Source: Thermoanaerobaculia bacterium (lineage in GTDB: Bacteria > Acidobacteriota > Thermoanaerobaculia > Gp7-AA8). Taken from it: a stretch of DNA of 64,000 nt. The position numbers and the translations under genes are program-made. Below the pieces are notes generated by a model that did not search any database, was not told the origin of the DNA, and saw only the letters and a list, made by a program, of their open reading frames with translations. Location of the stretch: positions 122 to 64,121 of the forward strand of contig DASXHZ010000058.1 of the NCBI GenBank assembly GCA_036488085.1, in the 5' to 3' direction. Below are positions 1 to 64,000 of this stretch, in pieces (position 1 is the first letter of the stretch; each line of letters starts with the position of its first letter).

Positions 1-113
1 GCTTCCATGACGTCCTGCACTAGCTCCTGCACCATCGCTCGCAGATAGTCCCGATCCGCCGCCATCTCGGACTTCACATCCTCACCACTTGCGTTACGCT
101 TCTTCGGGGTCAT
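1..113 (-). CDS. IS256/Mutator-family transposase, N-terminal fragment (gene runs off the left edge)
   Basis: Minus-strand ATG at 111-113 preceded by AGGAGAGAG. Translation MTPKKRNASGEDVKSEMAADRDYLRAMVQELVQDVMEA resembles the conserved N-terminal D(F/Y)LRxxV..L.ELMEAE helix of IS256-type transposases. Recognised from memory; only 37 aa are visible. Confidence 0.5.
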   Translation of the reverse strand, partial: MTPKKRNASGEDVKSEMAADRDYLRAMVQELVQDVME

Positions 114-219
114 TGACTCTCTCCTGTTCGGTTTGGTTTCGCCACTTCAACTTTACAGGAGCGGTCTTTGACCCTTTCTTTTGCTGAACTTTCCAGACAC
201 TACCAGACTTGTTTGACCC
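1..219 (-). mobile_element. Partial IS256-family insertion sequence; inner end approximate
   Basis: Transposase start at 113 plus about 100 nt of AT-richer leader (113-219) ending ...CAGACTTGTTTGACCC. The sequence beyond that changes character. The terminal inverted repeat cannot be confirmed because the other end is outside the window. Confidence 0.35.
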
Positions 220-320
220 ATCCGGATCGCCCGTACCGCCGACAGCCGCCAAAGTCTCAGGTCTCTACTACGATCTTCGACGTATATCAGCGAATTTAGG
301 CTCGGTCGAGTCCGGTGTCA

Positions 321-662
321 AGGGGTCACGTAGCACCGAGCCTCCTGAGCACGGCCCCGACGAATGGGGTGTGCTGTACCGACGTCGCTGGGCACCTCCT
401 CAGGCACGTCGGTGCGTCGCACCATCATGGCCGTGGCGGTTCCCGGCGGCGGCGGTATTTCACCAAGGTCGTCGAGTCGGTGCCCGGGACGCCTGGTACG
501 TTGCACCAGCCGGTCCGGGCACGTGCCGGGGCAACCGGGACATTGCACCAGACTGTCCGGACACCTGGGCGGGGCAACCGGGGCGTTGCACCAACCTGTC
601 CGTCCACATGTGCAATTCAACCGGGACGCTGCACCAAGATGAATCGGCGGCGTCCCACCTGA
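321..662. repeat. Degenerate 42-43 bp tandem repeat, about 8 units (array A)
   Basis: Core motif recurs at about 321, 366, 409, 451, 493, 535, 578 and 621. Examples: CTGGTACGTTGCACCAGCC, CCGGGACATTGCACCAGAC, CCGGGGCGTTGCACCAACC, CCGGGACGCTGCACCAAGA. Spacing is 42-45 nt. Confidence 0.7.
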
Positions 663-707
663 CGCCGTTTACGTATCACGTATGACGGGTGACGACGCTC
701 GCTCCCC

Positions 708-736
708 GAGTAACGAATACCGAGTAACGAGTAACG
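708..736. repeat. GAGTAAC(G) heptad-type repeat (dispersed family 1)
   Basis: GAGTAACGAATACCGAGTAACGAGTAACG lies immediately downstream of the stop of the 741..2411 gene. The same motif occurs at 20834-20866. Confidence 0.7.
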
Positions 737-740
737 CCAA

Positions 741-2411
741 TCAGTTCCCGATCGACGGCTCCTTCGGGGGCGCGAAGTTCGCCTGCAGCTTGTTCATGTT
801 CTCGTACACGTCGATCTTCTTGATCTCGATGTTTGCGAGAGGGGTCCCGTCGCGGTCGGTCGGCACGCGGCCGATGATCCGGAGGACTTCCGCTCCGGGG
901 CCGACGGAGGCGAAGGGGGTGCAGTGCTCGTCCTGCTCGGTCGAGGGACCGAGGGCGATGTTGAACGTGAGCGCGTTCTCGCTGCAGACCGTGAGCATGG
1001 CGGCGACGACCTTCTGCCGGTGTTCGGCGACGTAGGGGATGGCGGCGGCCTTCTGCACGTCGCTGAGCGGCGCGGTCTGGACCTCGGCGCGGACGCCGGG
1101 CAAGAGGTGCGAGATGCGCGCGTGGTCGAAAGCGCCGACGCGCGCGAGACGGACGAAGTTCCTCACCGCGTTCGGGGACAAGTCATGGAGTAGTTGGAGG
1201 CCGAAGTCGCCGGCGTTGGTCCGGACGACGATCGCCGTCTCACGGCTGCTGTCGAGGTAGTCGGCAGCGCGGCGCGCGAGCGTCGCCTCATCGGGGCGGA
1301 CGAAGGCAGGGTCCTCGAGCGCCAGGAACGCCGAGGCCATCGAGTCGGCGTTCTGCTGCGTCGGATTGTCGTAGACGCTGATCAGCTCGTACTTGTGGTC
1401 CTTGAACATCGGGACGCCCTTCTCGCTGGTGAACGTCTCGACCTTGTCGAGTCCGACCTTGTCTTTCGGACCGGTCGCCTTCACCTCGAAGATCGTCTCG
1501 CCGGTGGTCGTGTCACGGATCGTGAGCGATTGCGCGTACGGGTGCAGATGCGCTGCGGCCCAATGCAGGCTCGCGTTCATCGGAAGGCCCATGAACCACG
1601 TGATGTCGCTGTGGTTCACCTGGTGCCCCGGCGGGACTACCCAATGTCCGGTGACCTTGTGTCCCTGCGGGTCGGTGTAGTCGGAGCGGGTGCCGACGGC
1701 ATTCGGCGCGCGCGGAAGAATCAGGCAGCTCGTCGTGTGATCGACCGGCTTGGCGTCCGATCCCGTCACCTCGGCCATCGCCATGTTCGGCATCGCGGCC
1801 GGGTGCGAGGAGCTGTTGTCGAGAATCACCGTCCCCGATGCGCCGACGTTGAAGAGCGGTTTGAGCGGCGACTTCAGCTCCTTGTCGCGGATGTACGAGA
1901 TCGTGACGCGGTGCCGCACCTTGAGGTTGTTCGGGTGCTCGATGTTGTGGTTGAGGACCTGCGTGAAGAGGTTGAGCGGCTCGTTCGACGCCAGCGGATA
2001 CGCGAAGCCTTCGGGGAACTGCGCGTTGATCATCCCCTGCGAGAGCGTGACGAGGCGCGTCTGCGTGTAGCGCTTCAGGTTGAACATCGCGCTGTGCTTG
2101 GTCGCGTCGAGGTCGACGTTCACGTGGCACATCAGCTCCGGGAGCTGCGGCGTCTCGCCGTCTTCGCCCACCATTTCCGTCTTCACGCCGACGATCCAAA
2201 GGAGCTCCGGCGGCTCCTGCTGCGCGTCGATGTAGATCGACTCGGTGCTCCCCGGCCCCTCCATCGATCGATATTTCTTGTCGATCGTGTACGTGGGGGA
2301 GAGGTAGACGTACGTGCGGACCAGAGGAGCGTCGTCCGCAACGGCTGATAGGGCGATGAACGCTGCGGCGAGCGCGAAGGGGATCAGCTTCCTCATGGGT
2401 TGGGTAATCAT
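741..2411 (-). CDS. Secreted two-domain protein: His-rich N-terminal domain plus C-terminal cyclophilin-like (apparently degenerate PPIase) domain
   Basis: 556-aa ORF with signal peptide MRKLIPFALAAAFIALSAVADD. The C-terminal ~170 aa align by eye to cyclophilins (IVVRTNAGDFGLQLLHDLSPNAVRNFVRLARVGAFD). The start could be the second Met at 2396. Confidence 0.8.
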   Translation of the reverse strand: MITQPMRKLIPFALAAAFIALSAVADDAPLVRTYVYLSPTYTIDKKYRSMEGPGSTESIYIDAQQEPPELLWIVGVKTEMVGEDGETPQLPELMCHVNVDLDATKHSAMFNLKRYTQTRLVTLSQGMINAQFPEGFAYPLASNEPLNLFTQVLNHNIEHPNNLKVRHRVTISYIRDKELKSPLKPLFNVGASGTVILDNSSSHPAAMPNMAMAEVTGSDAKPVDHTTSCLILPRAPNAVGTRSDYTDPQGHKVTGHWVVPPGHQVNHSDITWFMGLPMNASLHWAAAHLHPYAQSLTIRDTTTGETIFEVKATGPKDKVGLDKVETFTSEKGVPMFKDHKYELISVYDNPTQQNADSMASAFLALEDPAFVRPDEATLARRAADYLDSSRETAIVVRTNAGDFGLQLLHDLSPNAVRNFVRLARVGAFDHARISHLLPGVRAEVQTAPLSDVQKAAAIPYVAEHRQKVVAAMLTVCSENALTFNIALGPSTEQDEHCTPFASVGPGAEVLRIIGRVPTDRDGTPLANIEIKKIDVYENMNKLQANFAPPKEPSIGN

Positions 2412-2914
2412 CGTGGAGGTTGGGGCATTCCTGGCGTTATCCGTCCTCCGTTATCCGCGCCGCCGTCCTCCGATAACGGATAACGGGTAACGGATAACGC
2501 TCGCAGCCGGAACAACAACATCGCGATCGTTCCCCCGCAAGTATCGATCAACACATCCCAAGCCGAGCTCGTACGCGTCGGCGTGAACGATTGCAGGAAC
2601 TCGTCGGTGCTCGCGACGCATACGGTGATCGCGAGCGCAATCAGCGCCCAACGAATTGCAAAGCCGCGCCGCCCTTCGCGCAGAGCGCGGAATGAGAGCG
2701 CGGTCAGGATCGCGTACTCAGTGAGGTGCGCGCTCTTGCGGATCATGTGGTTCATGACACCGATCGTCGAGTCCGCCACGTGCAATCCGATGGCGTGGAG
2801 GAACGTCTCCAGCCAGCCGGTGGTGTGGGGCGCGTCGAACGTCGTTCCGGTGGCCTGGATGATGATCGCTGCCCAGATCAACACAGGCAGCCAGTAATAG
2901 ATGAGCTTCCGCAT
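2408..2914 (-). CDS. VanZ-like membrane protein
   Basis: This is the last 168 aa of the 698-aa track ORF, starting at CAT 2912-2914 (MRKLIYYWLPVLIWAAIII...). It has four hydrophobic segments and a KSAHLTEYAIL motif typical of the VanZ family. The upstream 530 aa of the ORF is antisense to the phosphatase gene. Confidence 0.8.
   Translation of the reverse strand: MRKLIYYWLPVLIWAAIIIQATGTTFDAPHTTGWLETFLHAIGLHVADSTIGVMNHMIRKSAHLTEYAILTALSFRALREGRRGFAIRWALIALAITVCVASTDEFLQSFTPTRTSSAWDVLIDTCGGTIAMLLFRLRALSVTRYPLSEDGGADNGGRITPGMPQPPR
2434..2500. repeat. Imperfect inverted repeat built from GTTATCC / GGATAAC heptads (family 1)
   Basis: GCGTTATCCGTCCTCCGTTATCCG ... CGATAACGGATAACGGGTAACGGATAACGC. 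It encodes the C-terminal tail of VanZ (..VTRYPLSEDGGADNGGRI..). Confidence 0.75.
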
Positions 2915-2953
2915 CGCGCTGCGACGACAGCCTATAATCGATCCCTCCCGGCG

Positions 2954-4564
2954 ATGCCTGAAAACGCTCAGTTCACGGTGTACCAACCCAATGTCGCGCC
3001 GCTGCATTTGTCGTTTCCGGAGCAGACCATCACGCTTGGCCGCGCGTCCGACTGCTCGATTCCGATCCGCGATCGCTTCCTCTCGCGCCATCACGCGGAG
3101 GTCGTCTTCAGCGGTGGCGACTGGATCGTGCGCGACTGCGGGAGCGTCAACGGCACGCTCCTCAACGGCGCGCGCCTCGCCGCCCCGACGCCGCTTCGCC
3201 GCGGCGACCGCATCGGCCTCGGCGACAGTGAAGTCGTCTTCGACGCCGACGAGGCGCCGGCGTCGCAGCTCATCGCCATCGACAGCTCCTCGCATGCGAA
3301 GAACATCGCGATCCCGATTCGCGAGGCGCTGAGCGACCAGGAACGCACCAACGTCCTCGCGTCGCTCGCCATCCAGTTCATCGAGGACCGTCCGATGAAC
3401 GAGCTGTTCGACTTCATCCTCGACAAGGTCATGGAGACGATGGAGCCGTCGCGCTGCGCGGTCGCGTTGCTTGCGCCGGACGGGAAGTCGTTCTCCGCGC
3501 TGCGGCTGCGAAAGAAGGACACCTCCGACTCGAATGACCTCGCCATCAGCCGCACGCTGTTGAGCGAAGTGGTCGAGGAGCGGAACGTCATTGCATTCGT
3601 CGACAGCGCGCTCGACGACCGGCTCGCGAAGGCGCAGTCGATCGTGATGCAACAGATCCGCTCCGCCGTCTGCGCGCCGCTCCTCGTCGGCGACGCGGTT
3701 CTCGGCGTCCTCTATCTCGACTTCCAGGCGAACCGCGGCGCGGTGACGCACGAGGACGTCCGCCTCATCGCGCAGATCGCCCGATTCGCGGCCGTCAAGC
3801 TCGAGACGACCCGGCTTCGTGAAGAGGCGATCGCGAAGGCGAAGATCGACGAGGAGCTGCGGACAGCGTATCGCATCCAGAGCCGTCTCCTTCCGACCAC
3901 ACTGCCGAACGTGGACGGTTATGTTTTCGCCGGCGCCAACAAGCCGTGCAAGACGGTGAGCGGCGACTACTACGACGTGATGGTGCGTCCCGACGGCCGG
4001 ATCTACTTCGTCATCGCGGACGTGAGCGGGAAGGGGATCACGGCGGCACTCGTGATGTCGGCGCTGGCGACGGCGTTCAACATTTTCGCGCGCACCGACC
4101 CGGCACCGGCCGACTTGATGCGCGATCTCAACCAGATGCTCGCACCGAAGACCGCGCCGTCGAAGTTCGCGACGGTCGTCGCCGGCGTGCTCGATCCGAA
4201 GACGGGCCGCATCCACTACACCAACGCCGGCCATGTGCCGCCGCTGGTGGTGAAGAAAGACGGCGTGACGCCGCTGACCTCGACCGACATGGTCGTCGGT
4301 CTCTTCACCGCCGCGCAGTACCGCACGCAGACGGTCGATCTCGACCGCGGCGACTCGCTCGTGCTCTTCACGGACGGCGTGACCGAGGCGGAGGATGAGA
4401 AGGAACAGGAGCTCGGCCTGCAGTCGGTGTGCGATCTTCTTGCGAGCCACCGCACCACCGCGCCCGACCTTCTCGACACCATCGACGACCACGTCCGCGC
4501 GCACATCGGCAGTCTGCCCGCCGGCGACGACGTGACGATGCTCGCGCTGACGCGCCTCACTTGA
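2954..4564 (+). CDS. FHA - GAF - PP2C/SpoIIE-type protein phosphatase
   Basis: ATG at 2954 (MPENAQF). FHA block TLGRASDCSIPIRDRFLSRHHAEV...GSVNGTLLNG. Central GAF-like region. C-terminal SGDYYDV, ADVSGKG and FTDGVTEA blocks typical of SpoIIE/PP2C. Confidence 0.85.
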   Translation: MPENAQFTVYQPNVAPLHLSFPEQTITLGRASDCSIPIRDRFLSRHHAEVVFSGGDWIVRDCGSVNGTLLNGARLAAPTPLRRGDRIGLGDSEVVFDADEAPASQLIAIDSSSHAKNIAIPIREALSDQERTNVLASLAIQFIEDRPMNELFDFILDKVMETMEPSRCAVALLAPDGKSFSALRLRKKDTSDSNDLAISRTLLSEVVEERNVIAFVDSALDDRLAKAQSIVMQQIRSAVCAPLLVGDAVLGVLYLDFQANRGAVTHEDVRLIAQIARFAAVKLETTRLREEAIAKAKIDEELRTAYRIQSRLLPTTLPNVDGYVFAGANKPCKTVSGDYYDVMVRPDGRIYFVIADVSGKGITAALVMSALATAFNIFARTDPAPADLMRDLNQMLAPKTAPSKFATVVAGVLDPKTGRIHYTNAGHVPPLVVKKDGVTPLTSTDMVVGLFTAAQYRTQTVDLDRGDSLVLFTDGVTEAEDEKEQELGLQSVCDLLASHRTTAPDLLDTIDDHVRAHIGSLPAGDDVTMLALTRLT

Positions 4565-5111
4565 TCCGCAACATGGTCCAGTTCGCGCCGTCCCACATGA
4601 GGGTGGCGGTGGAGTTGTGCGGCTTCGCGAACATGTCGAATACCGGGCCGTGTTTGAACGCCCCGCCGACCTCGGTCGGCTCCCACTGCCATGCGACGTC
4701 GGCGTCGCATCCGTCGGCGGACTGACGCACGTTCGAGGCCGTTCCCATCTTCTTCTTCGCGACCGGCACGACGTCGATGAACCCGTTGCCGCGGACGTTG
4801 AAGCGCGGATCGTCTTTGCCCTTGATGAGCGCGACGTTGTCGCGGTCGAACTTCAGCCAGCCGGCGGCGGCAAGCTGTTTCGCGTTGTCGAGCTGCGGCG
4901 CGTTCATCGCCGATTTCGTGACCGGAATCGTGACCGCCGTCTGCGTGAAATCGAGCTCTCCGAAGTCGGACGACTTTTCGATGATCGCCTGAGCATCCGC
5001 CGCACTCGGACAAGCCCTCTGAGGCGCCGCCTTCGCCGGCGCGACGGCGGCGCTCGGCCTCTGTTTCCCGCATGCAAACAGCAGCGCCGCAATCACGAAC
5101 ACTTTCCTCAT
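4557..5111 (-). CDS. Lipoprotein, unknown function
   Basis: 184-aa segment starting at CAT 5109-5111 (MRKVFVIAALLFACGKQ, lipobox LFAC). The rest of the 401-aa track ORF is Arg/Gly-rich and overlaps the pseudouridine synthase gene. Confidence 0.7.
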   Translation of the reverse strand: MRKVFVIAALLFACGKQRPSAAVAPAKAAPQRACPSAADAQAIIEKSSDFGELDFTQTAVTIPVTKSAMNAPQLDNAKQLAAAGWLKFDRDNVALIKGKDDPRFNVRGNGFIDVVPVAKKKMGTASNVRQSADGCDADVAWQWEPTEVGGAFKHGPVFDMFAKPHNSTATLMWDGANWTMLRIK

Positions 5112-5890
5112 TTCTTCCTCCCACTGAGCGCCCGCACCTCGGCATCGGTGAGCGCGCGCGTCTTCCCGATCTCGAGGTCGCCGATCTCGATTGCGCCGAT
5201 CGCGGTCCGTACGAGCTTCAGAACTTTCCCGCCGAGGGCCTCGACCATGCGGCGTACCTGCCGGTTGCGGCCCTCCGTGATGGTGATCTCGAACACCGTC
5301 TTCCCGCCCGTCTCGCGGACGCGTTGCACATCGCGTGCGGGGCGCGTCGGCCCGTCGCTCAGTTCGATGCCGCGGCGGAGCCGATCGAGATCGTCGTCGG
5401 TCAGGTGAGTCGACGCCTTTACGAGATACGTCTTCACCACGTGAAAGTCCGGATTGGTCAGCCGTTCGGCGAACTGCGTGTCGTTCGTCATGATCAGCAG
5501 CCCGCTCGTGTCGAGGTCGAGCCGCCCGACCGGAAAGAGATAACGGTCGCGGTCGGGAAGCAGGTCGTAAACCGTCGGACGCCCCTCCGGGTCGCGGTAC
5601 GTCGTCAGATACCCCTTCGGCTTGTACAGCAGCAGGTAGGTACGCGTCTCCTTCGCGAGCTTCTTGCCGTCGAGCGACACCCGATCGCGATCGAGGTCGA
5701 TCCACGCGTCCGGATTCTTCACCACCGTCCCATTCACCGCCACCCGCCCCGCCGCGATCCACCGCCGCGCATCCGTCCGCGAGCCCGCCCCCGCCTTCGA
5801 CAGCACCCGCTCCAGCGTCTTCAGCGGCCGCGTTCCGCCCCGCGGCCTCACTGCGTACATGGCGCGATCATCACACGAGCTACGCGGCAT
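5108..5890 (-). CDS. Pseudouridine synthase, RsuA/RluB family
   Basis: S4-like N-terminus (LERVLSKAGAGSRTDARRWIAAGRVAVNG) and catalytic GRLDLDTSGLLIMTND motif. An alternative start is Met at 5860 (MYAV). Confidence 0.85.
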   Translation of the reverse strand: MPRSSCDDRAMYAVRPRGGTRPLKTLERVLSKAGAGSRTDARRWIAAGRVAVNGTVVKNPDAWIDLDRDRVSLDGKKLAKETRTYLLLYKPKGYLTTYRDPEGRPTVYDLLPDRDRYLFPVGRLDLDTSGLLIMTNDTQFAERLTNPDFHVVKTYLVKASTHLTDDDLDRLRRGIELSDGPTRPARDVQRVRETGGKTVFEITITEGRNRQVRRMVEALGGKVLKLVRTAIGAIEIGDLEIGKTRALTDAEVRALSGRKK

Positions 5891-6149
5891 GAGAGTAATG
5901 AAAACGCAGCGCTATTCTGCGACCGTGACTGAGATCGGTGAGAGGATCACCGTAGACCCGGAGCAGTGCGGCGGTAGACCGTGCATCCGCGGGATGCGAA
6001 TCCGCGTGAGCGATGTGCTCGACCTCTTCGCGAGCGGCCTGTCCAGCGCTGACATTCTTGCGGAGATCCCGGATCTCGAGGCCGAAGATCTCCATGCCTG
6101 TCTACGTTTTGCGGCGCGATACCTCGACCACCCGGCGCTCGTCGCTTGA
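5889..6149 (+). CDS. DUF433-type small protein (antitoxin-like)
   Basis: MRVMKTQ...ITVDPEQCGGRPCIRGMRIRVSDVLDL matches the GG.P.I.G.RI core of DUF433. Confidence 0.7.
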   Translation: MRVMKTQRYSATVTEIGERITVDPEQCGGRPCIRGMRIRVSDVLDLFASGLSSADILAEIPDLEAEDLHACLRFAARYLDHPALVA

Positions 6150-6202
6150 TCGTCTGGGTCGACGCCCAACTCGCACCGGCTCTGGCTCAGTGCTTCGTAT
6201 AG
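6146..6202 (+). pseudogene. Truncated remnant of a DUF5615/PIN-like partner of DUF433
   Basis: TTG at 6146 overlaps the DUF433 stop. It reads LIVWVDAQLAPALAQCFV then TAG. The VDAQL..LA pattern is the usual N-terminus of DUF5615 proteins, but only 18 codons remain. Confidence 0.35.
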
Positions 6203-6208
6203 GCGACA

Positions 6209-7048
6209 ATGTCCGTCATGCCGTCACTACCGCCGCCCATTCCGACCGTCACGTCGATCGATGAGGTGATCGCTGCGATTCAGGGGATCATTGGTTGGAC
6301 GATTTCCGCCGAGAGCCGCCTCGGGTACTTCGCGGCGCTCTACAAGCGGATCACGATCGCGATCAAGCAGGGGATCGCGGGGAACATGTTTCAGGACGGG
6401 CCGCGGATGGAGCGCTTCGACGTCACGTTCGCGAGCCGCTACTTCGCGGCGTTCAACGCCTACTTCTATCCGGCGCAGTATCCGTCGGTCTCGCACTGCT
6501 GGCGCGTGGCGTTCGACGCGGCGCTGCTTCCCGCGCCGATCATCGTGCAGCACATGATCGCCGGTGTGAACGCGCACATCGACCTCGATCTCGGCATCGC
6601 CGCCGAGACGGTCGCGCCCGGGAAGCAGATCGACTCGCTCCACCACGACTTCAACACGGTGAACGCCGTCCTCTCCAGCCAGGTGTCGACCGTCGTCACC
6701 GAGATCGATTCGCTCTCGCCGATACTCGCCGACATCTACTCCGTACTGATGGGGCACGAGCTCGACCTGATTGCTGACGGCCTGGTGGCCACGCGCGACT
6801 CAGCATGGCTCTTCGCCAAGGAACTCGCCATCGAACCGGCGATCCTTCACCCGACGACGATCCTGATTCACGACTTCAAGGTGGCCGCCTTCGGCAACCT
6901 GATCCTGCATCCACCCAAACTGATCGCCGATGCGGTGGCCGTCATCGCATCCGCGGAAAGCCGCGACATCGTCAAGAACATCCAGACGCTCGACGCCATC
7001 GCGAATACCCCGGCGCCGATGACCAGGAGCGCGGCGGCGAAGATCTAG
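6209..7048 (+). CDS. Hypothetical protein (DUF5995-like by recollection)
   Basis: 279-aa ORF with protein-like composition and a GYFAALYKRITIAIKQGI...FQDGPRMERFDVTFASRY block. The family assignment is from memory only. Confidence 0.7.
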   Translation: MSVMPSLPPPIPTVTSIDEVIAAIQGIIGWTISAESRLGYFAALYKRITIAIKQGIAGNMFQDGPRMERFDVTFASRYFAAFNAYFYPAQYPSVSHCWRVAFDAALLPAPIIVQHMIAGVNAHIDLDLGIAAETVAPGKQIDSLHHDFNTVNAVLSSQVSTVVTEIDSLSPILADIYSVLMGHELDLIADGLVATRDSAWLFAKELAIEPAILHPTTILIHDFKVAAFGNLILHPPKLIADAVAVIASAESRDIVKNIQTLDAIANTPAPMTRSAAAKI

Positions 7049-7515
7049 CGAGTGCCGAGATCGTAGAGGAGCTCGCAGAGGCGGGAGAGATCGCGGCAGT
7101 CGCGGGCGCTGAGACGGCTCGCGACCTCTTCGAAGGCTTGCTGCATCGGGACGTCGATCCGCTCGAGGAGCCTGAGGCCGTCGCGCGTGATGCGGGTGAT
7201 CGAGTGCCGTTTGTCGCTCCCGCCGCGAGCGCGCTGCACGAGTTTTTTCGCCGCGAGGCGGTCGACGATGCGCGTGACGTCGGGAGCACGGTCGAGCATC
7301 CGGACGGCGATCTCGCCGCGCGGATGGCCGTCGGGATGAACACCGCGGAGGATCCGGAGGACGTTGTATTGCGGGAGGGTGATGTCGAACGCCGAGACGA
7401 CGCGTTCGCTCTGCTCCCGGAGATAGTTCGCCGCAACGGACAGGTTCAGCAGCGCCTCCTGCTGCGGAGAGGCGAAGTGCTCCTGTTGGATGCGCTGCCG
7501 AAGACCGGACCCCAC
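7045..7515 (-). CDS. MarR-family transcriptional regulator
   Basis: 156 aa with a winged-helix block ITLPQYNVLRILRG...GEIAVRMLDRAPDVTRIVDRLAAKKLVQR...DKRHSITRITRDG. Confidence 0.85.
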   Translation of the reverse strand: MGSGLRQRIQQEHFASPQQEALLNLSVAANYLREQSERVVSAFDITLPQYNVLRILRGVHPDGHPRGEIAVRMLDRAPDVTRIVDRLAAKKLVQRARGGSDKRHSITRITRDGLRLLERIDVPMQQAFEEVASRLSARDCRDLSRLCELLYDLGTR

Positions 7516-7614
7516 GGATGAGTTTTATCACGCTATCGATGAAACAGGCGGCAGGCGTCTCCGTATACTACGAAGCTCATCGTCCTAGTCGAAACACTGA
7601 GGAGGCATAGCCCT

Positions 7615-9162
7615 ATGCGTTTGAAGTCCTTTGCGGCCGCAGCCGCGATTCTCTGCGTCGCCGGCAGCGGCGCGTTTTCAACACTCCGTGCCGACGATCC
7701 GAAACCGGCCGACAAGGCGGCTGCCGCGAAGCCCGCTGAAAAGGCGGAAAAGCCGGAGCCGAAGAAGTTCGTGAAGCAGCACCACGCCCACATCGGCGAT
7801 GCCGATGTGAACTACACCACCACGTCCGAGGAGATCTTCCTCAAGGACAACGACGGCAAGGAGACCGCGAGCTTCTTCACCATCGCATATACAAAGGATG
7901 GCGTCGCGCGGGCGGAAGACCGCCCCGTCACCTTCGTCTACAACGGCGGTCCCGGCTCTGCCTCGCTCTTCCTGCACTTCGGCCTCGTCGGGCCGAAGGT
8001 GATCGACATCCCGAGCGACGCCACCGATCCCGGCGCGCCGCCGTACAAGCTGCGCGACAACCCTGCCACGATCTTCCGCGCCACCGACCTCGTATTCGTC
8101 GATCCGATCGGCACCGGCTACAGCCACGCCATGGGCGACAAGAAGAACGAGGACTACTGGGGCTACGACGAGGACGCCGACTCCGTCGCGGAGTTCATCC
8201 GCACCTGGATCACGCAGCACAATCGCTGGAACTCCCCGAAGTATCTCCTCGGCGAGAGCTACGGCGGCATCCGCTCGTCGATGCTCGTTCCGCGGCTGCA
8301 GGGAAATCTAAACATCGGTCTCAACGGCGTGATCCTCATCTCTCCGGCGCTTAACATGGGAACGCTGCCGTTCATCACGACGGGGAACGATCTCTCCTAC
8401 GCGACGACGCTCCCGGCGCTCGCGGCCGCGGCTTACTACCACCACAAGCTCCCGGACCAGTGGAAGGACCTCGACACGCTGCTGAGGGAAGTCGAGCACT
8501 TCGCCGGCAACGAGTACCTCCTCGCGCTCTTCCAGGGCGACACGCTCGACAAGGCTTCCAAGGACAAGATCGCGGATTCGCTGCACCGCTACACGGGACT
8601 CTCGAAGGAGTACATCCTCCGCAGCGATCTGCGCATCTACGCGATGCGATTCACGAAGGAGTTGCTGCGCGACGAAGGGAAGTCGATCGGTGCGCTCGAC
8701 GACCGCTACGCGCAGGACGAGCTCGATCGCGTCGCAGAGTTCCCCGACAACGATCCGTTCGACGCGAAGACCGGTCCGATCTACGTCACACTCTTCCAGA
8801 ACTATCTCCGCAACGACCTCGGCGTCGACTGGGACAAGCGCTATTTCCCGCAGAACGGCGAGGCGAACCAGAAGTGGAAGCGGCCGGCCAACCGCCGCGG
8901 CGCGTTCGCGGGCTTCGTCGACGTCACCGGCGCGCTCGCGCAGGGGACGAAGGACAACGAGGCGCTACGCGTCTTCTCGGCGTCCGGCTACAACGATCTC
9001 GTGACGTCGTACTTCGCGAACAAGTACATGCTGACGCACAGCGGCATCGATCCGAAACGCCTGGTCATCAAGCAGTACCCCGGCGGACACATGATGTATC
9101 TCCACCACCCCTCGGAAGAGGCAGTCTCGAACGACATCGTGGCGTTCATCGAAGGGAAGTAG
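7615..9162 (+). CDS. Secreted serine carboxypeptidase-like protein (peptidase S10 type)
   Basis: Signal peptide [29 protein letters not shown] block and GESYGG nucleophile motif. GGAGG precedes the ATG. Confidence 0.8.
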
Positions 9163-11332
9163 GGTCCAACTTCTGATTGCGCAGTCGCAAAGCGTTCGCG
9201 ATGACGGTCACGCTGCTGAACGTCATCGCGGCGCTCGCGATGATCGGACTCAGGAGCACGCCAAAGAACGGATACAGCACGCCCGCCGCGATCGGCACGC
9301 CGAGGATGTTGTAGATGAAGGCGAAGAACAGGTTTTGCCTGATGTTTTGCATCATCGCCTCGGAGAGCCGGCGCGCGCGGGCGATGCCGCGCAGGTCGCC
9401 TTTCACCAGCGTGATGCCCGCGCTCTCGATCGCGATGTCCGTCCCGGTACCCATCGCGATTCCAACGTCCGCGCGCGAGAGGGCGGGAGCGTCGTTGACG
9501 CCGTCGCCCGCCATCGCGACGCGGTGACCTTCCGACTGCAGCTTCCGCACGACGTTCTCTTTGTCCGCCGGCAGCACCTCGGCTTCCACGCGATCGATTC
9601 GGAGCTTTCGGGCGACCGCCTCGGCGGTCGTACGCGCGTCGCCGGTCAGCATCACGACGTGGATGCCGTTCGCGTGCAGCGCTTGTAGTGCATCGGACGT
9701 CGTCGCCTTGATCGGATCGGCGATTGCGATCAGCGCCGCCGGTTTATCGTCGATCCGCGCGAAGACGACGGTGCTGCCATCGGTACGCAGCCGGTTCGCG
9801 GCCTCCTCATCGAATGACTCGTTCGTCACGCTGACGTGCGCCCCGTCGACGATTCCCGTCACGCCGCGGCCGGCGATCGTCTTGACGTTCGTCGCATTCT
9901 TCGTCTCCGGCGCAGCGGAGACCATCGCGTTCGCCAGCGGATGCTCGCTCGAACGTTCCACGCTCGCGACGAGCGACATCACATTTGCTTCGTCGAAGCC
10001 GTTGCGCGTCTCGACGTGGACGACCTTCGGTCTGCCTTCCGTGAGCGTCCCGGTCTTGTCGACAACGACCGTGTCGACTTTCGACAAGACCTCCAGCGCC
10101 TCGGCATTCCGCACCAGGATCCCGTTCGTCGCGCCCCGTCCGGTCGCGACCATGACGGACATCGGCGTCGCAAGCCCGAGGGCGCAAGGGCAGGCGATGA
10201 TCAGCACGGCGACCGCATTCACGAGCGCGCTGCTTAGCGTGCCGACGCTCAACCAGACGATGAACGTCACGATCGCGACGGCGATGACGATCGGTACAAA
10301 CCACCCGGAGACGACGTCGGCAAGCCGCTGAATCGGCGCTCGGCTGCGTTGCGCCTCGGCGACCATGCGCACAATCTGCGCGAGGAGTGTATCGGGGCCG
10401 ACGTGCTCGGCACGCATGATGACGGAGCCGGTCGTCACGACCGTTCCCGCGGTGACCTTACCGCCTTTCTCCTTCTCGACCGGCAGCGGCTCGCCGGTGA
10501 TCGTCGACTCATCGACCGCGCAGTTGCCTTCATCCACGACGCCGTCGACCGGCACGCGCTCCCCCGGCCGGATGCGGATCCGCATGCCGGTCTTGATGTG
10601 GTCGACCGGCATGTCGTGCTCGCCGTGATCCATCACGACACGCGCGGTCTTCGGCGTCAGGCCGAGGAGCGACTTGATCGCGTGCGACGTCCGCTCGCGC
10701 GCGCGCAACTCGAGAACCTGCCCGAGGAGCACGAGCGTCGTGATGATCGCGGCCGGCTCGAAGTAGAGCGGCAGGTGCAAGCGCGGCGCGAAGACGGCGA
10801 CGATGCTGAACCCGTACGCCGCGCCGGTGCCGAGGGCGATCAGCGTGAACATGTTCAGGTGCCGCGTGACGACCGACATCCAACCGCGCACGAAGAACGG
10901 CCAGCCGCCCCAAAGAACGACGGGTGTCGCAAGCGCGAACTGCACCCAAGGCAACATCATCCCGCCCATGCCGAGGACGAGAATCGGAACCGCGAGAACG
11001 GCGCTGACGATCAAGCGCCGCTGCATGTCGATCAGCTCTTCGTTCGGCTGCTCGTCGAGCGTGACCAAGCGCCGCTCGAGCGCCATCCCGCAAATCGGAC
11101 ACGCCCCCGCCTTGTCGCGCACGACCTCGGAGTGCATCGGACACATCCAGGTTTGTCCCTCTCCCTCCGGGAGAGGGTGCCGCGAAGCGGCGGGTGAGGG
11201 GCGTGCCTCTCGCTCGAACTTCGCGCGACACTCCGCACAACAGAAGTAATACCTCTCGCCATGGATCACGGCGGACTCCGCCGTCTCCGTGTCGACGCTC
11301 ATCCCGCACACCGGATCGACTGCTTTCGCCAT
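9146..11332 (-). CDS. copA: Cu(I)-translocating P1B-type ATPase
   Basis: Start at CAT 11330-11332 ([13 protein letters not shown]). CPC in a TM helix ([13 protein letters not shown]), DKTGTLT phosphorylation site and GDGVNDAP hinge. The track ORF extends 135 codons further upstream without support. Confidence 0.9.
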
Positions 11333-11413
11333 GCGATCCGATCGTATCCGAATGGCAACCCCGCCTTCCGTCACTCCTGCTACACTGCCTCGTATCAGCT
11401 CCAGACAATTCGA

Positions 11414-12277
11414 ATGAACCCGGAAGAGCGCTTCCTGGCGAACGTACCGACGATCGAGAGGATCGCCGCGTTCTATTGCCGCCGCATGCACCTCGGCGAT
11501 GCCGACACCGAGGATTTCGTCAGCTATGTGAAGCTCGAGCTGATCGAGCGGAACTACGAGATCATCGGAAAGTTCGAGGGCCGAAGCTCGTTCAGCACCT
11601 ACCTCACGACCGTCATTCACCGGCTCCTCTATCAGCAGCGGACGAAGGAGTGGGGGAAGTGGCGCCCGTCGGCCGAGGCGAAGCGGATGGGCGATGTCGC
11701 GATCGCGCTGGAGCGGCTGACGACGCGAGACGGCCACTCCCTCGCTGAGGCGATCGAGATGATGACCACCGGCAACGCGCCCGCGGCATCGCGACGGGAG
11801 CTCGAAGCGATCGCGCTACGCCTTCCGCCGCGCGCGCCGCGTCCGATCCTGGTCACCGAAGAGGCGGTAGAGGACCTCGTCACCGCGGCCGACGATCCGT
11901 CCGACGGCCCGATCTCGCGCGAGCGCGAGCGTCTCGCACGCCGCGCCGCCTCGGTCCTCGACGAGATCATGAATTCGTTGGAGCCCGAGGACCGGCTGAT
12001 CCTCAAGATGCGCTTCTGGAGCGCGCAACGCATCGCCGACATCGCCGCCACGCTCCACCTCGACGCGAAGAAGACCTACAAACGGATCGAGAAGCTCCTC
12101 GGCAAGCTCCGCGCCGCGCTCGAGCGCGCCGGCATCGGCCGCAAAGAGATCGACGACCTCTTCGCGCACGGCGACCGGCCGGTCGAGATCGTGCCGGCCG
12201 AGGGAATTCCACCGTCACGTCCCTCCAAACCAGCGGGGGACTTCGGGGGCGGGGAGAGCCGGCTATCGGGGAGATGA
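11414..12277 (+). CDS. ECF-type sigma-70 factor
   Basis: ATG at 11414 (MNPEERF). Region-2-like [24 protein letters not shown] and region-4 [38 protein letters not shown]. The stop overlaps the next ATG (ATGA at 12274-12277). Confidence 0.8.
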
Positions 12278-15200
12278 AGGAACCGATGGAACACTCCGCA
12301 TTCCCCTCAGACGAGACGCTCGCCGCGTTTATCGACGGACGACTCGACGAGGAGACGAGGAAACGAGTGGTCGCCCACGTTGCGGATTGCGAGGAGTGCT
12401 ACGGGACGGTGATGGCGTCTGGAGCGTTACAGCACGCCGACGAGAAACCACTCATCGTTTCGCGCCTGCGTTCGTGGAAGGCGCTCTCGATCTCGTCCCG
12501 GTCAATTGCAGCAGCCGCAGTGATCGCGATGGTGATTTTCCGGGCTCCGTTGCGGGATCGGTATCGCGACTACACCTATGAACGCCGAACTGGCATCCGA
12601 GGGATTGTAGATGCCGCGAACCTGACAGCATCCCGGGACATTGCTGGCCGTCTGAGCGGGCCGTTCGAGTACAAGCCGCTCGTCATCTTGCGCGGCCCGG
12701 GTGATGATTCCGACAAATGGTCGCTCAAAGGAGCGGCGGGTGCTTTACGATCCGATGTCGGCCGAGACGCTTCTGCTGACAAGCTTCACGGTCTCGGTGT
12801 TGCGCATCTCCTCGTCGGCGAATATGACGCCGCAGTTGATGCGCTTGAGGACGCCCTTGCAAAGGAGACCGGTGAAGCGAACTCACCTAGAGCGATTGCC
12901 GAGTGTCGCGATGCTCGACTTCTTACAGACTTAAGCGCTGCGTATGCGGCGCGCTCAGCGGACACACATAGCTCTCACGATGCCCCGGGCAGTTCTCAAG
13001 ATGCGTTGGCTGCTGATGACGCCGCCGAACGAGCCTGGGCTCTAGAGCAGTCACCCCAGGCCGCCTGGAACCGTGCGATAGCCGCTGAGTCTATGCACGC
13101 GAGACCGCTCGCGATTCAGGCTTGGCGTGATTATCTGGCTCTTGACTCCAGTTCGCGATGGAGCGCCGAAGCTCGCGATCACCTTTCATCGCTGACAGCA
13201 ACACGCGGAGCCGAAGACTGGCCATCCGCCAAAGCACGCATGGTTGGCGCCTTGGGTCGCGGGGAAAACAGCACAGTAGCCGATGTCGTTCGCTCGTTCT
13301 ACCCCCAGAGCCGGTCGTACCTCGAAGACGAACTTCTCCCTCGTCTCGCGCAAGACGCATCGGACAGAAGTACCGCAGCTATCGTCGACGGGTTGGCACG
13401 TGCCATATCCGATGTTTTCGGTGATCGGACGGTAATCGACTCACTGCCCTATCTAAAGGATCCGCTTGTTGCGGCGGCTGTTGCAGAATTCGGCGCCGCC
13501 CGTAAGAATCGATCGCTACCGCTCGACCACATCGCCACAACACTTGTTGCTTCGGGAGTTCCACTTGGTGGCCGTGCGCAAGTCTTTGCGGCGTTCTCGA
13601 CCTATTACGCACATCACTATTCGGACGCGATCGACAAAGCACGCGCAGCGCGTTCTACTTTCGGCATTGATCACTTTCCGTCAGTCGTAGCCCAATCGTT
13701 GTGGATCGAGGGTCTAGCGCTTGCTTCAGAACGCAAGCTTGGCGAGGCAAACGCTGCATTATCGCAGGCTATCACGCTTTTCTCCAAACTGAATGATCCT
13801 AGAAGCATCGCTGGCCTCGACGGCGTAATCTCGGATAATTATAGGCTTGCGGGCGACCCTCGCTCCGCATTGACAGCCTTGATCGACGCTCTGGCCGTGA
13901 GGGAAGCCAGCGGCTGGGACATTGATTACATTTGCTTCAGCGATCTGGCAAAGACATGCGATCTGATGGGATCTCGGTCTGCGACGCTTGCATTTCTTGA
14001 TGCCGCGCTCCGCCGTGCGGCCGCCGATCATTCGGCGGCGGAGACCACAGACGCCCTCGTTGCGCGAGCGGAGCTTCGCCATGCCTCTGGTGACGACGAC
14101 AGTGCGCTCACCGACATTCACGATGCCGAGCGAGAAATAACAGGCGTTAAGAGCGATCAGGATCGAGTCCGACTCAACATGTATCTAGACGTGGTTGTAG
14201 GCAATGCGCTCGCAAGAAGAAGCCCGCGACAGGCTTTGCAGCACCTCGTGCGTGCCGTCTCGGTGGCAAAAGCCCTCGGCAGCCCTGAACACATTCTCAT
14301 GGCCCTCTACGGCCGTGGCGTCGCGGAGCGAACACTTGGAAACGAGGCTCAAGCGGTCGCAACTCTTAAAGAAGCATTTGTCGAAGCGGAGCGGCAGAGG
14401 AAAGACATCGACGGCGATGACACACGAGTGTCGCTGGTAGATTTCGTTAGGCCGGTAGAAGACGAACTGGTACGGTCGTTTATAGAGACTGGGCACGGCG
14501 AGGAGGCCCTCCTTTGGTCCGAACGAGCGAAAGGGCGCGTCACTTTGGATTCCGCGCGAGCTCACGGTGTCGCGGTCATCGATCCTGTAACCGTATCCGA
14601 TCTCGCCGAAAGCGTAGAACCGTCCACTAATTATGTAGAATTTCAGGTGCTTCCCGACGCCGTTGCGATATGGACGGTGGGTGCCGGCAAGGTAGGATTC
14701 CAACTGACCCGCATTCGAAAGACAGATCTTGAATCACGCATACGGTCGCTGTCGTCCGCCGCATTTAGAGGTGACGACATCCTGTTCGCGCGAGTTTCGA
14801 CGGAGATCTATTCGATGCTTATTTCGCCCGTTGAGGACTACTTCGCTGGCGACCAAGTGACGCTAATACCGGACGCCGTGCTGACGTCTGTGCCCTGGCC
14901 GGCTCTCAAATCTCCAAAGACAGGGGAGCGGCTTGGCGGTCGGTATGCGCTGGCCGTCGCGCCGTCGATTACTTGGTGCATTAGTCGTAAAAGTAACACT
15001 GACAAAACGCCACTGTCCAGAATCGCAATCGTTGTAGGCGGAAGCGACGGAGGGCTGCGCGCTCTCCCTGAGGCGGAGGCGGATGCAGAAAGGCTTGCGT
15101 CGTTATTCGTTCATCACGAGACTCTCGCGGGCAACGTAACCGATTCGGACGTCCGCCGCTCTGCGTCGGCTCAACAGATCCTCCATTTCGCTGGACATGC

Positions 15201-15576
15201 GGATCATGACGCGCTTCTTGTAGGAAGACCACCGCACCGGTTGGACCTTGGTACTATCAGAGGTATAGACTTTTCGCGTGTACGCTTGATAACTCTGGCG
15301 GCATGCGCGACCTCACGTGGCCGCGCTACCAGCGACGGCTCGATGAGTCTTGCGCGGGCATTCCTAGTGGGAAACGCGCCGAGCGTACTGGCGACAAATA
15401 CGCCGATCGACGATTGGCTAGCCAGTCGCTTGTCCGAAGCATTCTATCGTCGGCTACCTAGAAGCGAGGGAATCGCCGACGCGCTCCGCGCCGCGCGTTT
15501 GGATATTTGCCAATCGCCGGCGAATTCTACAACCCAGTGTTGGGCCGCGTTTCAGGTTTGGGGGGTCGCTGCCTGA
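12274..15576 (+). CDS. Anti-sigma (zf-HC2) - TM - TPR-like - CHAT-domain protease fusion
   Basis: N-terminal HVADCEEC (H-x3-C-x2-C), hydrophobic SIAAAAVIAMVIF, and a long Ala/Leu-rich helical repeat region. The C-terminus carries the CHAT dyad context ILHFAGHADHD and ITLAACATSRG. Confidence 0.85.
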   Translation: MKEPMEHSAFPSDETLAAFIDGRLDEETRKRVVAHVADCEECYGTVMASGALQHADEKPLIVSRLRSWKALSISSRSIAAAAVIAMVIFRAPLRDRYRDYTYERRTGIRGIVDAANLTASRDIAGRLSGPFEYKPLVILRGPGDDSDKWSLKGAAGALRSDVGRDASADKLHGLGVAHLLVGEYDAAVDALEDALAKETGEANSPRAIAECRDARLLTDLSAAYAARSADTHSSHDAPGSSQDALAADDAAERAWALEQSPQAAWNRAIAAESMHARPLAIQAWRDYLALDSSSRWSAEARDHLSSLTATRGAEDWPSAKARMVGALGRGENSTVADVVRSFYPQSRSYLEDELLPRLAQDASDRSTAAIVDGLARAISDVFGDRTVIDSLPYLKDPLVAAAVAEFGAARKNRSLPLDHIATTLVASGVPLGGRAQVFAAFSTYYAHHYSDAIDKARAARSTFGIDHFPSVVAQSLWIEGLALASERKLGEANAALSQAITLFSKLNDPRSIAGLDGVISDNYRLAGDPRSALTALIDALAVREASGWDIDYICFSDLAKTCDLMGSRSATLAFLDAALRRAAADHSAAETTDALVARAELRHASGDDDSALTDIHDAEREITGVKSDQDRVRLNMYLDVVVGNALARRSPRQALQHLVRAVSVAKALGSPEHILMALYGRGVAERTLGNEAQAVATLKEAFVEAERQRKDIDGDDTRVSLVDFVRPVEDELVRSFIETGHGEEALLWSERAKGRVTLDSARAHGVAVIDPVTVSDLAESVEPSTNYVEFQVLPDAVAIWTVGAGKVGFQLTRIRKTDLESRIRSLSSAAFRGDDILFARVSTEIYSMLISPVEDYFAGDQVTLIPDAVLTSVPWPALKSPKTGERLGGRYALAVAPSITWCISRKSNTDKTPLSRIAIVVGGSDGGLRALPEAEADAERLASLFVHHETLAGNVTDSDVRRSASAQQILHFAGHADHDALLVGRPPHRLDLGTIRGIDFSRVRLITLAACATSRGRATSDGSMSLARAFLVGNAPSVLATNTPIDDWLASRLSEAFYRRLPRSEGIADALRAARLDICQSPANSTTQCWAAFQVWGVAA

Positions 15577-15653
15577 AGCGGTATCCAGGACACCTCGGTG
15601 GACGAATATGAACCAAAAATGACTGCTAACAGAGAATAGAAAGGGACCGCTGC

Positions 15654-16706
15654 ATGCATCTCCGCACCACGGCATTCACCTTGTTCTTTACGCTCACTCT
15701 ACCGGCCGCGACGCAAGCCGATCTCACGATCGAAGCGGCGAAAGCCGTCAGTCTCTCGCCGCCCGGCGACCCTAAGAACTTCCCTGTCGAAGTTCACGTC
15801 ATTACCAGCGGCGTATGCACATTCGACTTAGCCGACAATAGGATCATCGTTCCTCGGCACGACAAGAAGCAGGGACATGTTCCGGCGCATAAGGCATATC
15901 TTCTCTTTGAGGAGTCGGAGCTCGCCGCGAGTTCCTTTCCTGATGAACTTCTTCATATCGATGATAAGTTTACAGGCCGGAAGCAGGTAGTTTACCCATT
16001 GGATGGGGATGAGTTATCGATTTCGACCGCTAACACTCCCGATGACAAGGTCGTTGCAACCGTGCCTGCGCAGGGCACGCATTGCCCGGTGAACGAATTG
16101 GATGTCTCTATGCACTGGGTGCCGAGCCTCTCAAGCGTTCTTGGAACACCTGTTGAGGTAGACCGAGACTATTTGACCAAGAAGAATGACCAGCCTGACA
16201 AGGTCGCAGGGACGCTCCTCTTTGCTCAAACGGGACGCTTGGACGCACACGTCATCGATAAAAACCTTTATGAGTTTGTGGACGACGGCCGTGATAGAAG
16301 TCATATGCAGGCGATTGCTCAATTGGTAGACTATACGTTTCGCGCAACAGATGTGCTCGTCCTGAATCGAAAGAAGGGGAATAATCCACCGGACAAAGCT
16401 TTCCTGAAGCTTCAGGCGGACCCGACGACACCTCAAAAGATATACTTGAAGCTAGCCAACACACCTGACTATGTACTCGAGGGCCCGATGCCGTCTCGGG
16501 AGCGAGATGAGCATTGGGATCTTCATTATGATATGGTGCGAAATGCGGGCAATCACCCCATTCCGACGCCGACGTTCGCGAACTGCACCGGGGTGCCGGT
16601 TGTGAACTGCCAGCCGGCAACCGGATTATGTACCTCGGTGGTTTCCAGTGCATCGTTTACTTTGTCGGTCGGAGGTCTCGATTGCGGTCCCGATGGTTTG
16701 CCATAG
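15654..16706 (+). CDS. Secreted hypothetical protein, Cys-containing C-terminus
   Basis: 350 aa with signal peptide MHLRTTAFTLFFTLTLPAATQA. AT-richer codon usage like its neighbours. No family recognised. Confidence 0.7.
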   Translation: MHLRTTAFTLFFTLTLPAATQADLTIEAAKAVSLSPPGDPKNFPVEVHVITSGVCTFDLADNRIIVPRHDKKQGHVPAHKAYLLFEESELAASSFPDELLHIDDKFTGRKQVVYPLDGDELSISTANTPDDKVVATVPAQGTHCPVNELDVSMHWVPSLSSVLGTPVEVDRDYLTKKNDQPDKVAGTLLFAQTGRLDAHVIDKNLYEFVDDGRDRSHMQAIAQLVDYTFRATDVLVLNRKKGNNPPDKAFLKLQADPTTPQKIYLKLANTPDYVLEGPMPSRERDEHWDLHYDMVRNAGNHPIPTPTFANCTGVPVVNCQPATGLCTSVVSSASFTLSVGGLDCGPDGLP

Positions 16707-17605
16707 GCGCGAGGTTTCTCTGGACGACGGTTCTCGCGATCTTATGCGAATCGGCCTTGGGTCAAACGATACCTGGCGACTGTGTCACGGTGACATCAGC
16801 GGACGGAGACTGCGCGCTGAAATGTGCCGCGCAGGCATTAGGGGGCAGCTCCCATGATAGTAATGTCGTTGCATTGGGAAATCTGAAGACGTGCATCGGG
16901 GCTGATCGGACACGGCGTGTGACGATTGTAGGTCATGGTTTGCCAGGATTTTTGTATACCAATGTCGACAACGTACCTACGGCGCATGTGCTCGATGAGG
17001 ATACACTTTCCGACTTTAGCAACTATCTTCCGGTTTCGCCGGCTGAGATTGTTTTGTTTGGTTGTGATGTCGGAAAGGGATCGACGGGGGCGAAGGTAGT
17101 AAGAGAGGTGGCCGCATTTACGGGGGCGACCGTGTTCGCACGAACAGGGTTTATATTTTGTGCTTGCGGTGGCCCGTGTACGTATGAACCCGGCACAGGT
17201 TGGGTCAGTTCCGACTCCGCCCAAAGATTCGCTGCCGAGCCGACGCGCCAGACGGCCACGTTGACCGGCCACATCGCGCGGTTGCAGTTGCAGGTACCGT
17301 GGCCGTTGGTCAAGCACATTTCGTTGACCTTGCTGTCCGTTAGTGGTGAGGTGATTTTTGAGCGTGAACTTCACGGAAGAGAGGTTGCGGGTCTGCTTCG
17401 GCTGTTCATTCAACGCGCGAAATTCGTGGATCCGGGTTGCCCTCTTGCGGCGAAGGCGGCGGTCGTCGAGATCGATTTCGCCAACAAACACCGTCGGTTC
17501 GACATATACAATGATCGGTTGGCGGTTGATTCGACCAGCAGGGCATGGTACGCCGTAACGGATTTCGGTAAGTTTCGTCTAAAACTGTTGGGCAAGGATC
17601 GCTGA
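16628..17605 (+). CDS. Secreted DUF4347-like protein
   Basis: VTIVGHGLPGFLY ... IVLFGCDVGKGSTGAKVVREVAAFTGATVFARTG matches the remembered DUF4347 pattern (HG..G.L...ilLyGC.vg.G..G..f...la..tGa.V.A). A TTG at 16682 gives a cleaner signal peptide (RSRWFAIGARFLWTTVLAILCESALG). Confidence 0.7.
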   Translation: MYLGGFQCIVYFVGRRSRLRSRWFAIGARFLWTTVLAILCESALGQTIPGDCVTVTSADGDCALKCAAQALGGSSHDSNVVALGNLKTCIGADRTRRVTIVGHGLPGFLYTNVDNVPTAHVLDEDTLSDFSNYLPVSPAEIVLFGCDVGKGSTGAKVVREVAAFTGATVFARTGFIFCACGGPCTYEPGTGWVSSDSAQRFAAEPTRQTATLTGHIARLQLQVPWPLVKHISLTLLSVSGEVIFERELHGREVAGLLRLFIQRAKFVDPGCPLAAKAAVVEIDFANKHRRFDIYNDRLAVDSTSRAWYAVTDFGKFRLKLLGKDR

Positions 17606-17885
17606 AGCATTTCCGGCAGCATCCCAGGAGGCCGGGAGTTAACGGATTCCTGTTGTGGCGTCTCCACCATCGATAAGCGGTGACGATGTCGGGTTGTGTC
17701 ATCATCGTCGACGACTTTACACAACAACGACGTCTTTACACGATCCTCCTCGGCCCACTACCGTCGCGGCGGCATGTGGCGCGTCTCGATGCCGTCCATC
17801 TCGGGCTTGACGAGATCGACGAAGAGGAGGCCGGTGGTCTCGTCCCAGAATGGCGGCAGGTGACTTCTCACAGTCGCGACGTGCG

Positions 17886-18075
17886 AAATTACCTTTGCGA
17901 GGTAGGTTTCCACCTTTTTCACGTGCAACCCTACGTCGTCGACGTAGGTTCCTACCCTTTTCGTGGTTCCTCCCTACCTTCGCGACGTAGGTTCCTACGA
18001 GAAAAAGGTGCATCCATACCTTGGCGAGGTGACTCCCCACCTTCGCGAGGTAGGTTGCTACGTCTTTGGAGTTCG
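17886..18075. repeat. Degenerate 21/42-bp tandem repeat (array B)
   Basis: GTAGGTT cores at 17902, 17944, 17987 and 18050, with a GGTGACT variant at about 18028. The 21-nt unit is like ACCTTCGCGA(G/C)GTAGGTTCCT. It includes the near-palindrome CCTACGTCGTCGACGTAGG. Confidence 0.7.
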
Positions 18076-18107
18076 GTGTGGCGCCGGCAAGCCTGCCGGC
18101 GCCACAC
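18076..18107. terminator. Bidirectional intrinsic-terminator-like hairpin between convergent genes
   Basis: GTGTGGCGCCGGCA agcc TGCCGGCGCCACAC is a perfect 14-bp stem, 10 nt from the stop of the 18118 gene. Confidence 0.6.
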
Positions 18108-18117
18108 AGATGAGCAG

Positions 18118-20199
18118 TTACTCCGCCGGCACGTACGTCGGGTCGAGCGAGGAGTTGTCGAGCACCGAGGCGTAGGCGGCGACGCGGCCGGTGCCGCCGG
18201 CGACTTCTACGGCGATGCGGGCGTTGTACATCTGGGTGCCGCTGCCGTAGGCCTGCTCGATGATGCGGTCGAACTTGTGGAACTCGTTGGGCTGGAGCGT
18301 GTAGTTCACGATCGCGGAGGTGCGGCCGTCGGGCGGGATGATGGTCAGCTTCACGGTCGTCTGGATGCCGCTCAGCTCCGTGATGCCGACGTTCGACCGG
18401 AACTGCGAGGACTGCTCGAGTTGCAGGAGTTGGAGCGGCTTGTCGCCGGCGCCGATTCCGGCGGCGGGGCTGACGCCGGGGATGAATTGGCCGAAGGTGC
18501 CGCTGTGGCTGTCGTAGCTGTACGTGCGGCCGGTGGCGACCAGCGATGAAGCGTTGCTTGTCGTCAGCAGGATCGACCCGCCGCCGTTGGTGACGTTGAA
18601 GAGCGACGGAAGGACGTTGTCGTACGCCTTCACCTGTCCCGCGCCGATTGTGATCGGGGCGACGGTGACCGGCGAGCCGCCCTGCGGGAAGAACGTCGGG
18701 GTGACGCTCACGCTCGTCGAACCGCCGTTGTAGATGCGCATGTCGGAATGGAAGTTGGAGAACGGCGAGACGATCTCCGCCATCCCCGGCACGATGTAGC
18801 GCGACGCGCTGACCTGCGATGCCTGAACGGGCATCACCGCGAGCGGATCGGCGGTGATGTTGTCGAGCACTGAGGCGTAGGCGGTGATGGCGCCGGTGGG
18901 GGAGTCGACGGTGATCTCGATGCGGCCGTCGTCGAGGTTCGCGATGCCGGCGACGTTCTTGATGAACTGGTTCATCTGCTGGTGCTCGCCGGGCTGGAGC
19001 GAGTAGGGGAGTTCCTTCAGCACGTTGCCGAGATCGTCGATGACGCGAATGCGGCCGCTTGCCGGCGTGCCGGAGCCTTCGACGAGCCCGAGGTTCGTGC
19101 GGAACTTCGCTGACTCGGCGACCTGCTGCAGGCTCAAGACGGCCGGCGCGGTCGTCGGCTGGCCGAAGATCGACGAGGTCGCGGGGCCGGCGAACTGCGC
19201 GAACGGAATCGCGCCGACGAACTGGCCGTATGTGCCGAGGGCCGTCGTGGCGAAGGTGCGGCTCGCGGCGTACGTGAGAGTCGACGAGTTGTTGATCGGA
19301 CGGATCTCGAGGGCGCCGATGTCATTGACGTCGCCGGTAGCGCCGTAGCCGAAGAAGTCCTTCGCGATGTCGTTGAGCGCAATGGTCTGGCCGCCGGCGA
19401 TGGTGAGGTTGGTGATCTTTCCGGTCTGCGTGCCGTCGCTACGCGTCGGCGTGAAGGTGATCTGGTAATTGACTGGCGAGGCGGCGGCGTTCGTGATGCG
19501 GACGTCCGACTGGAACGGCCCCGCGGCGCTGTTGACGTGCGTGACGACCGGGATGATCAGCGCGTTGCCGGGTGGCAGCGCCTTTCCGCCGAGCGCGACG
19601 GGCGTCACGAGGCTGACGGACACGGGCGTGTTGATCGGCGCGCCGTTGCTCGGCGTGACCGTGACCGTTCCGGTGTTCGCGCCGGGCGGCAGGTTCACCG
19701 GCTGGGCGGTGACGGTGAGCGTCGTTCCGCTCGGCGGCAGCGTGCCGCTCGCCGGCGTGACAGCGAGGAAGCTGCTATCGGTCGTGGCGGTGTAGCTGCT
19801 GCTGTCGAGCGCGGTTTTCGCGGTGGGGCCTGGGACGAAGATCTGGAACGTCACCGGCTTCGTCGATCCGAACGGAACCACCGTATCAACACTCTTCGAC
19901 GATGGCGGCGGAGGCGCCTGAACGACTGTATCGACGGTCGTCGAGAACGGGCCGGGCGCGCCGCCGCAATTCAGCGCATGGACGCGGTAGTAGTACGGCG
20001 TGTTCGCCGTGACGCTGTGCGTGAACGTGGTCGACGTTCCGCTGACGGCCTTCGACGTCACGTTCGCGGTGAAGTCGGCGCTCGTCGACTCATCGACCTG
20101 GTAGCTCGTCGGATCGGCGGTCGCGGTCCACGAGACGGTGTAGTCGATGCCGGACTGCGAGATCGGCGGCGTGCTGATGACCGGCGTGCAGGTCGGCAA
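18118..20199 (-). CDS. Large secreted repeat protein, C-terminal 693-aa reading frame (FN3-like domain plus repeated beta-sandwich modules)
   Basis: FN3-like DYTVSWTATADPTSYQVDESTSADF...YYYRVHALN. Repeated modules end ..AYASVLDN(I/S)(T/S)(A/L)DP. This frame stays open upstream of the TTG at 20199 to about 20,290 without a plausible start or signal peptide. Confidence 0.8.
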   Translation of the reverse strand: MPTCTPVISTPPISQSGIDYTVSWTATADPTSYQVDESTSADFTANVTSKAVSGTSTTFTHSVTANTPYYYRVHALNCGGAPGPFSTTVDTVVQAPPPPSSKSVDTVVPFGSTKPVTFQIFVPGPTAKTALDSSSYTATTDSSFLAVTPASGTLPPSGTTLTVTAQPVNLPPGANTGTVTVTPSNGAPINTPVSVSLVTPVALGGKALPPGNALIIPVVTHVNSAAGPFQSDVRITNAAASPVNYQITFTPTRSDGTQTGKITNLTIAGGQTIALNDIAKDFFGYGATGDVNDIGALEIRPINNSSTLTYAASRTFATTALGTYGQFVGAIPFAQFAGPATSSIFGQPTTAPAVLSLQQVAESAKFRTNLGLVEGSGTPASGRIRVIDDLGNVLKELPYSLQPGEHQQMNQFIKNVAGIANLDDGRIEITVDSPTGAITAYASVLDNITADPLAVMPVQASQVSASRYIVPGMAEIVSPFSNFHSDMRIYNGGSTSVSVTPTFFPQGGSPVTVAPITIGAGQVKAYDNVLPSLFNVTNGGGSILLTTSNASSLVATGRTYSYDSHSGTFGQFIPGVSPAAGIGAGDKPLQLLQLEQSSQFRSNVGITELSGIQTTVKLTIIPPDGRTSAIVNYTLQPNEFHKFDRIIEQAYGSGTQMYNARIAVEVAGGTGRVAAYASVLDNSSLDPTYVPAE

Positions 20200-20289
20200 C
20201 GCGCCGTTCGCGAACGCGTAGACGAAGTTGAAGTCGCCGTTCGGATCGCTCTGGTCGAGCCATTCCGTGAAGCCAATGATCGGCAGGGT

Positions 20290-20690
20290 GCGGGCGCGCC
20301 GGCGCCCGGCATCACCTGCACGCTTGTCGTCAACGTCCCGCCCGGCGCGATGGACGATGCGCCGAAGCAGAGGACGAAGCTCTCGGTGGTGTCCGCCGGA
20401 TCGTCAGCGGAGTTGAAGCAATCCTCGGTGGTCGGAAGTCCAGAGTTGAAGTTCGTCACCGCGGCCTGCTGCGGCGGCACCTCCACGGTGTATCCGGTGA
20501 AGAAGAGGGCGCTGCAGACATTGCTCCCGTTGTTCATCGTCGTCGACGTGCACGTCGTCGCCTGTCCGGAGTGGAGCGTCGGGCAGGAGACCGTGATGGT
20601 CAGATCGCAGGTGGCGGCGTGGACGGCGAGGGGAGAGGCGAGGAGAACGAGAGAGAGAAACCACCGTGGAAGGGACCGTGCGCGGGACAA
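20290..20690 (-). CDS. N-terminal, signal-peptide-bearing part of the same secreted protein, in a different frame (frameshift or split gene)
   Basis: TTG at 20690 lies 9 nt after AGGAGG. Signal peptide MSRARSLPRWFLSLVLLASPLAVHA. Sequence is protein-like to ..TSVQVMPGAGAPAP, then turns into an Arg/Ser-rich out-of-frame tail (the track ORF runs to 20058). Confidence 0.65.
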
Positions 20691-20733
20691 GGGGATCAGC
20701 CTCCTGATGAAGTTGGATGGGATTCTATCAAAG

Positions 20734-20866
20734 GTTATTCGTTACTCGTTATCCGTTATCCGTTATCCGTTATCCGTTATCCGTTATCCGTTATCCGTTA
20801 TCCGTTATCCGTTATCCGTTATCCGGTCATCCGTCGAGTAACGAATCACGAGTAACGAGTAACGAT
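20734..20866. repeat. Heptanucleotide microsatellite (GTTATCC)x11 with degenerate flanks and GAGTAAC repeats (family 1)
   Basis: Eleven perfect GTTATCC units at 20748-20824. GTTATTC and GTTACTC precede them. GGTCATCCGTCGAGTAACGAATCACGAGTAACGAGTAACG follows them. Confidence 0.9.
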
Positions 20867-21609
20867 CTACCGATGCGGTCGAACTCGGGCAGCCCCAACT
20901 CCTCGGCGCGGGCGTTCTCAGCGATGCCGGCGCTCTGCATTGCGGCCAGGACTTCTTGGCGCGGCCATTCGGTCAAGTTGTTGACCAGTTTCTTTCGCCG
21001 CATGCGGAAGGACGCGCTGATGAGACGGAGGAGCTCGTCTCGGTCGCATTCGATCTGGGGCGGCAAGGGATCGAGTACCACGACCGCGCTCCGCACCTTT
21101 GGAGGGGGGTAGAACGAGCGCGGGTCGAGCGTCATGAGAATGCGCGCGCTCGCGTAGAGCTGCCGGTAGAGCGTGAGGTATCCGTACTGCTCGTCGCGCG
21201 GCTTGGCGACGAGGCGGTCGGCGACTTCCTTTTGCAGCATGAAGACGGCGCGTTTGCAGCGCGGATCGGCGATGACGCGGCGCAGGATCGGCGTGCCTAC
21301 GTTGTAGGGAAGGTTGCCGACGGCGCGGAATGGTGTCTCCGGCAGCGGCGCCTCGAGCGCGTCTTCGTTGCGAACGGCGACAAGATCGCCGAGGCGTGAT
21401 TGGAGAGCCGTGGTGAGTTCGGGATCGATCTCGATCGCGGTTACCGGCACGCCGAGGGTGGCGAGCTTTTCGGTGAGGACGCCTTCACCGGGGCCGATCT
21501 CGAGGATCGTCTCGCCCGCCTCCGGCTCGATCGCGGCGACGATCCGGTCGACCGCGCTGCGGTTGCGCAGGAAGTTCTGCCCCCACTTTTTCTTCGGGTG
21601 CGGCGCCAT
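20827..21609 (-). CDS. rsmA: 16S rRNA (adenine1518/1519-N6)-dimethyltransferase
   Basis: MAPHPKKKWGQNFLRNRSAVDRIV...ILEIGPGEGVLTEKL (SAM-binding), GNLPYNVGTPIL. Confidence 0.9.
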   Translation of the reverse strand: MAPHPKKKWGQNFLRNRSAVDRIVAAIEPEAGETILEIGPGEGVLTEKLATLGVPVTAIEIDPELTTALQSRLGDLVAVRNEDALEAPLPETPFRAVGNLPYNVGTPILRRVIADPRCKRAVFMLQKEVADRLVAKPRDEQYGYLTLYRQLYASARILMTLDPRSFYPPPKVRSAVVVLDPLPPQIECDRDELLRLISASFRMRRKKLVNNLTEWPRQEVLAAMQSAGIAENARAEELGLPEFDRIGRSLLVTRDSLLDG

Positions 21610-21666
21610 TGTTTTTCGCGGTTTCCGCTACACAGAAACCGCGGTGCGCAGTTTAGACTCTGCGCG

Positions 21667-22614
21667 ATGGTGGAACAGACCGAAGCACAGGAAACGATCG
21701 CGAAGTTGCGGCAGGAGGTCTCGCGCGTCGTCGTCGGCCAGAGCATGATCGTCGATCGGCTCGTCATCGCGCTTCTCGTCCGCGGGCATGTCCTGGTCGA
21801 GGGGTTGCCGGGTCTCGCGAAGACGCTGCTCGTCAAGACACTCGCCTCCGCGATCGCCGGCACGTTCAAGCGCGTCCAGTTCACGCCGGACCTGCTGCCG
21901 GCCGACATCACCGGCACCTTGATCTTCAATCCCGACGCGCGGACGTTCGCGCCGCGGTTCGGACCGATCTTCGCGAACCTGGTGCTCGCGGACGAGATCA
22001 ACCGCGCTCCGGCGAAAGTCCAAAGCGCCTTGCTCGAGGCGATGCAGGAGCGGCAGGTGACGATCGGCGACACGTCGTACAAACTGCCCGATCCGTTCGT
22101 CGTGATCGCGACGCAGAACCCGATCGAGCACGAGGGGACGTACGCGCTCCCCGAGGCGCAGGTCGATCGTTTCGTCATGAAGCTAAGGGTCGACTACCCG
22201 ACAACGGAGGAAGAGCTACGGATGCTCGGGATGTACCTCGATCCGACACGCGAGGCGATCGCGGTCCGTCCGGTGATCGCGCTCGACGCGGTGAACGCGG
22301 TGGGACAGCTCGCCGCGAAAGTGCACGTAGACGAGCGCATCGGCCGGTACATCGTCGCGCTGGTCGCGAAGACGCGCGAGCCGTCGCCGCACGTCTCGTT
22401 CGGCGCGTCGCCACGTGCCACGCTCGCGCTGGCGCACGTCGCCAAGGCGCATGCGTTCATCGGCGGCCGCGCGTTCGTCGTCCCCGAGGATGTGAAGGCG
22501 ATCGCGCACGACGTGTTGCGCCACCGGCTCGTCCTCAGCTACGAGGCGGCGGCCGAAAGCGTGACCGCCGACCGGATCGTCGAACAGGTGTTGAGCGCCG
22601 TCCCCGTGCCGTGA
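21667..22614 (+). CDS. MoxR-like AAA+ ATPase
   Basis: ATG at 21667 (MVEQTEAQ). Walker A GLPGLAKT and Walker B VLADEINRA. First gene of the Bat-type operon. Confidence 0.9.
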   Translation: MVEQTEAQETIAKLRQEVSRVVVGQSMIVDRLVIALLVRGHVLVEGLPGLAKTLLVKTLASAIAGTFKRVQFTPDLLPADITGTLIFNPDARTFAPRFGPIFANLVLADEINRAPAKVQSALLEAMQERQVTIGDTSYKLPDPFVVIATQNPIEHEGTYALPEAQVDRFVMKLRVDYPTTEEELRMLGMYLDPTREAIAVRPVIALDAVNAVGQLAAKVHVDERIGRYIVALVAKTREPSPHVSFGASPRATLALAHVAKAHAFIGGRAFVVPEDVKAIAHDVLRHRLVLSYEAAAESVTADRIVEQVLSAVPVP

Positions 22615-23507
22615 ACTTCAAACGAAAGCCGCCGGAATACCGCCACCCCCTCCAGCGCCGCGTGCGCGAGCTCGAGATCGTGTCGGCGCGGCTGATTCGC
22701 GCGGGGTTCGCGGGCGACTACCACTCCGCGTTCCATGGGCGCGGCATCGAGTTCTCGCAGGTGCGCGAGTATCTGCAGGGCGACGACATCCGGGCCATCG
22801 ACTGGAACGTGACCGCGCGGAGCGGCGTGCCGCATGTGAAGGAGTTCATCGAGGAACGGGACCTGACCATTCTCGTCGCGGTCGACGTGTCCGGCTCGAT
22901 GGCGTTCGGCTCCATCGACTGGCGGAAGATCGACATCGCGGCGGAGCTGGCGGCGGTGTTCGCATTCTCGGCAGTGCAGAACTCCGACCGCGTCGGCCTG
23001 CTGCTATTCGCTGACACCGTGCGGACGTTCCTTCCGCCGCGCCGCGGGCGTGCGCACGCGCAGGTGCTCGTGCGCGGCGCCGTCGACGCGGCGATGCGCG
23101 GCTGTTCCGGACGCGCGGACTTTGACGCCGCGGTGATGTTCCTCGACCGCGTCGCGACGAAGCGCGCAGTCGTCATCGTGATCTCCGACTTCCTGGAGGC
23201 CGATTTCGAGAGACCACTGCGACGGCTCAACCGGCGGCACGACGTTGTCGCGATCACTCTAGGCGATCCGCGGGAGGAGCGATTCCCGGACCAAGGGATC
23301 GTGCGCCTCGTCGACTCGGAGTCGGGCGAGGCACGCGCCGTCGACCTTCGTAAGAGCGAGATCGGGCGCCGCGCGACGATGCGGCGGCAGACGGTCACGC
23401 GCCGCTTCGTGCAGTCCGGGGTCGATCACCTGCAGCTCTCCACCGCCGTCCCGTATGACCGCGATCTCCTCCGCTTCTTCCGCGAACGGGTGGTGCGGCG
23501 GCGATGA
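22611..23507 (+). CDS. DUF58 (vWA-like) protein
   Basis: 4-bp overlap with MoxR. Blocks GRGIEFSQVREYLQGDDIRAIDWNVTAR and VAVDVSGSM, the usual MoxR partner. Confidence 0.85.
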   Translation: MNFKRKPPEYRHPLQRRVRELEIVSARLIRAGFAGDYHSAFHGRGIEFSQVREYLQGDDIRAIDWNVTARSGVPHVKEFIEERDLTILVAVDVSGSMAFGSIDWRKIDIAAELAAVFAFSAVQNSDRVGLLLFADTVRTFLPPRRGRAHAQVLVRGAVDAAMRGCSGRADFDAAVMFLDRVATKRAVVIVISDFLEADFERPLRRLNRRHDVVAITLGDPREERFPDQGIVRLVDSESGEARAVDLRKSEIGRRATMRRQTVTRRFVQSGVDHLQLSTAVPYDRDLLRFFRERVVRRR

Positions 23508-24220
23508 TCTCCGCGACGTTTCATCCGGCGAAGCCGGCGGTCGGCGACCTGATCTCGATCGACTTCCCGAAGCCGGTGACGCTCGATGCCTCACCGTCGT
23601 TCGAGGTCGTCTCGCACAACGGCGCGCATTACGTCATCCGGACGTTCGAGCCGAAGCCGATCGCGCTGACCGGTGTCCTGACCGGTGTCGCGGGCGACGT
23701 CCGTTTCCGCGGTCTCACCGTCCCCGTTCGTTCCGTCCTCGGCGCCAAAGACGCGCAGACGCCGTCGCCGCTCAAGCCGCCGCATCCGCTGCCATCTCCT
23801 GCGCTGCCGCTGATCCTCATCGGCGCGGCGCTCCTCGCTGCGATCGCGGCGTGGGCCATCGTCTGGTTCCGCGCGCGGCGCCGCCGCGTCGTCGCGCAGC
23901 CGGTGCTCGCGCCCGCCGACCAGTTCCGCGCCGCCGTCGTGGCCGCGAGTACATCGTCCCAACGATGGGCATCGCTCGCCGACGCCCTGCGCGTATACCT
24001 GGCGCAGCGCGGATACGGGGCGGAGCTGACGACGTCGCAACTCCTCCCGCTCCTGCCGCGCGAGCACGAGCTCATCGCCGACATCCTGCAGCGCGGCGAC
24101 TACGAGAAGTTCTCGCCATGGGGCGAGCCGAAGGGCGACTTCGACGCCGTCGCCGCGCGGGCACCGGCGATTCTCGATGCATATGAGCCGCGAGTCCTCG
24201 AAGAGGAGCAAGCCGCATGA
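23504..24220 (+). CDS. Membrane protein of the Bat operon (DUF4381-like)
   Basis: 4-bp overlaps on both sides. Single TM LPLILIGAALLAAIAAWAIVWF followed by RARRRR. Confidence 0.7.
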   Translation: MISATFHPAKPAVGDLISIDFPKPVTLDASPSFEVVSHNGAHYVIRTFEPKPIALTGVLTGVAGDVRFRGLTVPVRSVLGAKDAQTPSPLKPPHPLPSPALPLILIGAALLAAIAAWAIVWFRARRRRVVAQPVLAPADQFRAAVVAASTSSQRWASLADALRVYLAQRGYGAELTTSQLLPLLPREHELIADILQRGDYEKFSPWGEPKGDFDAVAARAPAILDAYEPRVLEEEQAA

Positions 24221-25224
24221 TCCGCCTCGGGTCGCCGTGGTGGCTCCTCCTCGCGCTCGCGGTGATCGTGCGCATCGTTCTACTGCTCCTCGATCGCCGG
24301 AAGCGCACCGGAGCGTTCGCGTTCTCGTCGCTCTCGCTGGTTCGCGAAGGCGGATCCGTCCGCACCGGACTCGCAAGCTTCCCGTTTCTCCTCGAATGCG
24401 CGGCGATGCTGTTGTTGGTCGTAGCGCTCGCACGGCCGCAGCGCGTCACGCGGATGGCGACCAGCGATCGGTACGGCATCGACATCGTCGTCTGCCTCGA
24501 CAGCTCCGGGTCGATGGCGGCGGAGGACTTCCGGCCGCGCAATCGGTTCTCGGTGGCGAAGGAGCTGATCGGCGACTTCATTGCGAAGCGGCAGAACGAC
24601 CGCATTGGCATCGTGACGTTCGGCGTGCGGGCGGTGACGCGCGTCCCGATCACGTTCGACCGCGAGATCGCGCAGGCCATCCTCGACAAGGCTGACGTGG
24701 GGGAGAACGGCGACGGCACTGCGATCGGCCACGCGATCGCGACCGCGGTCAATCGCCTGCGCACGTCGCGGTCGCGGAGCCGCGTCATCATCCTCGTCAC
24801 CGACGGCGTGAACAATTCCGGCTCGATCGATCCGCTCGTCGCGGCGCAGCTCGCGGCGAAGTTCGGCATCAAGATCTACACAATCGGCGTCGGAAGCGAG
24901 GGAGCGGTTCCGTTGCCGTTGAAGCGCCAGAATCCGCTCACCGGCGAGATCGAGACGTTCTACACGACGATCCGCGGCGAGCTCGATGAGAAGTCGCTCG
25001 CCGAAATCGCACGCGTCACCGGCGGCGCGTTCTTCCGCGCCACCGACGCCCGCGCGATGCAAGACGTTCTCGGGCGTATCGACACGCTCGAGAAGTCGCG
25101 CCTCACGGCGCCGAAGAGCGAGAAGATCGAAGAGCTCTACCCGGAGCCTCTCTCGCTCGCACTCGCCATCCTCGCGCTCGCGTTGCTCGCGGGCGAAACC
25201 GTATTCATGAGGGTCCCGGCGTGA
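24217..25224 (+). CDS. batA: vWA-domain membrane protein BatA
   Basis: N-terminal TMs, MIDAS CLDSSGSM and LVTDGVNNSG, plus a C-terminal TM. Confidence 0.85.
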   Translation: MIRLGSPWWLLLALAVIVRIVLLLLDRRKRTGAFAFSSLSLVREGGSVRTGLASFPFLLECAAMLLLVVALARPQRVTRMATSDRYGIDIVVCLDSSGSMAAEDFRPRNRFSVAKELIGDFIAKRQNDRIGIVTFGVRAVTRVPITFDREIAQAILDKADVGENGDGTAIGHAIATAVNRLRTSRSRSRVIILVTDGVNNSGSIDPLVAAQLAAKFGIKIYTIGVGSEGAVPLPLKRQNPLTGEIETFYTTIRGELDEKSLAEIARVTGGAFFRATDARAMQDVLGRIDTLEKSRLTAPKSEKIEELYPEPLSLALAILALALLAGETVFMRVPA

Positions 25225-26177
25225 CGTTCCGCGACCTCAAATGGCTCTGGCTTCTCGCGGCGATTCCGGTCGCGGCGCTGTTCCTTCTCTCACGCGAGAA
25301 AGTACGCGAGCGCATCGCACGGCGGTTCGTGAGCGACCGGTTGCGCGGCGGCGGCAGTCCGGTGCGTCCGCTGCGCCCGTGGCTGATCGCATTCGGTCTG
25401 GCGCTCGCGGTCTTCGCGCTGGCCGGCCCGTCGCGCGGCTTCGTCAGCGTCCCGTTTCAGGACCGCGAGGCGAACCGCGTCGTGGCGATCGACGTCTCGA
25501 ACAGCATGCTGGCGCAGGACGTCGGCACTTCGCGGCTCGGCGCCGGAAAGGCGATCGCGCGGCGCATCATCGACGCGTTCCCCGGCCGCGTCGCCCTCGT
25601 CGACTTCGAGATGAGTGCCGAAGTCGTCTCGCCGCTGACGAACGACAGCGACGCGGTTTCGGACCTCCTCGAGAGCATCGAGGCAGGCGAAGTCGGCGAT
25701 CCAGGAACCGACTTCGGCAACGCCATCATCCAGTCGATGCGCCTCGTCGAGAGCGATCCCGGTGCCAAAGCCGACATCGTCATCATCAGCGACGGCGAGG
25801 AGCAAGGGAGCAAGCTCGCCGAGGCGTTGCGGAGCGCGAAGCAACACGGCGTCGTCGTTTCGACCATCCTGGTCGGGAGCGGCGAGGGGGCCGCGATTCC
25901 GATGCCGGACGGCAGCTCGCTCCGCGACGACAACGGACATGTCGTCACGACGTACGCGCACCGCGAAACGCTGCTGCAGATCGCGAGCGCCACCGGCGGC
26001 ACGTTCCTCGAGAACCCATTCGCCGAGCACGCGCTCGATCCGCTTCTCGCCGTCCGCGCCGGCGGTGCGACGAAGCAACGAACGGTGCAGATACCGGTCG
26101 ATCGCTACCAGTGGCCGCTGGCGCTCGCCTTCGTTGCCCTCTTCCTCGGCTCGATCGCGCACCGAGGGGCCGAATGA
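25221..26177 (+). CDS. batB: vWA-domain membrane protein BatB
   Basis: VAIDVSNSM and IISDGEEQG, with TM segments at both ends. 4-bp overlaps on both sides. Confidence 0.85.
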   Translation: MTFRDLKWLWLLAAIPVAALFLLSREKVRERIARRFVSDRLRGGGSPVRPLRPWLIAFGLALAVFALAGPSRGFVSVPFQDREANRVVAIDVSNSMLAQDVGTSRLGAGKAIARRIIDAFPGRVALVDFEMSAEVVSPLTNDSDAVSDLLESIEAGEVGDPGTDFGNAIIQSMRLVESDPGAKADIVIISDGEEQGSKLAEALRSAKQHGVVVSTILVGSGEGAAIPMPDGSSLRDDNGHVVTTYAHRETLLQIASATGGTFLENPFAEHALDPLLAVRAGGATKQRTVQIPVDRYQWPLALAFVALFLGSIAHRGAE

Positions 26178-26872
26178 ATACAAATTCAAAATTCAAAATT
26201 CAAAATGCAAAATTGACTTCGCTCCTTTTTGCATTTTGCATTTTGAATTTTGCATTCGGCGCGGCTGCGTCCGGCCGCTTCCTCGCCGACACGAACTCCC
26301 ACACCGCGACGGCGAAGGGCATCAAGGCGTTCAGCGCGAAACAGTACGGTCCGGCCGCGCAAGCTTTCGCAAAGGCCAACTCGTACGCGCAGAGTCCCAC
26401 GACCCTCTACAACCTCGGCACCGCGGAGATTGCGGCGGGCAAGCGCGAAGAGGGATCGGCAGCGCTGACCGCGGCGATGAAGGACAAATCGCTGCGCGCC
26501 GACGCGCTCTACAACCGCGGCAACAGCGCCCTCGCGGCCAATTCGTACGACTACGCCATCCGCGACTACGTCGACGCGCTGAAGATCCGCCCGAGCGATC
26601 TCGCGACGAAGCGCAACCTCGAGATCGCAATCAGCCGGAAGATGCAGGCGCAGCAGTCTCAGAGCGGGCAGCAGAAAAATCCGAACGGCTCGAGCCCGCA
26701 GCAACAACAGAAGAACCAACAGAAGACCCCCAGCGCCGGGCAGCAACGACAGCGGCAGCCGCAGCAGGACGCGAACGCCGAGGCGCTGCTGCGGGCCGTG
26801 CAACAGCAGGAGCAGGAAGAGCTTCAGCGGATGAAACGTGTGCGCGCGCAGAAGGGAAGAGTGGGTTGGTGA
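26174..26872 (+). CDS. batC: TPR protein BatC
   Basis: ATG at 26174 overlaps the batB stop (ATGA). TPR-like YNLGTAEIAAGKREEG..YNRGNSALAANSYDYAIRDY and a Gln-rich tail. The N-terminus is encoded by an AT-rich palindromic element. Confidence 0.8.
   Translation: MNTNSKFKIQNAKLTSLLFAFCILNFAFGAAASGRFLADTNSHTATAKGIKAFSAKQYGPAAQAFAKANSYAQSPTTLYNLGTAEIAAGKREEGSAALTAAMKDKSLRADALYNRGNSALAANSYDYAIRDYVDALKIRPSDLATKRNLEIAISRKMQAQQSQSGQQKNPNGSSPQQQQKNQQKTPSAGQQRQRQPQQDANAEALLRAVQQQEQEELQRMKRVRAQKGRVGW
26181..26257. repeat. AT-rich palindromic element (family 2), copy 1
   Basis: CAAATTCAAAATTCAAAATTCAAAATGCAAAATTG ... TTTTTGCATTTTGCATTTTGAATTTTGCATTC. The arms are reverse complements. It stands out against the high-GC background. 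Confidence 0.9.
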
Positions 26873-28455
26873 GGGGGAATGCAAAATTCAAAATTCAAAA
26901 TGCAAAATTGCGCGCCGCTCTTTTTGCATTTTGCATTTTGCATTTTGCATTCGCCGCCAAAGCGGCGAACGACCTCACCGTCGATCGCCACACCGTCCGC
27001 ATGGACGACAGCATCACGATCATCGTCACGCTCGAAGACGCCTTCGCGAACCTCGACAACGTGACCGTGCCGCTGCGGAACCTGCAGATGGACGGACCGC
27101 CGTCGGTCAGCAGCGAGTTCGCGTGGATCAACGGCACGACTACGCGGCGAAAGACCTTCCGCTACTCCGCGCATCCGCTCGCGCCGGGCGGCGCGCTCAT
27201 CGGACCGATCGTCGTCAACAACGGAGATGGCCAGCGCGACACGCTCGCCCCGGTGTCGATTCAGGTGCTTCCCGACGAAGCGGCGCAGAGCAACGATCCG
27301 CTGACGATCCTCCATGCGCTCGTGACGGCCAATCGCGAGCCGTTCTTCATCGTCACCGACGTTACCGTCGCCAACGACAGGCAGAGTTGCTACGCCGGCG
27401 AGGAGGTCATCGTCACCTGGTACCTCTACAACGGCGCGACCGTGCAGCGGTGGCAGATCGAGCGCATACCGAAACTGGAGGACTTCTGGACCGAGGAGAT
27501 CGACGTCCGCAACGAGCCGCCGCAGCAGGTGATCGTCGGGACGAGCGTGCTCGAAAAAGTTCCCATCCGCCGCGTCGCGTTGTTTCCGCTGCATAGCGGG
27601 ACGCTGCAACTCGGCTCGACCGTGGTCGAAGCGGAGATCATCCGCCGGCTCGATGACTCGCCGTTCGGCATCTTCGAGGGCTCGGTAGTCGACGTGCACA
27701 CGACCTCCGCGCCGGTTTCGCTCGATGTGAAGCGGCTGCCGCCCGAAGCAGCGAACGACATCGTCGGCGACGTCGACCTCGAATGCGGTGCGGCGACGCA
27801 GTCGAATGGCGGGCCGGTGACATTGACGGTCGGATTGAGCGGCCGCGCGAACCTGCGCGCTGCGCCCGCGCCGCGTTTCGACGGCAGAGTCGACGGCGAT
27901 GTGGAGGTGCAGCCACTCGCGGTCGAGGCAAACAAGACGCGCGACGGAGCGACCATGTCGCGGAAGTGGCGGTTCGTCATCTTTCCGGCGCGCAGCGGGA
28001 CGCTCTCGCTCCCTGCGATCGCTGCCGATACGTTCAACCCGGTGACTGCTCAGCGCGTTCATCTCCGCTGCGCGCAGACGACGCTGGCCGTGCAGCAGGT
28101 GACGCGAAAGCCGGCGGCCGGCACCCCGCGGCCGGAGGCGGTGCGGCGCGACTGGCGTCCCTGGGCCGGTGCGATCGCGCTCGTCGCGATCATCATCGCC
28201 ATCGTGGCGCCGCGCATTCGCCGCGCGGCGGACGCCCGTCGCGACGTACGTGAGGTCGTGAACGGCGGCCTGCACGCATTCCTCCTCCGAAAGAAGATCG
28301 ACGAGACGGCGCTGGCGAACGAGATCAGCGACCGCGGCGACGCTTACCGCGCCCTCGTCTCGCTCCTCGACGCCATCCAGCGCGAGCGGATCACGCCTGA
28401 GGAAGCCGACGTGGAGCAACGCGCGCGGGACCTCGTAGAATCCGTTATCCGTTAA
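26869..28455 (+). CDS. batD: BatD-like secreted/membrane protein
   Basis: GTG at 26869 overlaps the batC stop (GTGA). N-terminus VRGNAKFKIQNAKLRAALFAFCILHFAFAAKA. C-terminal TM WAGAIALVAIIIAIVAP. The upstream part of the 897-aa track ORF overlaps batB/batC and is not supported. Confidence 0.75.
   Translation: MRGNAKFKIQNAKLRAALFAFCILHFAFAAKAANDLTVDRHTVRMDDSITIIVTLEDAFANLDNVTVPLRNLQMDGPPSVSSEFAWINGTTTRRKTFRYSAHPLAPGGALIGPIVVNNGDGQRDTLAPVSIQVLPDEAAQSNDPLTILHALVTANREPFFIVTDVTVANDRQSCYAGEEVIVTWYLYNGATVQRWQIERIPKLEDFWTEEIDVRNEPPQQVIVGTSVLEKVPIRRVALFPLHSGTLQLGSTVVEAEIIRRLDDSPFGIFEGSVVDVHTTSAPVSLDVKRLPPEAANDIVGDVDLECGAATQSNGGPVTLTVGLSGRANLRAAPAPRFDGRVDGDVEVQPLAVEANKTRDGATMSRKWRFVIFPARSGTLSLPAIAADTFNPVTAQRVHLRCAQTTLAVQQVTRKPAAGTPRPEAVRRDWRPWAGAIALVAIIIAIVAPRIRRAADARRDVREVVNGGLHAFLLRKKIDETALANEISDRGDAYRALVSLLDAIQRERITPEEADVEQRARDLVESVIR
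26877..26952. repeat. AT-rich palindromic element (family 2), copy 2
   Basis: GAATGCAAAATTCAAAATTCAAAATGCAAAATTG ... TTTTTGCATTTTGCATTTTGCATTTTGCATTC. Confidence 0.9.
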
Positions 28456-28465
28456 CCGTTATCTC
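28441..28465. repeat. GTTATCC-type heptad repeat (family 1), short copy
   Basis: TCCGTTATCCGTTAACCGTTATCTCG spans the batD stop. Confidence 0.7.
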
Positions 28466-28480
28466 GATACGAGAGAGGAC

Positions 28481-28541
28481 GTTCACCACAGAGACACAGA
28501 GAGCACAGAGGTTCTCTTTGTCCTCTGTGTCTCCGTGGTGA
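28481..28541. repeat. CACAGAGA-type palindromic element (family 3), hairpin / terminator-like
   Basis: TTCACCACAGAGACACAGAGAGCACAGAGG ttctctttgt CCTCTGTGTCTCCGTGGTGAA, between batD and the GNAT gene. Confidence 0.8.
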
Positions 28542-28559
28542 ATCTAGGACCGATAAGCG

Positions 28560-29111
28560 ATGAACCGCCCCACCCTCCAAACCCCACGCCTCACGCTCCG
28601 TCCGATGACGCTCGCCGACGCGCCTGAGCTGCACCGGCTCGTCAACGACGTCGAGATCGCGCGGAACACGGCGACGATTCCGCATCCGTATCCGGAAGGG
28701 ATGGCCGAGGAGTGGATCGCGGGCCATCAGGAGAAGTTCGACAAGAACATCGAGGTCGTCTTCGGCATCGAGCGGCGCGAAGACGGCGCTTTCCTCGGCG
28801 TCATAGGCATCCTCCCCGAGCCGCACGACATGGCGGAGTTCGGCTACTGGATCGGGCAGGAGTACTGGAACCGCGGCTACGCCACCGAGGCTGCTGTCGC
28901 CGTGATCGACTACGGCTTTCGCATCCTCGGCGTGAACCGCGTCGAAGCGCTCCACTTCACGCGCAACCCCTCCTCGGGTCGCGTGATGGAGAAGTGCGGC
29001 ATGCACTGCGAGGGGACGCTGCGCCAGGCGCGGAAGAAGTGGGACGAGTACCTCGATGTGAAGGTCTACTCCATCATCCGCAGCGATTGGCAGGCTCAGC
29101 GCGCGACGTAA
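28560..29111 (+). CDS. GNAT-family N-acetyltransferase (RimJ/RimL-like)
   Basis: LQTPRLTLRPMTLADAPELHRLVND..., QEYWNRGYATEAAVAVIDYGF and ..NPSSGRVMEKCGM. Confidence 0.85.
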   Translation: MNRPTLQTPRLTLRPMTLADAPELHRLVNDVEIARNTATIPHPYPEGMAEEWIAGHQEKFDKNIEVVFGIERREDGAFLGVIGILPEPHDMAEFGYWIGQEYWNRGYATEAAVAVIDYGFRILGVNRVEALHFTRNPSSGRVMEKCGMHCEGTLRQARKKWDEYLDVKVYSIIRSDWQAQRAT

Positions 29112-29156
29112 CCGGCGCGACGAAAGGGGCCGTTCATTCGTACAATCGATGTACGG

Positions 29157-29888
29157 ATGCGCATCACCTTCGCTGTTTCGCTCCTCGTGTGCCTCGTCGC
29201 GGCGGCTCCCGCAACGAGTGCCACGAAGCGCGCCGTGCAGCAGCTTCCGACCGTGATTTTCTCCGGCGCGATCACCGACGCGACGACGGGCCACCCGGTC
29301 GTCGCGGCGGAAGTGCGCAACGGGACCGAGGTCGCTTTCACGGACGCGCAGGGGCTCTTCACGCTGCGCATACCAGCCGCCCGGCCGACCGTCATCGTCA
29401 TCCATCGCACCGGTTACGAGGACGTGTCGTTCGCGGTGCCGCCTCCCACCACTCCGGCTCCGGTGACGCCGGTGAGCGGTCCGTCGATCGCGATGCAGCC
29501 GCGACCGCCGGTGGTCGTCGAGCTCACATCCGGCCAAACCGTGCACCTCGATGCCGACAGCGTGCAGTTCGCGTATGTTCTTCCGTTCGAGACGCCGCAG
29601 TCGGCGAACAACGCCAGCTTTTGCAAGAGCGACGGGACGTCGTGGAGTCCCGATCGCGGCGACTTCGCACAGATCACCGGCCCGGCGACCTCGGTGACGA
29701 GCAGCGCCTGCTGCAAACTCGGCCCCATGCTGGCCATCGACGTGAAGATGAAGAACGGCGATACCGAGAAGGTGACGTTCGCCGATTCGTGCTTCGGTTA
29801 CGACATCGACTTCGTCGGACGCGACCACGAGAGCGGGCAGTACGTCTACTTCAACTTCAAAGACGTTGCGCTGATCACGTTCCCGTAG
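29157..29888 (+). CDS. Secreted protein with carboxypeptidase-regulatory-like domain
   Basis: Signal peptide MRITFAVSLLVCLVAAAPATSA. FSGAITDATTGHPVVAAEVRNGTEVAFTDAQGLFTLRI is typical of CarboxypepD_reg beta-sandwiches. Confidence 0.7.
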   Translation: MRITFAVSLLVCLVAAAPATSATKRAVQQLPTVIFSGAITDATTGHPVVAAEVRNGTEVAFTDAQGLFTLRIPAARPTVIVIHRTGYEDVSFAVPPPTTPAPVTPVSGPSIAMQPRPPVVVELTSGQTVHLDADSVQFAYVLPFETPQSANNASFCKSDGTSWSPDRGDFAQITGPATSVTSSACCKLGPMLAIDVKMKNGDTEKVTFADSCFGYDIDFVGRDHESGQYVYFNFKDVALITFP

Positions 29889-29897
29889 AATGCCCGC

Positions 29898-31271
29898 GTG
29901 GCCGCCGAGCCAGTCTTCACCCCGGGCGGCATCGACCGCATCTACGACGCACAGCAGGCGAATCGCGCGCTGGTCGCCGCGACGACGGCCGCGCAGCGCA
30001 TCGAGAAGCTGCGGCGCTTCGAGCGAGCCCTCTTCGCGCATCGCGACGAGATCCGCGCGGCGATGTGGAACGACTACCGGAAGCCGCCCGCCGAGGTCGA
30101 TCTGTCGGAGATCTATCCGGTGGTCGGCGAGATCCGTCACGCGCGTCGCCACCTGAAGCGGTGGATGGCGCCGCACCGCGTCGGCGCACCGCTCGCGCTC
30201 CTCGGCTCGCGCTCGCGCATCGTCTACCAGTCGAAAGGCGTGGTGCTGGTCATTTCCCCCTGGAACTTCCCGTTCAATCTCTCCCTCGGCCCGCTCGTCT
30301 CTGCGATCGCCGCGGGCAACTGCGTGATGCTCAAGCCGAGCGAAATGACGCCGAACTCCTCGGCGTGCATGAAGCGGATTCTCGGAGAGCTGTTCGACGA
30401 GAGCGAGGCCGCCGTCGTCGAAGGCGACGCGTCGGTCGCCGAGTCGCTGCTGCGCAAGAAGTTCGACCACATCTTCTTTACCGGAAGCCCGCGTGTCGGC
30501 CGCGTCGTCATGAAAATGGCGGCCGAGCATCTCACCTCGGTCACGTTGGAGCTCGGCGGCAAATCGCCCGTCATCGTCGACCGCAGCGCGAACCTTGACG
30601 AAGCGGCGCGGAAGATCGCGTGGGGAAAGTTCTTCAACTCCGGCCAGATCTGTATCGCGCCCGACTACCTGCTCGTCGATGAGAGCATCCGTGCTCCGTT
30701 CGCCGAGAAGTTGCGTGCTGCCATCGACGCGATGGGCGCCGACTCGCGCGGCATTCTCGTCAACGAGCAGCACGCCGCGCGCGTGCGGCAGCTCCTTGGT
30801 GAGAGCATTGGTGAGACCGGCCACGACCGCGACATGCCGCCGACGCTCGTGGAGAACGCGGCGCCTGATTCACCGCTCATGCAGCACGAGATCTTCGGCC
30901 CCGTCTTACCGATGGTGACCTACCGCTCGATCGACGACGCCCTCGGCATCATCGACGCGCGCGAGCACCCGCTCGTCCTCTACATCTTCAGCCGGAGCAA
31001 GGCCTTCGTCCGCGACGTCATCCACCGCACGCGCTCCGGCGGCGCCGTCGTGAATGACACTCTCATCCACTTCTACCAGCTCAACCTGCCGTTCGGCGGC
31101 ATCGGCGAGAGCGGCATCGGCAAATCGCACGGCTGGTTCGGCTTCGAAGCCTTCTCCAACGCCCGTGGCGTCCTCGAACAACCGACGCGATTCAGCACCA
31201 TCCAGTTGCTCTACCCGCCCTACACCAAGTTCAAGCAGAAGCTGATCGATCTCACGCTGCGGTACTTTTGA
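29898..31271 (+). CDS. Aldehyde dehydrogenase (ALDH3-like)
   Basis: GTG start. ISPWNFPF, ELGGKSP and the catalytic Cys block FFNSGQICIAPDY. Confidence 0.9.
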   Translation: MAAEPVFTPGGIDRIYDAQQANRALVAATTAAQRIEKLRRFERALFAHRDEIRAAMWNDYRKPPAEVDLSEIYPVVGEIRHARRHLKRWMAPHRVGAPLALLGSRSRIVYQSKGVVLVISPWNFPFNLSLGPLVSAIAAGNCVMLKPSEMTPNSSACMKRILGELFDESEAAVVEGDASVAESLLRKKFDHIFFTGSPRVGRVVMKMAAEHLTSVTLELGGKSPVIVDRSANLDEAARKIAWGKFFNSGQICIAPDYLLVDESIRAPFAEKLRAAIDAMGADSRGILVNEQHAARVRQLLGESIGETGHDRDMPPTLVENAAPDSPLMQHEIFGPVLPMVTYRSIDDALGIIDAREHPLVLYIFSRSKAFVRDVIHRTRSGGAVVNDTLIHFYQLNLPFGGIGESGIGKSHGWFGFEAFSNARGVLEQPTRFSTIQLLYPPYTKFKQKLIDLTLRYF

Positions 31272-31292
31272 CCCCTTACGCCTGACTCTACG

Positions 31293-31400
31293 TTAGTCGA
31301 GGTGCGGTTTCGATCCGCGGCTCGTGTGCCAGAGGGCGAGGACCTTCACGATCCCCTCTTCGATCCTGAACCTCACCGCGCACGCGGTCATTACTTTCAT
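31293..31400 (-). pseudogene. Possible C-terminal remnant of a RelE/ParE-type toxin
   Basis: MKVMTACAVRFRIEEGIVKVLALWHTSRGSKPHLD resembles the conserved C-terminal beta-strands (..Y.I.Y.IEdd.v.VL.v.H.sR) of ParE/RelE. There is no room for the N-terminal half before the tricorn gene starts at 31450 on the other strand. Confidence 0.3.
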
Positions 31401-31449
31401 ACAAACATCGTAACGCGCGTCCCCGTGCGGGTGTGGTACACACGCCCCC

Positions 31450-34400
31450 ATGAGAAAACTGCTCGTCCTTCTCGCGTCGCTCGCGCTTGCGGCGACAGCA
31501 TTCGCGCAACAACAGCTCACGCGGCTGCTCCGGCAGCCGTCGATCGGTAACGGGCGGATCATGTTCGTTTACGGCGGCGACCTCTGGGTCGTCGATGCGA
31601 ACGGCGGGGAGGCGCGGCGGCTCACGAGCGATCCCGGCTTGGAGCTCTTCCCGCACTTCTCGCCCGACGGCAAGCAGATCGCGTTCACCGGCGAGTACAG
31701 CGGGACCAAGCAGGTCTTCGTCATGGACGCCGACGGCGGCATCCCGAAGCAGTTGACCTTCTACAACGACGTCGGTCCGCTGCCGCCGCGCGGCGGAGTC
31801 GACAACCGCGTCCTCGGCTGGTCGCCGGATGGCAGAGAGATTCTCTTCAATCCGCACCGCGTCGCACAGTCCGACCGCATCCCGCGCCACTACGTCATCC
31901 CGGCGGCCGGAGGGATGGAGACGCCGCTCACGATGCCCGAGGGGAGCGGCGGGATGTTCTCGCCCGACGGGACGAAGATCGTCTACACGCCGATCGAGCG
32001 CGAGTTCCGCACGTGGAAGCGCTACCGCGGCGGCCGTGCGCAGGACATCTGGATTTACGACCTGAAGAACAACACGACCGAGCAGCTCACGTCGTCGCCT
32101 GCCACTGAGAACCAGCCGATGTGGATCGGCAATACCATCTACTTCACCTCCGACGCCGAGGGCGGAAAGCTGAACCTCTATAGCTACGACCTCGGCACGA
32201 AGGCGATCAGGAAGCTCACGAATCACACCGACTGGGACGTCCTCTGGCCGTCGAGCGACCGCAAACAGATCGTCTACGAGTGCGGCGGCTACATCTGGCG
32301 CTTCGATCCCGCGACCGGGAAAGAAGAGCGCGTGCCGATCCACGTCGTCGGCGATTTCGGTAACGTCGTCCCGCACTTCAAGAACGTGCGCGACAACATC
32401 GACTCCTACGAGCTCTCGCCGAGCGGTGCGCGTGCGCTGATCGAAGCGCGCGGCGACGTCTTCACCGTACCGGCGAAATACGGTGAGATCCGCAACGTCA
32501 CGCAGACGCCCGGCGTCCGCGAGCGCGCCCCGCAGTGGTCGCCAGACGGCAAATGGATCTCGTACCTCTCCGACAAGAACGGCGACGAGTACGAGATCTA
32601 CCTCCGGCCCGCCGAGGGTGACGGCGGTGAGCGGCAACTGACGAGGGGGTCGCATGTGTGGATGTTCGACCCCCTCTGGTCGCCCGACTCGAAGAAGATC
32701 GCGTACGCCGACAAGGACCACCTGCTCCACATCATCGACGTCGCGAGCGGCGCGGTGACCGATGTCGATCGCGACGAGTACGGCGACATCCGCCACTACC
32801 GCTGGTCGCCCGACTCGCGGTGGCTGGCGTACACGAAGCTCAACGCCGCACGCTTCGCGTCGATTTACGTCTATTCGCTCCCCGACGGCAAGCCGTATCG
32901 GCTCACCAGCGGGATGACCGACGACAACGAGCCGGTGTTCGATCCGAAGGGGCGATACCTCTACTTCACGTCGAACCGCGACTTCAATCTCACTTTCAGC
33001 GCGTGGGAGTTCAACTACGTCTACACCGACCCGACGCGCGTCTACGTCGGCATCCTCGCCGAGGACGGGCCGGCCTTGCTGTTGCCGCAAAGTGACGAAG
33101 AGAAGGTGTCGGCGGACAAGGACAAGCCGCCTGCCGGCAGCCCGCAGCCGGCGGAAGAGAAGAAACCTGCTGCCGCGATGGCCGGCCAGGAAGGGAAGCA
33201 CGACGCGAAGACCTCGGCGGCGAACGTCCGGATCGACGTCGCCGGCTTCGAGCGGCGCGTCCGCGCCATCCCCGGAGCTTCCGGGACGTACAACTCGCTC
33301 ATCCCGACCGCGAACGGAATCATCTACATCAGCAGCTCGCGCGGAAAGAACTCGCTCAAGCTCTACAACATCGACGACCGCAAAGAAGAGACGGTCGTCG
33401 AGCCGGTGAACGGCGTCGACGTCTCGTCGAACGGCGAGAAGCTGATCGTCCAGAGCGGAAACGACTACGCCATCATCGCGGCGAAGGCGGGCCAGAAGAT
33501 TTCCGACGGCACGCTCAACCTCGACCGGCTGGAGATGAAGGTCGACCCGCGCGCGGAGTGGTCGGAAGAATTCGTCGACGCTTGGCGCATTCTCCGCGAC
33601 TGGTTCTACGACCCGAACATGCACGGCGTCGACTGGAACGCCGTCCGCGCCCGCTACGGCGAGCTCACTCCGTACATCTCGCACCGCTACGACCTCGACT
33701 ACATCCTCGGCGAGATCCTCGGCGAGCTGAACTCCGGCCACTCGTACGACGAGTCGTCGAACGACTGGCAGGTGAAGCGCGTCGACAACGGCCTCCTCGG
33801 CGCCGAGATCGTCGCCGACGGCGGCGTGTTCCGCATCACGCACATCTTCCCCGGCGAGAACTGGCACGAGTCGTTCCGCTCGCCGCTCACCGAGCCGGGC
33901 GTGCACGCGAAGGAAGGGGAGTACATCCTCGCGGTCGACGGCACGCCGACGCGCGGCGTCGACAATTTCTACCGCCTCCTGGAGAACAAGGCGAACCGCG
34001 TCGTCACGCTGACGCTCAGCTCCTCGCCGACCGGCGGTGCGACGCATGAGGAGAGGGTGCGGCCGACCGCGAAGGAGACGAACCTTCGTTACCTCGACTG
34101 GGTGGCGCAGCGCCGCGCGATGGTCGACAAGTTGTCGGGCGGCCGCATCGGCTACATCCACCTCCCGGATACGGCGGGGGAGGGCAACCGCGAGCTGTTC
34201 AAGTACTTCTTCCCGCAGGTCGACAAGGACGCGCTGATCATCGACGACCGCTACAACGGCGGAGGCTTCATCCCCGACCGGATGATCGAGCTGCTCGATC
34301 GCCCGATCCTCAGCTACTGGGCGCGCCGCGGCGAGAAGCTCTCCCAGACGCCCGCGTACGCGAACGACGGCCCGAAGGTGATGCTGACCAATGCTTATGC

Positions 34401-34746
34401 CGGCTCCGGCGGCGACGCGCTGCCGTACTACTTCCGCGAACGGAAGATGGGGCTGATCATCGGGACGCGGACGTGGGGCGGCCTCATCGGCCTCTCCGGC
34501 AACCCCGGCCTGATGGACGGCGGCTCCGTCGAGGTCCCGCAGTTCCGCTTCCTCGATCCGACCGGCGTCTGGGCGGTCGAAGGTGCCGGCGTCTCCCCCG
34601 ACATCGAAGTCGTCGACCGCGCCGACCTCGTCGCCGCCGGCCACGACCCGTCGCTCGAGAAAGGCGTACAGGTGCTGATGGACGAGCTGGCGAAGAACCC
34701 GCCCAAGCACCTCACCACCGCCCCCGCGTTGCCCAAGGTGCCATAG
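31450..34746 (+). CDS. Tricorn-like protease (beta-propellers + PDZ + S41 peptidase)
   Basis: 1098 aa with a signal peptide. RIMFVYGGDLWVVDANGGEARRLTSDPGLELFPHFSPDGKQIAFTGEY and repeated SPDG(K/T) propeller motifs. C-terminal S41-like LTNAYAGSGGDALPYYF. Confidence 0.9.
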   Translation: MRKLLVLLASLALAATAFAQQQLTRLLRQPSIGNGRIMFVYGGDLWVVDANGGEARRLTSDPGLELFPHFSPDGKQIAFTGEYSGTKQVFVMDADGGIPKQLTFYNDVGPLPPRGGVDNRVLGWSPDGREILFNPHRVAQSDRIPRHYVIPAAGGMETPLTMPEGSGGMFSPDGTKIVYTPIEREFRTWKRYRGGRAQDIWIYDLKNNTTEQLTSSPATENQPMWIGNTIYFTSDAEGGKLNLYSYDLGTKAIRKLTNHTDWDVLWPSSDRKQIVYECGGYIWRFDPATGKEERVPIHVVGDFGNVVPHFKNVRDNIDSYELSPSGARALIEARGDVFTVPAKYGEIRNVTQTPGVRERAPQWSPDGKWISYLSDKNGDEYEIYLRPAEGDGGERQLTRGSHVWMFDPLWSPDSKKIAYADKDHLLHIIDVASGAVTDVDRDEYGDIRHYRWSPDSRWLAYTKLNAARFASIYVYSLPDGKPYRLTSGMTDDNEPVFDPKGRYLYFTSNRDFNLTFSAWEFNYVYTDPTRVYVGILAEDGPALLLPQSDEEKVSADKDKPPAGSPQPAEEKKPAAAMAGQEGKHDAKTSAANVRIDVAGFERRVRAIPGASGTYNSLIPTANGIIYISSSRGKNSLKLYNIDDRKEETVVEPVNGVDVSSNGEKLIVQSGNDYAIIAAKAGQKISDGTLNLDRLEMKVDPRAEWSEEFVDAWRILRDWFYDPNMHGVDWNAVRARYGELTPYISHRYDLDYILGEILGELNSGHSYDESSNDWQVKRVDNGLLGAEIVADGGVFRITHIFPGENWHESFRSPLTEPGVHAKEGEYILAVDGTPTRGVDNFYRLLENKANRVVTLTLSSSPTGGATHEERVRPTAKETNLRYLDWVAQRRAMVDKLSGGRIGYIHLPDTAGEGNRELFKYFFPQVDKDALIIDDRYNGGGFIPDRMIELLDRPILSYWARRGEKLSQTPAYANDGPKVMLTNAYAGSGGDALPYYFRERKMGLIIGTRTWGGLIGLSGNPGLMDGGSVEVPQFRFLDPTGVWAVEGAGVSPDIEVVDRADLVAAGHDPSLEKGVQVLMDELAKNPPKHLTTAPALPKVP

Positions 34747-34760
34747 GTTTTCCGAAAAAT

Positions 34761-34788
34761 GAGCGGGCGCGCTTGCGCGCGCCCGCTC
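34761..34788. terminator. Bidirectional intrinsic-terminator-like hairpin
   Basis: GAGCGGGCGCGC ttgc GCGCGCCCGCTC between the convergent tricorn (ends 34746) and 180-aa (ends 34807) genes. An A-run precedes it. Confidence 0.6.
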
Positions 34789-34806
34789 CACTCCCTCCCA
34801 ATCACA

Positions 34807-35349
34807 TTACTGCGTGCTGTCGACGTGCGGCGTGCTCGGCGCCGGCGTCGAAGGAGACGGCTGACCCGGAGTCGCGGGCGCCGCCTTCTTGCGGCGCGCG
34901 ATCCGCTTCAACCGTTTGATCTCCGCAACGTGCGGCACGAGCACCTCGTTCTCCGGATCGTTCGCGAGCTGTGTTCCGATCACGTACGCCTTTGCGCCGA
35001 GCTGCGCGAGTTTCCGGCGGCGAAGGGCGTTCGCCCCCGCGATACCGGCGAGAAAGTTGTGGACCTCTCCCTCGGCTGCCTCCCAGAGGATCGCTTCCTG
35101 CTGCAGCATGCGCACGGTGTCGATCGGCTGCCCGAGTGCCGCTGAAACATTCTGGGATACCGCGATGACGTTGAGCGACGCCTGGGCGATCGCGCCCGAA
35201 TTCGCCGCGCTCACGCGCAGGGCTTTGCGCTCTTTGCTCGTCAGCGCCGAAACTGCCGGAAGCTGCGAGCGCAGAGTACGGACCTGCTCGATGATCGCGT
35301 CGGCCGTGACCGTGGTGGTGTTGGGGCTATTCGTGTTGATGATTGCCAT
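34807..35349 (-). CDS. Hypothetical protein with basic/Pro-rich C-terminal tail
   Basis: 180 aa. ATG at 35349 lies 4 nt after CAGGAGGAAAT (strong RBS). The body is Ala/Leu-rich and helical, the tail is KRLKRIARRKKAAPATPGQPSPSTPAPSTP. No family recognised. Confidence 0.7.
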   Translation of the reverse strand: MAIINTNSPNTTTVTADAIIEQVRTLRSQLPAVSALTSKERKALRVSAANSGAIAQASLNVIAVSQNVSAALGQPIDTVRMLQQEAILWEAAEGEVHNFLAGIAGANALRRRKLAQLGAKAYVIGTQLANDPENEVLVPHVAEIKRLKRIARRKKAAPATPGQPSPSTPAPSTPHVDSTQ

Positions 35350-35359
35350 ATTTCCTCCT

Positions 35360-35575
35360 GTTCTCTGCCCTCATGGTTGAGGCCGGAGGACCAACAACGA
35401 CCCATGCACAGGTGCGAGGCGGCCCACCGGCTGGAAGTTTCGGCCACGCGCCGACACCTCCGGTTGGTGTTAGTCCCGAGATGTACACCTCGGGCGTCTC
35501 GCGGCAGGAGGAGCTAAGCTCTGACCCCCGCACCGGTACGAACTACGGATATCCTATTCAGGACCCTCGTACCGC
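35360..35575 (-). other. Candidate structured 5-prime leader or small RNA upstream of the 180-aa gene
   Basis: About 215 nt non-coding with several local helices on the minus strand: GGTACGA..TCGTACC, CCCGAG gtgtacat CTCGGG, ACACC aaccgga GGTGT, GGCCG..CGGCC. It does not match any RNA family I can recall. Confidence 0.2.
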
Positions 35576-35680
35576 CGTTAGCCGCTGAAATCCGAAGATT
35601 TCCCGGAAAGTATCGGTTCCTCGCGAGCGCTTGTCAAGGGGGATCTTGCGAACCCGCCTGGATTCCTGTGGCGCCTCGCG

Positions 35681-35955
35681 CGTTTCAGCTGGCGTACTGC
35701 GGATTTCACGTGGCGCCCACGCTGCTTTTGTCGTGCGCAGCGTGGCTCGGGGTGAAACCCGCGCGGTGTCACGTGGCGCACGCCGGGTTTCAGGTGGAGC
35801 ACGCCGGGTTTCAGGTGGCGCGCGCCGGGTTTCAGGCGGAGCACGCCGGGTTTCAGGTGGCGCACGCCGGGTTTCAGGTGGCGCACGCCGGGTTTCAGGT
35901 GGAGCGCGGCGGGCTTCAGGCGGAGCGCGGCGGGCTTTAGGTGGCGCCAGCGAGG
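35681..35955. repeat. 21-bp tandem repeat, about 9-12 units (array C)
   Basis: Contiguous units of TTTCAGGTGG(C/A)GC(A/G)CGCCGGG from 35767 to 35955, with degenerate copies from 35681. Two adjacent units at 35851-35892 are identical. Confidence 0.9.
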
Positions 35956-36082
35956 CTCCGGATGTTCTTCGCTAGGCGCCTCGGGATCGCAGATGTGCTT
36001 GGCCAGGATTGTGCGCGCCACGCTGAGGCGGGCCGGGGGCGCGGGCTGGGAGGCCCGCGCCACACCGGATGGGTCGGTGGGG

Positions 36083-37114
36083 TTACGTGAGGCGGAGGAT
36101 GGCGGGGGGGATGTGGTGGAGGGGCAGCACCGAGGTGACGGCGCCGCGGAGGATGGCTTCTTTGGGCATGCCGAAGATGACGGACGTCGCTTCGTCCTGG
36201 GCGATTGTCGGGGCACCGGCGGCGTACATTTCGGCGAGGCCTTGCGCGCCGTCGTCGCCCATGCCGGTGAGGATGATGCCGAGGGCGTTCGCGCCGGCTG
36301 ACTGGGCGACGGAGCGAAAGAGGACGTCGACGCTCGGGCGGTGACGCGAGACGAGGGCGCCGTCCGAGAGCTGCGCGAAGTAGCGCGAGCCGTGGCGGCG
36401 GACCAGTAGGTGATGGCTGCCGGGGGCGATTAGCACGCGGCCTGCGGAGATGACGTCGCCGTTCGCGGCCTCTTTCACTTCGACGCGGGAGAGTGAGTTC
36501 AAACGTTTCGCGAAGGCGGCGGTGAATCCCTCCGGCATGTGCTGGACGACCACCATCCCCGGCGCGTTGGGCGGCAACGCCTCGATGATCTGGCGCAGCG
36601 CCTCGGTGCCGCCGGTCGATGCGCCGACGGCGACGATCCGGTCGGTGGCGCCCGAGACGGACGGCGCGGCGGCGGGAAGGATGACATCGACCGGATGCCG
36701 CGCGACGAGCGGCATGGTCTTCCGCATCCGTGCTTGCGCGGCGGCGCGGAGCGTGTCGGTGATCATGACCGCGCCTTCGGCGATGAACTCCCGCACGCCC
36801 ATCGGCGGCTTGCCGATGACGTCGACGGCGCCCTCTTCGAGCGCGCGCATTGCGGTCTCGCTGCCGCGCGCGGCGGCGCTGGAGCAGATGACGACCGGCA
36901 GCGGGTCGCGGCTCATGATCTGGCGTAGGAACGAGAAGCCGTCCATCCGCGGCATCTGCAGGTCGAGGACGACGACGTCCGGCCGCTGCTTGAGGATCTT
37001 CCGCTCCGCGATGATCGGGTCGGCCGCGGTGTCGACCGAAAACTTGCCCGCCAGCAGCATGGAGAACGCCTGACGGACGGTTGCCGAGTCATCGACTACG
37101 AGGACGTGCATCAT
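36083..37114 (-). CDS. cheB: Chemotaxis response regulator protein-glutamate methylesterase
   Basis: N-terminal REC (VLVVDDSATVRQ...VVVLDLQMPRMDG) and C-terminal methylesterase (VAVGASTGG, VVVQHMP, GMGDDGA). Confidence 0.9.
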   Translation of the reverse strand: MMHVLVVDDSATVRQAFSMLLAGKFSVDTAADPIIAERKILKQRPDVVVLDLQMPRMDGFSFLRQIMSRDPLPVVICSSAAARGSETAMRALEEGAVDVIGKPPMGVREFIAEGAVMITDTLRAAAQARMRKTMPLVARHPVDVILPAAAPSVSGATDRIVAVGASTGGTEALRQIIEALPPNAPGMVVVQHMPEGFTAAFAKRLNSLSRVEVKEAANGDVISAGRVLIAPGSHHLLVRRHGSRYFAQLSDGALVSRHRPSVDVLFRSVAQSAGANALGIILTGMGDDGAQGLAEMYAAGAPTIAQDEATSVIFGMPKEAILRGAVTSVLPLHHIPPAILRLT

Positions 37115-37941
37115 CGCGGCTCCTTGAGCGCGTACACGGTCGGTCCCGCCACGCGCACGCGATCGAATGCGTTGAGGCTTTCAGAGTGGCCGAGGAAGAG
37201 GAGGCCGTGGGGCTCGAGCCGGTCGAGCAGGCGGTGGATGATGCGCCGCTTCGTCTCGGCGTCGAAGTAGATGAGGACGTTCCGGCAGAAGATCGCGTCG
37301 AACTTGCCGGCGACGGGGTAGGAGTCGTGGTGAAGGTTCACGCGGCCGAAACGGATGAGCGCGTGCAGCTCGTCGCGCGCGGCGAAGTAGCCTTCCTTCA
37401 TGCCGACGCCGCGAAGGAGGTACGGCTTGCGGTAGCGCGCCGGAATGTGGGCGATGCGGTCCATCGGGAAGATGCCGCCCTTGGCGCGGTCGAGCACCTT
37501 GGTCGAGAGGTCGGTGGCGACGATCTCGATCTTCCAGTCGGGGAGCTGCGCCAGGAGCGACATGCCGATCGAATACGGTTCTTCACCGCTCGAACAGCCG
37601 GCGCTCCAGATGCGGACTTCCCGCCGGCGCTGGCCCGACTCCGCGGCGGTACGCCACGCCGGGATCAGCTCGTTCTCGAGGAATGCGAACTGTTTCGGCT
37701 CGCGGAAGAAGTGCGTCTCGTTGGTGCAGATCGAGTCGAGCATCCGTATGAGCTCGTCGCGGTCGGAGGCGACGACGTCGTAGTACGCCGCGAACGAGGC
37801 GAGGGAGAGCGCGCGGAGCCGCGGACCGACCCGGCCGACCAGAAGGGCGCGCTTCTGGTCGGACAGGTTGATCCCCGCCTCGCGATAAATGAGCGCTTGG
37901 AAGAGCTTGAACTCTTTCGTCGTGATGAGGGTCTCGATCAT
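37111..37941 (-). CDS. cheR: Chemotaxis protein methyltransferase
   Basis: TNETHFFREPKQF, RIWSAGCSSGEEPYS and IFCRNVLIYFD. 4-bp overlap with cheB. Confidence 0.9.
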   Translation of the reverse strand: MIETLITTKEFKLFQALIYREAGINLSDQKRALLVGRVGPRLRALSLASFAAYYDVVASDRDELIRMLDSICTNETHFFREPKQFAFLENELIPAWRTAAESGQRRREVRIWSAGCSSGEEPYSIGMSLLAQLPDWKIEIVATDLSTKVLDRAKGGIFPMDRIAHIPARYRKPYLLRGVGMKEGYFAARDELHALIRFGRVNLHHDSYPVAGKFDAIFCRNVLIYFDAETKRRIIHRLLDRLEPHGLLFLGHSESLNAFDRVRVAGPTVYALKEPR

Positions 37942-37993
37942 GGCTGGTTCATCGTGTGTGTGGGGCCGGCTCTTAGCCGGCCCTCACATGTGT

Positions 37994-39742
37994 TTAGAAC
38001 GAGTGGAAGTCACTCAACGACGTGCGGCCGTTGCCGCCTTTCGCGGCGAACGACTGTTGCGGCAGGCGGACGGCGGCGGCGTGGGGGACGTTGGACGATG
38101 CGGGCGCGTGGCGCTCGTTGCCGATGCGGAAGAAGCTGACGAGGTTCTGCAGGCCCTCGGCTTGCGCGGCCATCTCCTCGGCGGTTGCGGCGAGCTCCTC
38201 GGCGGCGGAGGCGTTGCGCTGCGTCACCTGGTCGACCTGCGTGAGCGACTGGTTGATCTGCGCGACGCCGGCGGCCTGCTCGTTGGAGGCGGCGGCAACA
38301 TCCTGCACCAACTCCGCGGTGCGGCGGATCGACGGTACGAGGTCGGTGAGGAGGGCACCGGAGCGGTCGGCGACTCGGACGCTGTCGGTGGCGAGGCCGC
38401 TGATCTCGCGCGAGGACGTCTGGCTGCGCTCGGCGAGCTTGCGCACCTCGGTAGCGACGACGGCGAAGCCGCGTCCGTGCTCACCGGCGCGTGCGGCTTC
38501 GATGGCGGCGTTCAGGGCGAGCAGGTTCGTCTGGTAGGCGATCTCCTCGATGATCGAGATCTTCTGCGCGATCGACTTCATCGCTCCGACTGTCTCGCGG
38601 ACGGCGTTACCGCTCTCCTCGGCGTCGCGCGATCCCTTCATCGCCATCGACTCGGTCTGCCGGCTGTTGTCGGCGTTCTGCGAGATCGAGGCGTTCATCT
38701 GCTCGAGGCTCGCGGTCGTCTCCTGCACCGCGGCGGCCTGCTGGCTGTTGCCCGACGACACGGCCTGGGCGGTCGACGACACCTGACCGGCGGCGGTGGC
38801 GAGGGAGGTGGCGGCAGAACGGACTTCGCCGATGATCTCGACGAGGCGGGAGATCATTCTGGAGAGCGAGGTGCCGAGGGCGTCGCGATCCGAGCGCGGA
38901 GCGACGTTGACGCCGAGGTTGCCGTCGGCGATCGCAGTGGCAGCCACCACCATTTGTGCGTTCGAGGCGATCATCTTCTTCATCGAGAGGAGAAGCTGGG
39001 CCGTCTCGTCGTTCCCCTTCACTTCCACGCGCTGCTCGGAGTCTCCTTCCGCCAGCTTCTCGGCGATCTCGACGACGGCGGCGATCGGCACCGTGATGCT
39101 GCGGGTGATCGAGAAGGCGATGATCAGGGCCACGATCAACGCGAGCGCCGTGACGGCGATCATGATCGTTCGCGCGTTCGAGCCGGTGGCGACGATGGTC
39201 TTCTTCTTGTCCTGGACGGACTGTGTGGTGCCGTCTTCGAGCGTCTGCGCCGCATCCTCGACGCGATGGATCTCGTCTTTGATCGGCGTGATCTCCTTGT
39301 TGGCGTCAACGGCGGTCTTGATCTCGCCCGCGGCGATGCGCTTCGAAAGCGACTGGAACGCGGAGACGTACGTGGTCACGTCGCTACGGGTGGCGCGAAT
39401 GAGGTCGATCTCCTTGGAGTCGGAGATGAGCCTCTCCATGCTCGAGAGGTTGTCGTCGAGCTCGCGCCGCGCCTTCTCCCACTTGCCGAGGTACTCGGTT
39501 TCTTTTTCGCGGTCGCCGATGTTGAGGAAGTAATCCTTCTCGAAGCGGCGCATGTCGAGGGTGGCAATCTTGGCGTCATTCGCGTAGCCCGCGACGGCGA
39601 CGTCGACGTTCATCGCCCTCATGGCGGTGTCGACGGAGGTGCCGAGGCCCCACTGGCCGGTGAAGGCGACGATCGCGAGGAAGGCGAGGACGATGCCGAA
39701 GCCGGCGAAGAGTCTTTTTCCGATGCTGATCTGCTGCAACAT
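37994..39742 (-). CDS. Methyl-accepting chemotaxis protein
   Basis: Two TM segments flank a periplasmic region, followed by HAMP. Highly conserved signalling hairpin [40 protein letters not shown]. Confidence 0.9.
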
Positions 39743-39765
39743 GGTTCTTGTCCTTTTCTGTCTTT

Positions 39766-40254
39766 TCAGACTGCGGCGGCGGCGACGTCGTCGACCGCCT
39801 CAATGGTTTGCTGGAGGTCGACCGGCGAGAGGACGCGGTCGATGTCGAGGATCAGGGCGAGCCGTCCGTCGAGCTTGCCCATGCCGGTGAGGAAGTCGAC
39901 GCGGATGCCGGTTCCGAATGCGGGCGCAGGCTCGATCTGCTGCATGTCGAGATGGACGACTTCGCAGACGGCGTCGGCCATCATCCCGGCGACGACCATG
40001 GCGCCGTCGATCTGCGTCTCGACGATGACGATGCAGCTGGTGCGCGACGGCGCGGTCTCGCTGCCGCCGAACTTGGCGGCGAGATCGACGACCGGGACGA
40101 CCGATCCGCGAAGGTTGATGACACCACGGACATGCGCCGGAACGCCCGGCACGCGCGTGACGTCGGTGTACTCCATGATCTCTTTCACACGGAGGATGCC
40201 GACCGCGTACTCTTCGCGGCCGATCAGGAACGTCAGGTATTGTTCTTGACTCAT
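39766..40254 (-). CDS. cheW: Chemotaxis coupling protein CheW
   Basis: [22 protein letters not shown]...[24 protein letters not shown]. Confidence 0.9.
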
Positions 40255-40349
40255 TTCTCACCTCTGAAGGATGACGATGCGTTTCTTCCGGCGCGGATTG
40301 GACCGGAACGGTTTGACGAGGAATCGGAAGATGGAGAGGAGCGTCGCGG

Positions 40350-41789
40350 TCACGAATCGCTCCGCATTTCGATGCTGCGGAGAATCGCTGGGGTGTCGAG
40401 GATCAGGGCCACCTGGCCGTTGCCGAGGATCGATGAGCCGGCGACGCGGGAGACTTCGCCGAAGTAGTTTCCGAGAGGCTTGATGACGGTCTGCCCGCTG
40501 CCGTGCAACTCGTCGACGACGAGTCCCGCCTTCGCGGCGCCGTGGCGGACGATGAGGACGTTCTCGCGGGAGGTCGCGATCGATGGGAGGCCGAAGAGGT
40601 TGCGGAGGCGGACGTAGGGGACGATCTCTTCGCGCAACAGCAGCACGCCTGACGCTTCCTCGCTCCGTTCGGCTTCGGGAAGCTCGATGCACTCGACGAC
40701 GTGGTCCATCGGCACGATGAAGGTCTCGGTCGCTGCGGTGACGCGGAAGCCGTCGATGACGGCGAGGGTGAGCGGGATGCGAATCGTGAAGGTGGTGCCC
40801 GAGCCGATGGCGGTCGCGACGTCGATGGTGCCGCGCAGCGACTCGACGGCGCGGCGGACGACGTCCATCCCCATGCCGCGGCCGGACAGATCGGTGACGC
40901 TGCTGGAGGTGGTAAAGCCGGGCTCGAAGATGCGGTCGAGACGTTCGCCGTGGAGGTCGATCCCGGCGCCGTCGTCCGAGATGCGGATGACGATCGATCC
41001 CGCCTCGTGTTGGGCCGCGAGCGTGATGGTTCCGGATGCCGGCTTGCCGCCCGCGATCCGCTCCTCCGGCGGCTCGATACCGTGGTCGATCGAGTTCCGG
41101 ATCATGTGCGTGAGCGGGTCGCGCAGCATCTCGACCGCGGTGGTGTCGACTTCGACGTCCTCGCCAATGGTCTCGAGCTGCGCGTTCTTGCCGTGGGTCG
41201 ACGCGGTGTCGCGGACGACGCGCGTGTAGGAGCGGAAGAGCGGTCCGAGCGGGACCATCCGCACGCGCATGATCAGTTCCTGCAACTCGGTCTCGAGCAT
41301 GGCGACCTGGCGGTCGAGCTCCACGACGGCGTCGTAGTCGGCGCTCGCTAGGAGCTGTTGCACGCGGCCGCGCGCGATGGCGATCTCGCCCGCGAGGTCG
41401 AGCATCCGGTCGAGCTTCTCGGAAGCGACGCGGAGCGAGCGCGCGGCGGTGCGCTGCGCGCCTCCGGCTGAAGGTGCGGCGATCAGGCGGCGGAAGGTGT
41501 CGATGCCGGAGAGGAGCAGCGTGATGACGGCTGGATCGGCCTGCAAGACGTTCTCGTGGATCCGCTCCAGCAGTTCTTCGTAGGCGTGCGCGAACGAGGC
41601 GACGCTGGTGAGGCCGACGCACGACGCGTTTCCCTTGATGGTGTGCGCCCGGCGGAGGAGCTCCTGCTGGACTTCGGCGTCGTCGGGCGTGACTTCGAGC
41701 GCCAGCAGGCCGTTCTCGATGGCGGCGATGTCTTCCACCGCTTCCTCGACGAACGTCGTCATCAGCTCGTTCAGATCGATTTCAGACAT
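40350..41789 (-). CDS. cheA: Chemotaxis histidine kinase CheA (short form, no obvious P2 domain)
   Basis: Hpt with AHTIKGNA, HATPase blocks HMIRNSIDHGIE and DDGAGID, GRGMGMDVV, and a C-terminal CheW-like domain. At 479 aa it is short for a CheA. Confidence 0.85.
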   Translation of the reverse strand: MSEIDLNELMTTFVEEAVEDIAAIENGLLALEVTPDDAEVQQELLRRAHTIKGNASCVGLTSVASFAHAYEELLERIHENVLQADPAVITLLLSGIDTFRRLIAAPSAGGAQRTAARSLRVASEKLDRMLDLAGEIAIARGRVQQLLASADYDAVVELDRQVAMLETELQELIMRVRMVPLGPLFRSYTRVVRDTASTHGKNAQLETIGEDVEVDTTAVEMLRDPLTHMIRNSIDHGIEPPEERIAGGKPASGTITLAAQHEAGSIVIRISDDGAGIDLHGERLDRIFEPGFTTSSSVTDLSGRGMGMDVVRRAVESLRGTIDVATAIGSGTTFTIRIPLTLAVIDGFRVTAATETFIVPMDHVVECIELPEAERSEEASGVLLLREEIVPYVRLRNLFGLPSIATSRENVLIVRHGAAKAGLVVDELHGSGQTVIKPLGNYFGEVSRVAGSSILGNGQVALILDTPAILRSIEMRSDS

Positions 41790-42238
41790 ACGGTCCCCTC
41801 ATCTGTGCGGTAGACGATCTTTCGCCCGCGGTTGCCGCCGGTGTCGATCTCGATGACGTCGACGCCGCACTTGGCGAGGAAGTCGAGCGCGAGCTCGACG
41901 TTCTTCTGGCCGAGGCTCGCCGTCATCTTCAGTTCCTGAAACATGGAAGAGCCGCCGAAGACGCGCGCCTGAAGGAACGGCAACCGCGCGCCGGCGGCGC
42001 GGAGGCCGTCGAGCAGCTCCTTCATCGCGACGTCGCCGAACCGCGCCGATGAGACTGTCCGGCCGCCGCCGAACGGCAGCATGAAGTGATTGATACCGCC
42101 GACGCGCTTGGTCAGGTCGAACATGCAGACCGAGACGCACGAGCCGAGAATGGTCGTGACCTGCATCGGCTCGACGGAGATCGCGAGGTGCCCCGGCTGC
42201 AGAAAGCGGGTGGCGATGCCCGGCGTCTCGAGAGGCAT
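41771..42238 (-). CDS. cheD: Chemoreceptor glutamine deamidase CheD
   Basis: VTTILGSCVSVCMFD with the catalytic Cys context. The Met at 42238 avoids overlap with the upstream gene (the track ORF starts at 42283). Confidence 0.8.
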   Translation of the reverse strand: MPLETPGIATRFLQPGHLAISVEPMQVTTILGSCVSVCMFDLTKRVGGINHFMLPFGGGRTVSSARFGDVAMKELLDGLRAAGARLPFLQARVFGGSSMFQELKMTASLGQKNVELALDFLAKCGVDVIEIDTGGNRGRKIVYRTDEGTVCLKSI

Positions 42239-42243
42239 TGCGC

Positions 42244-42879
42244 TCACGGCACCACCGTCAGGCGCGACGTCGCGCGAGTGCAATAAAGCGCGGTGGCGGC
42301 GTGCGAGGCGAGGAGCTCGAAGAGCTCGAGGTCGATCGGCTCGAACCCCTCTTTCTGCGGGAGGAGGCGGAAGATGCCGATGACGCCGATGACGGTGTCG
42401 TCGAGCTTGAGCGGGATGCAGGCGCTGAGCGACTCCTGGGAACCGCCGCCGACGATGTCGACTTCACCCGCGACGTAGCGTTGCCCGGTCTCGGCAACGA
42501 GGCCGATCAGGCCTCCGTCGCCATCGAGCCTGACGCGCTCCCACTTGTTCGCGTCGACGCCGAAGGAGTCGAGCAGCGTCAGCGCCTCTCCGGTGATCTC
42601 CCAGATCGCCAGCTCTTCGGAGCCGATGAGGTTGATGATCACTTCCTTGATGGCGGTAAGGACGCGGTCGCGGTCGAGCGTGCCGTGCAACTGGTAGGTC
42701 GCGACGTATAGGTTCGCGAGGTTGGTGTTCTGCTGCTCCACGTCGATGTAGCGCGAGGAGAAGTCGGCCAAGGTCTGGTTCAGGCGCTGGATCTCCTCGA
42801 GCAGGTTCTGCACGTACTCGCGGGTGTCGTTGTTCACCTTGTCGACGAAAGGACGGCCTTCTTGCAGTTTCATCGTCAT
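42244..42879 (-). CDS. Coiled-coil + GAF-domain protein
   Basis: 211 aa. N-terminal heptad-like region (LLEEIQRLNQTLADF), then GAF-like ..VLTAIKEVIINLIGSEELAIWEI...GLIGLVAETGQRYV...IPLKLDDTVIGVIGIF. Confidence 0.75.
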   Translation of the reverse strand: MTMKLQEGRPFVDKVNNDTREYVQNLLEEIQRLNQTLADFSSRYIDVEQQNTNLANLYVATYQLHGTLDRDRVLTAIKEVIINLIGSEELAIWEITGEALTLLDSFGVDANKWERVRLDGDGGLIGLVAETGQRYVAGEVDIVGGGSQESLSACIPLKLDDTVIGVIGIFRLLPQKEGFEPIDLELFELLASHAATALYCTRATSRLTVVP

Positions 42880-42885
42880 CCGTCC

Positions 42886-43266
42886 TTAGCTCGCGGCCGC
42901 CAGGCCGAGGATGTTGTTCAGCTTCGTGATCAGCTCGAGGCCGTTGATCGGCTTGGTGACGTAGTCGGTGCAGCCGTTGCGGAACGCGGTCTCGATGTTC
43001 TTTTCCTCGCCGCGGGTGGTGACCATGACGATGGGGATGTTGGCGGTCGCCTCGTCGTTGCGGATGGCGGCGCAGGCAGAGAGGCCGTCGAGGTTCGGCA
43101 TCATCACGTCGAGGAGGATGACGTCGGGCTTTTCGCTCTTCGCTTTGGCGATGCCTTCGACGCCATCGCGCGCCGTAACGATTTCGTACGGCCCTTTCGC
43201 GAGGATCATTTTTTCCATGAGGATCACGGTGCTCGAGTCGTCGACGAGCAGGATTTTCTTTTTCAT
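42886..43266 (-). CDS. cheY: Single-domain response regulator CheY
   Basis: MKKKILLVDDSSTV...DVILLDVMMPNLDG...TTRGE...YVTKP. ATG at 43266 (the track ORF begins at a GTG at 43269). Confidence 0.9.
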   Translation of the reverse strand: MKKKILLVDDSSTVILMEKMILAKGPYEIVTARDGVEGIAKAKSEKPDVILLDVMMPNLDGLSACAAIRNDEATANIPIVMVTTRGEEKNIETAFRNGCTDYVTKPINGLELITKLNNILGLAAAS

Positions 43267-43268
43267 CA

Positions 43269-44042
43269 CTAACTCCCTTTCTTGATAGCGGGTGTTGATT
43301 CGAGGTATGCGGTTTGTGCGAGCTCGTCGGCGGGCATCGCCGGCGCGAACAGAAATCCCTGGACCACGCCGATCCCGAGCTTCGCGACGACTTCAAGGTC
43401 GTCTTCGTGCTCGATCCCCTCGGCGATCGGCGACGCGCCGATGGCGTCGGCGAGCGAGACGATCGATGCGATCACGGCGGAGCGCACGGAGTCGCGCGAG
43501 CAGCCGTCGACGATGTAGCGGTCGACCTTGAGGTGATCGGGGCGGCAGTCGACGATCATCCGGAAGTTGGAAGCGCCGACGCCGAGGTCGTCGACGGCGA
43601 TGCGGACTCCGGCGTCGCGCAACGTGCCGAGGGTCGACTGGAAGCTGTCCATCGTCCACGGCGCGCGGTGCTCGACGATCTCGAGGATGAGGCGCTCGGG
43701 CGCGATCTCGAACGACTCCGCCGCGTCGAGGAAGTGCTCGGCGAAGTGCGGGATGTTGCCGAGCGTCGAGCCGTGGACGTTGATGGAGATGCGCGGCTTG
43801 CCCGGAAGCGTCGCCGCCGAGGCAAGCGCCTCCGCGATGCAGATGGAGTCGAGCTGCGACTCCTCTCCTTTCCGGCGGGCGTATTCGAACAGGACGTTGG
43901 GGCGCTCGACGCTCGATCCGCGCGGACCGCGGGCGAGCGCTTCCAGGGCGTACAGGCGCGGCCTTCCGCTGCGGATGCAGAGCATCGGCTGGAACTCGAT
44001 GCGGATGGCCCCGGGGCGTTTGAGTGTGTCGATCAGTGTCAT
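43269..44042 (-). CDS. EAL-domain protein (putative c-di-GMP phosphodiesterase)
   Basis: Start at CAT 44040-44042 (MTLIDTL). YALEALARG, LILEIVEH, RIAVDDLGVG, LKVDRYIV and PIAEGIEHEDD.. VVQGFLF. The track ORF extends 95 unsupported codons upstream. Confidence 0.85.
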   Translation of the reverse strand: MTLIDTLKRPGAIRIEFQPMLCIRSGRPRLYALEALARGPRGSSVERPNVLFEYARRKGEESQLDSICIAEALASAATLPGKPRISINVHGSTLGNIPHFAEHFLDAAESFEIAPERLILEIVEHRAPWTMDSFQSTLGTLRDAGVRIAVDDLGVGASNFRMIVDCRPDHLKVDRYIVDGCSRDSVRSAVIASIVSLADAIGASPIAEGIEHEDDLEVVAKLGIGVVQGFLFAPAMPADELAQTAYLESTPAIKKGS

Positions 44043-44446
44043 GCGTTTCCTTCGAGGAGTTGAGTGACGGTCCGCGCGATTTCGAGCAGCGGCCGCGGTT
44101 TCTTGAGGAGTGCGTGGACGCCGCGCCGTTTCGCCTCCGCTTCGACGTGCGGGGTCGCATGCGCCGTGAGCAGGATCAGGCGCGCCGTCGGGCAGTGGAG
44201 GCGGATGTAGCGGATGATCTCGAGGCCCTCGGTCGAGCCGTTGCCGCCGAGGGAGAGATCGATGATCACGACGTCGTAGTCGCAGCAGGCGGCGAGCGCC
44301 TCGGCTTCTTCGAGCTCGCGCGCGCACTGCACGCTGTAGCCCTGGCGGCGGAAGTATTTTTCGAGGGCGAAGAGGATGGTCTCTTCGTTGTCGATGATGA
44401 GCAGCTTCTTGTTCACGGGCCGCTCATAGAGCAACGCGACTGCCAC
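44039..44446 (-). CDS. Single-domain response regulator (REC)
   Basis: KKLLIIDNEETILFAL...DVVIIDLSLGG...LLTAH...LLKKP. Both candidate starts are GTG (44446 or 44416). ATGA overlap with the EAL gene start. Confidence 0.8.
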   Translation of the reverse strand: MAVALLYERPVNKKLLIIDNEETILFALEKYFRRQGYSVQCARELEEAEALAACCDYDVVIIDLSLGGNGSTEGLEIIRYIRLHCPTARLILLTAHATPHVEAEAKRRGVHALLKKPRPLLEIARTVTQLLEGNA

Positions 44447-44455
44447 GGGTGCCAG
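44431..44455 (-). promoter_or_regulatory. Candidate sigma54 (-24/-12) promoter
   Basis: The minus strand reads CTGGCACCCGTGGCAGTCGCGTTGC. TGGCAG-N5-TTGC fits TGGCAC-N5-TTGC(A/T). It lies between the sigma54 activator gene and the REC-EAL-cheY... operon. It overlaps the longer of the two possible REC starts. Confidence 0.35.
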
Positions 44456-44534
44456 TCACGTAAGATGTTGTTCTGGAATGGTTTAACGAGTTGTGAACGG
44501 CCGGTGAACGAGCCCGCGTTTTAGAAGTAGCACG

Positions 44535-45902
44535 TCAATTTCTAATTTTAGAAATGTCGATTCCGTGCTTGCGCGCTTTGTAGTAGACCGCGCTGCGGGA
44601 GACGCCGAGGCGGTCGGCGACGCGGTCGATGGCGCCGTTCTCGTCGCGGAGGACTTGCTCGATGTAGTCGCGCTCGACGTCTTCGAGCGTGCCGCTGCGC
44701 GGCGTCGCCGCCGACGACTGCGCGGCGGACGGCGCCTCCGCGGGCATGACGAGTTGTTCGGCGTCGAGGACGTCGCCGTGGCTGCGGAGGAGGGCGCGTT
44801 CGAGGACGTTGCGCAGTTCGCGAATGTTGCCGGGCCAGTCGTAGCGGCAGAGGATGCGCTCCGCCGCGGCGCTGATGCGGACGCGGGGCTGCCCGAGGTC
44901 GCGCGCGAGGCCCTCGAGGATGCTTTGGGAGAGAATCGGGATGTCGTCGCGGCGCTCGCGGAGCGCGGGTACGGTCAGTTCCAGGGTGCTGATGCGGTAG
45001 TAGAGATCCTGGCGGAACCCGCGCGCTTCGACGAGCGAGCGGAGCTCGCGGTGCGTCGCCGCGATCAGACGGATGTCGACGCTGCGGTCCTTCACGTCGC
45101 CGAGGCGGCGGAAGCGTTTCTCTTCGAGGACTTTGAGGAGGCTCGCCTGCACCTGCAGGTCCATGTCGCCGATCTCGTCGAGGAAGACGGTTCCGCGGTT
45201 CGCGACTTCGAGGAGGCCTTGCTTGGTCGACATCGCGCCGGTGAACGCGCCTTTCTCGTGGCCGAACAATTCGGTCTCGAGGAACTCTCGCGAGATCCCG
45301 GCGCAATTGAGGTCGACGAACGCCTCGCCGGCACGGCGGCCGTTCGAGTGGATCCAGCGGGCCAGAACGGTCTTGCCGGTCCCGGTCTCGCCGTGGACGA
45401 GTACGGGGCTGTCGGTGCGCAGCACGGCGTCGGTTTTCGCGCGCAGATCGCGGATCGCGTCGCTCACCCCGAGGAATGGGTCGACGCGATTGCGGGCGTC
45501 GCTCTTCGCCGCACCGGCGAGGGCCTGCTGCCGGTTGCGCTGGTTCTCCATGATGCGCTTGATGACGACCAGCAGCGTGTCGAGCTCCACCGGCTTCGTG
45601 AAGAACTGTTCTGCGCCGAGCTTCACGGCTTCAACGGCGGCGTCGATGGAGGCGTAGGCGGTGAGGACGAGCAGCGCGGAGCTGTCGATGGAGCGGAACT
45701 CCGGGATGAGGTCGAGCGCGGTGCCGTCGGGGAGCCGGAAGTCGAGGATGGTGATGTCGGGCCGGAAGGAACGGAAACGTACCCGCGCGGTCGCGCAGTC
45801 GTTCGCCTCCTCGACGTCGAAGTCGTGCGATTTCAGAAAACGGCGCACGCCGAAGCGCGGACCCTCTTCGTCATCAACGAGTAACACGCGATTGCGAAGC
45901 AT
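44535..45902 (-). CDS. Sigma54-dependent response regulator (NtrC family)
   Basis: REC (VLLVDDEEG...ITILDFRLPDG), AAA+ GETGTGKT, the GAFTGA loop (EKGAFTGA) and a C-terminal Fis-type HTH (VADRLGVSRSAVYYKARKHGI). Confidence 0.9.
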   Translation of the reverse strand: MLRNRVLLVDDEEGPRFGVRRFLKSHDFDVEEANDCATARVRFRSFRPDITILDFRLPDGTALDLIPEFRSIDSSALLVLTAYASIDAAVEAVKLGAEQFFTKPVELDTLLVVIKRIMENQRNRQQALAGAAKSDARNRVDPFLGVSDAIRDLRAKTDAVLRTDSPVLVHGETGTGKTVLARWIHSNGRRAGEAFVDLNCAGISREFLETELFGHEKGAFTGAMSTKQGLLEVANRGTVFLDEIGDMDLQVQASLLKVLEEKRFRRLGDVKDRSVDIRLIAATHRELRSLVEARGFRQDLYYRISTLELTVPALRERRDDIPILSQSILEGLARDLGQPRVRISAAAERILCRYDWPGNIRELRNVLERALLRSHGDVLDAEQLVMPAEAPSAAQSSAATPRSGTLEDVERDYIEQVLRDENGAIDRVADRLGVSRSAVYYKARKHGIDISKIRN

Positions 45903-45935
45903 CAGGCGTATATTGAACCGATCCCCGAGATTCTA

Positions 45936-46829
45936 ATGGCGATCCGTCGCCGCGGTCTGTTAACGAGTGTTGTCATGCTCGCGATGCTCTCGCTGGCGCC
46001 GTCGAAGCCGGTGATGCGGTACGTCTATGACGGGCCGGAGTCGGCACGCGACGTCCGTTATCTCTATCACTGGGACATCCTCCGGACGGCGCTGGAGAAG
46101 ACGCGCCCGAAGTGGGGCGAGTATCTGATGGTGGTGTCGGACGTCATGACGGAACCACGGCAGCAGTTCGAGCTGCTGCACGCGACCGGCAAGTTGAACG
46201 TGATGTATCTCAGCACGACGCCGGAGTTCGAACGGAAGCTCGTCGGGATTCACATACCGGTCGACAAGAACCTAGGCGGGTATTGTGTGTTTCTGATTCG
46301 TGACGCCGAGCAGCCGCGTTTTGCGAACGTCCGCACGCTCGACGACCTCCGCAAGTTCAGCTACGGTCTCGGCCTCGGATGGATCGACGTCGGGATCCTC
46401 CGCGCCAATCGCTTCGACGTCGTCACCGGATCGAGCTACGACGGGCTGTTCGCGATGCTGGCCCAGAAGAGGTTCGACATTTTGCTGCGCGCCGCAACGG
46501 AGGTGTTCGCCGAATACGAGAAGCAGGGCGGGAAGGAGAACCGGCTCGCGATCGAGAAGACGATCCTGTTCTATTACCCGATGCCGATGTACTTCTGGTT
46601 TCCGAAGACGGAGGAGGGGCGGCGTCTCGCCGCGAGGGCGGAGGAGGGGATGCGGATGATGATCGCGGACGGGACGTACGATCAGATCTTCGACCGCTAT
46701 CAACGCCACAAGATCGAGACCCTGCGGCTGAAGGAGCGGAAGCTGTTCACGATCAAGAATCCGAACGTCGGTCCGGAGACGCCGTTTGCCGACAAACGGC
46801 TGTGGTTCGATCCCAAGACATATCGATGA
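45936..46829 (+). CDS. Periplasmic solute-binding-like protein (family 3 type)
   Basis: 297 aa with a signal/anchor LLTSVVMLAMLSLAP. Overall resemblance to transporter substrate-binding domain proteins. ATGA overlap with the kinase gene. Confidence 0.65.
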   Translation: MAIRRRGLLTSVVMLAMLSLAPSKPVMRYVYDGPESARDVRYLYHWDILRTALEKTRPKWGEYLMVVSDVMTEPRQQFELLHATGKLNVMYLSTTPEFERKLVGIHIPVDKNLGGYCVFLIRDAEQPRFANVRTLDDLRKFSYGLGLGWIDVGILRANRFDVVTGSSYDGLFAMLAQKRFDILLRAATEVFAEYEKQGGKENRLAIEKTILFYYPMPMYFWFPKTEEGRRLAARAEEGMRMMIADGTYDQIFDRYQRHKIETLRLKERKLFTIKNPNVGPETPFADKRLWFDPKTYR

Positions 46830-48586
46830 TGGAGTGGCGCAAGTATTCGCTCGCGACGGTGGTGGCCGCGCTGCTCGTCGCGGTGACGACCCTGCTCCTG
46901 GGAGGGTATTTCGTTTTCGACTATTTCCAGGAGGCGCGGGGGCAACGGGCCAACCTCGAGCAACTGACAAGGATTCAACTCCAGGAGACCTGTGTCGCGC
47001 TCGCGCTCCCGATCTGGAACATCGACGGCGCGCAGATCGAGCGAGTGATCGAGGCGATGGCGCGTCCAATCTCCATTTACGCGATCCGCGTCGACGCGGC
47101 GGGAAAGACCTACGGACGGATCCGGAATTCGGAGTGGCTTCTCGTGCCGTGGAACGGCGGTGACGAACCACGTGGAATGATGGTCAGCGAGGCGTACGTG
47201 ACGTTCGAGGAGCGCCAGGTCGGACGTGTACGGCTTTACGTGACGCCGAGATTTCTCCATGAAGACTTGAGGGACGTGCGACTGCGTCTGGTCGTGACGG
47301 TGCTCATCGTCGACATGCTCCTTGTCGCGTGCGTCTATCTTCTCCTGTCGCTCACGGTGCTGCGGCCGATTCGCGCCATCGAGCGTTACGCCGTCGCCGT
47401 CAGCCACGGCAGCCACTACGAGCATCCCGTCGTCCCAGTGGCATCCGCGGAGCTCGACAGCTTGTGCCACTCGATCGAGACGATGGTGAAGCTGCTCGAC
47501 GAGCGATATGTCGAACTGCAGACGGAGATGGCGCGCAGGCTGGTGAGCGAGGAACGCTTCATCTCAATATTCGATTCGGTCAACGACGCGATTCTCGTTC
47601 AGGATCCGGAGACGACCGCGGTCATCGACGCGAACCGGCGCGCGTGCGAGATGTTCGGCTATACGCGCGAGGAGATGCTCACACTGCGGTCACGCGACCT
47701 GAGCTCGGGGGAAGAGGGGTTCACCGAGGAGCACGTTCGGGATCTGTTTCGCTCGTACACGGCACTGGATCAGGTGGAATGGCAGTCGCGGCGCCGCGAT
47801 GGGCATCCCTTTTGGACGGAGGCGAGTCTACGGCTGGCGGTCATCGCCGGCGAGCCGCGGGCGATCGTCGCGGCGCGCGACATCACGCAGCGCAAGGAGT
47901 TGGAGGAGGCGCTGCGGAGGAACGAGCGGATGTCGGCGGTCGGCACACTGGTCGCGGGTGTGGCGCACGAAGTCCGCAATCCGCTGTTCGGAATCGCCGC
48001 CACGCTCGACGCCTTCGAGGCGGAGTTCGGCGTCACGGAAGAGATGAAGGAGTACTTCTCAACGCTGCGGAACGACGTCTCGCGCCTGACGCGCCTGATG
48101 AACGACCTACTCGAGTATGGCCGCCCGCACGAAATCATCCGGCACGTGCAGCCGCTCGAGCCGCTGATCGTGGAGGCGGTGAGGGTCTGTTCGCCGAAGG
48201 CGCGCGAGAAGGAGGTCGAGATGCGCTACGACGTCGCTCCGTCCCTCCCGCGCGTCTCGCTCGATGCAGACCGGATGCTGCAGGTGCTGAAGAACGTGGT
48301 CGAAAACGCGATCGATCACTCGAACAAGGGCGATGCGGTCGTCATTCACGCGGAGCGCGACGGCGGCGGAACGGTCGTCTGCAACGTCACCGACTCGGGC
48401 CCCGGCTTCCGGATGGAGGACCTACCGCACGTCTTCGAGCCGTTCTTCACGCGCCGCCGCGGCGGCAGCGGGCTCGGACTCGCCATCGTGCAGAAGATCG
48501 TCGCCGAACACGGCGGAACGGTCATCGCCTTGAATCGCGCCGCGGGCGGCGGGCGCGTCGAGATCCGGATCCCAGCTATCGCCTAG
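46826..48586 (+). CDS. Sensor histidine kinase (TM - HAMP - PAS - HisKA - HATPase)
   Basis: ATG at 46826 (MMEWRKYS). Two TM segments. PAS (FISIFDSVNDAILVQD...), H-box GVAHEVRNPL, N-box VVENAIDHS, and DSGPGF/GGSGLGLAIV. Confidence 0.9.
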   Translation: MMEWRKYSLATVVAALLVAVTTLLLGGYFVFDYFQEARGQRANLEQLTRIQLQETCVALALPIWNIDGAQIERVIEAMARPISIYAIRVDAAGKTYGRIRNSEWLLVPWNGGDEPRGMMVSEAYVTFEERQVGRVRLYVTPRFLHEDLRDVRLRLVVTVLIVDMLLVACVYLLLSLTVLRPIRAIERYAVAVSHGSHYEHPVVPVASAELDSLCHSIETMVKLLDERYVELQTEMARRLVSEERFISIFDSVNDAILVQDPETTAVIDANRRACEMFGYTREEMLTLRSRDLSSGEEGFTEEHVRDLFRSYTALDQVEWQSRRRDGHPFWTEASLRLAVIAGEPRAIVAARDITQRKELEEALRRNERMSAVGTLVAGVAHEVRNPLFGIAATLDAFEAEFGVTEEMKEYFSTLRNDVSRLTRLMNDLLEYGRPHEIIRHVQPLEPLIVEAVRVCSPKAREKEVEMRYDVAPSLPRVSLDADRMLQVLKNVVENAIDHSNKGDAVVIHAERDGGGTVVCNVTDSGPGFRMEDLPHVFEPFFTRRRGGSGLGLAIVQKIVAEHGGTVIALNRAAGGGRVEIRIPAIA

Positions 48587-48648
48587 CGTTTCCGAGCTCG
48601 ACGATCCGGCGATCCAGATCGGCATAGTCGCGAATATCCGTTCGCCGG

Positions 48649-48852
48649 TTAAAGCCAACCCTTCGCGAGCGCAATCGGGATCATGACGAGCACGATACCG
48701 ACGATGAAAATCAGTACAGCACCAGGCACGACGTACGGGTAGATCATCAGCAACACGCCACACACGAGGAATGAGGCGTTGTAATTCTTCCTGCCGTAGA
48801 ACGCGTAGACCCCACCGATCGCCCCGAAGAGGAGGCCGAGGAAGAGGATCAT
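48649..48852 (-). CDS. Small membrane protein (67 aa)
   Basis: MILFLGLLFGAIGGVYAFYGRKNYN..., with three hydrophobic segments. 4-bp overlap with the upstream ATL gene suggests coupling. Confidence 0.55.
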   Translation of the reverse strand: MILFLGLLFGAIGGVYAFYGRKNYNASFLVCGVLLMIYPYVVPGAVLIFIVGIVLVMIPIALAKGWL

Positions 48853-49178
48853 CGCCGCCGCCACCCGAACCGTTTCAGGTCGATCGTGCCACGCGGGTCG
48901 AACTCGACGCCCTCGGCTTCGAGGAGCATGCGCTGCAACTCGTGAGAGTCGCCGCGGCTGCGGGCGCTGATCTCGCCGCGGGCGTTGACCACGCGGTGCC
49001 ACGGGACGTTCGATCGCCCTGGGAGGTCATGGAGCGCATACCCCACCTGGCGCGCGTGACCTTCGAGGCCGGCGACCTCGGCGATGGCGCCGTAGGTGGT
49101 CACTCGTCCCTTCGGCACGCGGCGGACGGCGGCGTAGATCCGCTGGCGATTTGCGTTCACGGCTGGCAGGCTGCACAA
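48849..49178 (-). CDS. Alkyltransferase-like (ATL) protein, MGMT DNA-binding domain without the acceptor Cys
   Basis: RIYAAVRRVPKGRVTTYGAIA... and VPWHRVV, where MGMT has PCHRV. Trp at this position is the ATL hallmark. Confidence 0.8.
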   Translation of the reverse strand: MCSLPAVNANRQRIYAAVRRVPKGRVTTYGAIAEVAGLEGHARQVGYALHDLPGRSNVPWHRVVNARGEISARSRGDSHELQRMLLEAEGVEFDPRGTIDLKRFGWRRR

Positions 49179-49246
49179 TATTTGGTCACCCTGAACGAAA
49201 CAACTGGTTGAAACATCTGATGTGTAGGGAGTGTTGAGGAGTCGCC

Positions 49247-50140
49247 ATGCCCAGAGCCATTGCCACCGCGCAGATTGCCTTCGGTCTCGTGTCCATTCCG
49301 GTGAAGCTGTTCTCCGCCGCCGAATCGTCCGAGCGCATCAGCTTCAACATGATCCATCAGGAGTGCGGAAGCCGGATTCAGCAGCAGCTCTTCTGCCCCA
49401 AGGATGAGCGAACGATCGACCGTACGGAAACCGTGAAGGGGTACGAGTTCGCGAAGGGACAGTACGTCCTCTTCAACGAGGAAGAGCTGAAGGCGCTGGA
49501 GGAGAAGGCGACGCAGGCGATCGAGATCAGCGAGTTCCTCCCAAGCACGACGATCGATCCGGTCTACTTCTCGAAGTCGTACTACCTCGCGCCTGACAAG
49601 GGCGGCGACCGCGCATACGCGCTCCTCACGAAAGCGCTGGAGCACACGGGCCGCTGGGCGCTTGCGCGCTACTCCGCGCGCGGGAAGGGATACCTCGTCG
49701 TCGTGCGTCCGCTCGGCAAGGGTCTCGTGATGCAACAGCTCTATTACGCGAACGAGGTCCGGACGATCGAGGAGATCGATCTCGGAGAGGCGATCGTCAA
49801 GGACAACGAGCTGAAGATGGCCGTGCAGCTCGCCGAGATGGGCGCCGCCGAGGAGTTCCATCCGGAGAATTATCGCGACGAGGTCGCGGATCGCGTTCGT
49901 GGGCTGATCCAAAGAAAGATCGACGGCGAGGAGATTACCGCCACGGACATGGAGGAGCCGCGTGCGCAGGTCATCGACTTGATGGAAGCGCTCAAGGCGA
50001 GCCTCGCAGGCAGCGCCCCCCGCGGCGCCTCGGCATCCGCCACCCCGAAAGGGAAGCTCCCGATCAAGGCCGAGGCTAAGCGGAAGCCCGCGAAACCGGC
50101 CTCGCGCAAGGCCGCGACGGCGAAAGCGCGCGCGCGGTAG
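49247..50140 (+). CDS. ku: Ku protein (non-homologous end joining)
   Basis: IAFGLVSIPVKLFSA...VKGYEFAKGQYV...SYYLAPDKGGDRAYALL and a Lys/Ala-rich C-terminal tail. Confidence 0.9.
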   Translation: MPRAIATAQIAFGLVSIPVKLFSAAESSERISFNMIHQECGSRIQQQLFCPKDERTIDRTETVKGYEFAKGQYVLFNEEELKALEEKATQAIEISEFLPSTTIDPVYFSKSYYLAPDKGGDRAYALLTKALEHTGRWALARYSARGKGYLVVVRPLGKGLVMQQLYYANEVRTIEEIDLGEAIVKDNELKMAVQLAEMGAAEEFHPENYRDEVADRVRGLIQRKIDGEEITATDMEEPRAQVIDLMEALKASLAGSAPRGASASATPKGKLPIKAEAKRKPAKPASRKAATAKARAR

Positions 50141-50204
50141 CACCGCACGGCTGGCTTCGGCATCATCCCTGCACTGCTGTGATCGGTAGGTGTAGGAGGC
50201 TCGT

Positions 50205-50453
50205 ATGGCATTACCTGGACTGGTGTGGTTCCTCATCGTCGGTTTGATCGCCGGCTGGCTCGCATCCATCGTGATGAAGAGCCGCGGCGGCCTTCTCTGG
50301 GATCTGGTGATCGGCGTCATCGGTGCACTCCTCGGCGGCTGGCTCTTCGGCATCCTCGGCATCGGCGCCGGCGGCCTGATCGGCTCGATCATCACGGCGT
50401 TTGTCGGAGCGATTGTCCTGATCTTGATCTTGCGAGCTATCCGGCGCGTGTGA
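50205..50453 (+). CDS. GlsB/YeaQ/YmgE-family small membrane protein
   Basis: FLIVGLIAGWLASIVM...DLVIGVIGALLGGWLF. GGAGG lies upstream. Confidence 0.85.
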   Translation: MALPGLVWFLIVGLIAGWLASIVMKSRGGLLWDLVIGVIGALLGGWLFGILGIGAGGLIGSIITAFVGAIVLILILRAIRRV

Positions 50454-50479
50454 CCTGTCGAGGGTAAAATCCTCCCCAC

Positions 50480-51295
50480 ATGTCCTACTCCGTCCGCGAG
50501 GTCGCGGCGATGCTCGGGCTGACGCCTGCGCAGGTTCGTACTTACGCTTCCCAGGGGTTTCTCAATCCGGAGCGCGGCGTGCGTGGGGAGCTGCGGTTCG
50601 GTTTCCATGACCTGATCCTCCTGCGTACGGCCAACGAGCTGTCGACCGCGAGGATCCCGCAGCGCAAGGTGCGGCGTGCGCTCGAAAAGCTGCGCGAGCA
50701 GCTTCCGGCGGGGCAGTCGCTCACTGGCGTCCGGATTGCGGCCGACGGCGAGCGGGTGATCGTCCGCGACGGCGCCGCCGTCTGGAATCCGGAGTCGGGG
50801 CAGTCATTGTTCGATTTCGCAGTGTCGGAGCTCCAGCCGGCGAGCAACATGACGCCGTTCTTTCCGCGCGCGGAACGCGAGGACGAACGGACCGCCGAGG
50901 ACTGGTACGACATCGGGTGCGAGCTCGAGGATGTCTCCACCGAGGAGGCGAAGGCCGCGTACGACCGCGCACTCGCGCTCGATCCGAATCATGCGGACGC
51001 CTGCGTGAACCTCGGCCGCATCCTGCACGAGGAGCGCGCACCGCAGGCGGCCGAGGCGTTGTACCGGAGGGCGCTGGAGTCGGATCCGCAGCATCCGATC
51101 GCCGCGTTCAACCTCGGCGTCGCGTTGGAAGACCTGGGGCGTTGGGCGGATGCCGTGAACGCATATCGCCGGGCGCTCGTCCTCGACCCGGCGAACGGTG
51201 ACGCGCATTACAACCTAGCCGGGTTATTGGAGAAGCGCGGCGACCGCGCCGGAGCGATGAAGCACCTGATGGTGTATCGGCAACTGATGAAATAG
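50480..51295 (+). CDS. MerR-type HTH + TPR-repeat protein
   Basis: YSVREVAAMLGLTPAQVRTYASQGFL (MerR HTH). C-terminal TPRs (AEDWYDIGCELE.., ADACVNLGRILHEE.., AAFNLGVALEDLGRW.., AHYNLAGLLEKRGD). Confidence 0.8.
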   Translation: MSYSVREVAAMLGLTPAQVRTYASQGFLNPERGVRGELRFGFHDLILLRTANELSTARIPQRKVRRALEKLREQLPAGQSLTGVRIAADGERVIVRDGAAVWNPESGQSLFDFAVSELQPASNMTPFFPRAEREDERTAEDWYDIGCELEDVSTEEAKAAYDRALALDPNHADACVNLGRILHEERAPQAAEALYRRALESDPQHPIAAFNLGVALEDLGRWADAVNAYRRALVLDPANGDAHYNLAGLLEKRGDRAGAMKHLMVYRQLMK

Positions 51296-51312
51296 TTCAT
51301 CATTGCGCCAGC

Positions 51313-52491
51313 GTGTCCACGGTCGCACCACTCCCGAAAGAGCGCCTCGTCGCCCTCGACGTTTTCCGCGGCATGACGATCGCGGGGATGCTGCTCGTCA
51401 ATGACCCCGGCTCATGGTCGGCGATCTATCCGCCGCTGGAACATGCGGAGTGGCATGGCTGGACGCCGACCGATCTCGTTTTCCCGTTCTTTCTATTCAT
51501 CGTCGGTGTCACGACGTATCTCTCGAAGAAGGAGCCGAAGCGGATCCTCCGCCGCGGCGGACTGATCGTTCTTTTCGGTCTGCTGCTGAACGCGTTCCCC
51601 TTCTTCTGGTGGGGAAAGATCGCCGGGAAACCAGATCCGACGTTCGGGCAGCGATTCGTCTACCGATTCGCGCACCTCCGATTCCTCGGCGTCTTGCAGC
51701 GCATCGGCATCGTCTACATCTGCGCGGCGCTGATCGCGACGTATGCGAAGACGCGTCGGCAGCTCATCATCATCGCCAGCGCGATTCTCGTCGGGTACTG
51801 GCTGATCATGACGCTCATCCCTGTGCCCGGAAGCGGCGGCGTCCTCGGGATCGACACGCTCGACCAGCCGGACAAGACGCTCTCGGCGTGGGTCGATCGT
51901 ACGGTACTGACGACGAACCACACGTGGTCGAGCACGAAGACGTGGGACCCCGAGGGGCCGCTGTCGACCCTGCCGGCAATCGCGACGTGCTTGCTCGGGC
52001 TCATCGCGGCCGAGTGGATCGTCGACAAAAAGCGGCCGCTGCTCGAGCGGGTGGCGGGACTCTTCGGCGGAGGATGTCTCGCGATGCTGGCGGGCGATCT
52101 CTGGAGTTGGGTGTTCCCGATCAACAAGAATCTCTGGACGAGCTCGTACGTCGTCTTCGCGGCGGGGTTCGCGTGCGTCGTTCTCGGAACCTGCCTCTGG
52201 ATGATTGACGTCAACGGCTGGCGCGGCTGGACGAAGCCGTTCGTGATCTACGGCGTCAACCCGCTGATTGCGTTCGTCGGATCGGGTCTAATGGCGCGGA
52301 CGATCGACTCACTCTGGAAGGTGAGCCGCGGCGGCAAGATGGTCTCGGTCCACCAGCTCACGTATCAGCTCGCCTTCGAGCCGTTTTTCCCGGCCAAGTT
52401 CGCATCGCTCCTTTGGGGAATCTGTTTCGTATTGTTCTGGCTTCTGATCCTCGGCCTGCTTTACGGGCGGAATATCATCATTCGCGTATGA
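51313..52491 (+). CDS. Heparan-alpha-glucosaminide N-acetyltransferase-like membrane acyltransferase (DUF1624/DUF5009)
   Basis: GTG start. RLVALDVFRGMTIAGMLLVN...WHGWTPTDLVFPFFLFIVG and about 10 TM segments. Confidence 0.8.
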   Translation: MSTVAPLPKERLVALDVFRGMTIAGMLLVNDPGSWSAIYPPLEHAEWHGWTPTDLVFPFFLFIVGVTTYLSKKEPKRILRRGGLIVLFGLLLNAFPFFWWGKIAGKPDPTFGQRFVYRFAHLRFLGVLQRIGIVYICAALIATYAKTRRQLIIIASAILVGYWLIMTLIPVPGSGGVLGIDTLDQPDKTLSAWVDRTVLTTNHTWSSTKTWDPEGPLSTLPAIATCLLGLIAAEWIVDKKRPLLERVAGLFGGGCLAMLAGDLWSWVFPINKNLWTSSYVVFAAGFACVVLGTCLWMIDVNGWRGWTKPFVIYGVNPLIAFVGSGLMARTIDSLWKVSRGGKMVSVHQLTYQLAFEPFFPAKFASLLWGICFVLFWLLILGLLYGRNIIIRV

Positions 52492-53432
52492 CCAAGTTCG
52501 CCGCCGCCCTCTCTCTCCTCTTCGCAGTCACTCTCTTCGCCGACAACGTGAAGTCGTATGACGCGACGTACGTTGCCACGATCAGTTCGATCCCGGACGG
52601 CGTGCAGAAGCTGACGCTTTGGATTCCACTGCCGGTCTCGCGCGGCGCGCAGACGGTCAGCGACGTCCAGATCGACTCGCCGTACAAGTGGACGATGCAC
52701 ACGGACAAAGAGTTCGGCAACCGCTACGCGACGACGACGGTCGACAGACCGGAACGCGGCGACCTCACGGTCAAGGTGCACTTCACGGCCACTCGGCGTG
52801 AGGAGACCATCGATCATCCGTTCGAGACAAAGGCAGGCGAATCGGAGCTCGCAGGCGCGTTGCGCGCGGACAAGCTCGTGACGCTCTCGCCGCGTGTCCG
52901 CGAGCTAGCCAACACGGTCACGGCCGGCAAACACACGAAGATCGAGCAGGCGAAGGCCATCTACGACTATCTCGTCACGAACATGACGTACGACAAGGTG
53001 GCGCCCGGATGGGGCCATGGCGACACGGAACGTGCCTGCGACGTGAAGAAGGGGAACTGCACCGACTTCCACTCGCTCTTCCTTTCGATGGCGCGCGCGA
53101 AGGGCATTCCGGCGCGTTTCGTCATCGGTTTCCCGCTGACGGCGGCCGACGGCAATGTCAAGGGTTACCACTGCTGGGCCGAGTTCTACATCAAGGGCCG
53201 CGGCTGGCTTCCGGTCGACGCCTCGGATGGCTCGAAGGCGACGGACGCAAAACTGCGCAACTACCTGTTCGGCAACCTCGACGCGCAGCGCGTGCAGTTC
53301 ACAGTCGGCCGCGACTTGAAGCTGACGCCACGCACGAGCGAGCCGCTCAACTTTTTCATCTACCCGCACGCGGAGGCGAACGGCGTCGAGATCGGGACAC
53401 CATTGATCTCGCTGCAGTTCACTCCGAAGTAG
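52488..53432 (+). CDS. Secreted transglutaminase-like cysteine protease-fold protein
   Basis: ATG at 52488 overlaps the previous stop (ATGA). Signal peptide MTKFAAALSLLFAVTLFA. Cys-His-Asp context KGNCTDFHSLF, GYHCWAEF, PVDASD. Confidence 0.85.
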   Translation: MTKFAAALSLLFAVTLFADNVKSYDATYVATISSIPDGVQKLTLWIPLPVSRGAQTVSDVQIDSPYKWTMHTDKEFGNRYATTTVDRPERGDLTVKVHFTATRREETIDHPFETKAGESELAGALRADKLVTLSPRVRELANTVTAGKHTKIEQAKAIYDYLVTNMTYDKVAPGWGHGDTERACDVKKGNCTDFHSLFLSMARAKGIPARFVIGFPLTAADGNVKGYHCWAEFYIKGRGWLPVDASDGSKATDAKLRNYLFGNLDAQRVQFTVGRDLKLTPRTSEPLNFFIYPHAEANGVEIGTPLISLQFTPK

Positions 53433-55086
53433 CGCCGCGTCGCAGGATCTTTCCGGGCAGGGCGCCGGTCATCTTGTCGTCGTGGAGGACGAGCGTGCCG
53501 TTGACGATCACGTTCGAGATGCCCTCCGCGAAGTGGTGCGGGTCTTCGTAGGTCGAGGTGTCGTGGATCGTCTTCGGATCGAAGACGACGACGTCGGCGC
53601 GCATTCCTGTCGCGATCGTGCCGCGGTCTTTGAATCCTGCGCGGGAGGCCGCCAGTGAGGTCATCTTGCGGACCGCTTCCTCGAGCGTGAAGAGGTGCTC
53701 GTCGCGGACGTAGTGGCCGAGGATGCGGGGGAAAGTGCCGTAGGCTCGGGGGTGAGCGCCCTGCTGCCTTGCGGCGCCGACCACCGCGCCGGAGTCGGAG
53801 CCGACGGCGACCCACGGCTGCTTCATCGCCGTCATGAGGTCGGACTCGAGGAGGTTGAAGAAGATCGCGATCGGTGATGCGTTGCTTCCTTCGAAGAGCC
53901 GCAGCGCCGCTTCGGCCGGTGCCGTGTTCATCTCGCGCGCGATCGCATCGAGCCGTTTGCGCTCGTACTGCTTCATCGTGGTCGGCTCCGGAATACCGCG
54001 GATGAGGATCGTCGACCCGTCGCCGACGCGGATCTCACTCGCGATCCTGGTACGGGTCGCCGGGTCCTTCAGCCGTTTGACGAACTCGAGGTAGCCGCCC
54101 TGCAGCGCCCACGCCGGCACCGTCGACTGCAGGTCGGTCGAGGTCGCGGTGTACGGGTAGATCTGGGAGGCGACGTCGAGGCCGGACTTGCGCGCCCGGT
54201 CGATGCGGTCGACGACTTCCTGCATGTGGCCGCGCATCGCGCCGCCGGTCTTGAGGTGGAAGATGTTGACCGGTACGTGCGCCTCGCGGCCGATGCGGAA
54301 TGCCTCGTCGAGCGCCGCGTCGATGTTGTTCGCCTCGTTGCGGAGGTGGGTCCAGTAACTGCCGCCGTACTTGCCGGCGACGCGCGCGAGGGCGATCAGC
54401 TCGTCCGTGGTGGCGAAGCGGCCGGGCGGGTAGATGAGCGCGGTGGAAAGGCCGATCGCACCGTCGCGCATCGCCTGGTCGGTGATCGCCTCCATCTTCT
54501 TCAGCTCTTCAGGTGTCGCGGCACGATCGGCGTCGCCGAGAACCATCTCGCGCGAGTTCGCGGCCCCGATGTAGAACGCGAAGTTGATCGCGGAGCCGCG
54601 CTTCTCGATCGTGCGCATATAGTCGGCGAGCGTGCGCCACGTCGCATCGGGGAAGCCGGGCGGCTTCGTGCGATTCACTTCCGCCGCCATCGCATCGTTG
54701 ATCGGCCCGGGGGAGTGACCCTCGCCCGTGACCTCGGTCGTGACGCCCTGGCGGACTTTCGACTCCAGATTCGGGTCGATGAGCACGGCGCCTTCGGAGT
54801 GGCCGAGGAGGTCGATAAAGCCGGGGGCGATGACTTGGTTCTTCGCGTCGATGACCGTCGTGGCGGTCGCCTTCGACAGGTCGCCGATCGCGGCGATGGT
54901 GCCCTTTTTGATCGCGAGGTCGGCGCGGCGGCGAGGGCGGCCGGTGCCGTCGATCAGGTCGCCGTTGCGGATCACGACGTCGTATTGGGGCTGCGGGGTT
55001 CCGGGGTTACGAGGTTCGCGAGTTGCCGGCGTTTCGGCCGGGGCGGCGCAGGCGAGCGCCAGTAAGACTGCTGTTGCAAAGCGCAC
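53419..55086 (-). CDS. D-aminoacylase / N-acyl-D-amino-acid deacylase family amidohydrolase
   Basis: Signal peptide, YDVVIRNGDLIDGTG, APGFIDLLGHSE and C-terminal ..DVVVFDPKTIHDTSTYEDPH. Confidence 0.85.
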   Translation of the reverse strand: MRFATAVLLALACAAPAETPATREPRNPGTPQPQYDVVIRNGDLIDGTGRPRRRADLAIKKGTIAAIGDLSKATATTVIDAKNQVIAPGFIDLLGHSEGAVLIDPNLESKVRQGVTTEVTGEGHSPGPINDAMAAEVNRTKPPGFPDATWRTLADYMRTIEKRGSAINFAFYIGAANSREMVLGDADRAATPEELKKMEAITDQAMRDGAIGLSTALIYPPGRFATTDELIALARVAGKYGGSYWTHLRNEANNIDAALDEAFRIGREAHVPVNIFHLKTGGAMRGHMQEVVDRIDRARKSGLDVASQIYPYTATSTDLQSTVPAWALQGGYLEFVKRLKDPATRTRIASEIRVGDGSTILIRGIPEPTTMKQYERKRLDAIAREMNTAPAEAALRLFEGSNASPIAIFFNLLESDLMTAMKQPWVAVGSDSGAVVGAARQQGAHPRAYGTFPRILGHYVRDEHLFTLEEAVRKMTSLAASRAGFKDRGTIATGMRADVVVFDPKTIHDTSTYEDPHHFAEGISNVIVNGTLVLHDDKMTGALPGKILRRGATSE

Positions 55087-55091
55087 GAGGC

Positions 55092-56060
55092 CTACCGTGC
55101 AATGGCGGTGCGCGGTTGGTCGATGGCGTTGACGCTCACGGCGTCGTCGTAGACGAAGAAGAGCTCGTTCGTTCTTACGAAGGCGTTGCGCAGCAGCGAG
55201 ATGTACGGTCCCTGCGACTTGTAGGTCTGCAGGATGGCGTCTTTCCGCTTTGCGATCGCCGGCGTCAACCCGTACGTCCCCCAGGTGAGGGCACGCATGC
55301 GCACGGGCGGCGCGAGCGCGCGTTTGGGAGAGTGGATGAGCGAGCGCTGGATGCGGCCGTTGTGCACGAGGTAGCCGAGGCGGCGCGGCTGCATGTCGAG
55401 ATCCTGGAGCGCGATATCGACGATCTCCGCCGCCGCGGCGTGGTCTTCGTGGCCGTCGAAGGAAACGGGGGCGATGACGGTCGTCGGCTTCGCGACCTCG
55501 ATCACCTGCTCGACATCGGACATGAGTGATGCGAATGAGTACGGCGAGCCGGGCGACATCGCTTCGTCATAGGGGACAGCGCGCTTCCGCGTCCCTCTGG
55601 AACTGATCACGGAGTCTCGGTTGTCGAGGATTTCCTTCAGCCCACGGTCGGGGTAGCCGAGGACGAAGTAGTGGTCGGGAGCAACGCCCATGAGCTTCAT
55701 CGCCGCATGAGCCTCGGCGATGCGAGCCCGTCCGACGGAGAGATAGCTCGATGCGGTCGGCCCGAGGGTTTTGTTCACGAGGAGCGCGGAGAAACGGTTG
55801 CAGTCGCCCGCGGTGAGGAACGCGATGTAAACCTCGGAACCGTTGGCGATAGCGTCGAGCGCGTAGCCGCCGGCGCCGATGATCTCGTCATCGATGTGGG
55901 GGGCGATGATCAGGACGCGGTCGCGCGACGTGGGCGCGGTGACCCGCGGATAACTCTCCAAACTCGCCTCCGAATGCACGGGACCGAACAACAATGTGAA
56001 CAGCACCAACAGCCCCGGAACGAACATTCCGGGGGAGTGTACAGGGTTATTTGGCGACAT
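55092..56060 (-). CDS. PIG-L/LmbE-family deacetylase
   Basis: VLIIAPHIDDEIIGAGG and ..GHEDHAAAAEI. An alternative start is Met at 56027 (MFVPGLLVLF). Confidence 0.8.
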   Translation of the reverse strand: MSPNNPVHSPGMFVPGLLVLFTLLFGPVHSEASLESYPRVTAPTSRDRVLIIAPHIDDEIIGAGGYALDAIANGSEVYIAFLTAGDCNRFSALLVNKTLGPTASSYLSVGRARIAEAHAAMKLMGVAPDHYFVLGYPDRGLKEILDNRDSVISSRGTRKRAVPYDEAMSPGSPYSFASLMSDVEQVIEVAKPTTVIAPVSFDGHEDHAAAAEIVDIALQDLDMQPRRLGYLVHNGRIQRSLIHSPKRALAPPVRMRALTWGTYGLTPAIAKRKDAILQTYKSQGPYISLLRNAFVRTNELFFVYDDAVSVNAIDQPRTAIAR

Positions 56061-57204
56061 GCAGCCAGTAGCGGATGTCGAGCGTGACGGCGCGGCCGTC
56101 GAACGGATCTTCCCGGTGGCCGGTCACCTGCGTGTACTCGACGCCCGCGCGCAGGTGGGTGGTGATGTCGTGCAGGACGGTCAGCGTCCACGAGCGGCCG
56201 TGCTCATCGTACGTCTCGGGGACGAGGCGGGCGCGGTCGATCATGTTGAAGATGTCGTAGCGCGCGCTGAGCCTGTTCTTCCCGAAGACGTGCGAGAGGA
56301 GGACATAGCCCGACGCGAGATCCGCTTCGACGACCGGACGCGGGCGGAAGCCCATCGCGGTCTTCCCCCACATGTACTCGGCGGCGAGCGAGGTCGTGTC
56401 GACGTTTCCGAGCTGCCCGGACGCGATGTAGAAACGCGTGGCCCAGGAGTACTCGGAGCCCCAGCGGGCGCGATCGCCGCGGTTGTTGACCTCCGTGAGC
56501 TGGATCATCCCTTTGTCGGGGACTGTGAAACGAGCACGTCCCGAGTACCCGGTGTGGCCGTCGAGGTCCTTCTCGAACGGGCGCGTACCGTCCATCTGGA
56601 AGATGAACGACGGCGGTACTTCAATCGGCAGCGTCTCGTTGTAGACCGAGAGGCGGCTGCCGATGTCCCAGCCGCGCCACGCCAGGAGCGTTCCCATGGT
56701 GTCGTTGTCGCGGAAGGCCGTCGCGCCGACTGTCAACATGTTGACCTTGTACGACACGTCGACGCCGACCGGCCGGAACTCCTCGCCGATCCAACTGTTC
56801 AGGGCCGAGTAGTTGATCGTGTAGGGGGAGTTCCAGAGGAGATCGGTGTTCTCGCGCGACGTGGCGAGGAAGAACTGGCCGGCGCGAACCGTGAGGCCGC
56901 CGAACCGCGCATCGGCGTACGCCTCGACCAGCCCGGCGCTCTTTCCGCCGTAGCCGGAGGGCTCGTTCCGCGCGATTCCCTGCGCGTGGACGCCGAAGTG
57001 GAGCGACGGCGTCCAGGACGCGCCGATCTGCGCGATGCCGAAGTGCTCGGAGTCGCTCGCCGGCAGCCGGCCGTCGCCGCCTTGCAGCCACGTCTCCGGA
57101 CCGCTGGCGTGGACTTGCCGTGCCGTGAAGAAGCCGTCCAGCGTGAAAGTCTCGGCGTTTGCGGCAGAAGCAAAAAGCAGAAAGGCGAAAGCGATCCGTC
57201 TCAC
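56047..57204 (-). CDS. Putative outer-membrane beta-barrel protein
   Basis: Signal peptide MRRIAFAFLLFASAANA, with alternating-hydrophobicity strands rich in Y/G/W. The functional call is weak. Confidence 0.6.
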   Translation of the reverse strand: MRRIAFAFLLFASAANAETFTLDGFFTARQVHASGPETWLQGGDGRLPASDSEHFGIAQIGASWTPSLHFGVHAQGIARNEPSGYGGKSAGLVEAYADARFGGLTVRAGQFFLATSRENTDLLWNSPYTINYSALNSWIGEEFRPVGVDVSYKVNMLTVGATAFRDNDTMGTLLAWRGWDIGSRLSVYNETLPIEVPPSFIFQMDGTRPFEKDLDGHTGYSGRARFTVPDKGMIQLTEVNNRGDRARWGSEYSWATRFYIASGQLGNVDTTSLAAEYMWGKTAMGFRPRPVVEADLASGYVLLSHVFGKNRLSARYDIFNMIDRARLVPETYDEHGRSWTLTVLHDITTHLRAGVEYTQVTGHREDPFDGRAVTLDIRYWLHVAK

Positions 57205-57213
57205 GGCGCGATT

Positions 57214-57927
57214 CTACGGGATTCGGGGGTCTCTCCAGAGGCCGACGACGCGGTTCCGATAGTCGATCGCGATGAGGAATTTCGAAAGGAGGCGGTTGCC
57301 AAGGCGCGGCTCCGCGACGACCGCGTAGTGAACGTCGACGGTGCCGAAGGACGTGTTGCCGACGCTAACTTGCGCACGGCCACGGCTTTCCTTCGCCGCG
57401 GGGAGCGTGACCGTGTCGGGACTCGCCGTATCGACGATCGCGTTCATGCGCTTGCCGTCGACGGTCACTTCGACCGCCGGCTCGGCGTTGAAACGAAACA
57501 GTGTCATGTACGCCGAGTGAATGCCGGCCTTCTGGTAGGTGAGCAGTCCGGCGCGATAGTCGATCGTGACGCCGCGCTGCGCGAAGACGTCGGCGCCGAT
57601 GAGCGCGTCGCCGGCGCCGTGCATGTCGAGGAAAAGTGGCATGAACGGAAGTGTCGCCCGCTCGCCGAGCGTTAAGGCGTATGTGCCGGTGCGTGGGACG
57701 GCATGCGGATCGATGACGGTCTGCGCCGTCGCGGAACCGAACAGGTAACGTCCGGGGTGGCCGTTGATCTTCGCCGATGTAAGGAAGAGCAGATTGTTCT
57801 GAATGGTGAATGAGAGGTTCACCTCATCCGGCGGCGGCGCGTCGTTCCACGGCAGCGCGCTGCTGCAAGCGACGCAGAGAAAGAACGCCAACGGCAGCCT
57901 TGCTCTGCGAACCGATTCCGATAACAT
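57214..57927 (-). CDS. Retropepsin-like aspartyl protease lipoprotein
   Basis: Last 237 aa of the 796-aa track ORF. Start at CAT 57925-57927, lipobox FLCVAC, AIVDTASPDTVTL (DTG-like). The upstream 559 aa is antisense to pruA. Confidence 0.65.
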   Translation of the reverse strand: MLSESVRRARLPLAFFLCVACSSALPWNDAPPPDEVNLSFTIQNNLLFLTSAKINGHPGRYLFGSATAQTVIDPHAVPRTGTYALTLGERATLPFMPLFLDMHGAGDALIGADVFAQRGVTIDYRAGLLTYQKAGIHSAYMTLFRFNAEPAVEVTVDGKRMNAIVDTASPDTVTLPAAKESRGRAQVSVGNTSFGTVDVHYAVVAEPRLGNRLLSKFLIAIDYRNRVVGLWRDPRIP

Positions 57928-57975
57928 GCGCGCCGCCTCGAAACTGCAACAACTGAACCGCAAAGGACTCGCCTG

Positions 57976-59562
57976 ATGCTTCCCGAATTCAAGAACGAAC
58001 CACTCACCGATTTCTCCACGCCCCAAAACCGCGCCGCGATGGAAGCGGCGCTCGCGAAAGTCAAAGACGAATTTGGACGCGAGCACCCGCTCGTGATCGG
58101 TGGCAATCACATCACCGGTCTGAAGACGTTCGACTCCACGAGCCCCGCGCACAAGGACCAACTCCTCGGCAAGTTCCAGAAGGGGACTCGCGAGCACGTC
58201 GAGCAGGCGATCGATGCCGCGTGGACAGCATTCGCCGATTGGAAACGGCAGCCGGTCGACGTCCGCGCCGGCCTGCTCGTTCGCGCCGCGAAGCTGATGC
58301 GCGAGCGGAAGCACGAGTTCTCGGCGACGATGATCTACGAGGTCGGCAAGACGTGGCCGGAGGCTGATGCGGATACCGCCGAGGCGATCGACTTCCTCGA
58401 GTTCTACGCGAGGGAAGCGTACCGGTACGGCGGCGAGCAGCCGATCACCAAGATCGAATCCGAAGACAACGCGCTCGTCTACATCCCGCTCGGTGTCGGC
58501 GCGGTCATCCCGCCGTGGAACTTCCCGCTGGCGATCATGGCCGGCATGACGACGGCGGCCGCGGTCTCCGGCAACTGCGTGATCCTGAAGCCGTCGTCCG
58601 ATTCGCCGTGGATCTCGGCGCGGTTCTTCGCGCTTCTCGAAGAGGCGGGCTTGCCGGCCGGTGTCGTCAATTTCGTTTCGGGATCGGGAGGCGAGGTGGG
58701 GGATCCGCTGGTCCAGCATCCGCGTGTTCGCTTCATCTCGTTCACCGGCTCGAAGGAAGTCGGTCTCCACATCAACGAGGAAGCGGCGAAGGTGCACAAA
58801 GGCCAGCTCTGGATCAAGCGCGTCGTCGCGGAGATGGGCGGCAAGGACGCCATCATCGTCGACCGCGAGGTGGCGAACCTGGACGAGGCAGCGAGCGCGG
58901 TGGTGTCGTCCGCGTTTGGCTTCCAGGGCCAGAAGTGCAGTGCGTGCTCGCGGCTGATCGTCGACGAGGCCATCTACGACAAGTTCGTGCCGCTCGTCGC
59001 CGAGAAGACGAAGGCCCTGAAGATCGGTCCGCCCGAGGCGGCGGACTCGCAGGTCGGGCCGGTGGTCAACAAGAAGGCGATGCAGAAGATCAAGGAGTAC
59101 ATCGATCGCGGGAAAAGTGAAGGACGGCTCGTCGCCGGCGGAAACGTCCGCGACGATGAGGGGTACTTCATCGAGCCGACGGTCATCGCCGACGTCGATT
59201 CCAAAGCGACGATCTCGCAGGAGGAGATCTTCGGACCGGTGCTCGCGATCACGAAGGCGAAGGACTTCGAGGACGCACTCCGCATCGCCAACGACACCCA
59301 GTACGGCCTCACCGGCGCTGTCTTCACCGACAACGAGCAGAAGCTGGAGCGCGCCCGCGAGGAGTTCTTCGTCGGCAATCTGTATCTGAACCGCAAGTGC
59401 ACCGGAGCGTTGGTCGGCGTCCATCCGTTCGGCGGTTTCAACATGTCCGGCACCGACTCGAAAGCGGGCGGCCGCGACTACCTCGGACTCTTCCTGCAGG
59501 CAAAGGCGATCTCGCGGAAGGTCAGGCCGGGTCAGTCGAAGCGCGAGGGCATTGGAGAGTGA
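57976..59562 (+). CDS. pruA: L-glutamate gamma-semialdehyde (1-pyrroline-5-carboxylate) dehydrogenase
   Basis: FKNEPLTDFS N-terminus typical of PruA/RocA. PPWNFPLAI, EMGGKDA and FGFQGQKCSACSR. Confidence 0.9.
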   Translation: MLPEFKNEPLTDFSTPQNRAAMEAALAKVKDEFGREHPLVIGGNHITGLKTFDSTSPAHKDQLLGKFQKGTREHVEQAIDAAWTAFADWKRQPVDVRAGLLVRAAKLMRERKHEFSATMIYEVGKTWPEADADTAEAIDFLEFYAREAYRYGGEQPITKIESEDNALVYIPLGVGAVIPPWNFPLAIMAGMTTAAAVSGNCVILKPSSDSPWISARFFALLEEAGLPAGVVNFVSGSGGEVGDPLVQHPRVRFISFTGSKEVGLHINEEAAKVHKGQLWIKRVVAEMGGKDAIIVDREVANLDEAASAVVSSAFGFQGQKCSACSRLIVDEAIYDKFVPLVAEKTKALKIGPPEAADSQVGPVVNKKAMQKIKEYIDRGKSEGRLVAGGNVRDDEGYFIEPTVIADVDSKATISQEEIFGPVLAITKAKDFEDALRIANDTQYGLTGAVFTDNEQKLERAREEFFVGNLYLNRKCTGALVGVHPFGGFNMSGTDSKAGGRDYLGLFLQAKAISRKVRPGQSKREGIGE

Positions 59563-60629
59563 GGCGCGGCGCGATCGTCGCGAGTCTCGCGCTGCTGGTC
59601 GCATGCGCTACGACTCGCGATGACACGCGCCCCATTCCGGCGGCGTGGCTGAGCGTTCCCGCCGCCCCGCAACATCGCGAGCCGTCGTACGGACCGGTCG
59701 CGCCACGAGCTTCCGCCTTGCACGTCGTGAAGACGAGCGAGGGGATGGCACTCGCGAACGGCGACAAGGTCCTGACGCCGTACTACCTCGCGATCGACTC
59801 GTTCGACATCGCGCCGGAAGGGGACCTCGCCGTCTTCAGCGCGAAGCGGCGCGACAACTTTGACATCGGACTGGTCGCCACGGCGGGCAGCCAGGTGAAC
59901 TGGGTGCCGTCCGATCCGCACGACGAGGTGGCCGTGCAGTGGGCACCGCGCGGCAACAAGGTCAGCTACGTCATCCGCGCCGCTTCTGGCGATGTGATCC
60001 GGAGCGTGCACGTACACACGGCGGCGCAGGTGGCGTCGACCTTTCCGAATGGCCGGGTGCGTTCGTACGCCTGGGAGCCGCGCGCCGATCATTACGCGGT
60101 GGCTTGGAGTGCGATCGACGCCTCCGACGGCATCGAGGAGATGACATACGCGGGGGCGGAGCGGAAATGGCTCACTCCTCCCGCGGTCCGAATCGACGTC
60201 GCGGTGGAACCGATCGGCGGGGCGACGGTGATGCGGCCCCAGTCGTTGCACTACAACGAGCGGTTGCCGCTCGTCGTGTGGCGGACGTCGGACCCGTTCG
60301 AGTGGGACGACGCACGGGGCCGGCTGCAGGCGTCGGCGCGCGTGGCGGTGGCGGTGCTCGACCACAATCCGGACGAGAAGTTCTGGCGGGCGATCGGCGC
60401 GATTCCGTGGGTCGATGGCAACCGCGTGTGGGTGGTGGGAACCGTCGTCGGTGAGGGGGGCCCGGCTCATGCAACCTCGATCGTTGCCGGCCACGATCTG
60501 CCGCCCGGGCGCTACCGCGTGCGCGACAACATCGTTGTCGCACCTCCTGATGTCATAAAATCATTTGCCGCCGGCAGCATCGCGGATCAACTGAAGGGGA
60601 ATCCCGCCACGAATGGCAGCAGCCGATGA
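59559..60629 (+). CDS. Lipoprotein, possibly beta-propeller-like
   Basis: GTG at 59559 overlaps the pruA stop (GTGA). VRRGAIVASLALLVACATT (lipobox). The upstream part of the track ORF overlaps pruA. Confidence 0.65.
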   Translation: MRRGAIVASLALLVACATTRDDTRPIPAAWLSVPAAPQHREPSYGPVAPRASALHVVKTSEGMALANGDKVLTPYYLAIDSFDIAPEGDLAVFSAKRRDNFDIGLVATAGSQVNWVPSDPHDEVAVQWAPRGNKVSYVIRAASGDVIRSVHVHTAAQVASTFPNGRVRSYAWEPRADHYAVAWSAIDASDGIEEMTYAGAERKWLTPPAVRIDVAVEPIGGATVMRPQSLHYNERLPLVVWRTSDPFEWDDARGRLQASARVAVAVLDHNPDEKFWRAIGAIPWVDGNRVWVVGTVVGEGGPAHATSIVAGHDLPPGRYRVRDNIVVAPPDVIKSFAAGSIADQLKGNPATNGSSR

Positions 60630-61371
60630 TCATAGGAAGTCGACGGTCCGCGAGTATTACGAAGCGCTCCTGATCGCCGTCATCTTCGTCAACTTCGCCC
60701 GCATCTTCGTCTTTCAGGCCTTCAAGATCCCGACGGGATCGATGGAGGACAACCTCAAAGTCGGCGATCACATCATCGTCAACAAGTTCATCTACGGTCC
60801 CGGGACGACCCTCGGAGGCCTTCTCCCGCTCCGTCCGATCAAGCGCGGCGACATCATCGTCTTCCGCTACCCGCTCCAGCCGGACACCGATTTCGTCAAG
60901 CGCGTGATTGGGATGCCGGGCGATACGGTGGAGGTTCGCGACAAGATCGTGTCGGTGAACGGAACCGCGCAGAACGAGCAGTACGTCGTTCACGAGGACC
61001 CGCAGGTCTACCCGCTCCAGCCGGCGTTGCCGGAGCCCTATCGCTCGCGCGACCAGTTCGGGCCGTTCAAGGTGCCCGAGGGGCAGTACTTCGCGATGGG
61101 CGACAACCGCGACCGCTCCAGCGACTCGCGCTACTGGGGGACGGTGCCGCGCTCGATGATCAAGGGGCGCGCGTTCATGGTCTATTGGTCGTTCCGCGGT
61201 ACGCCGCCGCCGGCCGATGCTCCGCCGTCGGATCGCGTGAAGGAGCTCTTCGGCGTCGTGGTTCACTTCTTCACGCGGACGCGATGGGACCGTACCTTCT
61301 TCATCGTCGACAGCCACTACCACTACCACCCCGAGCCTGACAGCGACACTTCGACCGCGTTCAGTCCATGA
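60613..61371 (+). CDS. lepB: Signal peptidase I
   Basis: IPTGSMEDNL (Ser), DFVKRVIGMPGD (Lys) and GDNRDRSSDSRYWG. Confidence 0.9.
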   Translation: MAAADDHRKSTVREYYEALLIAVIFVNFARIFVFQAFKIPTGSMEDNLKVGDHIIVNKFIYGPGTTLGGLLPLRPIKRGDIIVFRYPLQPDTDFVKRVIGMPGDTVEVRDKIVSVNGTAQNEQYVVHEDPQVYPLQPALPEPYRSRDQFGPFKVPEGQYFAMGDNRDRSSDSRYWGTVPRSMIKGRAFMVYWSFRGTPPPADAPPSDRVKELFGVVVHFFTRTRWDRTFFIVDSHYHYHPEPDSDTSTAFSP

Positions 61372-62666
61372 GCGAAGAGAACAACAGCAGCCCGGAGGCG
61401 GTGGCAGAGAGCGCGCCACCGGCGACCATCATCGATCGGAGCGATCATCCGATCTCGCGCCGCAGCATCCCTGAAAACGTCCTGAAGGTGCTCTACCGGC
61501 TGCACCGCAGCGGCTACCGCGCGTATCTCTGCGGCGGCAGCGTCCGCGATCTCCTGATGGACCGCGAGCCGAAGGACTTTGACATCGCCACCGACGCGCA
61601 CCCGACGGAAGTGCGGCGCCTCTTCCGCAACAGCCGCATCATCGGACGCCGCTTCCGCCTGGTGCACATCATCTTTCAGGATCAGACGGTGGAAGTAGCG
61701 ACGTTCCGCCGGGAGCCGGAGCGGAGCGAGGGGAGCGAGGAGTACCTGATCACGGACGACAACACGTTCGGCTCGCCGCTGCAGGACGCCCGCCGCCGCG
61801 ACTTCACCATCAACGCGCTCTTCTACAACATCGCCGATTTCTCGGTGATCGACTACGTGAGCGGCATCGAGGACCTCGACGGGAAACGCGTTCGGGTCAT
61901 CGGCGATCCCGACGTCCGTTTTCGCGAGGACCCGGTCCGGATGATGCGCGCCATCGAGTTCGCCGCGCGGCTGAGGTTCCAGATCGACCCGGCGACCTAC
62001 GCGGCGATCCTGACGCACAAGAACGAGATCCTGAAGGCGTCCCCGCCGCGCGTTTCGGAAGAGATCCTGGAGCTGCTGCGGAGAGGATGGTCGAAGGACG
62101 CAATCCGGCTGATGGTGCAGACCGGGTTGCTCGAACCGATCCTCCCCGAGGTCTACCGGACGATCGTGGGGGAGAAGAACTCGTACTTCTGGAAGATGCT
62201 CGAAGTGCTCGACCGGACGGCCGAAGCGGGGCGGAAGATCTCCGACGCTGTGTCGCTGAGCGTCCTCTTCCTGCCGTGGATCATCGAGGAGCTGGAACGG
62301 GAAGAGAACGGACGCGAGACCCGGATGCGGATCGGCGAGGTCATCGTCTTCATCCGCGACGCGATCCAGCCGCTCTGCGCGCGCATGGCGTTGGCGGCCG
62401 GGACGCGGCACCAGATCGAGCAGACGCTCGAGACGCTCTGGCGCCTGCTCGAGCCGCCGGCCGAGCGCCGCGCGATGTTCCGCTTCGTCGTCCGCGACCC
62501 GTTCAACGACGCCCTGGCGCTGCTCGAGCTCTACGCCCTCTCGTCAGGCAAGTATGTGGATCAGTTCAAACAGTGGCGTGAGTTCGCCACTCGCGTTCAT
62601 AGCGCAAACGAAGAGAACGCGCCGCCGCCGCGGAAAAGACGCCGTCACCGCCGGAAGGGCAGCTAA
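61368..62666 (+). CDS. pcnB: Poly(A) polymerase / tRNA nucleotidyltransferase family
   Basis: YLCGGSVRDLLMDREPKDFDIATDA, RRDFTINALFY and an Arg/Lys-rich C-terminus. ATGA overlap with lepB. Confidence 0.85.
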   Translation: MSEENNSSPEAVAESAPPATIIDRSDHPISRRSIPENVLKVLYRLHRSGYRAYLCGGSVRDLLMDREPKDFDIATDAHPTEVRRLFRNSRIIGRRFRLVHIIFQDQTVEVATFRREPERSEGSEEYLITDDNTFGSPLQDARRRDFTINALFYNIADFSVIDYVSGIEDLDGKRVRVIGDPDVRFREDPVRMMRAIEFAARLRFQIDPATYAAILTHKNEILKASPPRVSEEILELLRRGWSKDAIRLMVQTGLLEPILPEVYRTIVGEKNSYFWKMLEVLDRTAEAGRKISDAVSLSVLFLPWIIEELEREENGRETRMRIGEVIVFIRDAIQPLCARMALAAGTRHQIEQTLETLWRLLEPPAERRAMFRFVVRDPFNDALALLELYALSSGKYVDQFKQWREFATRVHSANEENAPPPRKRRRHRRKGS

Positions 62667-63184
62667 CCGATTCCGGCGCCGAAGCGGCCGTTCACGTTGC
62701 GCATGAACGACTCGGTGCGTTTTCCCTGCGGCCCTTCGAACTCGATGATGGCGCGGACGAGTGCCGGCGTCGCGGCGCCGAGGTTCGCGTCCGCGACGTC
62801 CGCCTGAGCCCAGAACTCCACCTTCTCGGTCCCACCCGCCGCAATGGTCGTCTTGTAGCTGCGCATCCTCTGCCGGATCACGAACGGCCCGTCGGGAGTC
62901 GAGAGCGAGATGTGCCGGAGCGTCACCGGCTCCTTCGTGTTGTTCGTGATCGAGATCGCGTACTTGATGTCGAGCGGTGCGACCGGGGTGCGGTCGTGCG
63001 GGGAGGTGGGCATCGCCATCGGCGCGCTCGTCTGCTCGACGGCGACCTCGAAATCTGTCGTCGTGTCGGCCTGCGTGTCGCCCGCCGCGGCGAGCGTGAC
63101 ACCGCCGCCGTTGTCGACCGACGCCACGTTGCCGGCGCACCCGGCAAGGGGAAGAAGCAGCGCGACGGCGAGAACGTTCTTCAC
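62663..63184 (-). CDS. Lipoprotein, paralog 1
   Basis: GTG at 63184 (VKNVLAVALLLPLAGCAGN). Shares the ..D(I/V)xYxIxITNxTxExVxLxxI.. block with the next gene. Confidence 0.65.
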   Translation of the reverse strand: MKNVLAVALLLPLAGCAGNVASVDNGGGVTLAAAGDTQADTTTDFEVAVEQTSAPMAMPTSPHDRTPVAPLDIKYAISITNNTKEPVTLRHISLSTPDGPFVIRQRMRSYKTTIAAGGTEKVEFWAQADVADANLGAATPALVRAIIEFEGPQGKRTESFMRNVNGRFGAGIG

Positions 63185-63606
63185 GCCTTCACCGTTCTGG
63201 TGAAGCTTTCCACGCGTAGCCCGGCGGGCGTGTCGAGGAACATCGTCATCCGAATCGAGACGGGCGGATGTTTCCGGGCGTCTACCTGGAAGACGACCGC
63301 GGAAACCCAGCAGTCGACCGCTTCGGTCTTGCCCGGAGCGATCACCCGGTCGAAGTGGCGGCTGGCGAGGTGCGAAAAGATGTCGGAGCTGGTGGAGTCG
63401 ACATCGATCCGTTCCAGCTTCACCGCCTCGGCCGTCGTGTTCGTGATTCGGATGCGGTAGTCGACGTCGGAGACCGAGGTCTGGCGGTCCGTCCGCGAAT
63501 CCGCTTTCTTCACGTCGACCTTGAAGTCGGGCGTCTCGTTGACGACCGGCCGCGTTGCGCAAGCGGCGAGGAGGAGAAACACCGGGAGCAGAAGACGAGT
63601 GCGCAT
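63181..63606 (-). CDS. Lipoprotein, paralog 2
   Basis: ATG at 63606 (MRTRLLLPVFLLLAACATR). Its stop overlaps the downstream GTG (GTGA). Confidence 0.65.
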   Translation of the reverse strand: MRTRLLLPVFLLLAACATRPVVNETPDFKVDVKKADSRTDRQTSVSDVDYRIRITNTTAEAVKLERIDVDSTSSDIFSHLASRHFDRVIAPGKTEAVDCWVSAVVFQVDARKHPPVSIRMTMFLDTPAGLRVESFTRTVKA

Positions 63607-63675
63607 GGACTTCCTACCTCCGCGTTGATTACGACCGGGGAGCCAGCGCGTCGAACGCGAGCTATCATTTTCACA

Positions 63676-64000
63676 GTGCCTGACGACCCGGTCTACTTCG
63701 ACCACCACGCCACCACACCGTGCGATCCGCGCGTGGTCGAGAAGATGATGCCCTATTTTTCTGAAACTTTCGGTAACGCTGCATCGCTGACACACGTGCA
63801 GGGGCGGCGTGCCGCGAGCGCCGTCGAGGACGCCCGGATCGCCATCACACGCTTCTTTCGCGCCCAGCCCAACGAGATCTACTTCACCGCCGGCGCCACC
63901 GAGTCGAACAACATCGCGCTCAACCTCTTGGCGTCCGGCGACCACTTCGTCACCAGCGCGATCGAGCATCGGTCGATTCTCGCGCCGGCGGAGAGGCTCG
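63676..64000 (+). CDS. Cysteine desulfurase (class V aminotransferase), 5-prime partial, runs off the right edge
   Basis: GTG at 63676. VYFDHHATTPCDPRVVEKMMPYF...FGNAASLTH..GRRA...FTAGATESNNIAL is typical of IscS/NifS N-termini. Confidence 0.85.
   Translation, partial: MPDDPVYFDHHATTPCDPRVVEKMMPYFSETFGNAASLTHVQGRRAASAVEDARIAITRFFRAQPNEIYFTAGATESNNIALNLLASGDHFVTSAIEHRSILAPAERL

Follow-up and report, generated by a model that had tools for sequence, protein, structure and literature searches.

A putative DdvA-type CHAT anti-sigma protein and its gene partners in Thermoanaerobaculia

Can a caspase-like protease govern an alternative sigma factor at a locus that holds no CRISPR system? This question is raised by four genes of a Thermoanaerobaculia bacterium, encoded in the 64,000-nucleotide stretch of DNA analyzed here and hereafter referred to as the window. 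The initial annotation described an ECF sigma factor, an anti-sigma factor fused to a protease and two secreted proteins, and likened the whole to a craspase-type sigma-release module. The sigma-release idea holds insofar as an anti-sigma::TM::TPR::CHAT protein is encoded with its cognate sigma factor, but the CHAT/sigma-release design is not new, and has already been published as DdvS/DdvA of Myxococcus xanthus. The reading narrowly preferred here is that the window operon is a distant member of DdvS/DdvA-type sigma/anti-sigma signaling, with CHAT-driven release of the sigma factor.

Gene order and surroundings

The open reading frame list of the window places the four genes in succession on the + strand (Table 1). 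As first described, the sigma stop codon and the start of the 1100-aa ORF overlap in an ATGA at positions 12274-12277. A 77-nt gap separates the CHAT gene from the third gene, termed G3, which itself overlaps gene 4, and no terminator-like site was picked up when the interval between CHAT and G3 was scanned. The public gene call for the CHAT anti-sigma factor (P0001) is 1096 aa long and its homologues begin with MEH; translation may therefore begin at the second ATG instead, at 12286 and 8 nt past the sigma stop. The sigma and anti-sigma genes are tightly coupled with either start codon. Gene 4 likewise has an alternative start, a TTG at 16682. Together, the sigma, CHAT anti-sigma, G3 and DUF4347 genes constitute a real four-gene operon.

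The surroundings bear out the earlier remark that CRISPR is absent nearby. No cas, CBASS or other PADLOC-recognized proteins are encoded among the module and its neighbors, and neither a CRISPR-like array nor an Rfam match is found in the window. The genes up to ~15 kb around the module are of housekeeping type. This differs from the M. xanthus ddv locus, as no CBASS or CRISPR island adjoins the operon in the window. Owing to this absence of nearby defence genes, the biological role known from M. xanthus is not transferable to the module.

Table 1. Features of the operon, in window coordinates
Feature	Position	Strand	Evidence or remark
Promoter-like motif CTGCTACACT, TGnTAnAcT, extended -10-like	11377..11386	+	28 nt 5' of sigma ATG
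Alternative sigma factor, 287 aa	11414..12277	+	TIGR02937 63.7 bits (cut-off 42.9)
DdvA-like transmembrane anti-sigma factor, 1100 aa	12274..15576	+	Pfam zf-HC2, TPR_12 (37.9), CHAT; DdvA homology
ZAS/zf-HC2 motif, residues 16-42, H35-x3-C39-x2-C42	12319..12399	+	zf-HC2 30.7 bits (cut-off 22.2)
Predicted single TM helix, residues 71-89	12484..12540	+	KD19 mean 1.91
Juxtamembrane motif ASRDIAGRLSGPFEYKPLVILRG, residues 119-141	12628..12696	+	Conserved in family
All-helical scaffold/TPR region, residues 145-780	12706..14613	+	AF2 secondary structure, Pfam TPR, DdvA scaffold alignment
CHAT caspase-like domain, residues 785-1100	14626..15573	+	CHAT 131.8 bits, E = 4e-38
HFAGHA	15184-15201		
Catalytic His975	15196-15198	+	Aligned to DdvA H862
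LAACAT	15295-15312		
Catalytic Cys1011	15304-15306	+	Aligned to DdvA C907
G3, 350-aa signal-peptide protein, mostly beta family	15654..16706	+	Partner of CHAT genes
325-aa signal-peptide protein, DUF4347 residues 94-173	16628..17605	+	DUF4347 37.5 bits (cut-off 24.6)

The CHAT anti-sigma protein

On the evidence of profiles and a structural model, the 1100-aa protein is homologous to DdvA, structures of which are available (PDB 8ROT, 8RW5, 8RLZ; PMC6061681, PMC11506125), along nearly its entire length and in fold. The profile built from 57 homologues aligns to DdvA (8rot_B) with an E-value of 1.2e-37, spanning the ZAS, TM, linker, scaffold and CHAT regions; a single-sequence phmmer search gave no match. 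The top Foldseek matches of the AF2 model (pLDDT 89.6) are DdvA 8rw5/8rot (E ~1e-19, TM-score 0.68 normalized to the target, 16-17% identity in the structural alignment), which rank ahead of separases and Csx29. In both proteins a single TM helix joins an N-terminal, cytoplasmic zinc-binding (ZAS) domain to a juxtamembrane motif, beyond which come the helical/TPR scaffold and, at the C-terminus, CHAT with its His/Cys dyad. For both, the sigma gene lies directly 5' of the anti-sigma gene and the same mechanism is proposed.

The architecture first assigned to this protein, namely an N-terminal zf-HC2 motif, one hydrophobic segment, a TPR-like helical region and a CHAT domain with intact His and Cys, was recovered in full by the Pfam matches, hydropathy and modeled secondary structure (Table 1). 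The motifs HVADCEEC and SIAAAAVIAMVIF are both present. Residues H35, C39 and C42 are each at least 90% conserved in the 57 homologues, and the ZAS motif aligns with the H-x3-C-x2-C of DdvA. The CHAT match covers profile positions 3-288 of 289, and H975 and C1011, which align with the catalytic residues H862 and C907 of DdvA (PMC11506125) as counted from the printed profile alignment, are invariant in all 57 homologues, despite these being only ~22-57% identical to the window protein.

This invariance across divergent homologues argues for catalysis. It weighs against a reading, judged improbable, in which CHAT has no catalytic activity and serves as a sensor or a steric plug. The anti-sigma factor would then be clipped, as in RseA/DegS/RseP, by a separate site-1 protease, possibly the variable peptidase of gene 4 or one with housekeeping duties. 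Such a plug would be in keeping with DdvA at rest, where the catalytic dyad is mis-aligned and a three-helix element is missing from the active site (PMC11506125), and with the peptidase genes with export signals that share the operon at several loci. The gene-4 peptidase, however, varies in class between loci, and at some of them it is cytoplasmic or missing altogether, so a dedicated site-1 protease role is unlikely for it.

The hydrophobic segment reaches a 19-residue Kyte-Doolittle mean of at least 1.6 in 50 of the 57 homologues (median 2.37), with Lys and Arg commoner on its N-terminal flank, and aligns with the DdvA TM helix W71-L92. In the window protein its core is short and contains Ser and Arg, and cytoplasmic CHAT and G3 pairs do occur (locus L032), as might be expected if the segment were no membrane helix and the protein were cytoplasmic like craspase Csx29. 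This possibility, or that of chance or decayed ORFs, is very remote given that the segment is retained by most homologues and matches an experimentally observed helix, that G3 and gene 4 of the window carry signal peptides, and that every ORF is intact with strong profile scores. The profile E-values and the 1100-codon ORF place these features far beyond chance. The large domain should face the periplasm, as had been suggested for the protease fused to the anti-sigma factor; this placement follows from the homologue DdvA, which has been solved as a membrane-spanning structure.

Between the membrane and the scaffold lies the juxtamembrane motif, with the consensus R-x-x-E-G-R-L-S-G-G-F-x-Y-x-P-L...R-G, in which R121, R126 and R140 are each retained by at least 90% of the 57 homologues. 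It also occurs in the DdvA linker region and in CHAT partners without ZAS or TM, and may serve as a cleavage or docking element.

For DdvA, it was proposed in 2018 and 2024 that CHAT itself supplies the site-1 cut, with RseP acting next (PMC6061681, PMC11506125). Truncated DdvA is degraded by RseP, and loss of DdvA switches on DdvS-dependent promoters (PMC11506125, PMC6061681); CHAT self-cleavage is still a proposal only (PMC11506125). By the same scheme, residues ~1-60 of the window protein would hold the sigma factor at the membrane at rest, and the bulky periplasmic TPR-CHAT region would keep the site-2 protease out. An extracytoplasmic signal, probably a protein, would switch on the CHAT protease, which would then cut the juxtamembrane region. 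With the periplasmic domain lost, RseP-type intramembrane cleavage would set the sigma factor free to transcribe its own four-gene operon, yielding more G3 and DUF4347 protein. The RseA/DegS/RseP and RsiW/PrsW systems similarly rely on a single-pass anti-sigma factor with a cytoplasmic sigma-binding domain, where removal of the periplasmic domain licenses the site-2 protease, but the candidate site-1 protease of the window lies inside the anti-sigma factor itself.

The likeness to craspase (type III-E Cas7-11/gRAMP, Csx29, Csx30 and an RpoE-like sigma factor) survives at the level of the TPR-CHAT fold (Foldseek E ~1e-12) and of the principle that a caspase-like protease governs release of an alternative sigma factor. 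Craspase is nonetheless cytoplasmic, RNA-guided and monomeric, keeps its protease separate from the sigma-binding Csx30, and needs Cas7-11 and crRNA, neither of which is in the window. Separase-securin also pairs a large helical scaffold with a CHAT/caspase-like domain (Foldseek E ~1e-15) and offers the idea of a tightly bound partner that acts as regulator or substrate of the protease, although this system is eukaryotic, soluble and devoted to the cell cycle, and the likeness of G3 to securin is one of idea only.

The sigma factor and its upstream motif

The sigma gene lies directly 5' of the anti-sigma gene in the surveyed loci, and the family is well conserved (mean column identity 62%, n = 16 sequences). 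The earlier ECF assignment is upheld by the NCBIfam sigma70-ECF match (Table 1), but sits less well with the layout of the protein, in which sigma2 (residues 13-80) and sigma4 (182-236, followed by a C-terminal tail) are separated by a conserved insert of ~100 aa (residues 80-180) beginning W80-G-K-W-R-P-S-A. The Pfam Sigma70_r2 and Sigma70_r4 matches are weak, the family profile does not match DdvS, and among PDB entries it scores best against the sigma4 regions of the non-ECF SigF and FliA as well as of the ECF SigL. By sequence, ECF is a loose label for this sigma factor, which is not detectably DdvS-like.

The sequence TGCTA[CG]ACT has a single exact match in the whole window. When at most one mismatch is allowed, ~19 of 24 related loci carry it 12-96 nt 5' of the sigma gene, and elsewhere within those 24 it is nearly absent. 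This distribution suggests a promoter role upstream of the sigma genes. As the motif is extended -10-like and does not resemble the -35/-10 pair classical for ECF promoters, autoregulation by the sigma factor is only putative.

G3 and the peptidase slot

G3 was first described as a protein of no family, and indeed has no match among Pfam, NCBIfam or PADLOC models, nor among solved structures; structure prediction gave no reliable fold for it (pLDDT 50.7). A full HMMER search at E <= 1e-3 nevertheless assembled a family of 380 representative clusters. Of the 24 surveyed loci with room for it, 22 have the G3 gene directly 3' of CHAT, it is absent at 35 loci whose anti-sigma factor is without CHAT, and in reverse sampling a CHAT gene precedes G3 for six of six homologues. 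Its CHAT partners include proteins without sigma or anti-sigma parts. G3 thus probably functions specifically with the CHAT domain, be it as a substrate, a regulator or a protease-controlled effector.

The DUF4347-like nature of the fourth protein was confirmed (Table 1). In relatives this slot is occupied by C14, trypsin, M36, M64, M12B-like, transglutaminase-like or DUF6345 proteins, the peptidase being encoded either by the gene after G3 or as part of a G3 fusion, with C14 or trypsin fusions at several loci. The fourth gene is presumably an interchangeable peptidase arm. Conserved synteny accordingly extends to the sigma factor, CHAT anti-sigma factor, G3 and some peptidase, but not to DUF4347 specifically. 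The ddv operon of M. xanthus has a like order, with sigma, anti-sigma, an unknown protein and a peptidase, the last being C25-type rather than DUF4347; this likeness is one of gene order.

G3 and the DUF4347 protein had both been called secreted, and in the window each has, by eye, a signal-peptide-like N-terminus. The CHAT anti-sigma factor of the window, like G3, carries an export signal. Most G3 relatives are without a signal peptide even though they are paired with ZAS-TM forms of CHAT, which argues against universal periplasmic contact between CHAT and G3. The gene-4 protein, for its part, is not conserved among relatives.

These associations lend some weight to a possible, if less favored, alternative, that a proteolytic cascade of CHAT and G3 (with the peptidase) is the primary unit and sigma release a secondary add-on. 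The true CHAT substrate would then be G3 and/or the neighboring peptidase, and the anti-sigma domain would report or amplify the event transcriptionally, much as SAVED-CHAT activates PCaspase or a protease activates a gasdermin-type effector. G3 directly follows a 255-aa bare CHAT, a 735-aa TPR-CHAT and a 959-aa cytoplasmic TPR-CHAT without sigma, as well as TM-only and ZAS-TM forms, and where not fused to C14 or trypsin it precedes peptidases of unrelated catalytic type. Against this stand the compartment mismatch at most ZAS-TM loci, where G3 and its fused caspase have no export signals, and the failure of G3 to match gasdermin, any other PADLOC model or a solved structure. The cascade and the DdvA-type reading are compatible rather than exclusive.

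Gasdermin-protease operons of bacteria, reportedly described by Johnson et al. in 2022, similarly place a signal-peptide-less protein of ~300 aa beside a protease whose class is interchangeable (CHAT, caspase or trypsin-type), from which G3 of the window differs by its export signal and by its want of a PADLOC or solved-structure match. A CHAT-to-caspase precedent is provided by the SAVED-CHAT and PCaspase of the Haliangium ochraceum type III-B/CBASS system, where genetic coupling links CHAT to another peptidase of the caspase type and, for activation, cA3 binds the SAVED domain in the cytoplasm (10.1101/2023.06.23.546230). The C14 domains after, or fused to, G3 in several relatives parallel this arrangement, and there too the downstream components include a sigma factor, but no SAVED, CD-NTase or Cas10 is in the window and nothing in the Haliangium system corresponds to G3.

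DdvA-like proteins have been published only from Myxococcota and one Comamonas (PMC6061681, PMC11506125). What is new here is a DdvA-type family in the phylum Acidobacteriota, common in Thermoanaerobaculia and outside that published range, together with the conserved partner G3, behind which sits a peptidase that can be swapped, and an operon whose sigma factor, judged from its sequence, is not DdvS-like.

Organisation of the module and its sigma factor

The four genes of the module lie on the forward strand as the initial annotation had read them, and profile searches (Pfam and NCBIfam) recovered every domain named there. The sigma factor matches the sigma70-ECF model TIGR02937 with 63.7 bits (cut-off 42.9). 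The large protein encoded by the second gene matches the zinc-binding anti-sigma (ZAS) domain zf-HC2 with 30.7 bits (cut-off 22.2), TPR_12 with 37.9 bits and CHAT with 131.8 bits, the last aligned over nearly the entire profile. The product of the fourth gene matches DUF4347 with 37.5 bits against a gathering threshold of 24.6, its residues 94-173 corresponding to profile positions 46-125 of 164. The third protein, here called G3 together with its homologue family, had been described as lacking a known family, and it found no match in Pfam, NCBIfam or PADLOC.

The ATGA overlap between the sigma and anti-sigma genes is real. The public gene call of the large protein, P0001, is 1096 aa long compared with 1100 aa for the open reading frame, and this length, together with the family consensus 'MEH...', suggests that the second ATG may be the true start. 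With either start the two genes are closely coupled, by the overlap or by an 8-nt gap. The four genes probably form one transcript, as the 77-nt gap between the CHAT and G3 genes holds no copy of the motif conserved ahead of the sigma gene, and the intergenic scan found no terminator-like site between them.

The neighbouring genes are of housekeeping type and encode a cyclophilin, a VanZ-like protein, a DUF5995 protein, an S10 peptidase, a copper ATPase-like protein, KsgA and a MoxR/DUF58/BatA-D set. The GC content is 0.55-0.60 over the module and about 0.65 elsewhere in the window. A horizontally transferred island, considered in view of this dip, was rejected: ksgA and moxR lie downstream of the module in locus L004 as they do in the window, which places the window in an organism related to that of L004 and points to inheritance that is at least partly vertical. 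No PADLOC match was found among the module and neighbour proteins and no CRISPR-like array in the window, in keeping with the absence of cas genes claimed at the outset; an Rfam search of the window likewise gave no match. Just downstream of the module, on the opposite strand, lies a Thr/Ser/Pro-rich open reading frame with no Pfam family, the start of which is overlapped by a signal-peptide open reading frame. Two tandem repeats were also observed in the window.

Sequence features of the module, its surroundings and related loci
Locus	Feature	Coordinates	Strand	Remarks
Window	Conserved motif upstream of sigma	11377-11386		CTGCTACACT
Window	Sigma gene	11414-12277	+	ATG chosen as the start shared with homologues
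Window	Conserved sigma insert	11654-11953		Residues about 80-180; no Pfam family
Window	ATGA overlap	12274-12277
Window	CHAT anti-sigma gene	12274-15576	+	1100 codons (open reading frame)
Window	Possible alternative start (second ATG)	12286
Window	G3 gene	15654-16706	+	350 codons (open reading frame)
Window	DUF4347 gene	16628-17605	+	325 codons (open reading frame)
Window	Region of lowered GC	12001-18000
Window	Thr/Ser/Pro-rich open reading frame	18118-20199	-	693 aa
Window	Signal-peptide open reading frame	20058-20690	-	210 aa
Window	7-nt tandem repeat	20734-20834		GTTATCC, 14.3 copies, 93% matches; between the 210-aa open reading frame and ksgA
Window	21-nt tandem repeat	35765-35944		8.6 copies, 89% matches; consensus GGTTTCAGGTGGAGCACGCCG
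L002	Reprolysin-type metallopeptidase and BNR/Sortilin-Vps10 proteins	7100-9115; 1465-4692	-; -
L029	Same protein types	5169-8363
L029	CHAT and G3 pair with TIR_2 protein nearby	8585-10132
L010	Split version of the module	5218-11827
L010	Short anti-sigma	6054-6971
L010	Separate TPR-CHAT protein	7061-10258		TM-anchored, no ZAS
L018	Short anti-sigma (example)	9992-10885

Typical ECF (group 4) sigma factors consist of the sigma2 and sigma4 domains only and are about 170-220 aa in length. The ECF label given to the sigma factor is supported by its TIGR02937 match, but it fits less well with a protein of 287 aa that carries a conserved insert of ~100 aa between sigma2 and sigma4 as well as a C-terminal tail. 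Sigma factors of the same family lie directly upstream of the anti-sigma gene in related loci, and an alignment of 16 of them has a mean column identity of 62%. Invariant within the insert are W80, G81, W83-R-P-S-A, R101, R105-D, P138, R140 and P142-R-P. Region 3 was considered as an identity for the insert and rejected, with Sigma70_r3 of Pfam unmatched in all 16 members. Against the PDB, the best matches of the sigma profile were the sigma4 regions of SigF, FliA and SigL; phmmer with the single sigma sequence returned nothing useful from the same database.

The motif CTGCTA[CG]ACT has a single copy in the 64-kb window. About 19 of 24 loci carry it ahead of the sigma gene, at a distance of 12-96 nt from the start and almost always at that position alone (among them L004, L005, L008, L010, L012-L014, L017-L025 and L028). 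Its sequence resembles an extended -10 element (TGnTAnAcT) and not a typical ECF promoter. A classical ECF promoter with -35 and -10 boxes was sought upstream of sigma and not found, the extended -10-like motif alone being conserved.

The large protein and the DdvA class of anti-sigma factors

DdvA, the anti-sigma factor paired with DdvS in Myxococcus xanthus, has been solved by cryo-EM (8ROT/8RW5; PMC11506125). Its cytoplasmic zinc-binding anti-sigma domain of ~70 residues is followed by a single TM helix (W71-L92) and, after a flexible linker, by ~900 residues of periplasmic TPR-CHAT domain. Further traits of DdvA-like proteins are physical sequestration of sigma, an arrow-shaped dimeric assembly and degradation that depends on RseP. 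A profile built from an alignment of 57 homologues of the large protein matches DdvA (8rot_B) with E=1.2e-37 (hmmsearch). The match runs over two stretches, profile positions 14-660 and 956-1107, which take in the anti-sigma and linker motifs as well as the TM, scaffold and catalytic regions. A profile was required for this comparison; phmmer with the single CHAT protein sequence found nothing useful in the PDB. The AlphaFold2 model computed on the same alignment is confident (pLDDT 89.6, pTM 0.84), and its first two Foldseek hits are both DdvA (8rw5 and 8rot_A; E=1.7e-19, about 1040 aligned columns, target-normalised TM-score 0.68). These are followed by separases (E about 1e-15) and then by the craspase protein Csx29 (E about 1e-12). 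The likeness to type III-E craspase, in which the TPR-CHAT protein is associated with Cas7-11/gRAMP, crRNA and Csx30, is one of fold only, in a window without cas-like neighbours or arrays.

All 57 homologues retain H975 and C1011, which, counted along the printed profile alignment, fall on the DdvA catalytic dyad H862/C907; the CHAT His and Cys are accordingly intact, as had been noted by eye. In the ZAS domain, H35, C39 and C42 are conserved in at least 90% of the 57 homologues and align with the H-x3-C-x2-C motif of DdvA, and H7 is a candidate for the fourth zinc ligand. The TM segment (residues 71-89) is modest in the window protein, with a mean Kyte-Doolittle hydropathy over 19 residues of 1.91, and reaches at least 1.6 in 50 of the 57 homologues (median 2.37). 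It has more Lys/Arg at its N-terminal flank and its position matches that of the DdvA helix. The N-terminal domain must contact sigma, which is cytoplasmic, and the TPR-CHAT part should therefore lie on the other side of the membrane, like that of DdvA. The periplasm-facing CHAT domain of the initial annotation is therefore also what the conserved TM helix and homology to DdvA predict. A juxtamembrane motif (residues 119-141) is common to the DdvA linker and all other CHAT-partner forms.

The window protein and DdvA share the ZAS domain, TM helix, linker motif, scaffold/TPR region and CHAT dyad, and in the window the sigma gene lies directly upstream. The M. xanthus operon encodes sigma, anti-sigma, an unknown protein and a C25-type peptidase, which in layout is the same four-gene order as in the window. 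The sigma factors themselves gave no link to DdvS: the sigma profile has no match at E<=0.1 to any 8ROT chain, assuming that DdvS is deposited there. Adjoining CBASS and/or CRISPR-Cas genes under sigma, as would be expected of DdvS-type control of a defence island, are absent beside the window module (PADLOC, neighbours and arrays checked), and just a subset of the published DdvA-like pairs adjoins defence genes (PMC11506125). By BLASTP, DdvA-like anti-sigmas had been found in Myxococcota and one Comamonas only (PMC11506125). Judged by profile and modelled fold, the range now extends beyond this: the window adds a distant representative of the DdvS/DdvA class from a further phylum, without a defence island.

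Related loci were surveyed by ORF calling and HMM searches on every fetched locus. Homologues with a named source come from Thermoanaerobaculia and one Bryobacteraceae MAG. Every one of the 24 loci from a genome scan belongs to Thermoanaerobaculia or Acidobacteriota MAGs, and a metagenome scan gave 34 further loci. Members of this sigma family are also paired with short anti-sigmas of about 275-340 aa, 35 in number, which keep the ZAS domain, the TM helix, the juxtamembrane motif and the first helices, end just past a W..YL.LD..S.W..EAR motif, and have neither TPR-CHAT nor a downstream G3. Such pairs were noted in L012-L014, L017-L019, L021-L025, L028 and L040-L063. L010 holds a split version, in which sigma and a short anti-sigma are followed by a separate TM-anchored TPR-CHAT protein without ZAS, then by G3 and by a caspase of the C14 family; this set is flanked by another sigma/short anti-sigma pair immediately upstream and a further CHAT gene downstream. 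Defence-like neighbours of some relatives are not systematic. A TIR_2 protein is encoded near the CHAT and G3 pair of L029, and the CHAT and G3 genes of another locus (P0124) lie near ResIII/RE_endonuc, Pkinase, Peptidase_C14, Tle1-like lipase and DUF3854 genes. Proteins of two other kinds, reprolysin-type metallopeptidase and BNR/Sortilin-Vps10, turn up close to the module in more than one locus (L002 and L029).

G3 and the variable peptidase slot

Among non-redundant, full-length loci with downstream room, G3 directly follows the CHAT gene in 22 of 24, often with a gap of 0-30 nt or an overlap. In L022, one of the two exceptions, the downstream protein begins MEAELIISGLCSF and has the look of a diverged G3. 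When 1.84 billion representative proteins were searched in full with HMMER, 380 G3 clusters were obtained at E<=1e-3, of which 97 reach E<=1e-10, with lengths of 183-421 aa among the matches listed; the 10 matches that were looked up are all metagenome proteins. The full search was needed, as word-index searches with a single sequence or a 16-sequence alignment returned only 4-6 matches. A metagenome scan with the G3 alignment gave no confirmed locus. In the reverse direction, each of six sampled G3 homologues (E 2e-33 to 8e-10) has a CHAT gene immediately before it. CHAT partners vary in build: a ZAS-TM anti-sigma (L031), a form whose sole such element is an N-terminal TM or signal anchor (L030), a cytoplasmic TPR-CHAT of 959 aa that lacks a sigma gene (L032/L033), a 735-aa TPR-CHAT (L068) and, at another locus, a bare CHAT domain of 255 aa. 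Since G3 sits after CHAT genes of such varied build, CHAT and G3 form the conserved core, to which the sigma/anti-sigma part is an addition in one branch.

The conserved four-gene synteny that had been envisaged thus holds for the order of sigma, CHAT and G3, but not for gene 4, which differs from locus to locus. The slot after G3 is filled either by a separate gene or by a C-terminal fusion to G3. The DUF4347 protein of the window has VGHG and FGCDVG motifs which, by sequence reading, are reminiscent of clan CD peptidases. Searches with a single-sequence query did not bear this affinity out: hhalign against the CHAT family was empty and no PDB match was obtained at E<=10.

Occupants of the slot after G3
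Family	Arrangement	Loci
Peptidase_C14 caspase	Fused to G3	L005, L011; L008 (motif FSGH...DSCHSG read by eye, no Pfam hit)
Peptidase_C14 caspase	Separate gene	L010
Peptidase_C14 caspase	Upstream copy	L030
Trypsin-type	Separate gene	L002, L009
Trypsin-type	Fused to G3	L020
M36		L004
M64		L006, L030, P0124 locus
M12B reprolysin-like		L038
Transglutaminase-like		L034
DUF6345		L036
Second G3 copy		L029
DUF4347		Window
C25-type		M. xanthus
No family found		Several loci

Structural searches with G3 gave little. An AlphaFold2 model from 7 sequences is mostly beta and poor (pLDDT 50.7), and this poor model had no Foldseek match at E<=0.001. The G3 profile found only weak matches in the PDB, all to designed Ig-like proteins. 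A gasdermin or other defence protein was also considered for G3 and rejected, with none of 16 members matching PADLOC models and no support from the PDB.

Predicted compartments bear on what G3 and its neighbouring peptidase might do. An export signal, either a signal peptide or a lipobox, is present on G3 of the window, L001, L004, L006, L030 and L034, and the compartments predicted for CHAT, G3 and gene 4 agree in the window and L030 (all exported) and in L032 (all cytoplasmic). The initial annotation's two secreted proteins are therefore borne out for G3 and gene 4 of the window, but the export signal of G3 is absent in 18 other loci, where most CHAT partners have a TM helix and many have ZAS. 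G3 starts at its first beta-strand beside a TM-bearing CHAT partner in L002, L005, L008-L011, L015, L020, L026, L031, L035, L036, L038, L039 and L047; where the signal is lacking beside such a partner, G3 and any fused caspase or trypsin should be cytoplasmic, with CHAT outside. This mismatch argues against a universal periplasmic CHAT that cuts a periplasmic G3, and is easier to reconcile with an output arm formed by G3 and the peptidase, at least in some of the family. The idea that G3 serves solely as a CHAT ligand in the periplasm is likewise weakened, as most G3 relatives have no signal peptide.

The main rival to sigma release as the purpose of the module is that the real business of CHAT is with G3 and the peptidase, in a proteolytic cascade to which sigma release is an add-on. 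Such a cascade has a precedent in SAVED-CHAT, which acts on PCaspase, and it is compatible with a DdvA-type pathway. A further-reaching proposal, considered rather unlikely, is that CHAT, G3 and a swappable peptidase would constitute a widespread, undescribed proteolytic module, active in either compartment and wired repeatedly to transcription by fusion of CHAT to an anti-sigma. G3 would then be a new protease-controlled effector or adaptor, with gasdermin-, securin- or Csx30-like logic; the DdvA class, including the unknown protein and C25 peptidase of M. xanthus, would be one branch, and G3 the missing link to the signal or output of DdvA.

A probable DdvA-type pathway and its implications

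A DdvA-type pathway is the best-supported reading of the module. CHAT/TPR modules were proposed in 2018 to orchestrate the inactivation of DdvA (PMC6061681), and the model proposed in 2024 runs from a signal through CHAT autoproteolysis in trans at the linker and RseP cleavage to the release of DdvS (PMC11506125). The sigma-release interpretation of the initial annotation is therefore right in outline but not new, the DdvA hypothesis having already been published, itself still as a proposal. To the homology, architecture, dyad conservation and synteny established for the module, the DdvA-type reading adds dynamic steps that are all drawn by analogy from DdvA, where they have been demonstrated in part. 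The ZAS domain would keep sigma at the membrane, and the extracytoplasmic TPR-CHAT domain would sense a signal, probably a protein. The His/Cys dyad would then cut, plausibly in or near the juxtamembrane motif, and an RseP-type protease would next free sigma, which would raise expression of the operon, G3 and the DUF4347 protein included. The invariant dyad and the juxtamembrane motif offer precise targets for mutation.

The DdvA-type class is common in Thermoanaerobaculia (Acidobacteriota), where it stands in an ordinary chromosomal context without CBASS or CRISPR. This context implies that the design serves signalling in general, beyond the switching of defence islands. The added value of the locus is the pattern of CHAT, G3 and variable peptidase, which may lead to the substrate or output that the class as a whole still lacks. 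G3 and the peptidase, listed but not studied in the DdvA work, are thus candidates for its trigger, substrate or output.
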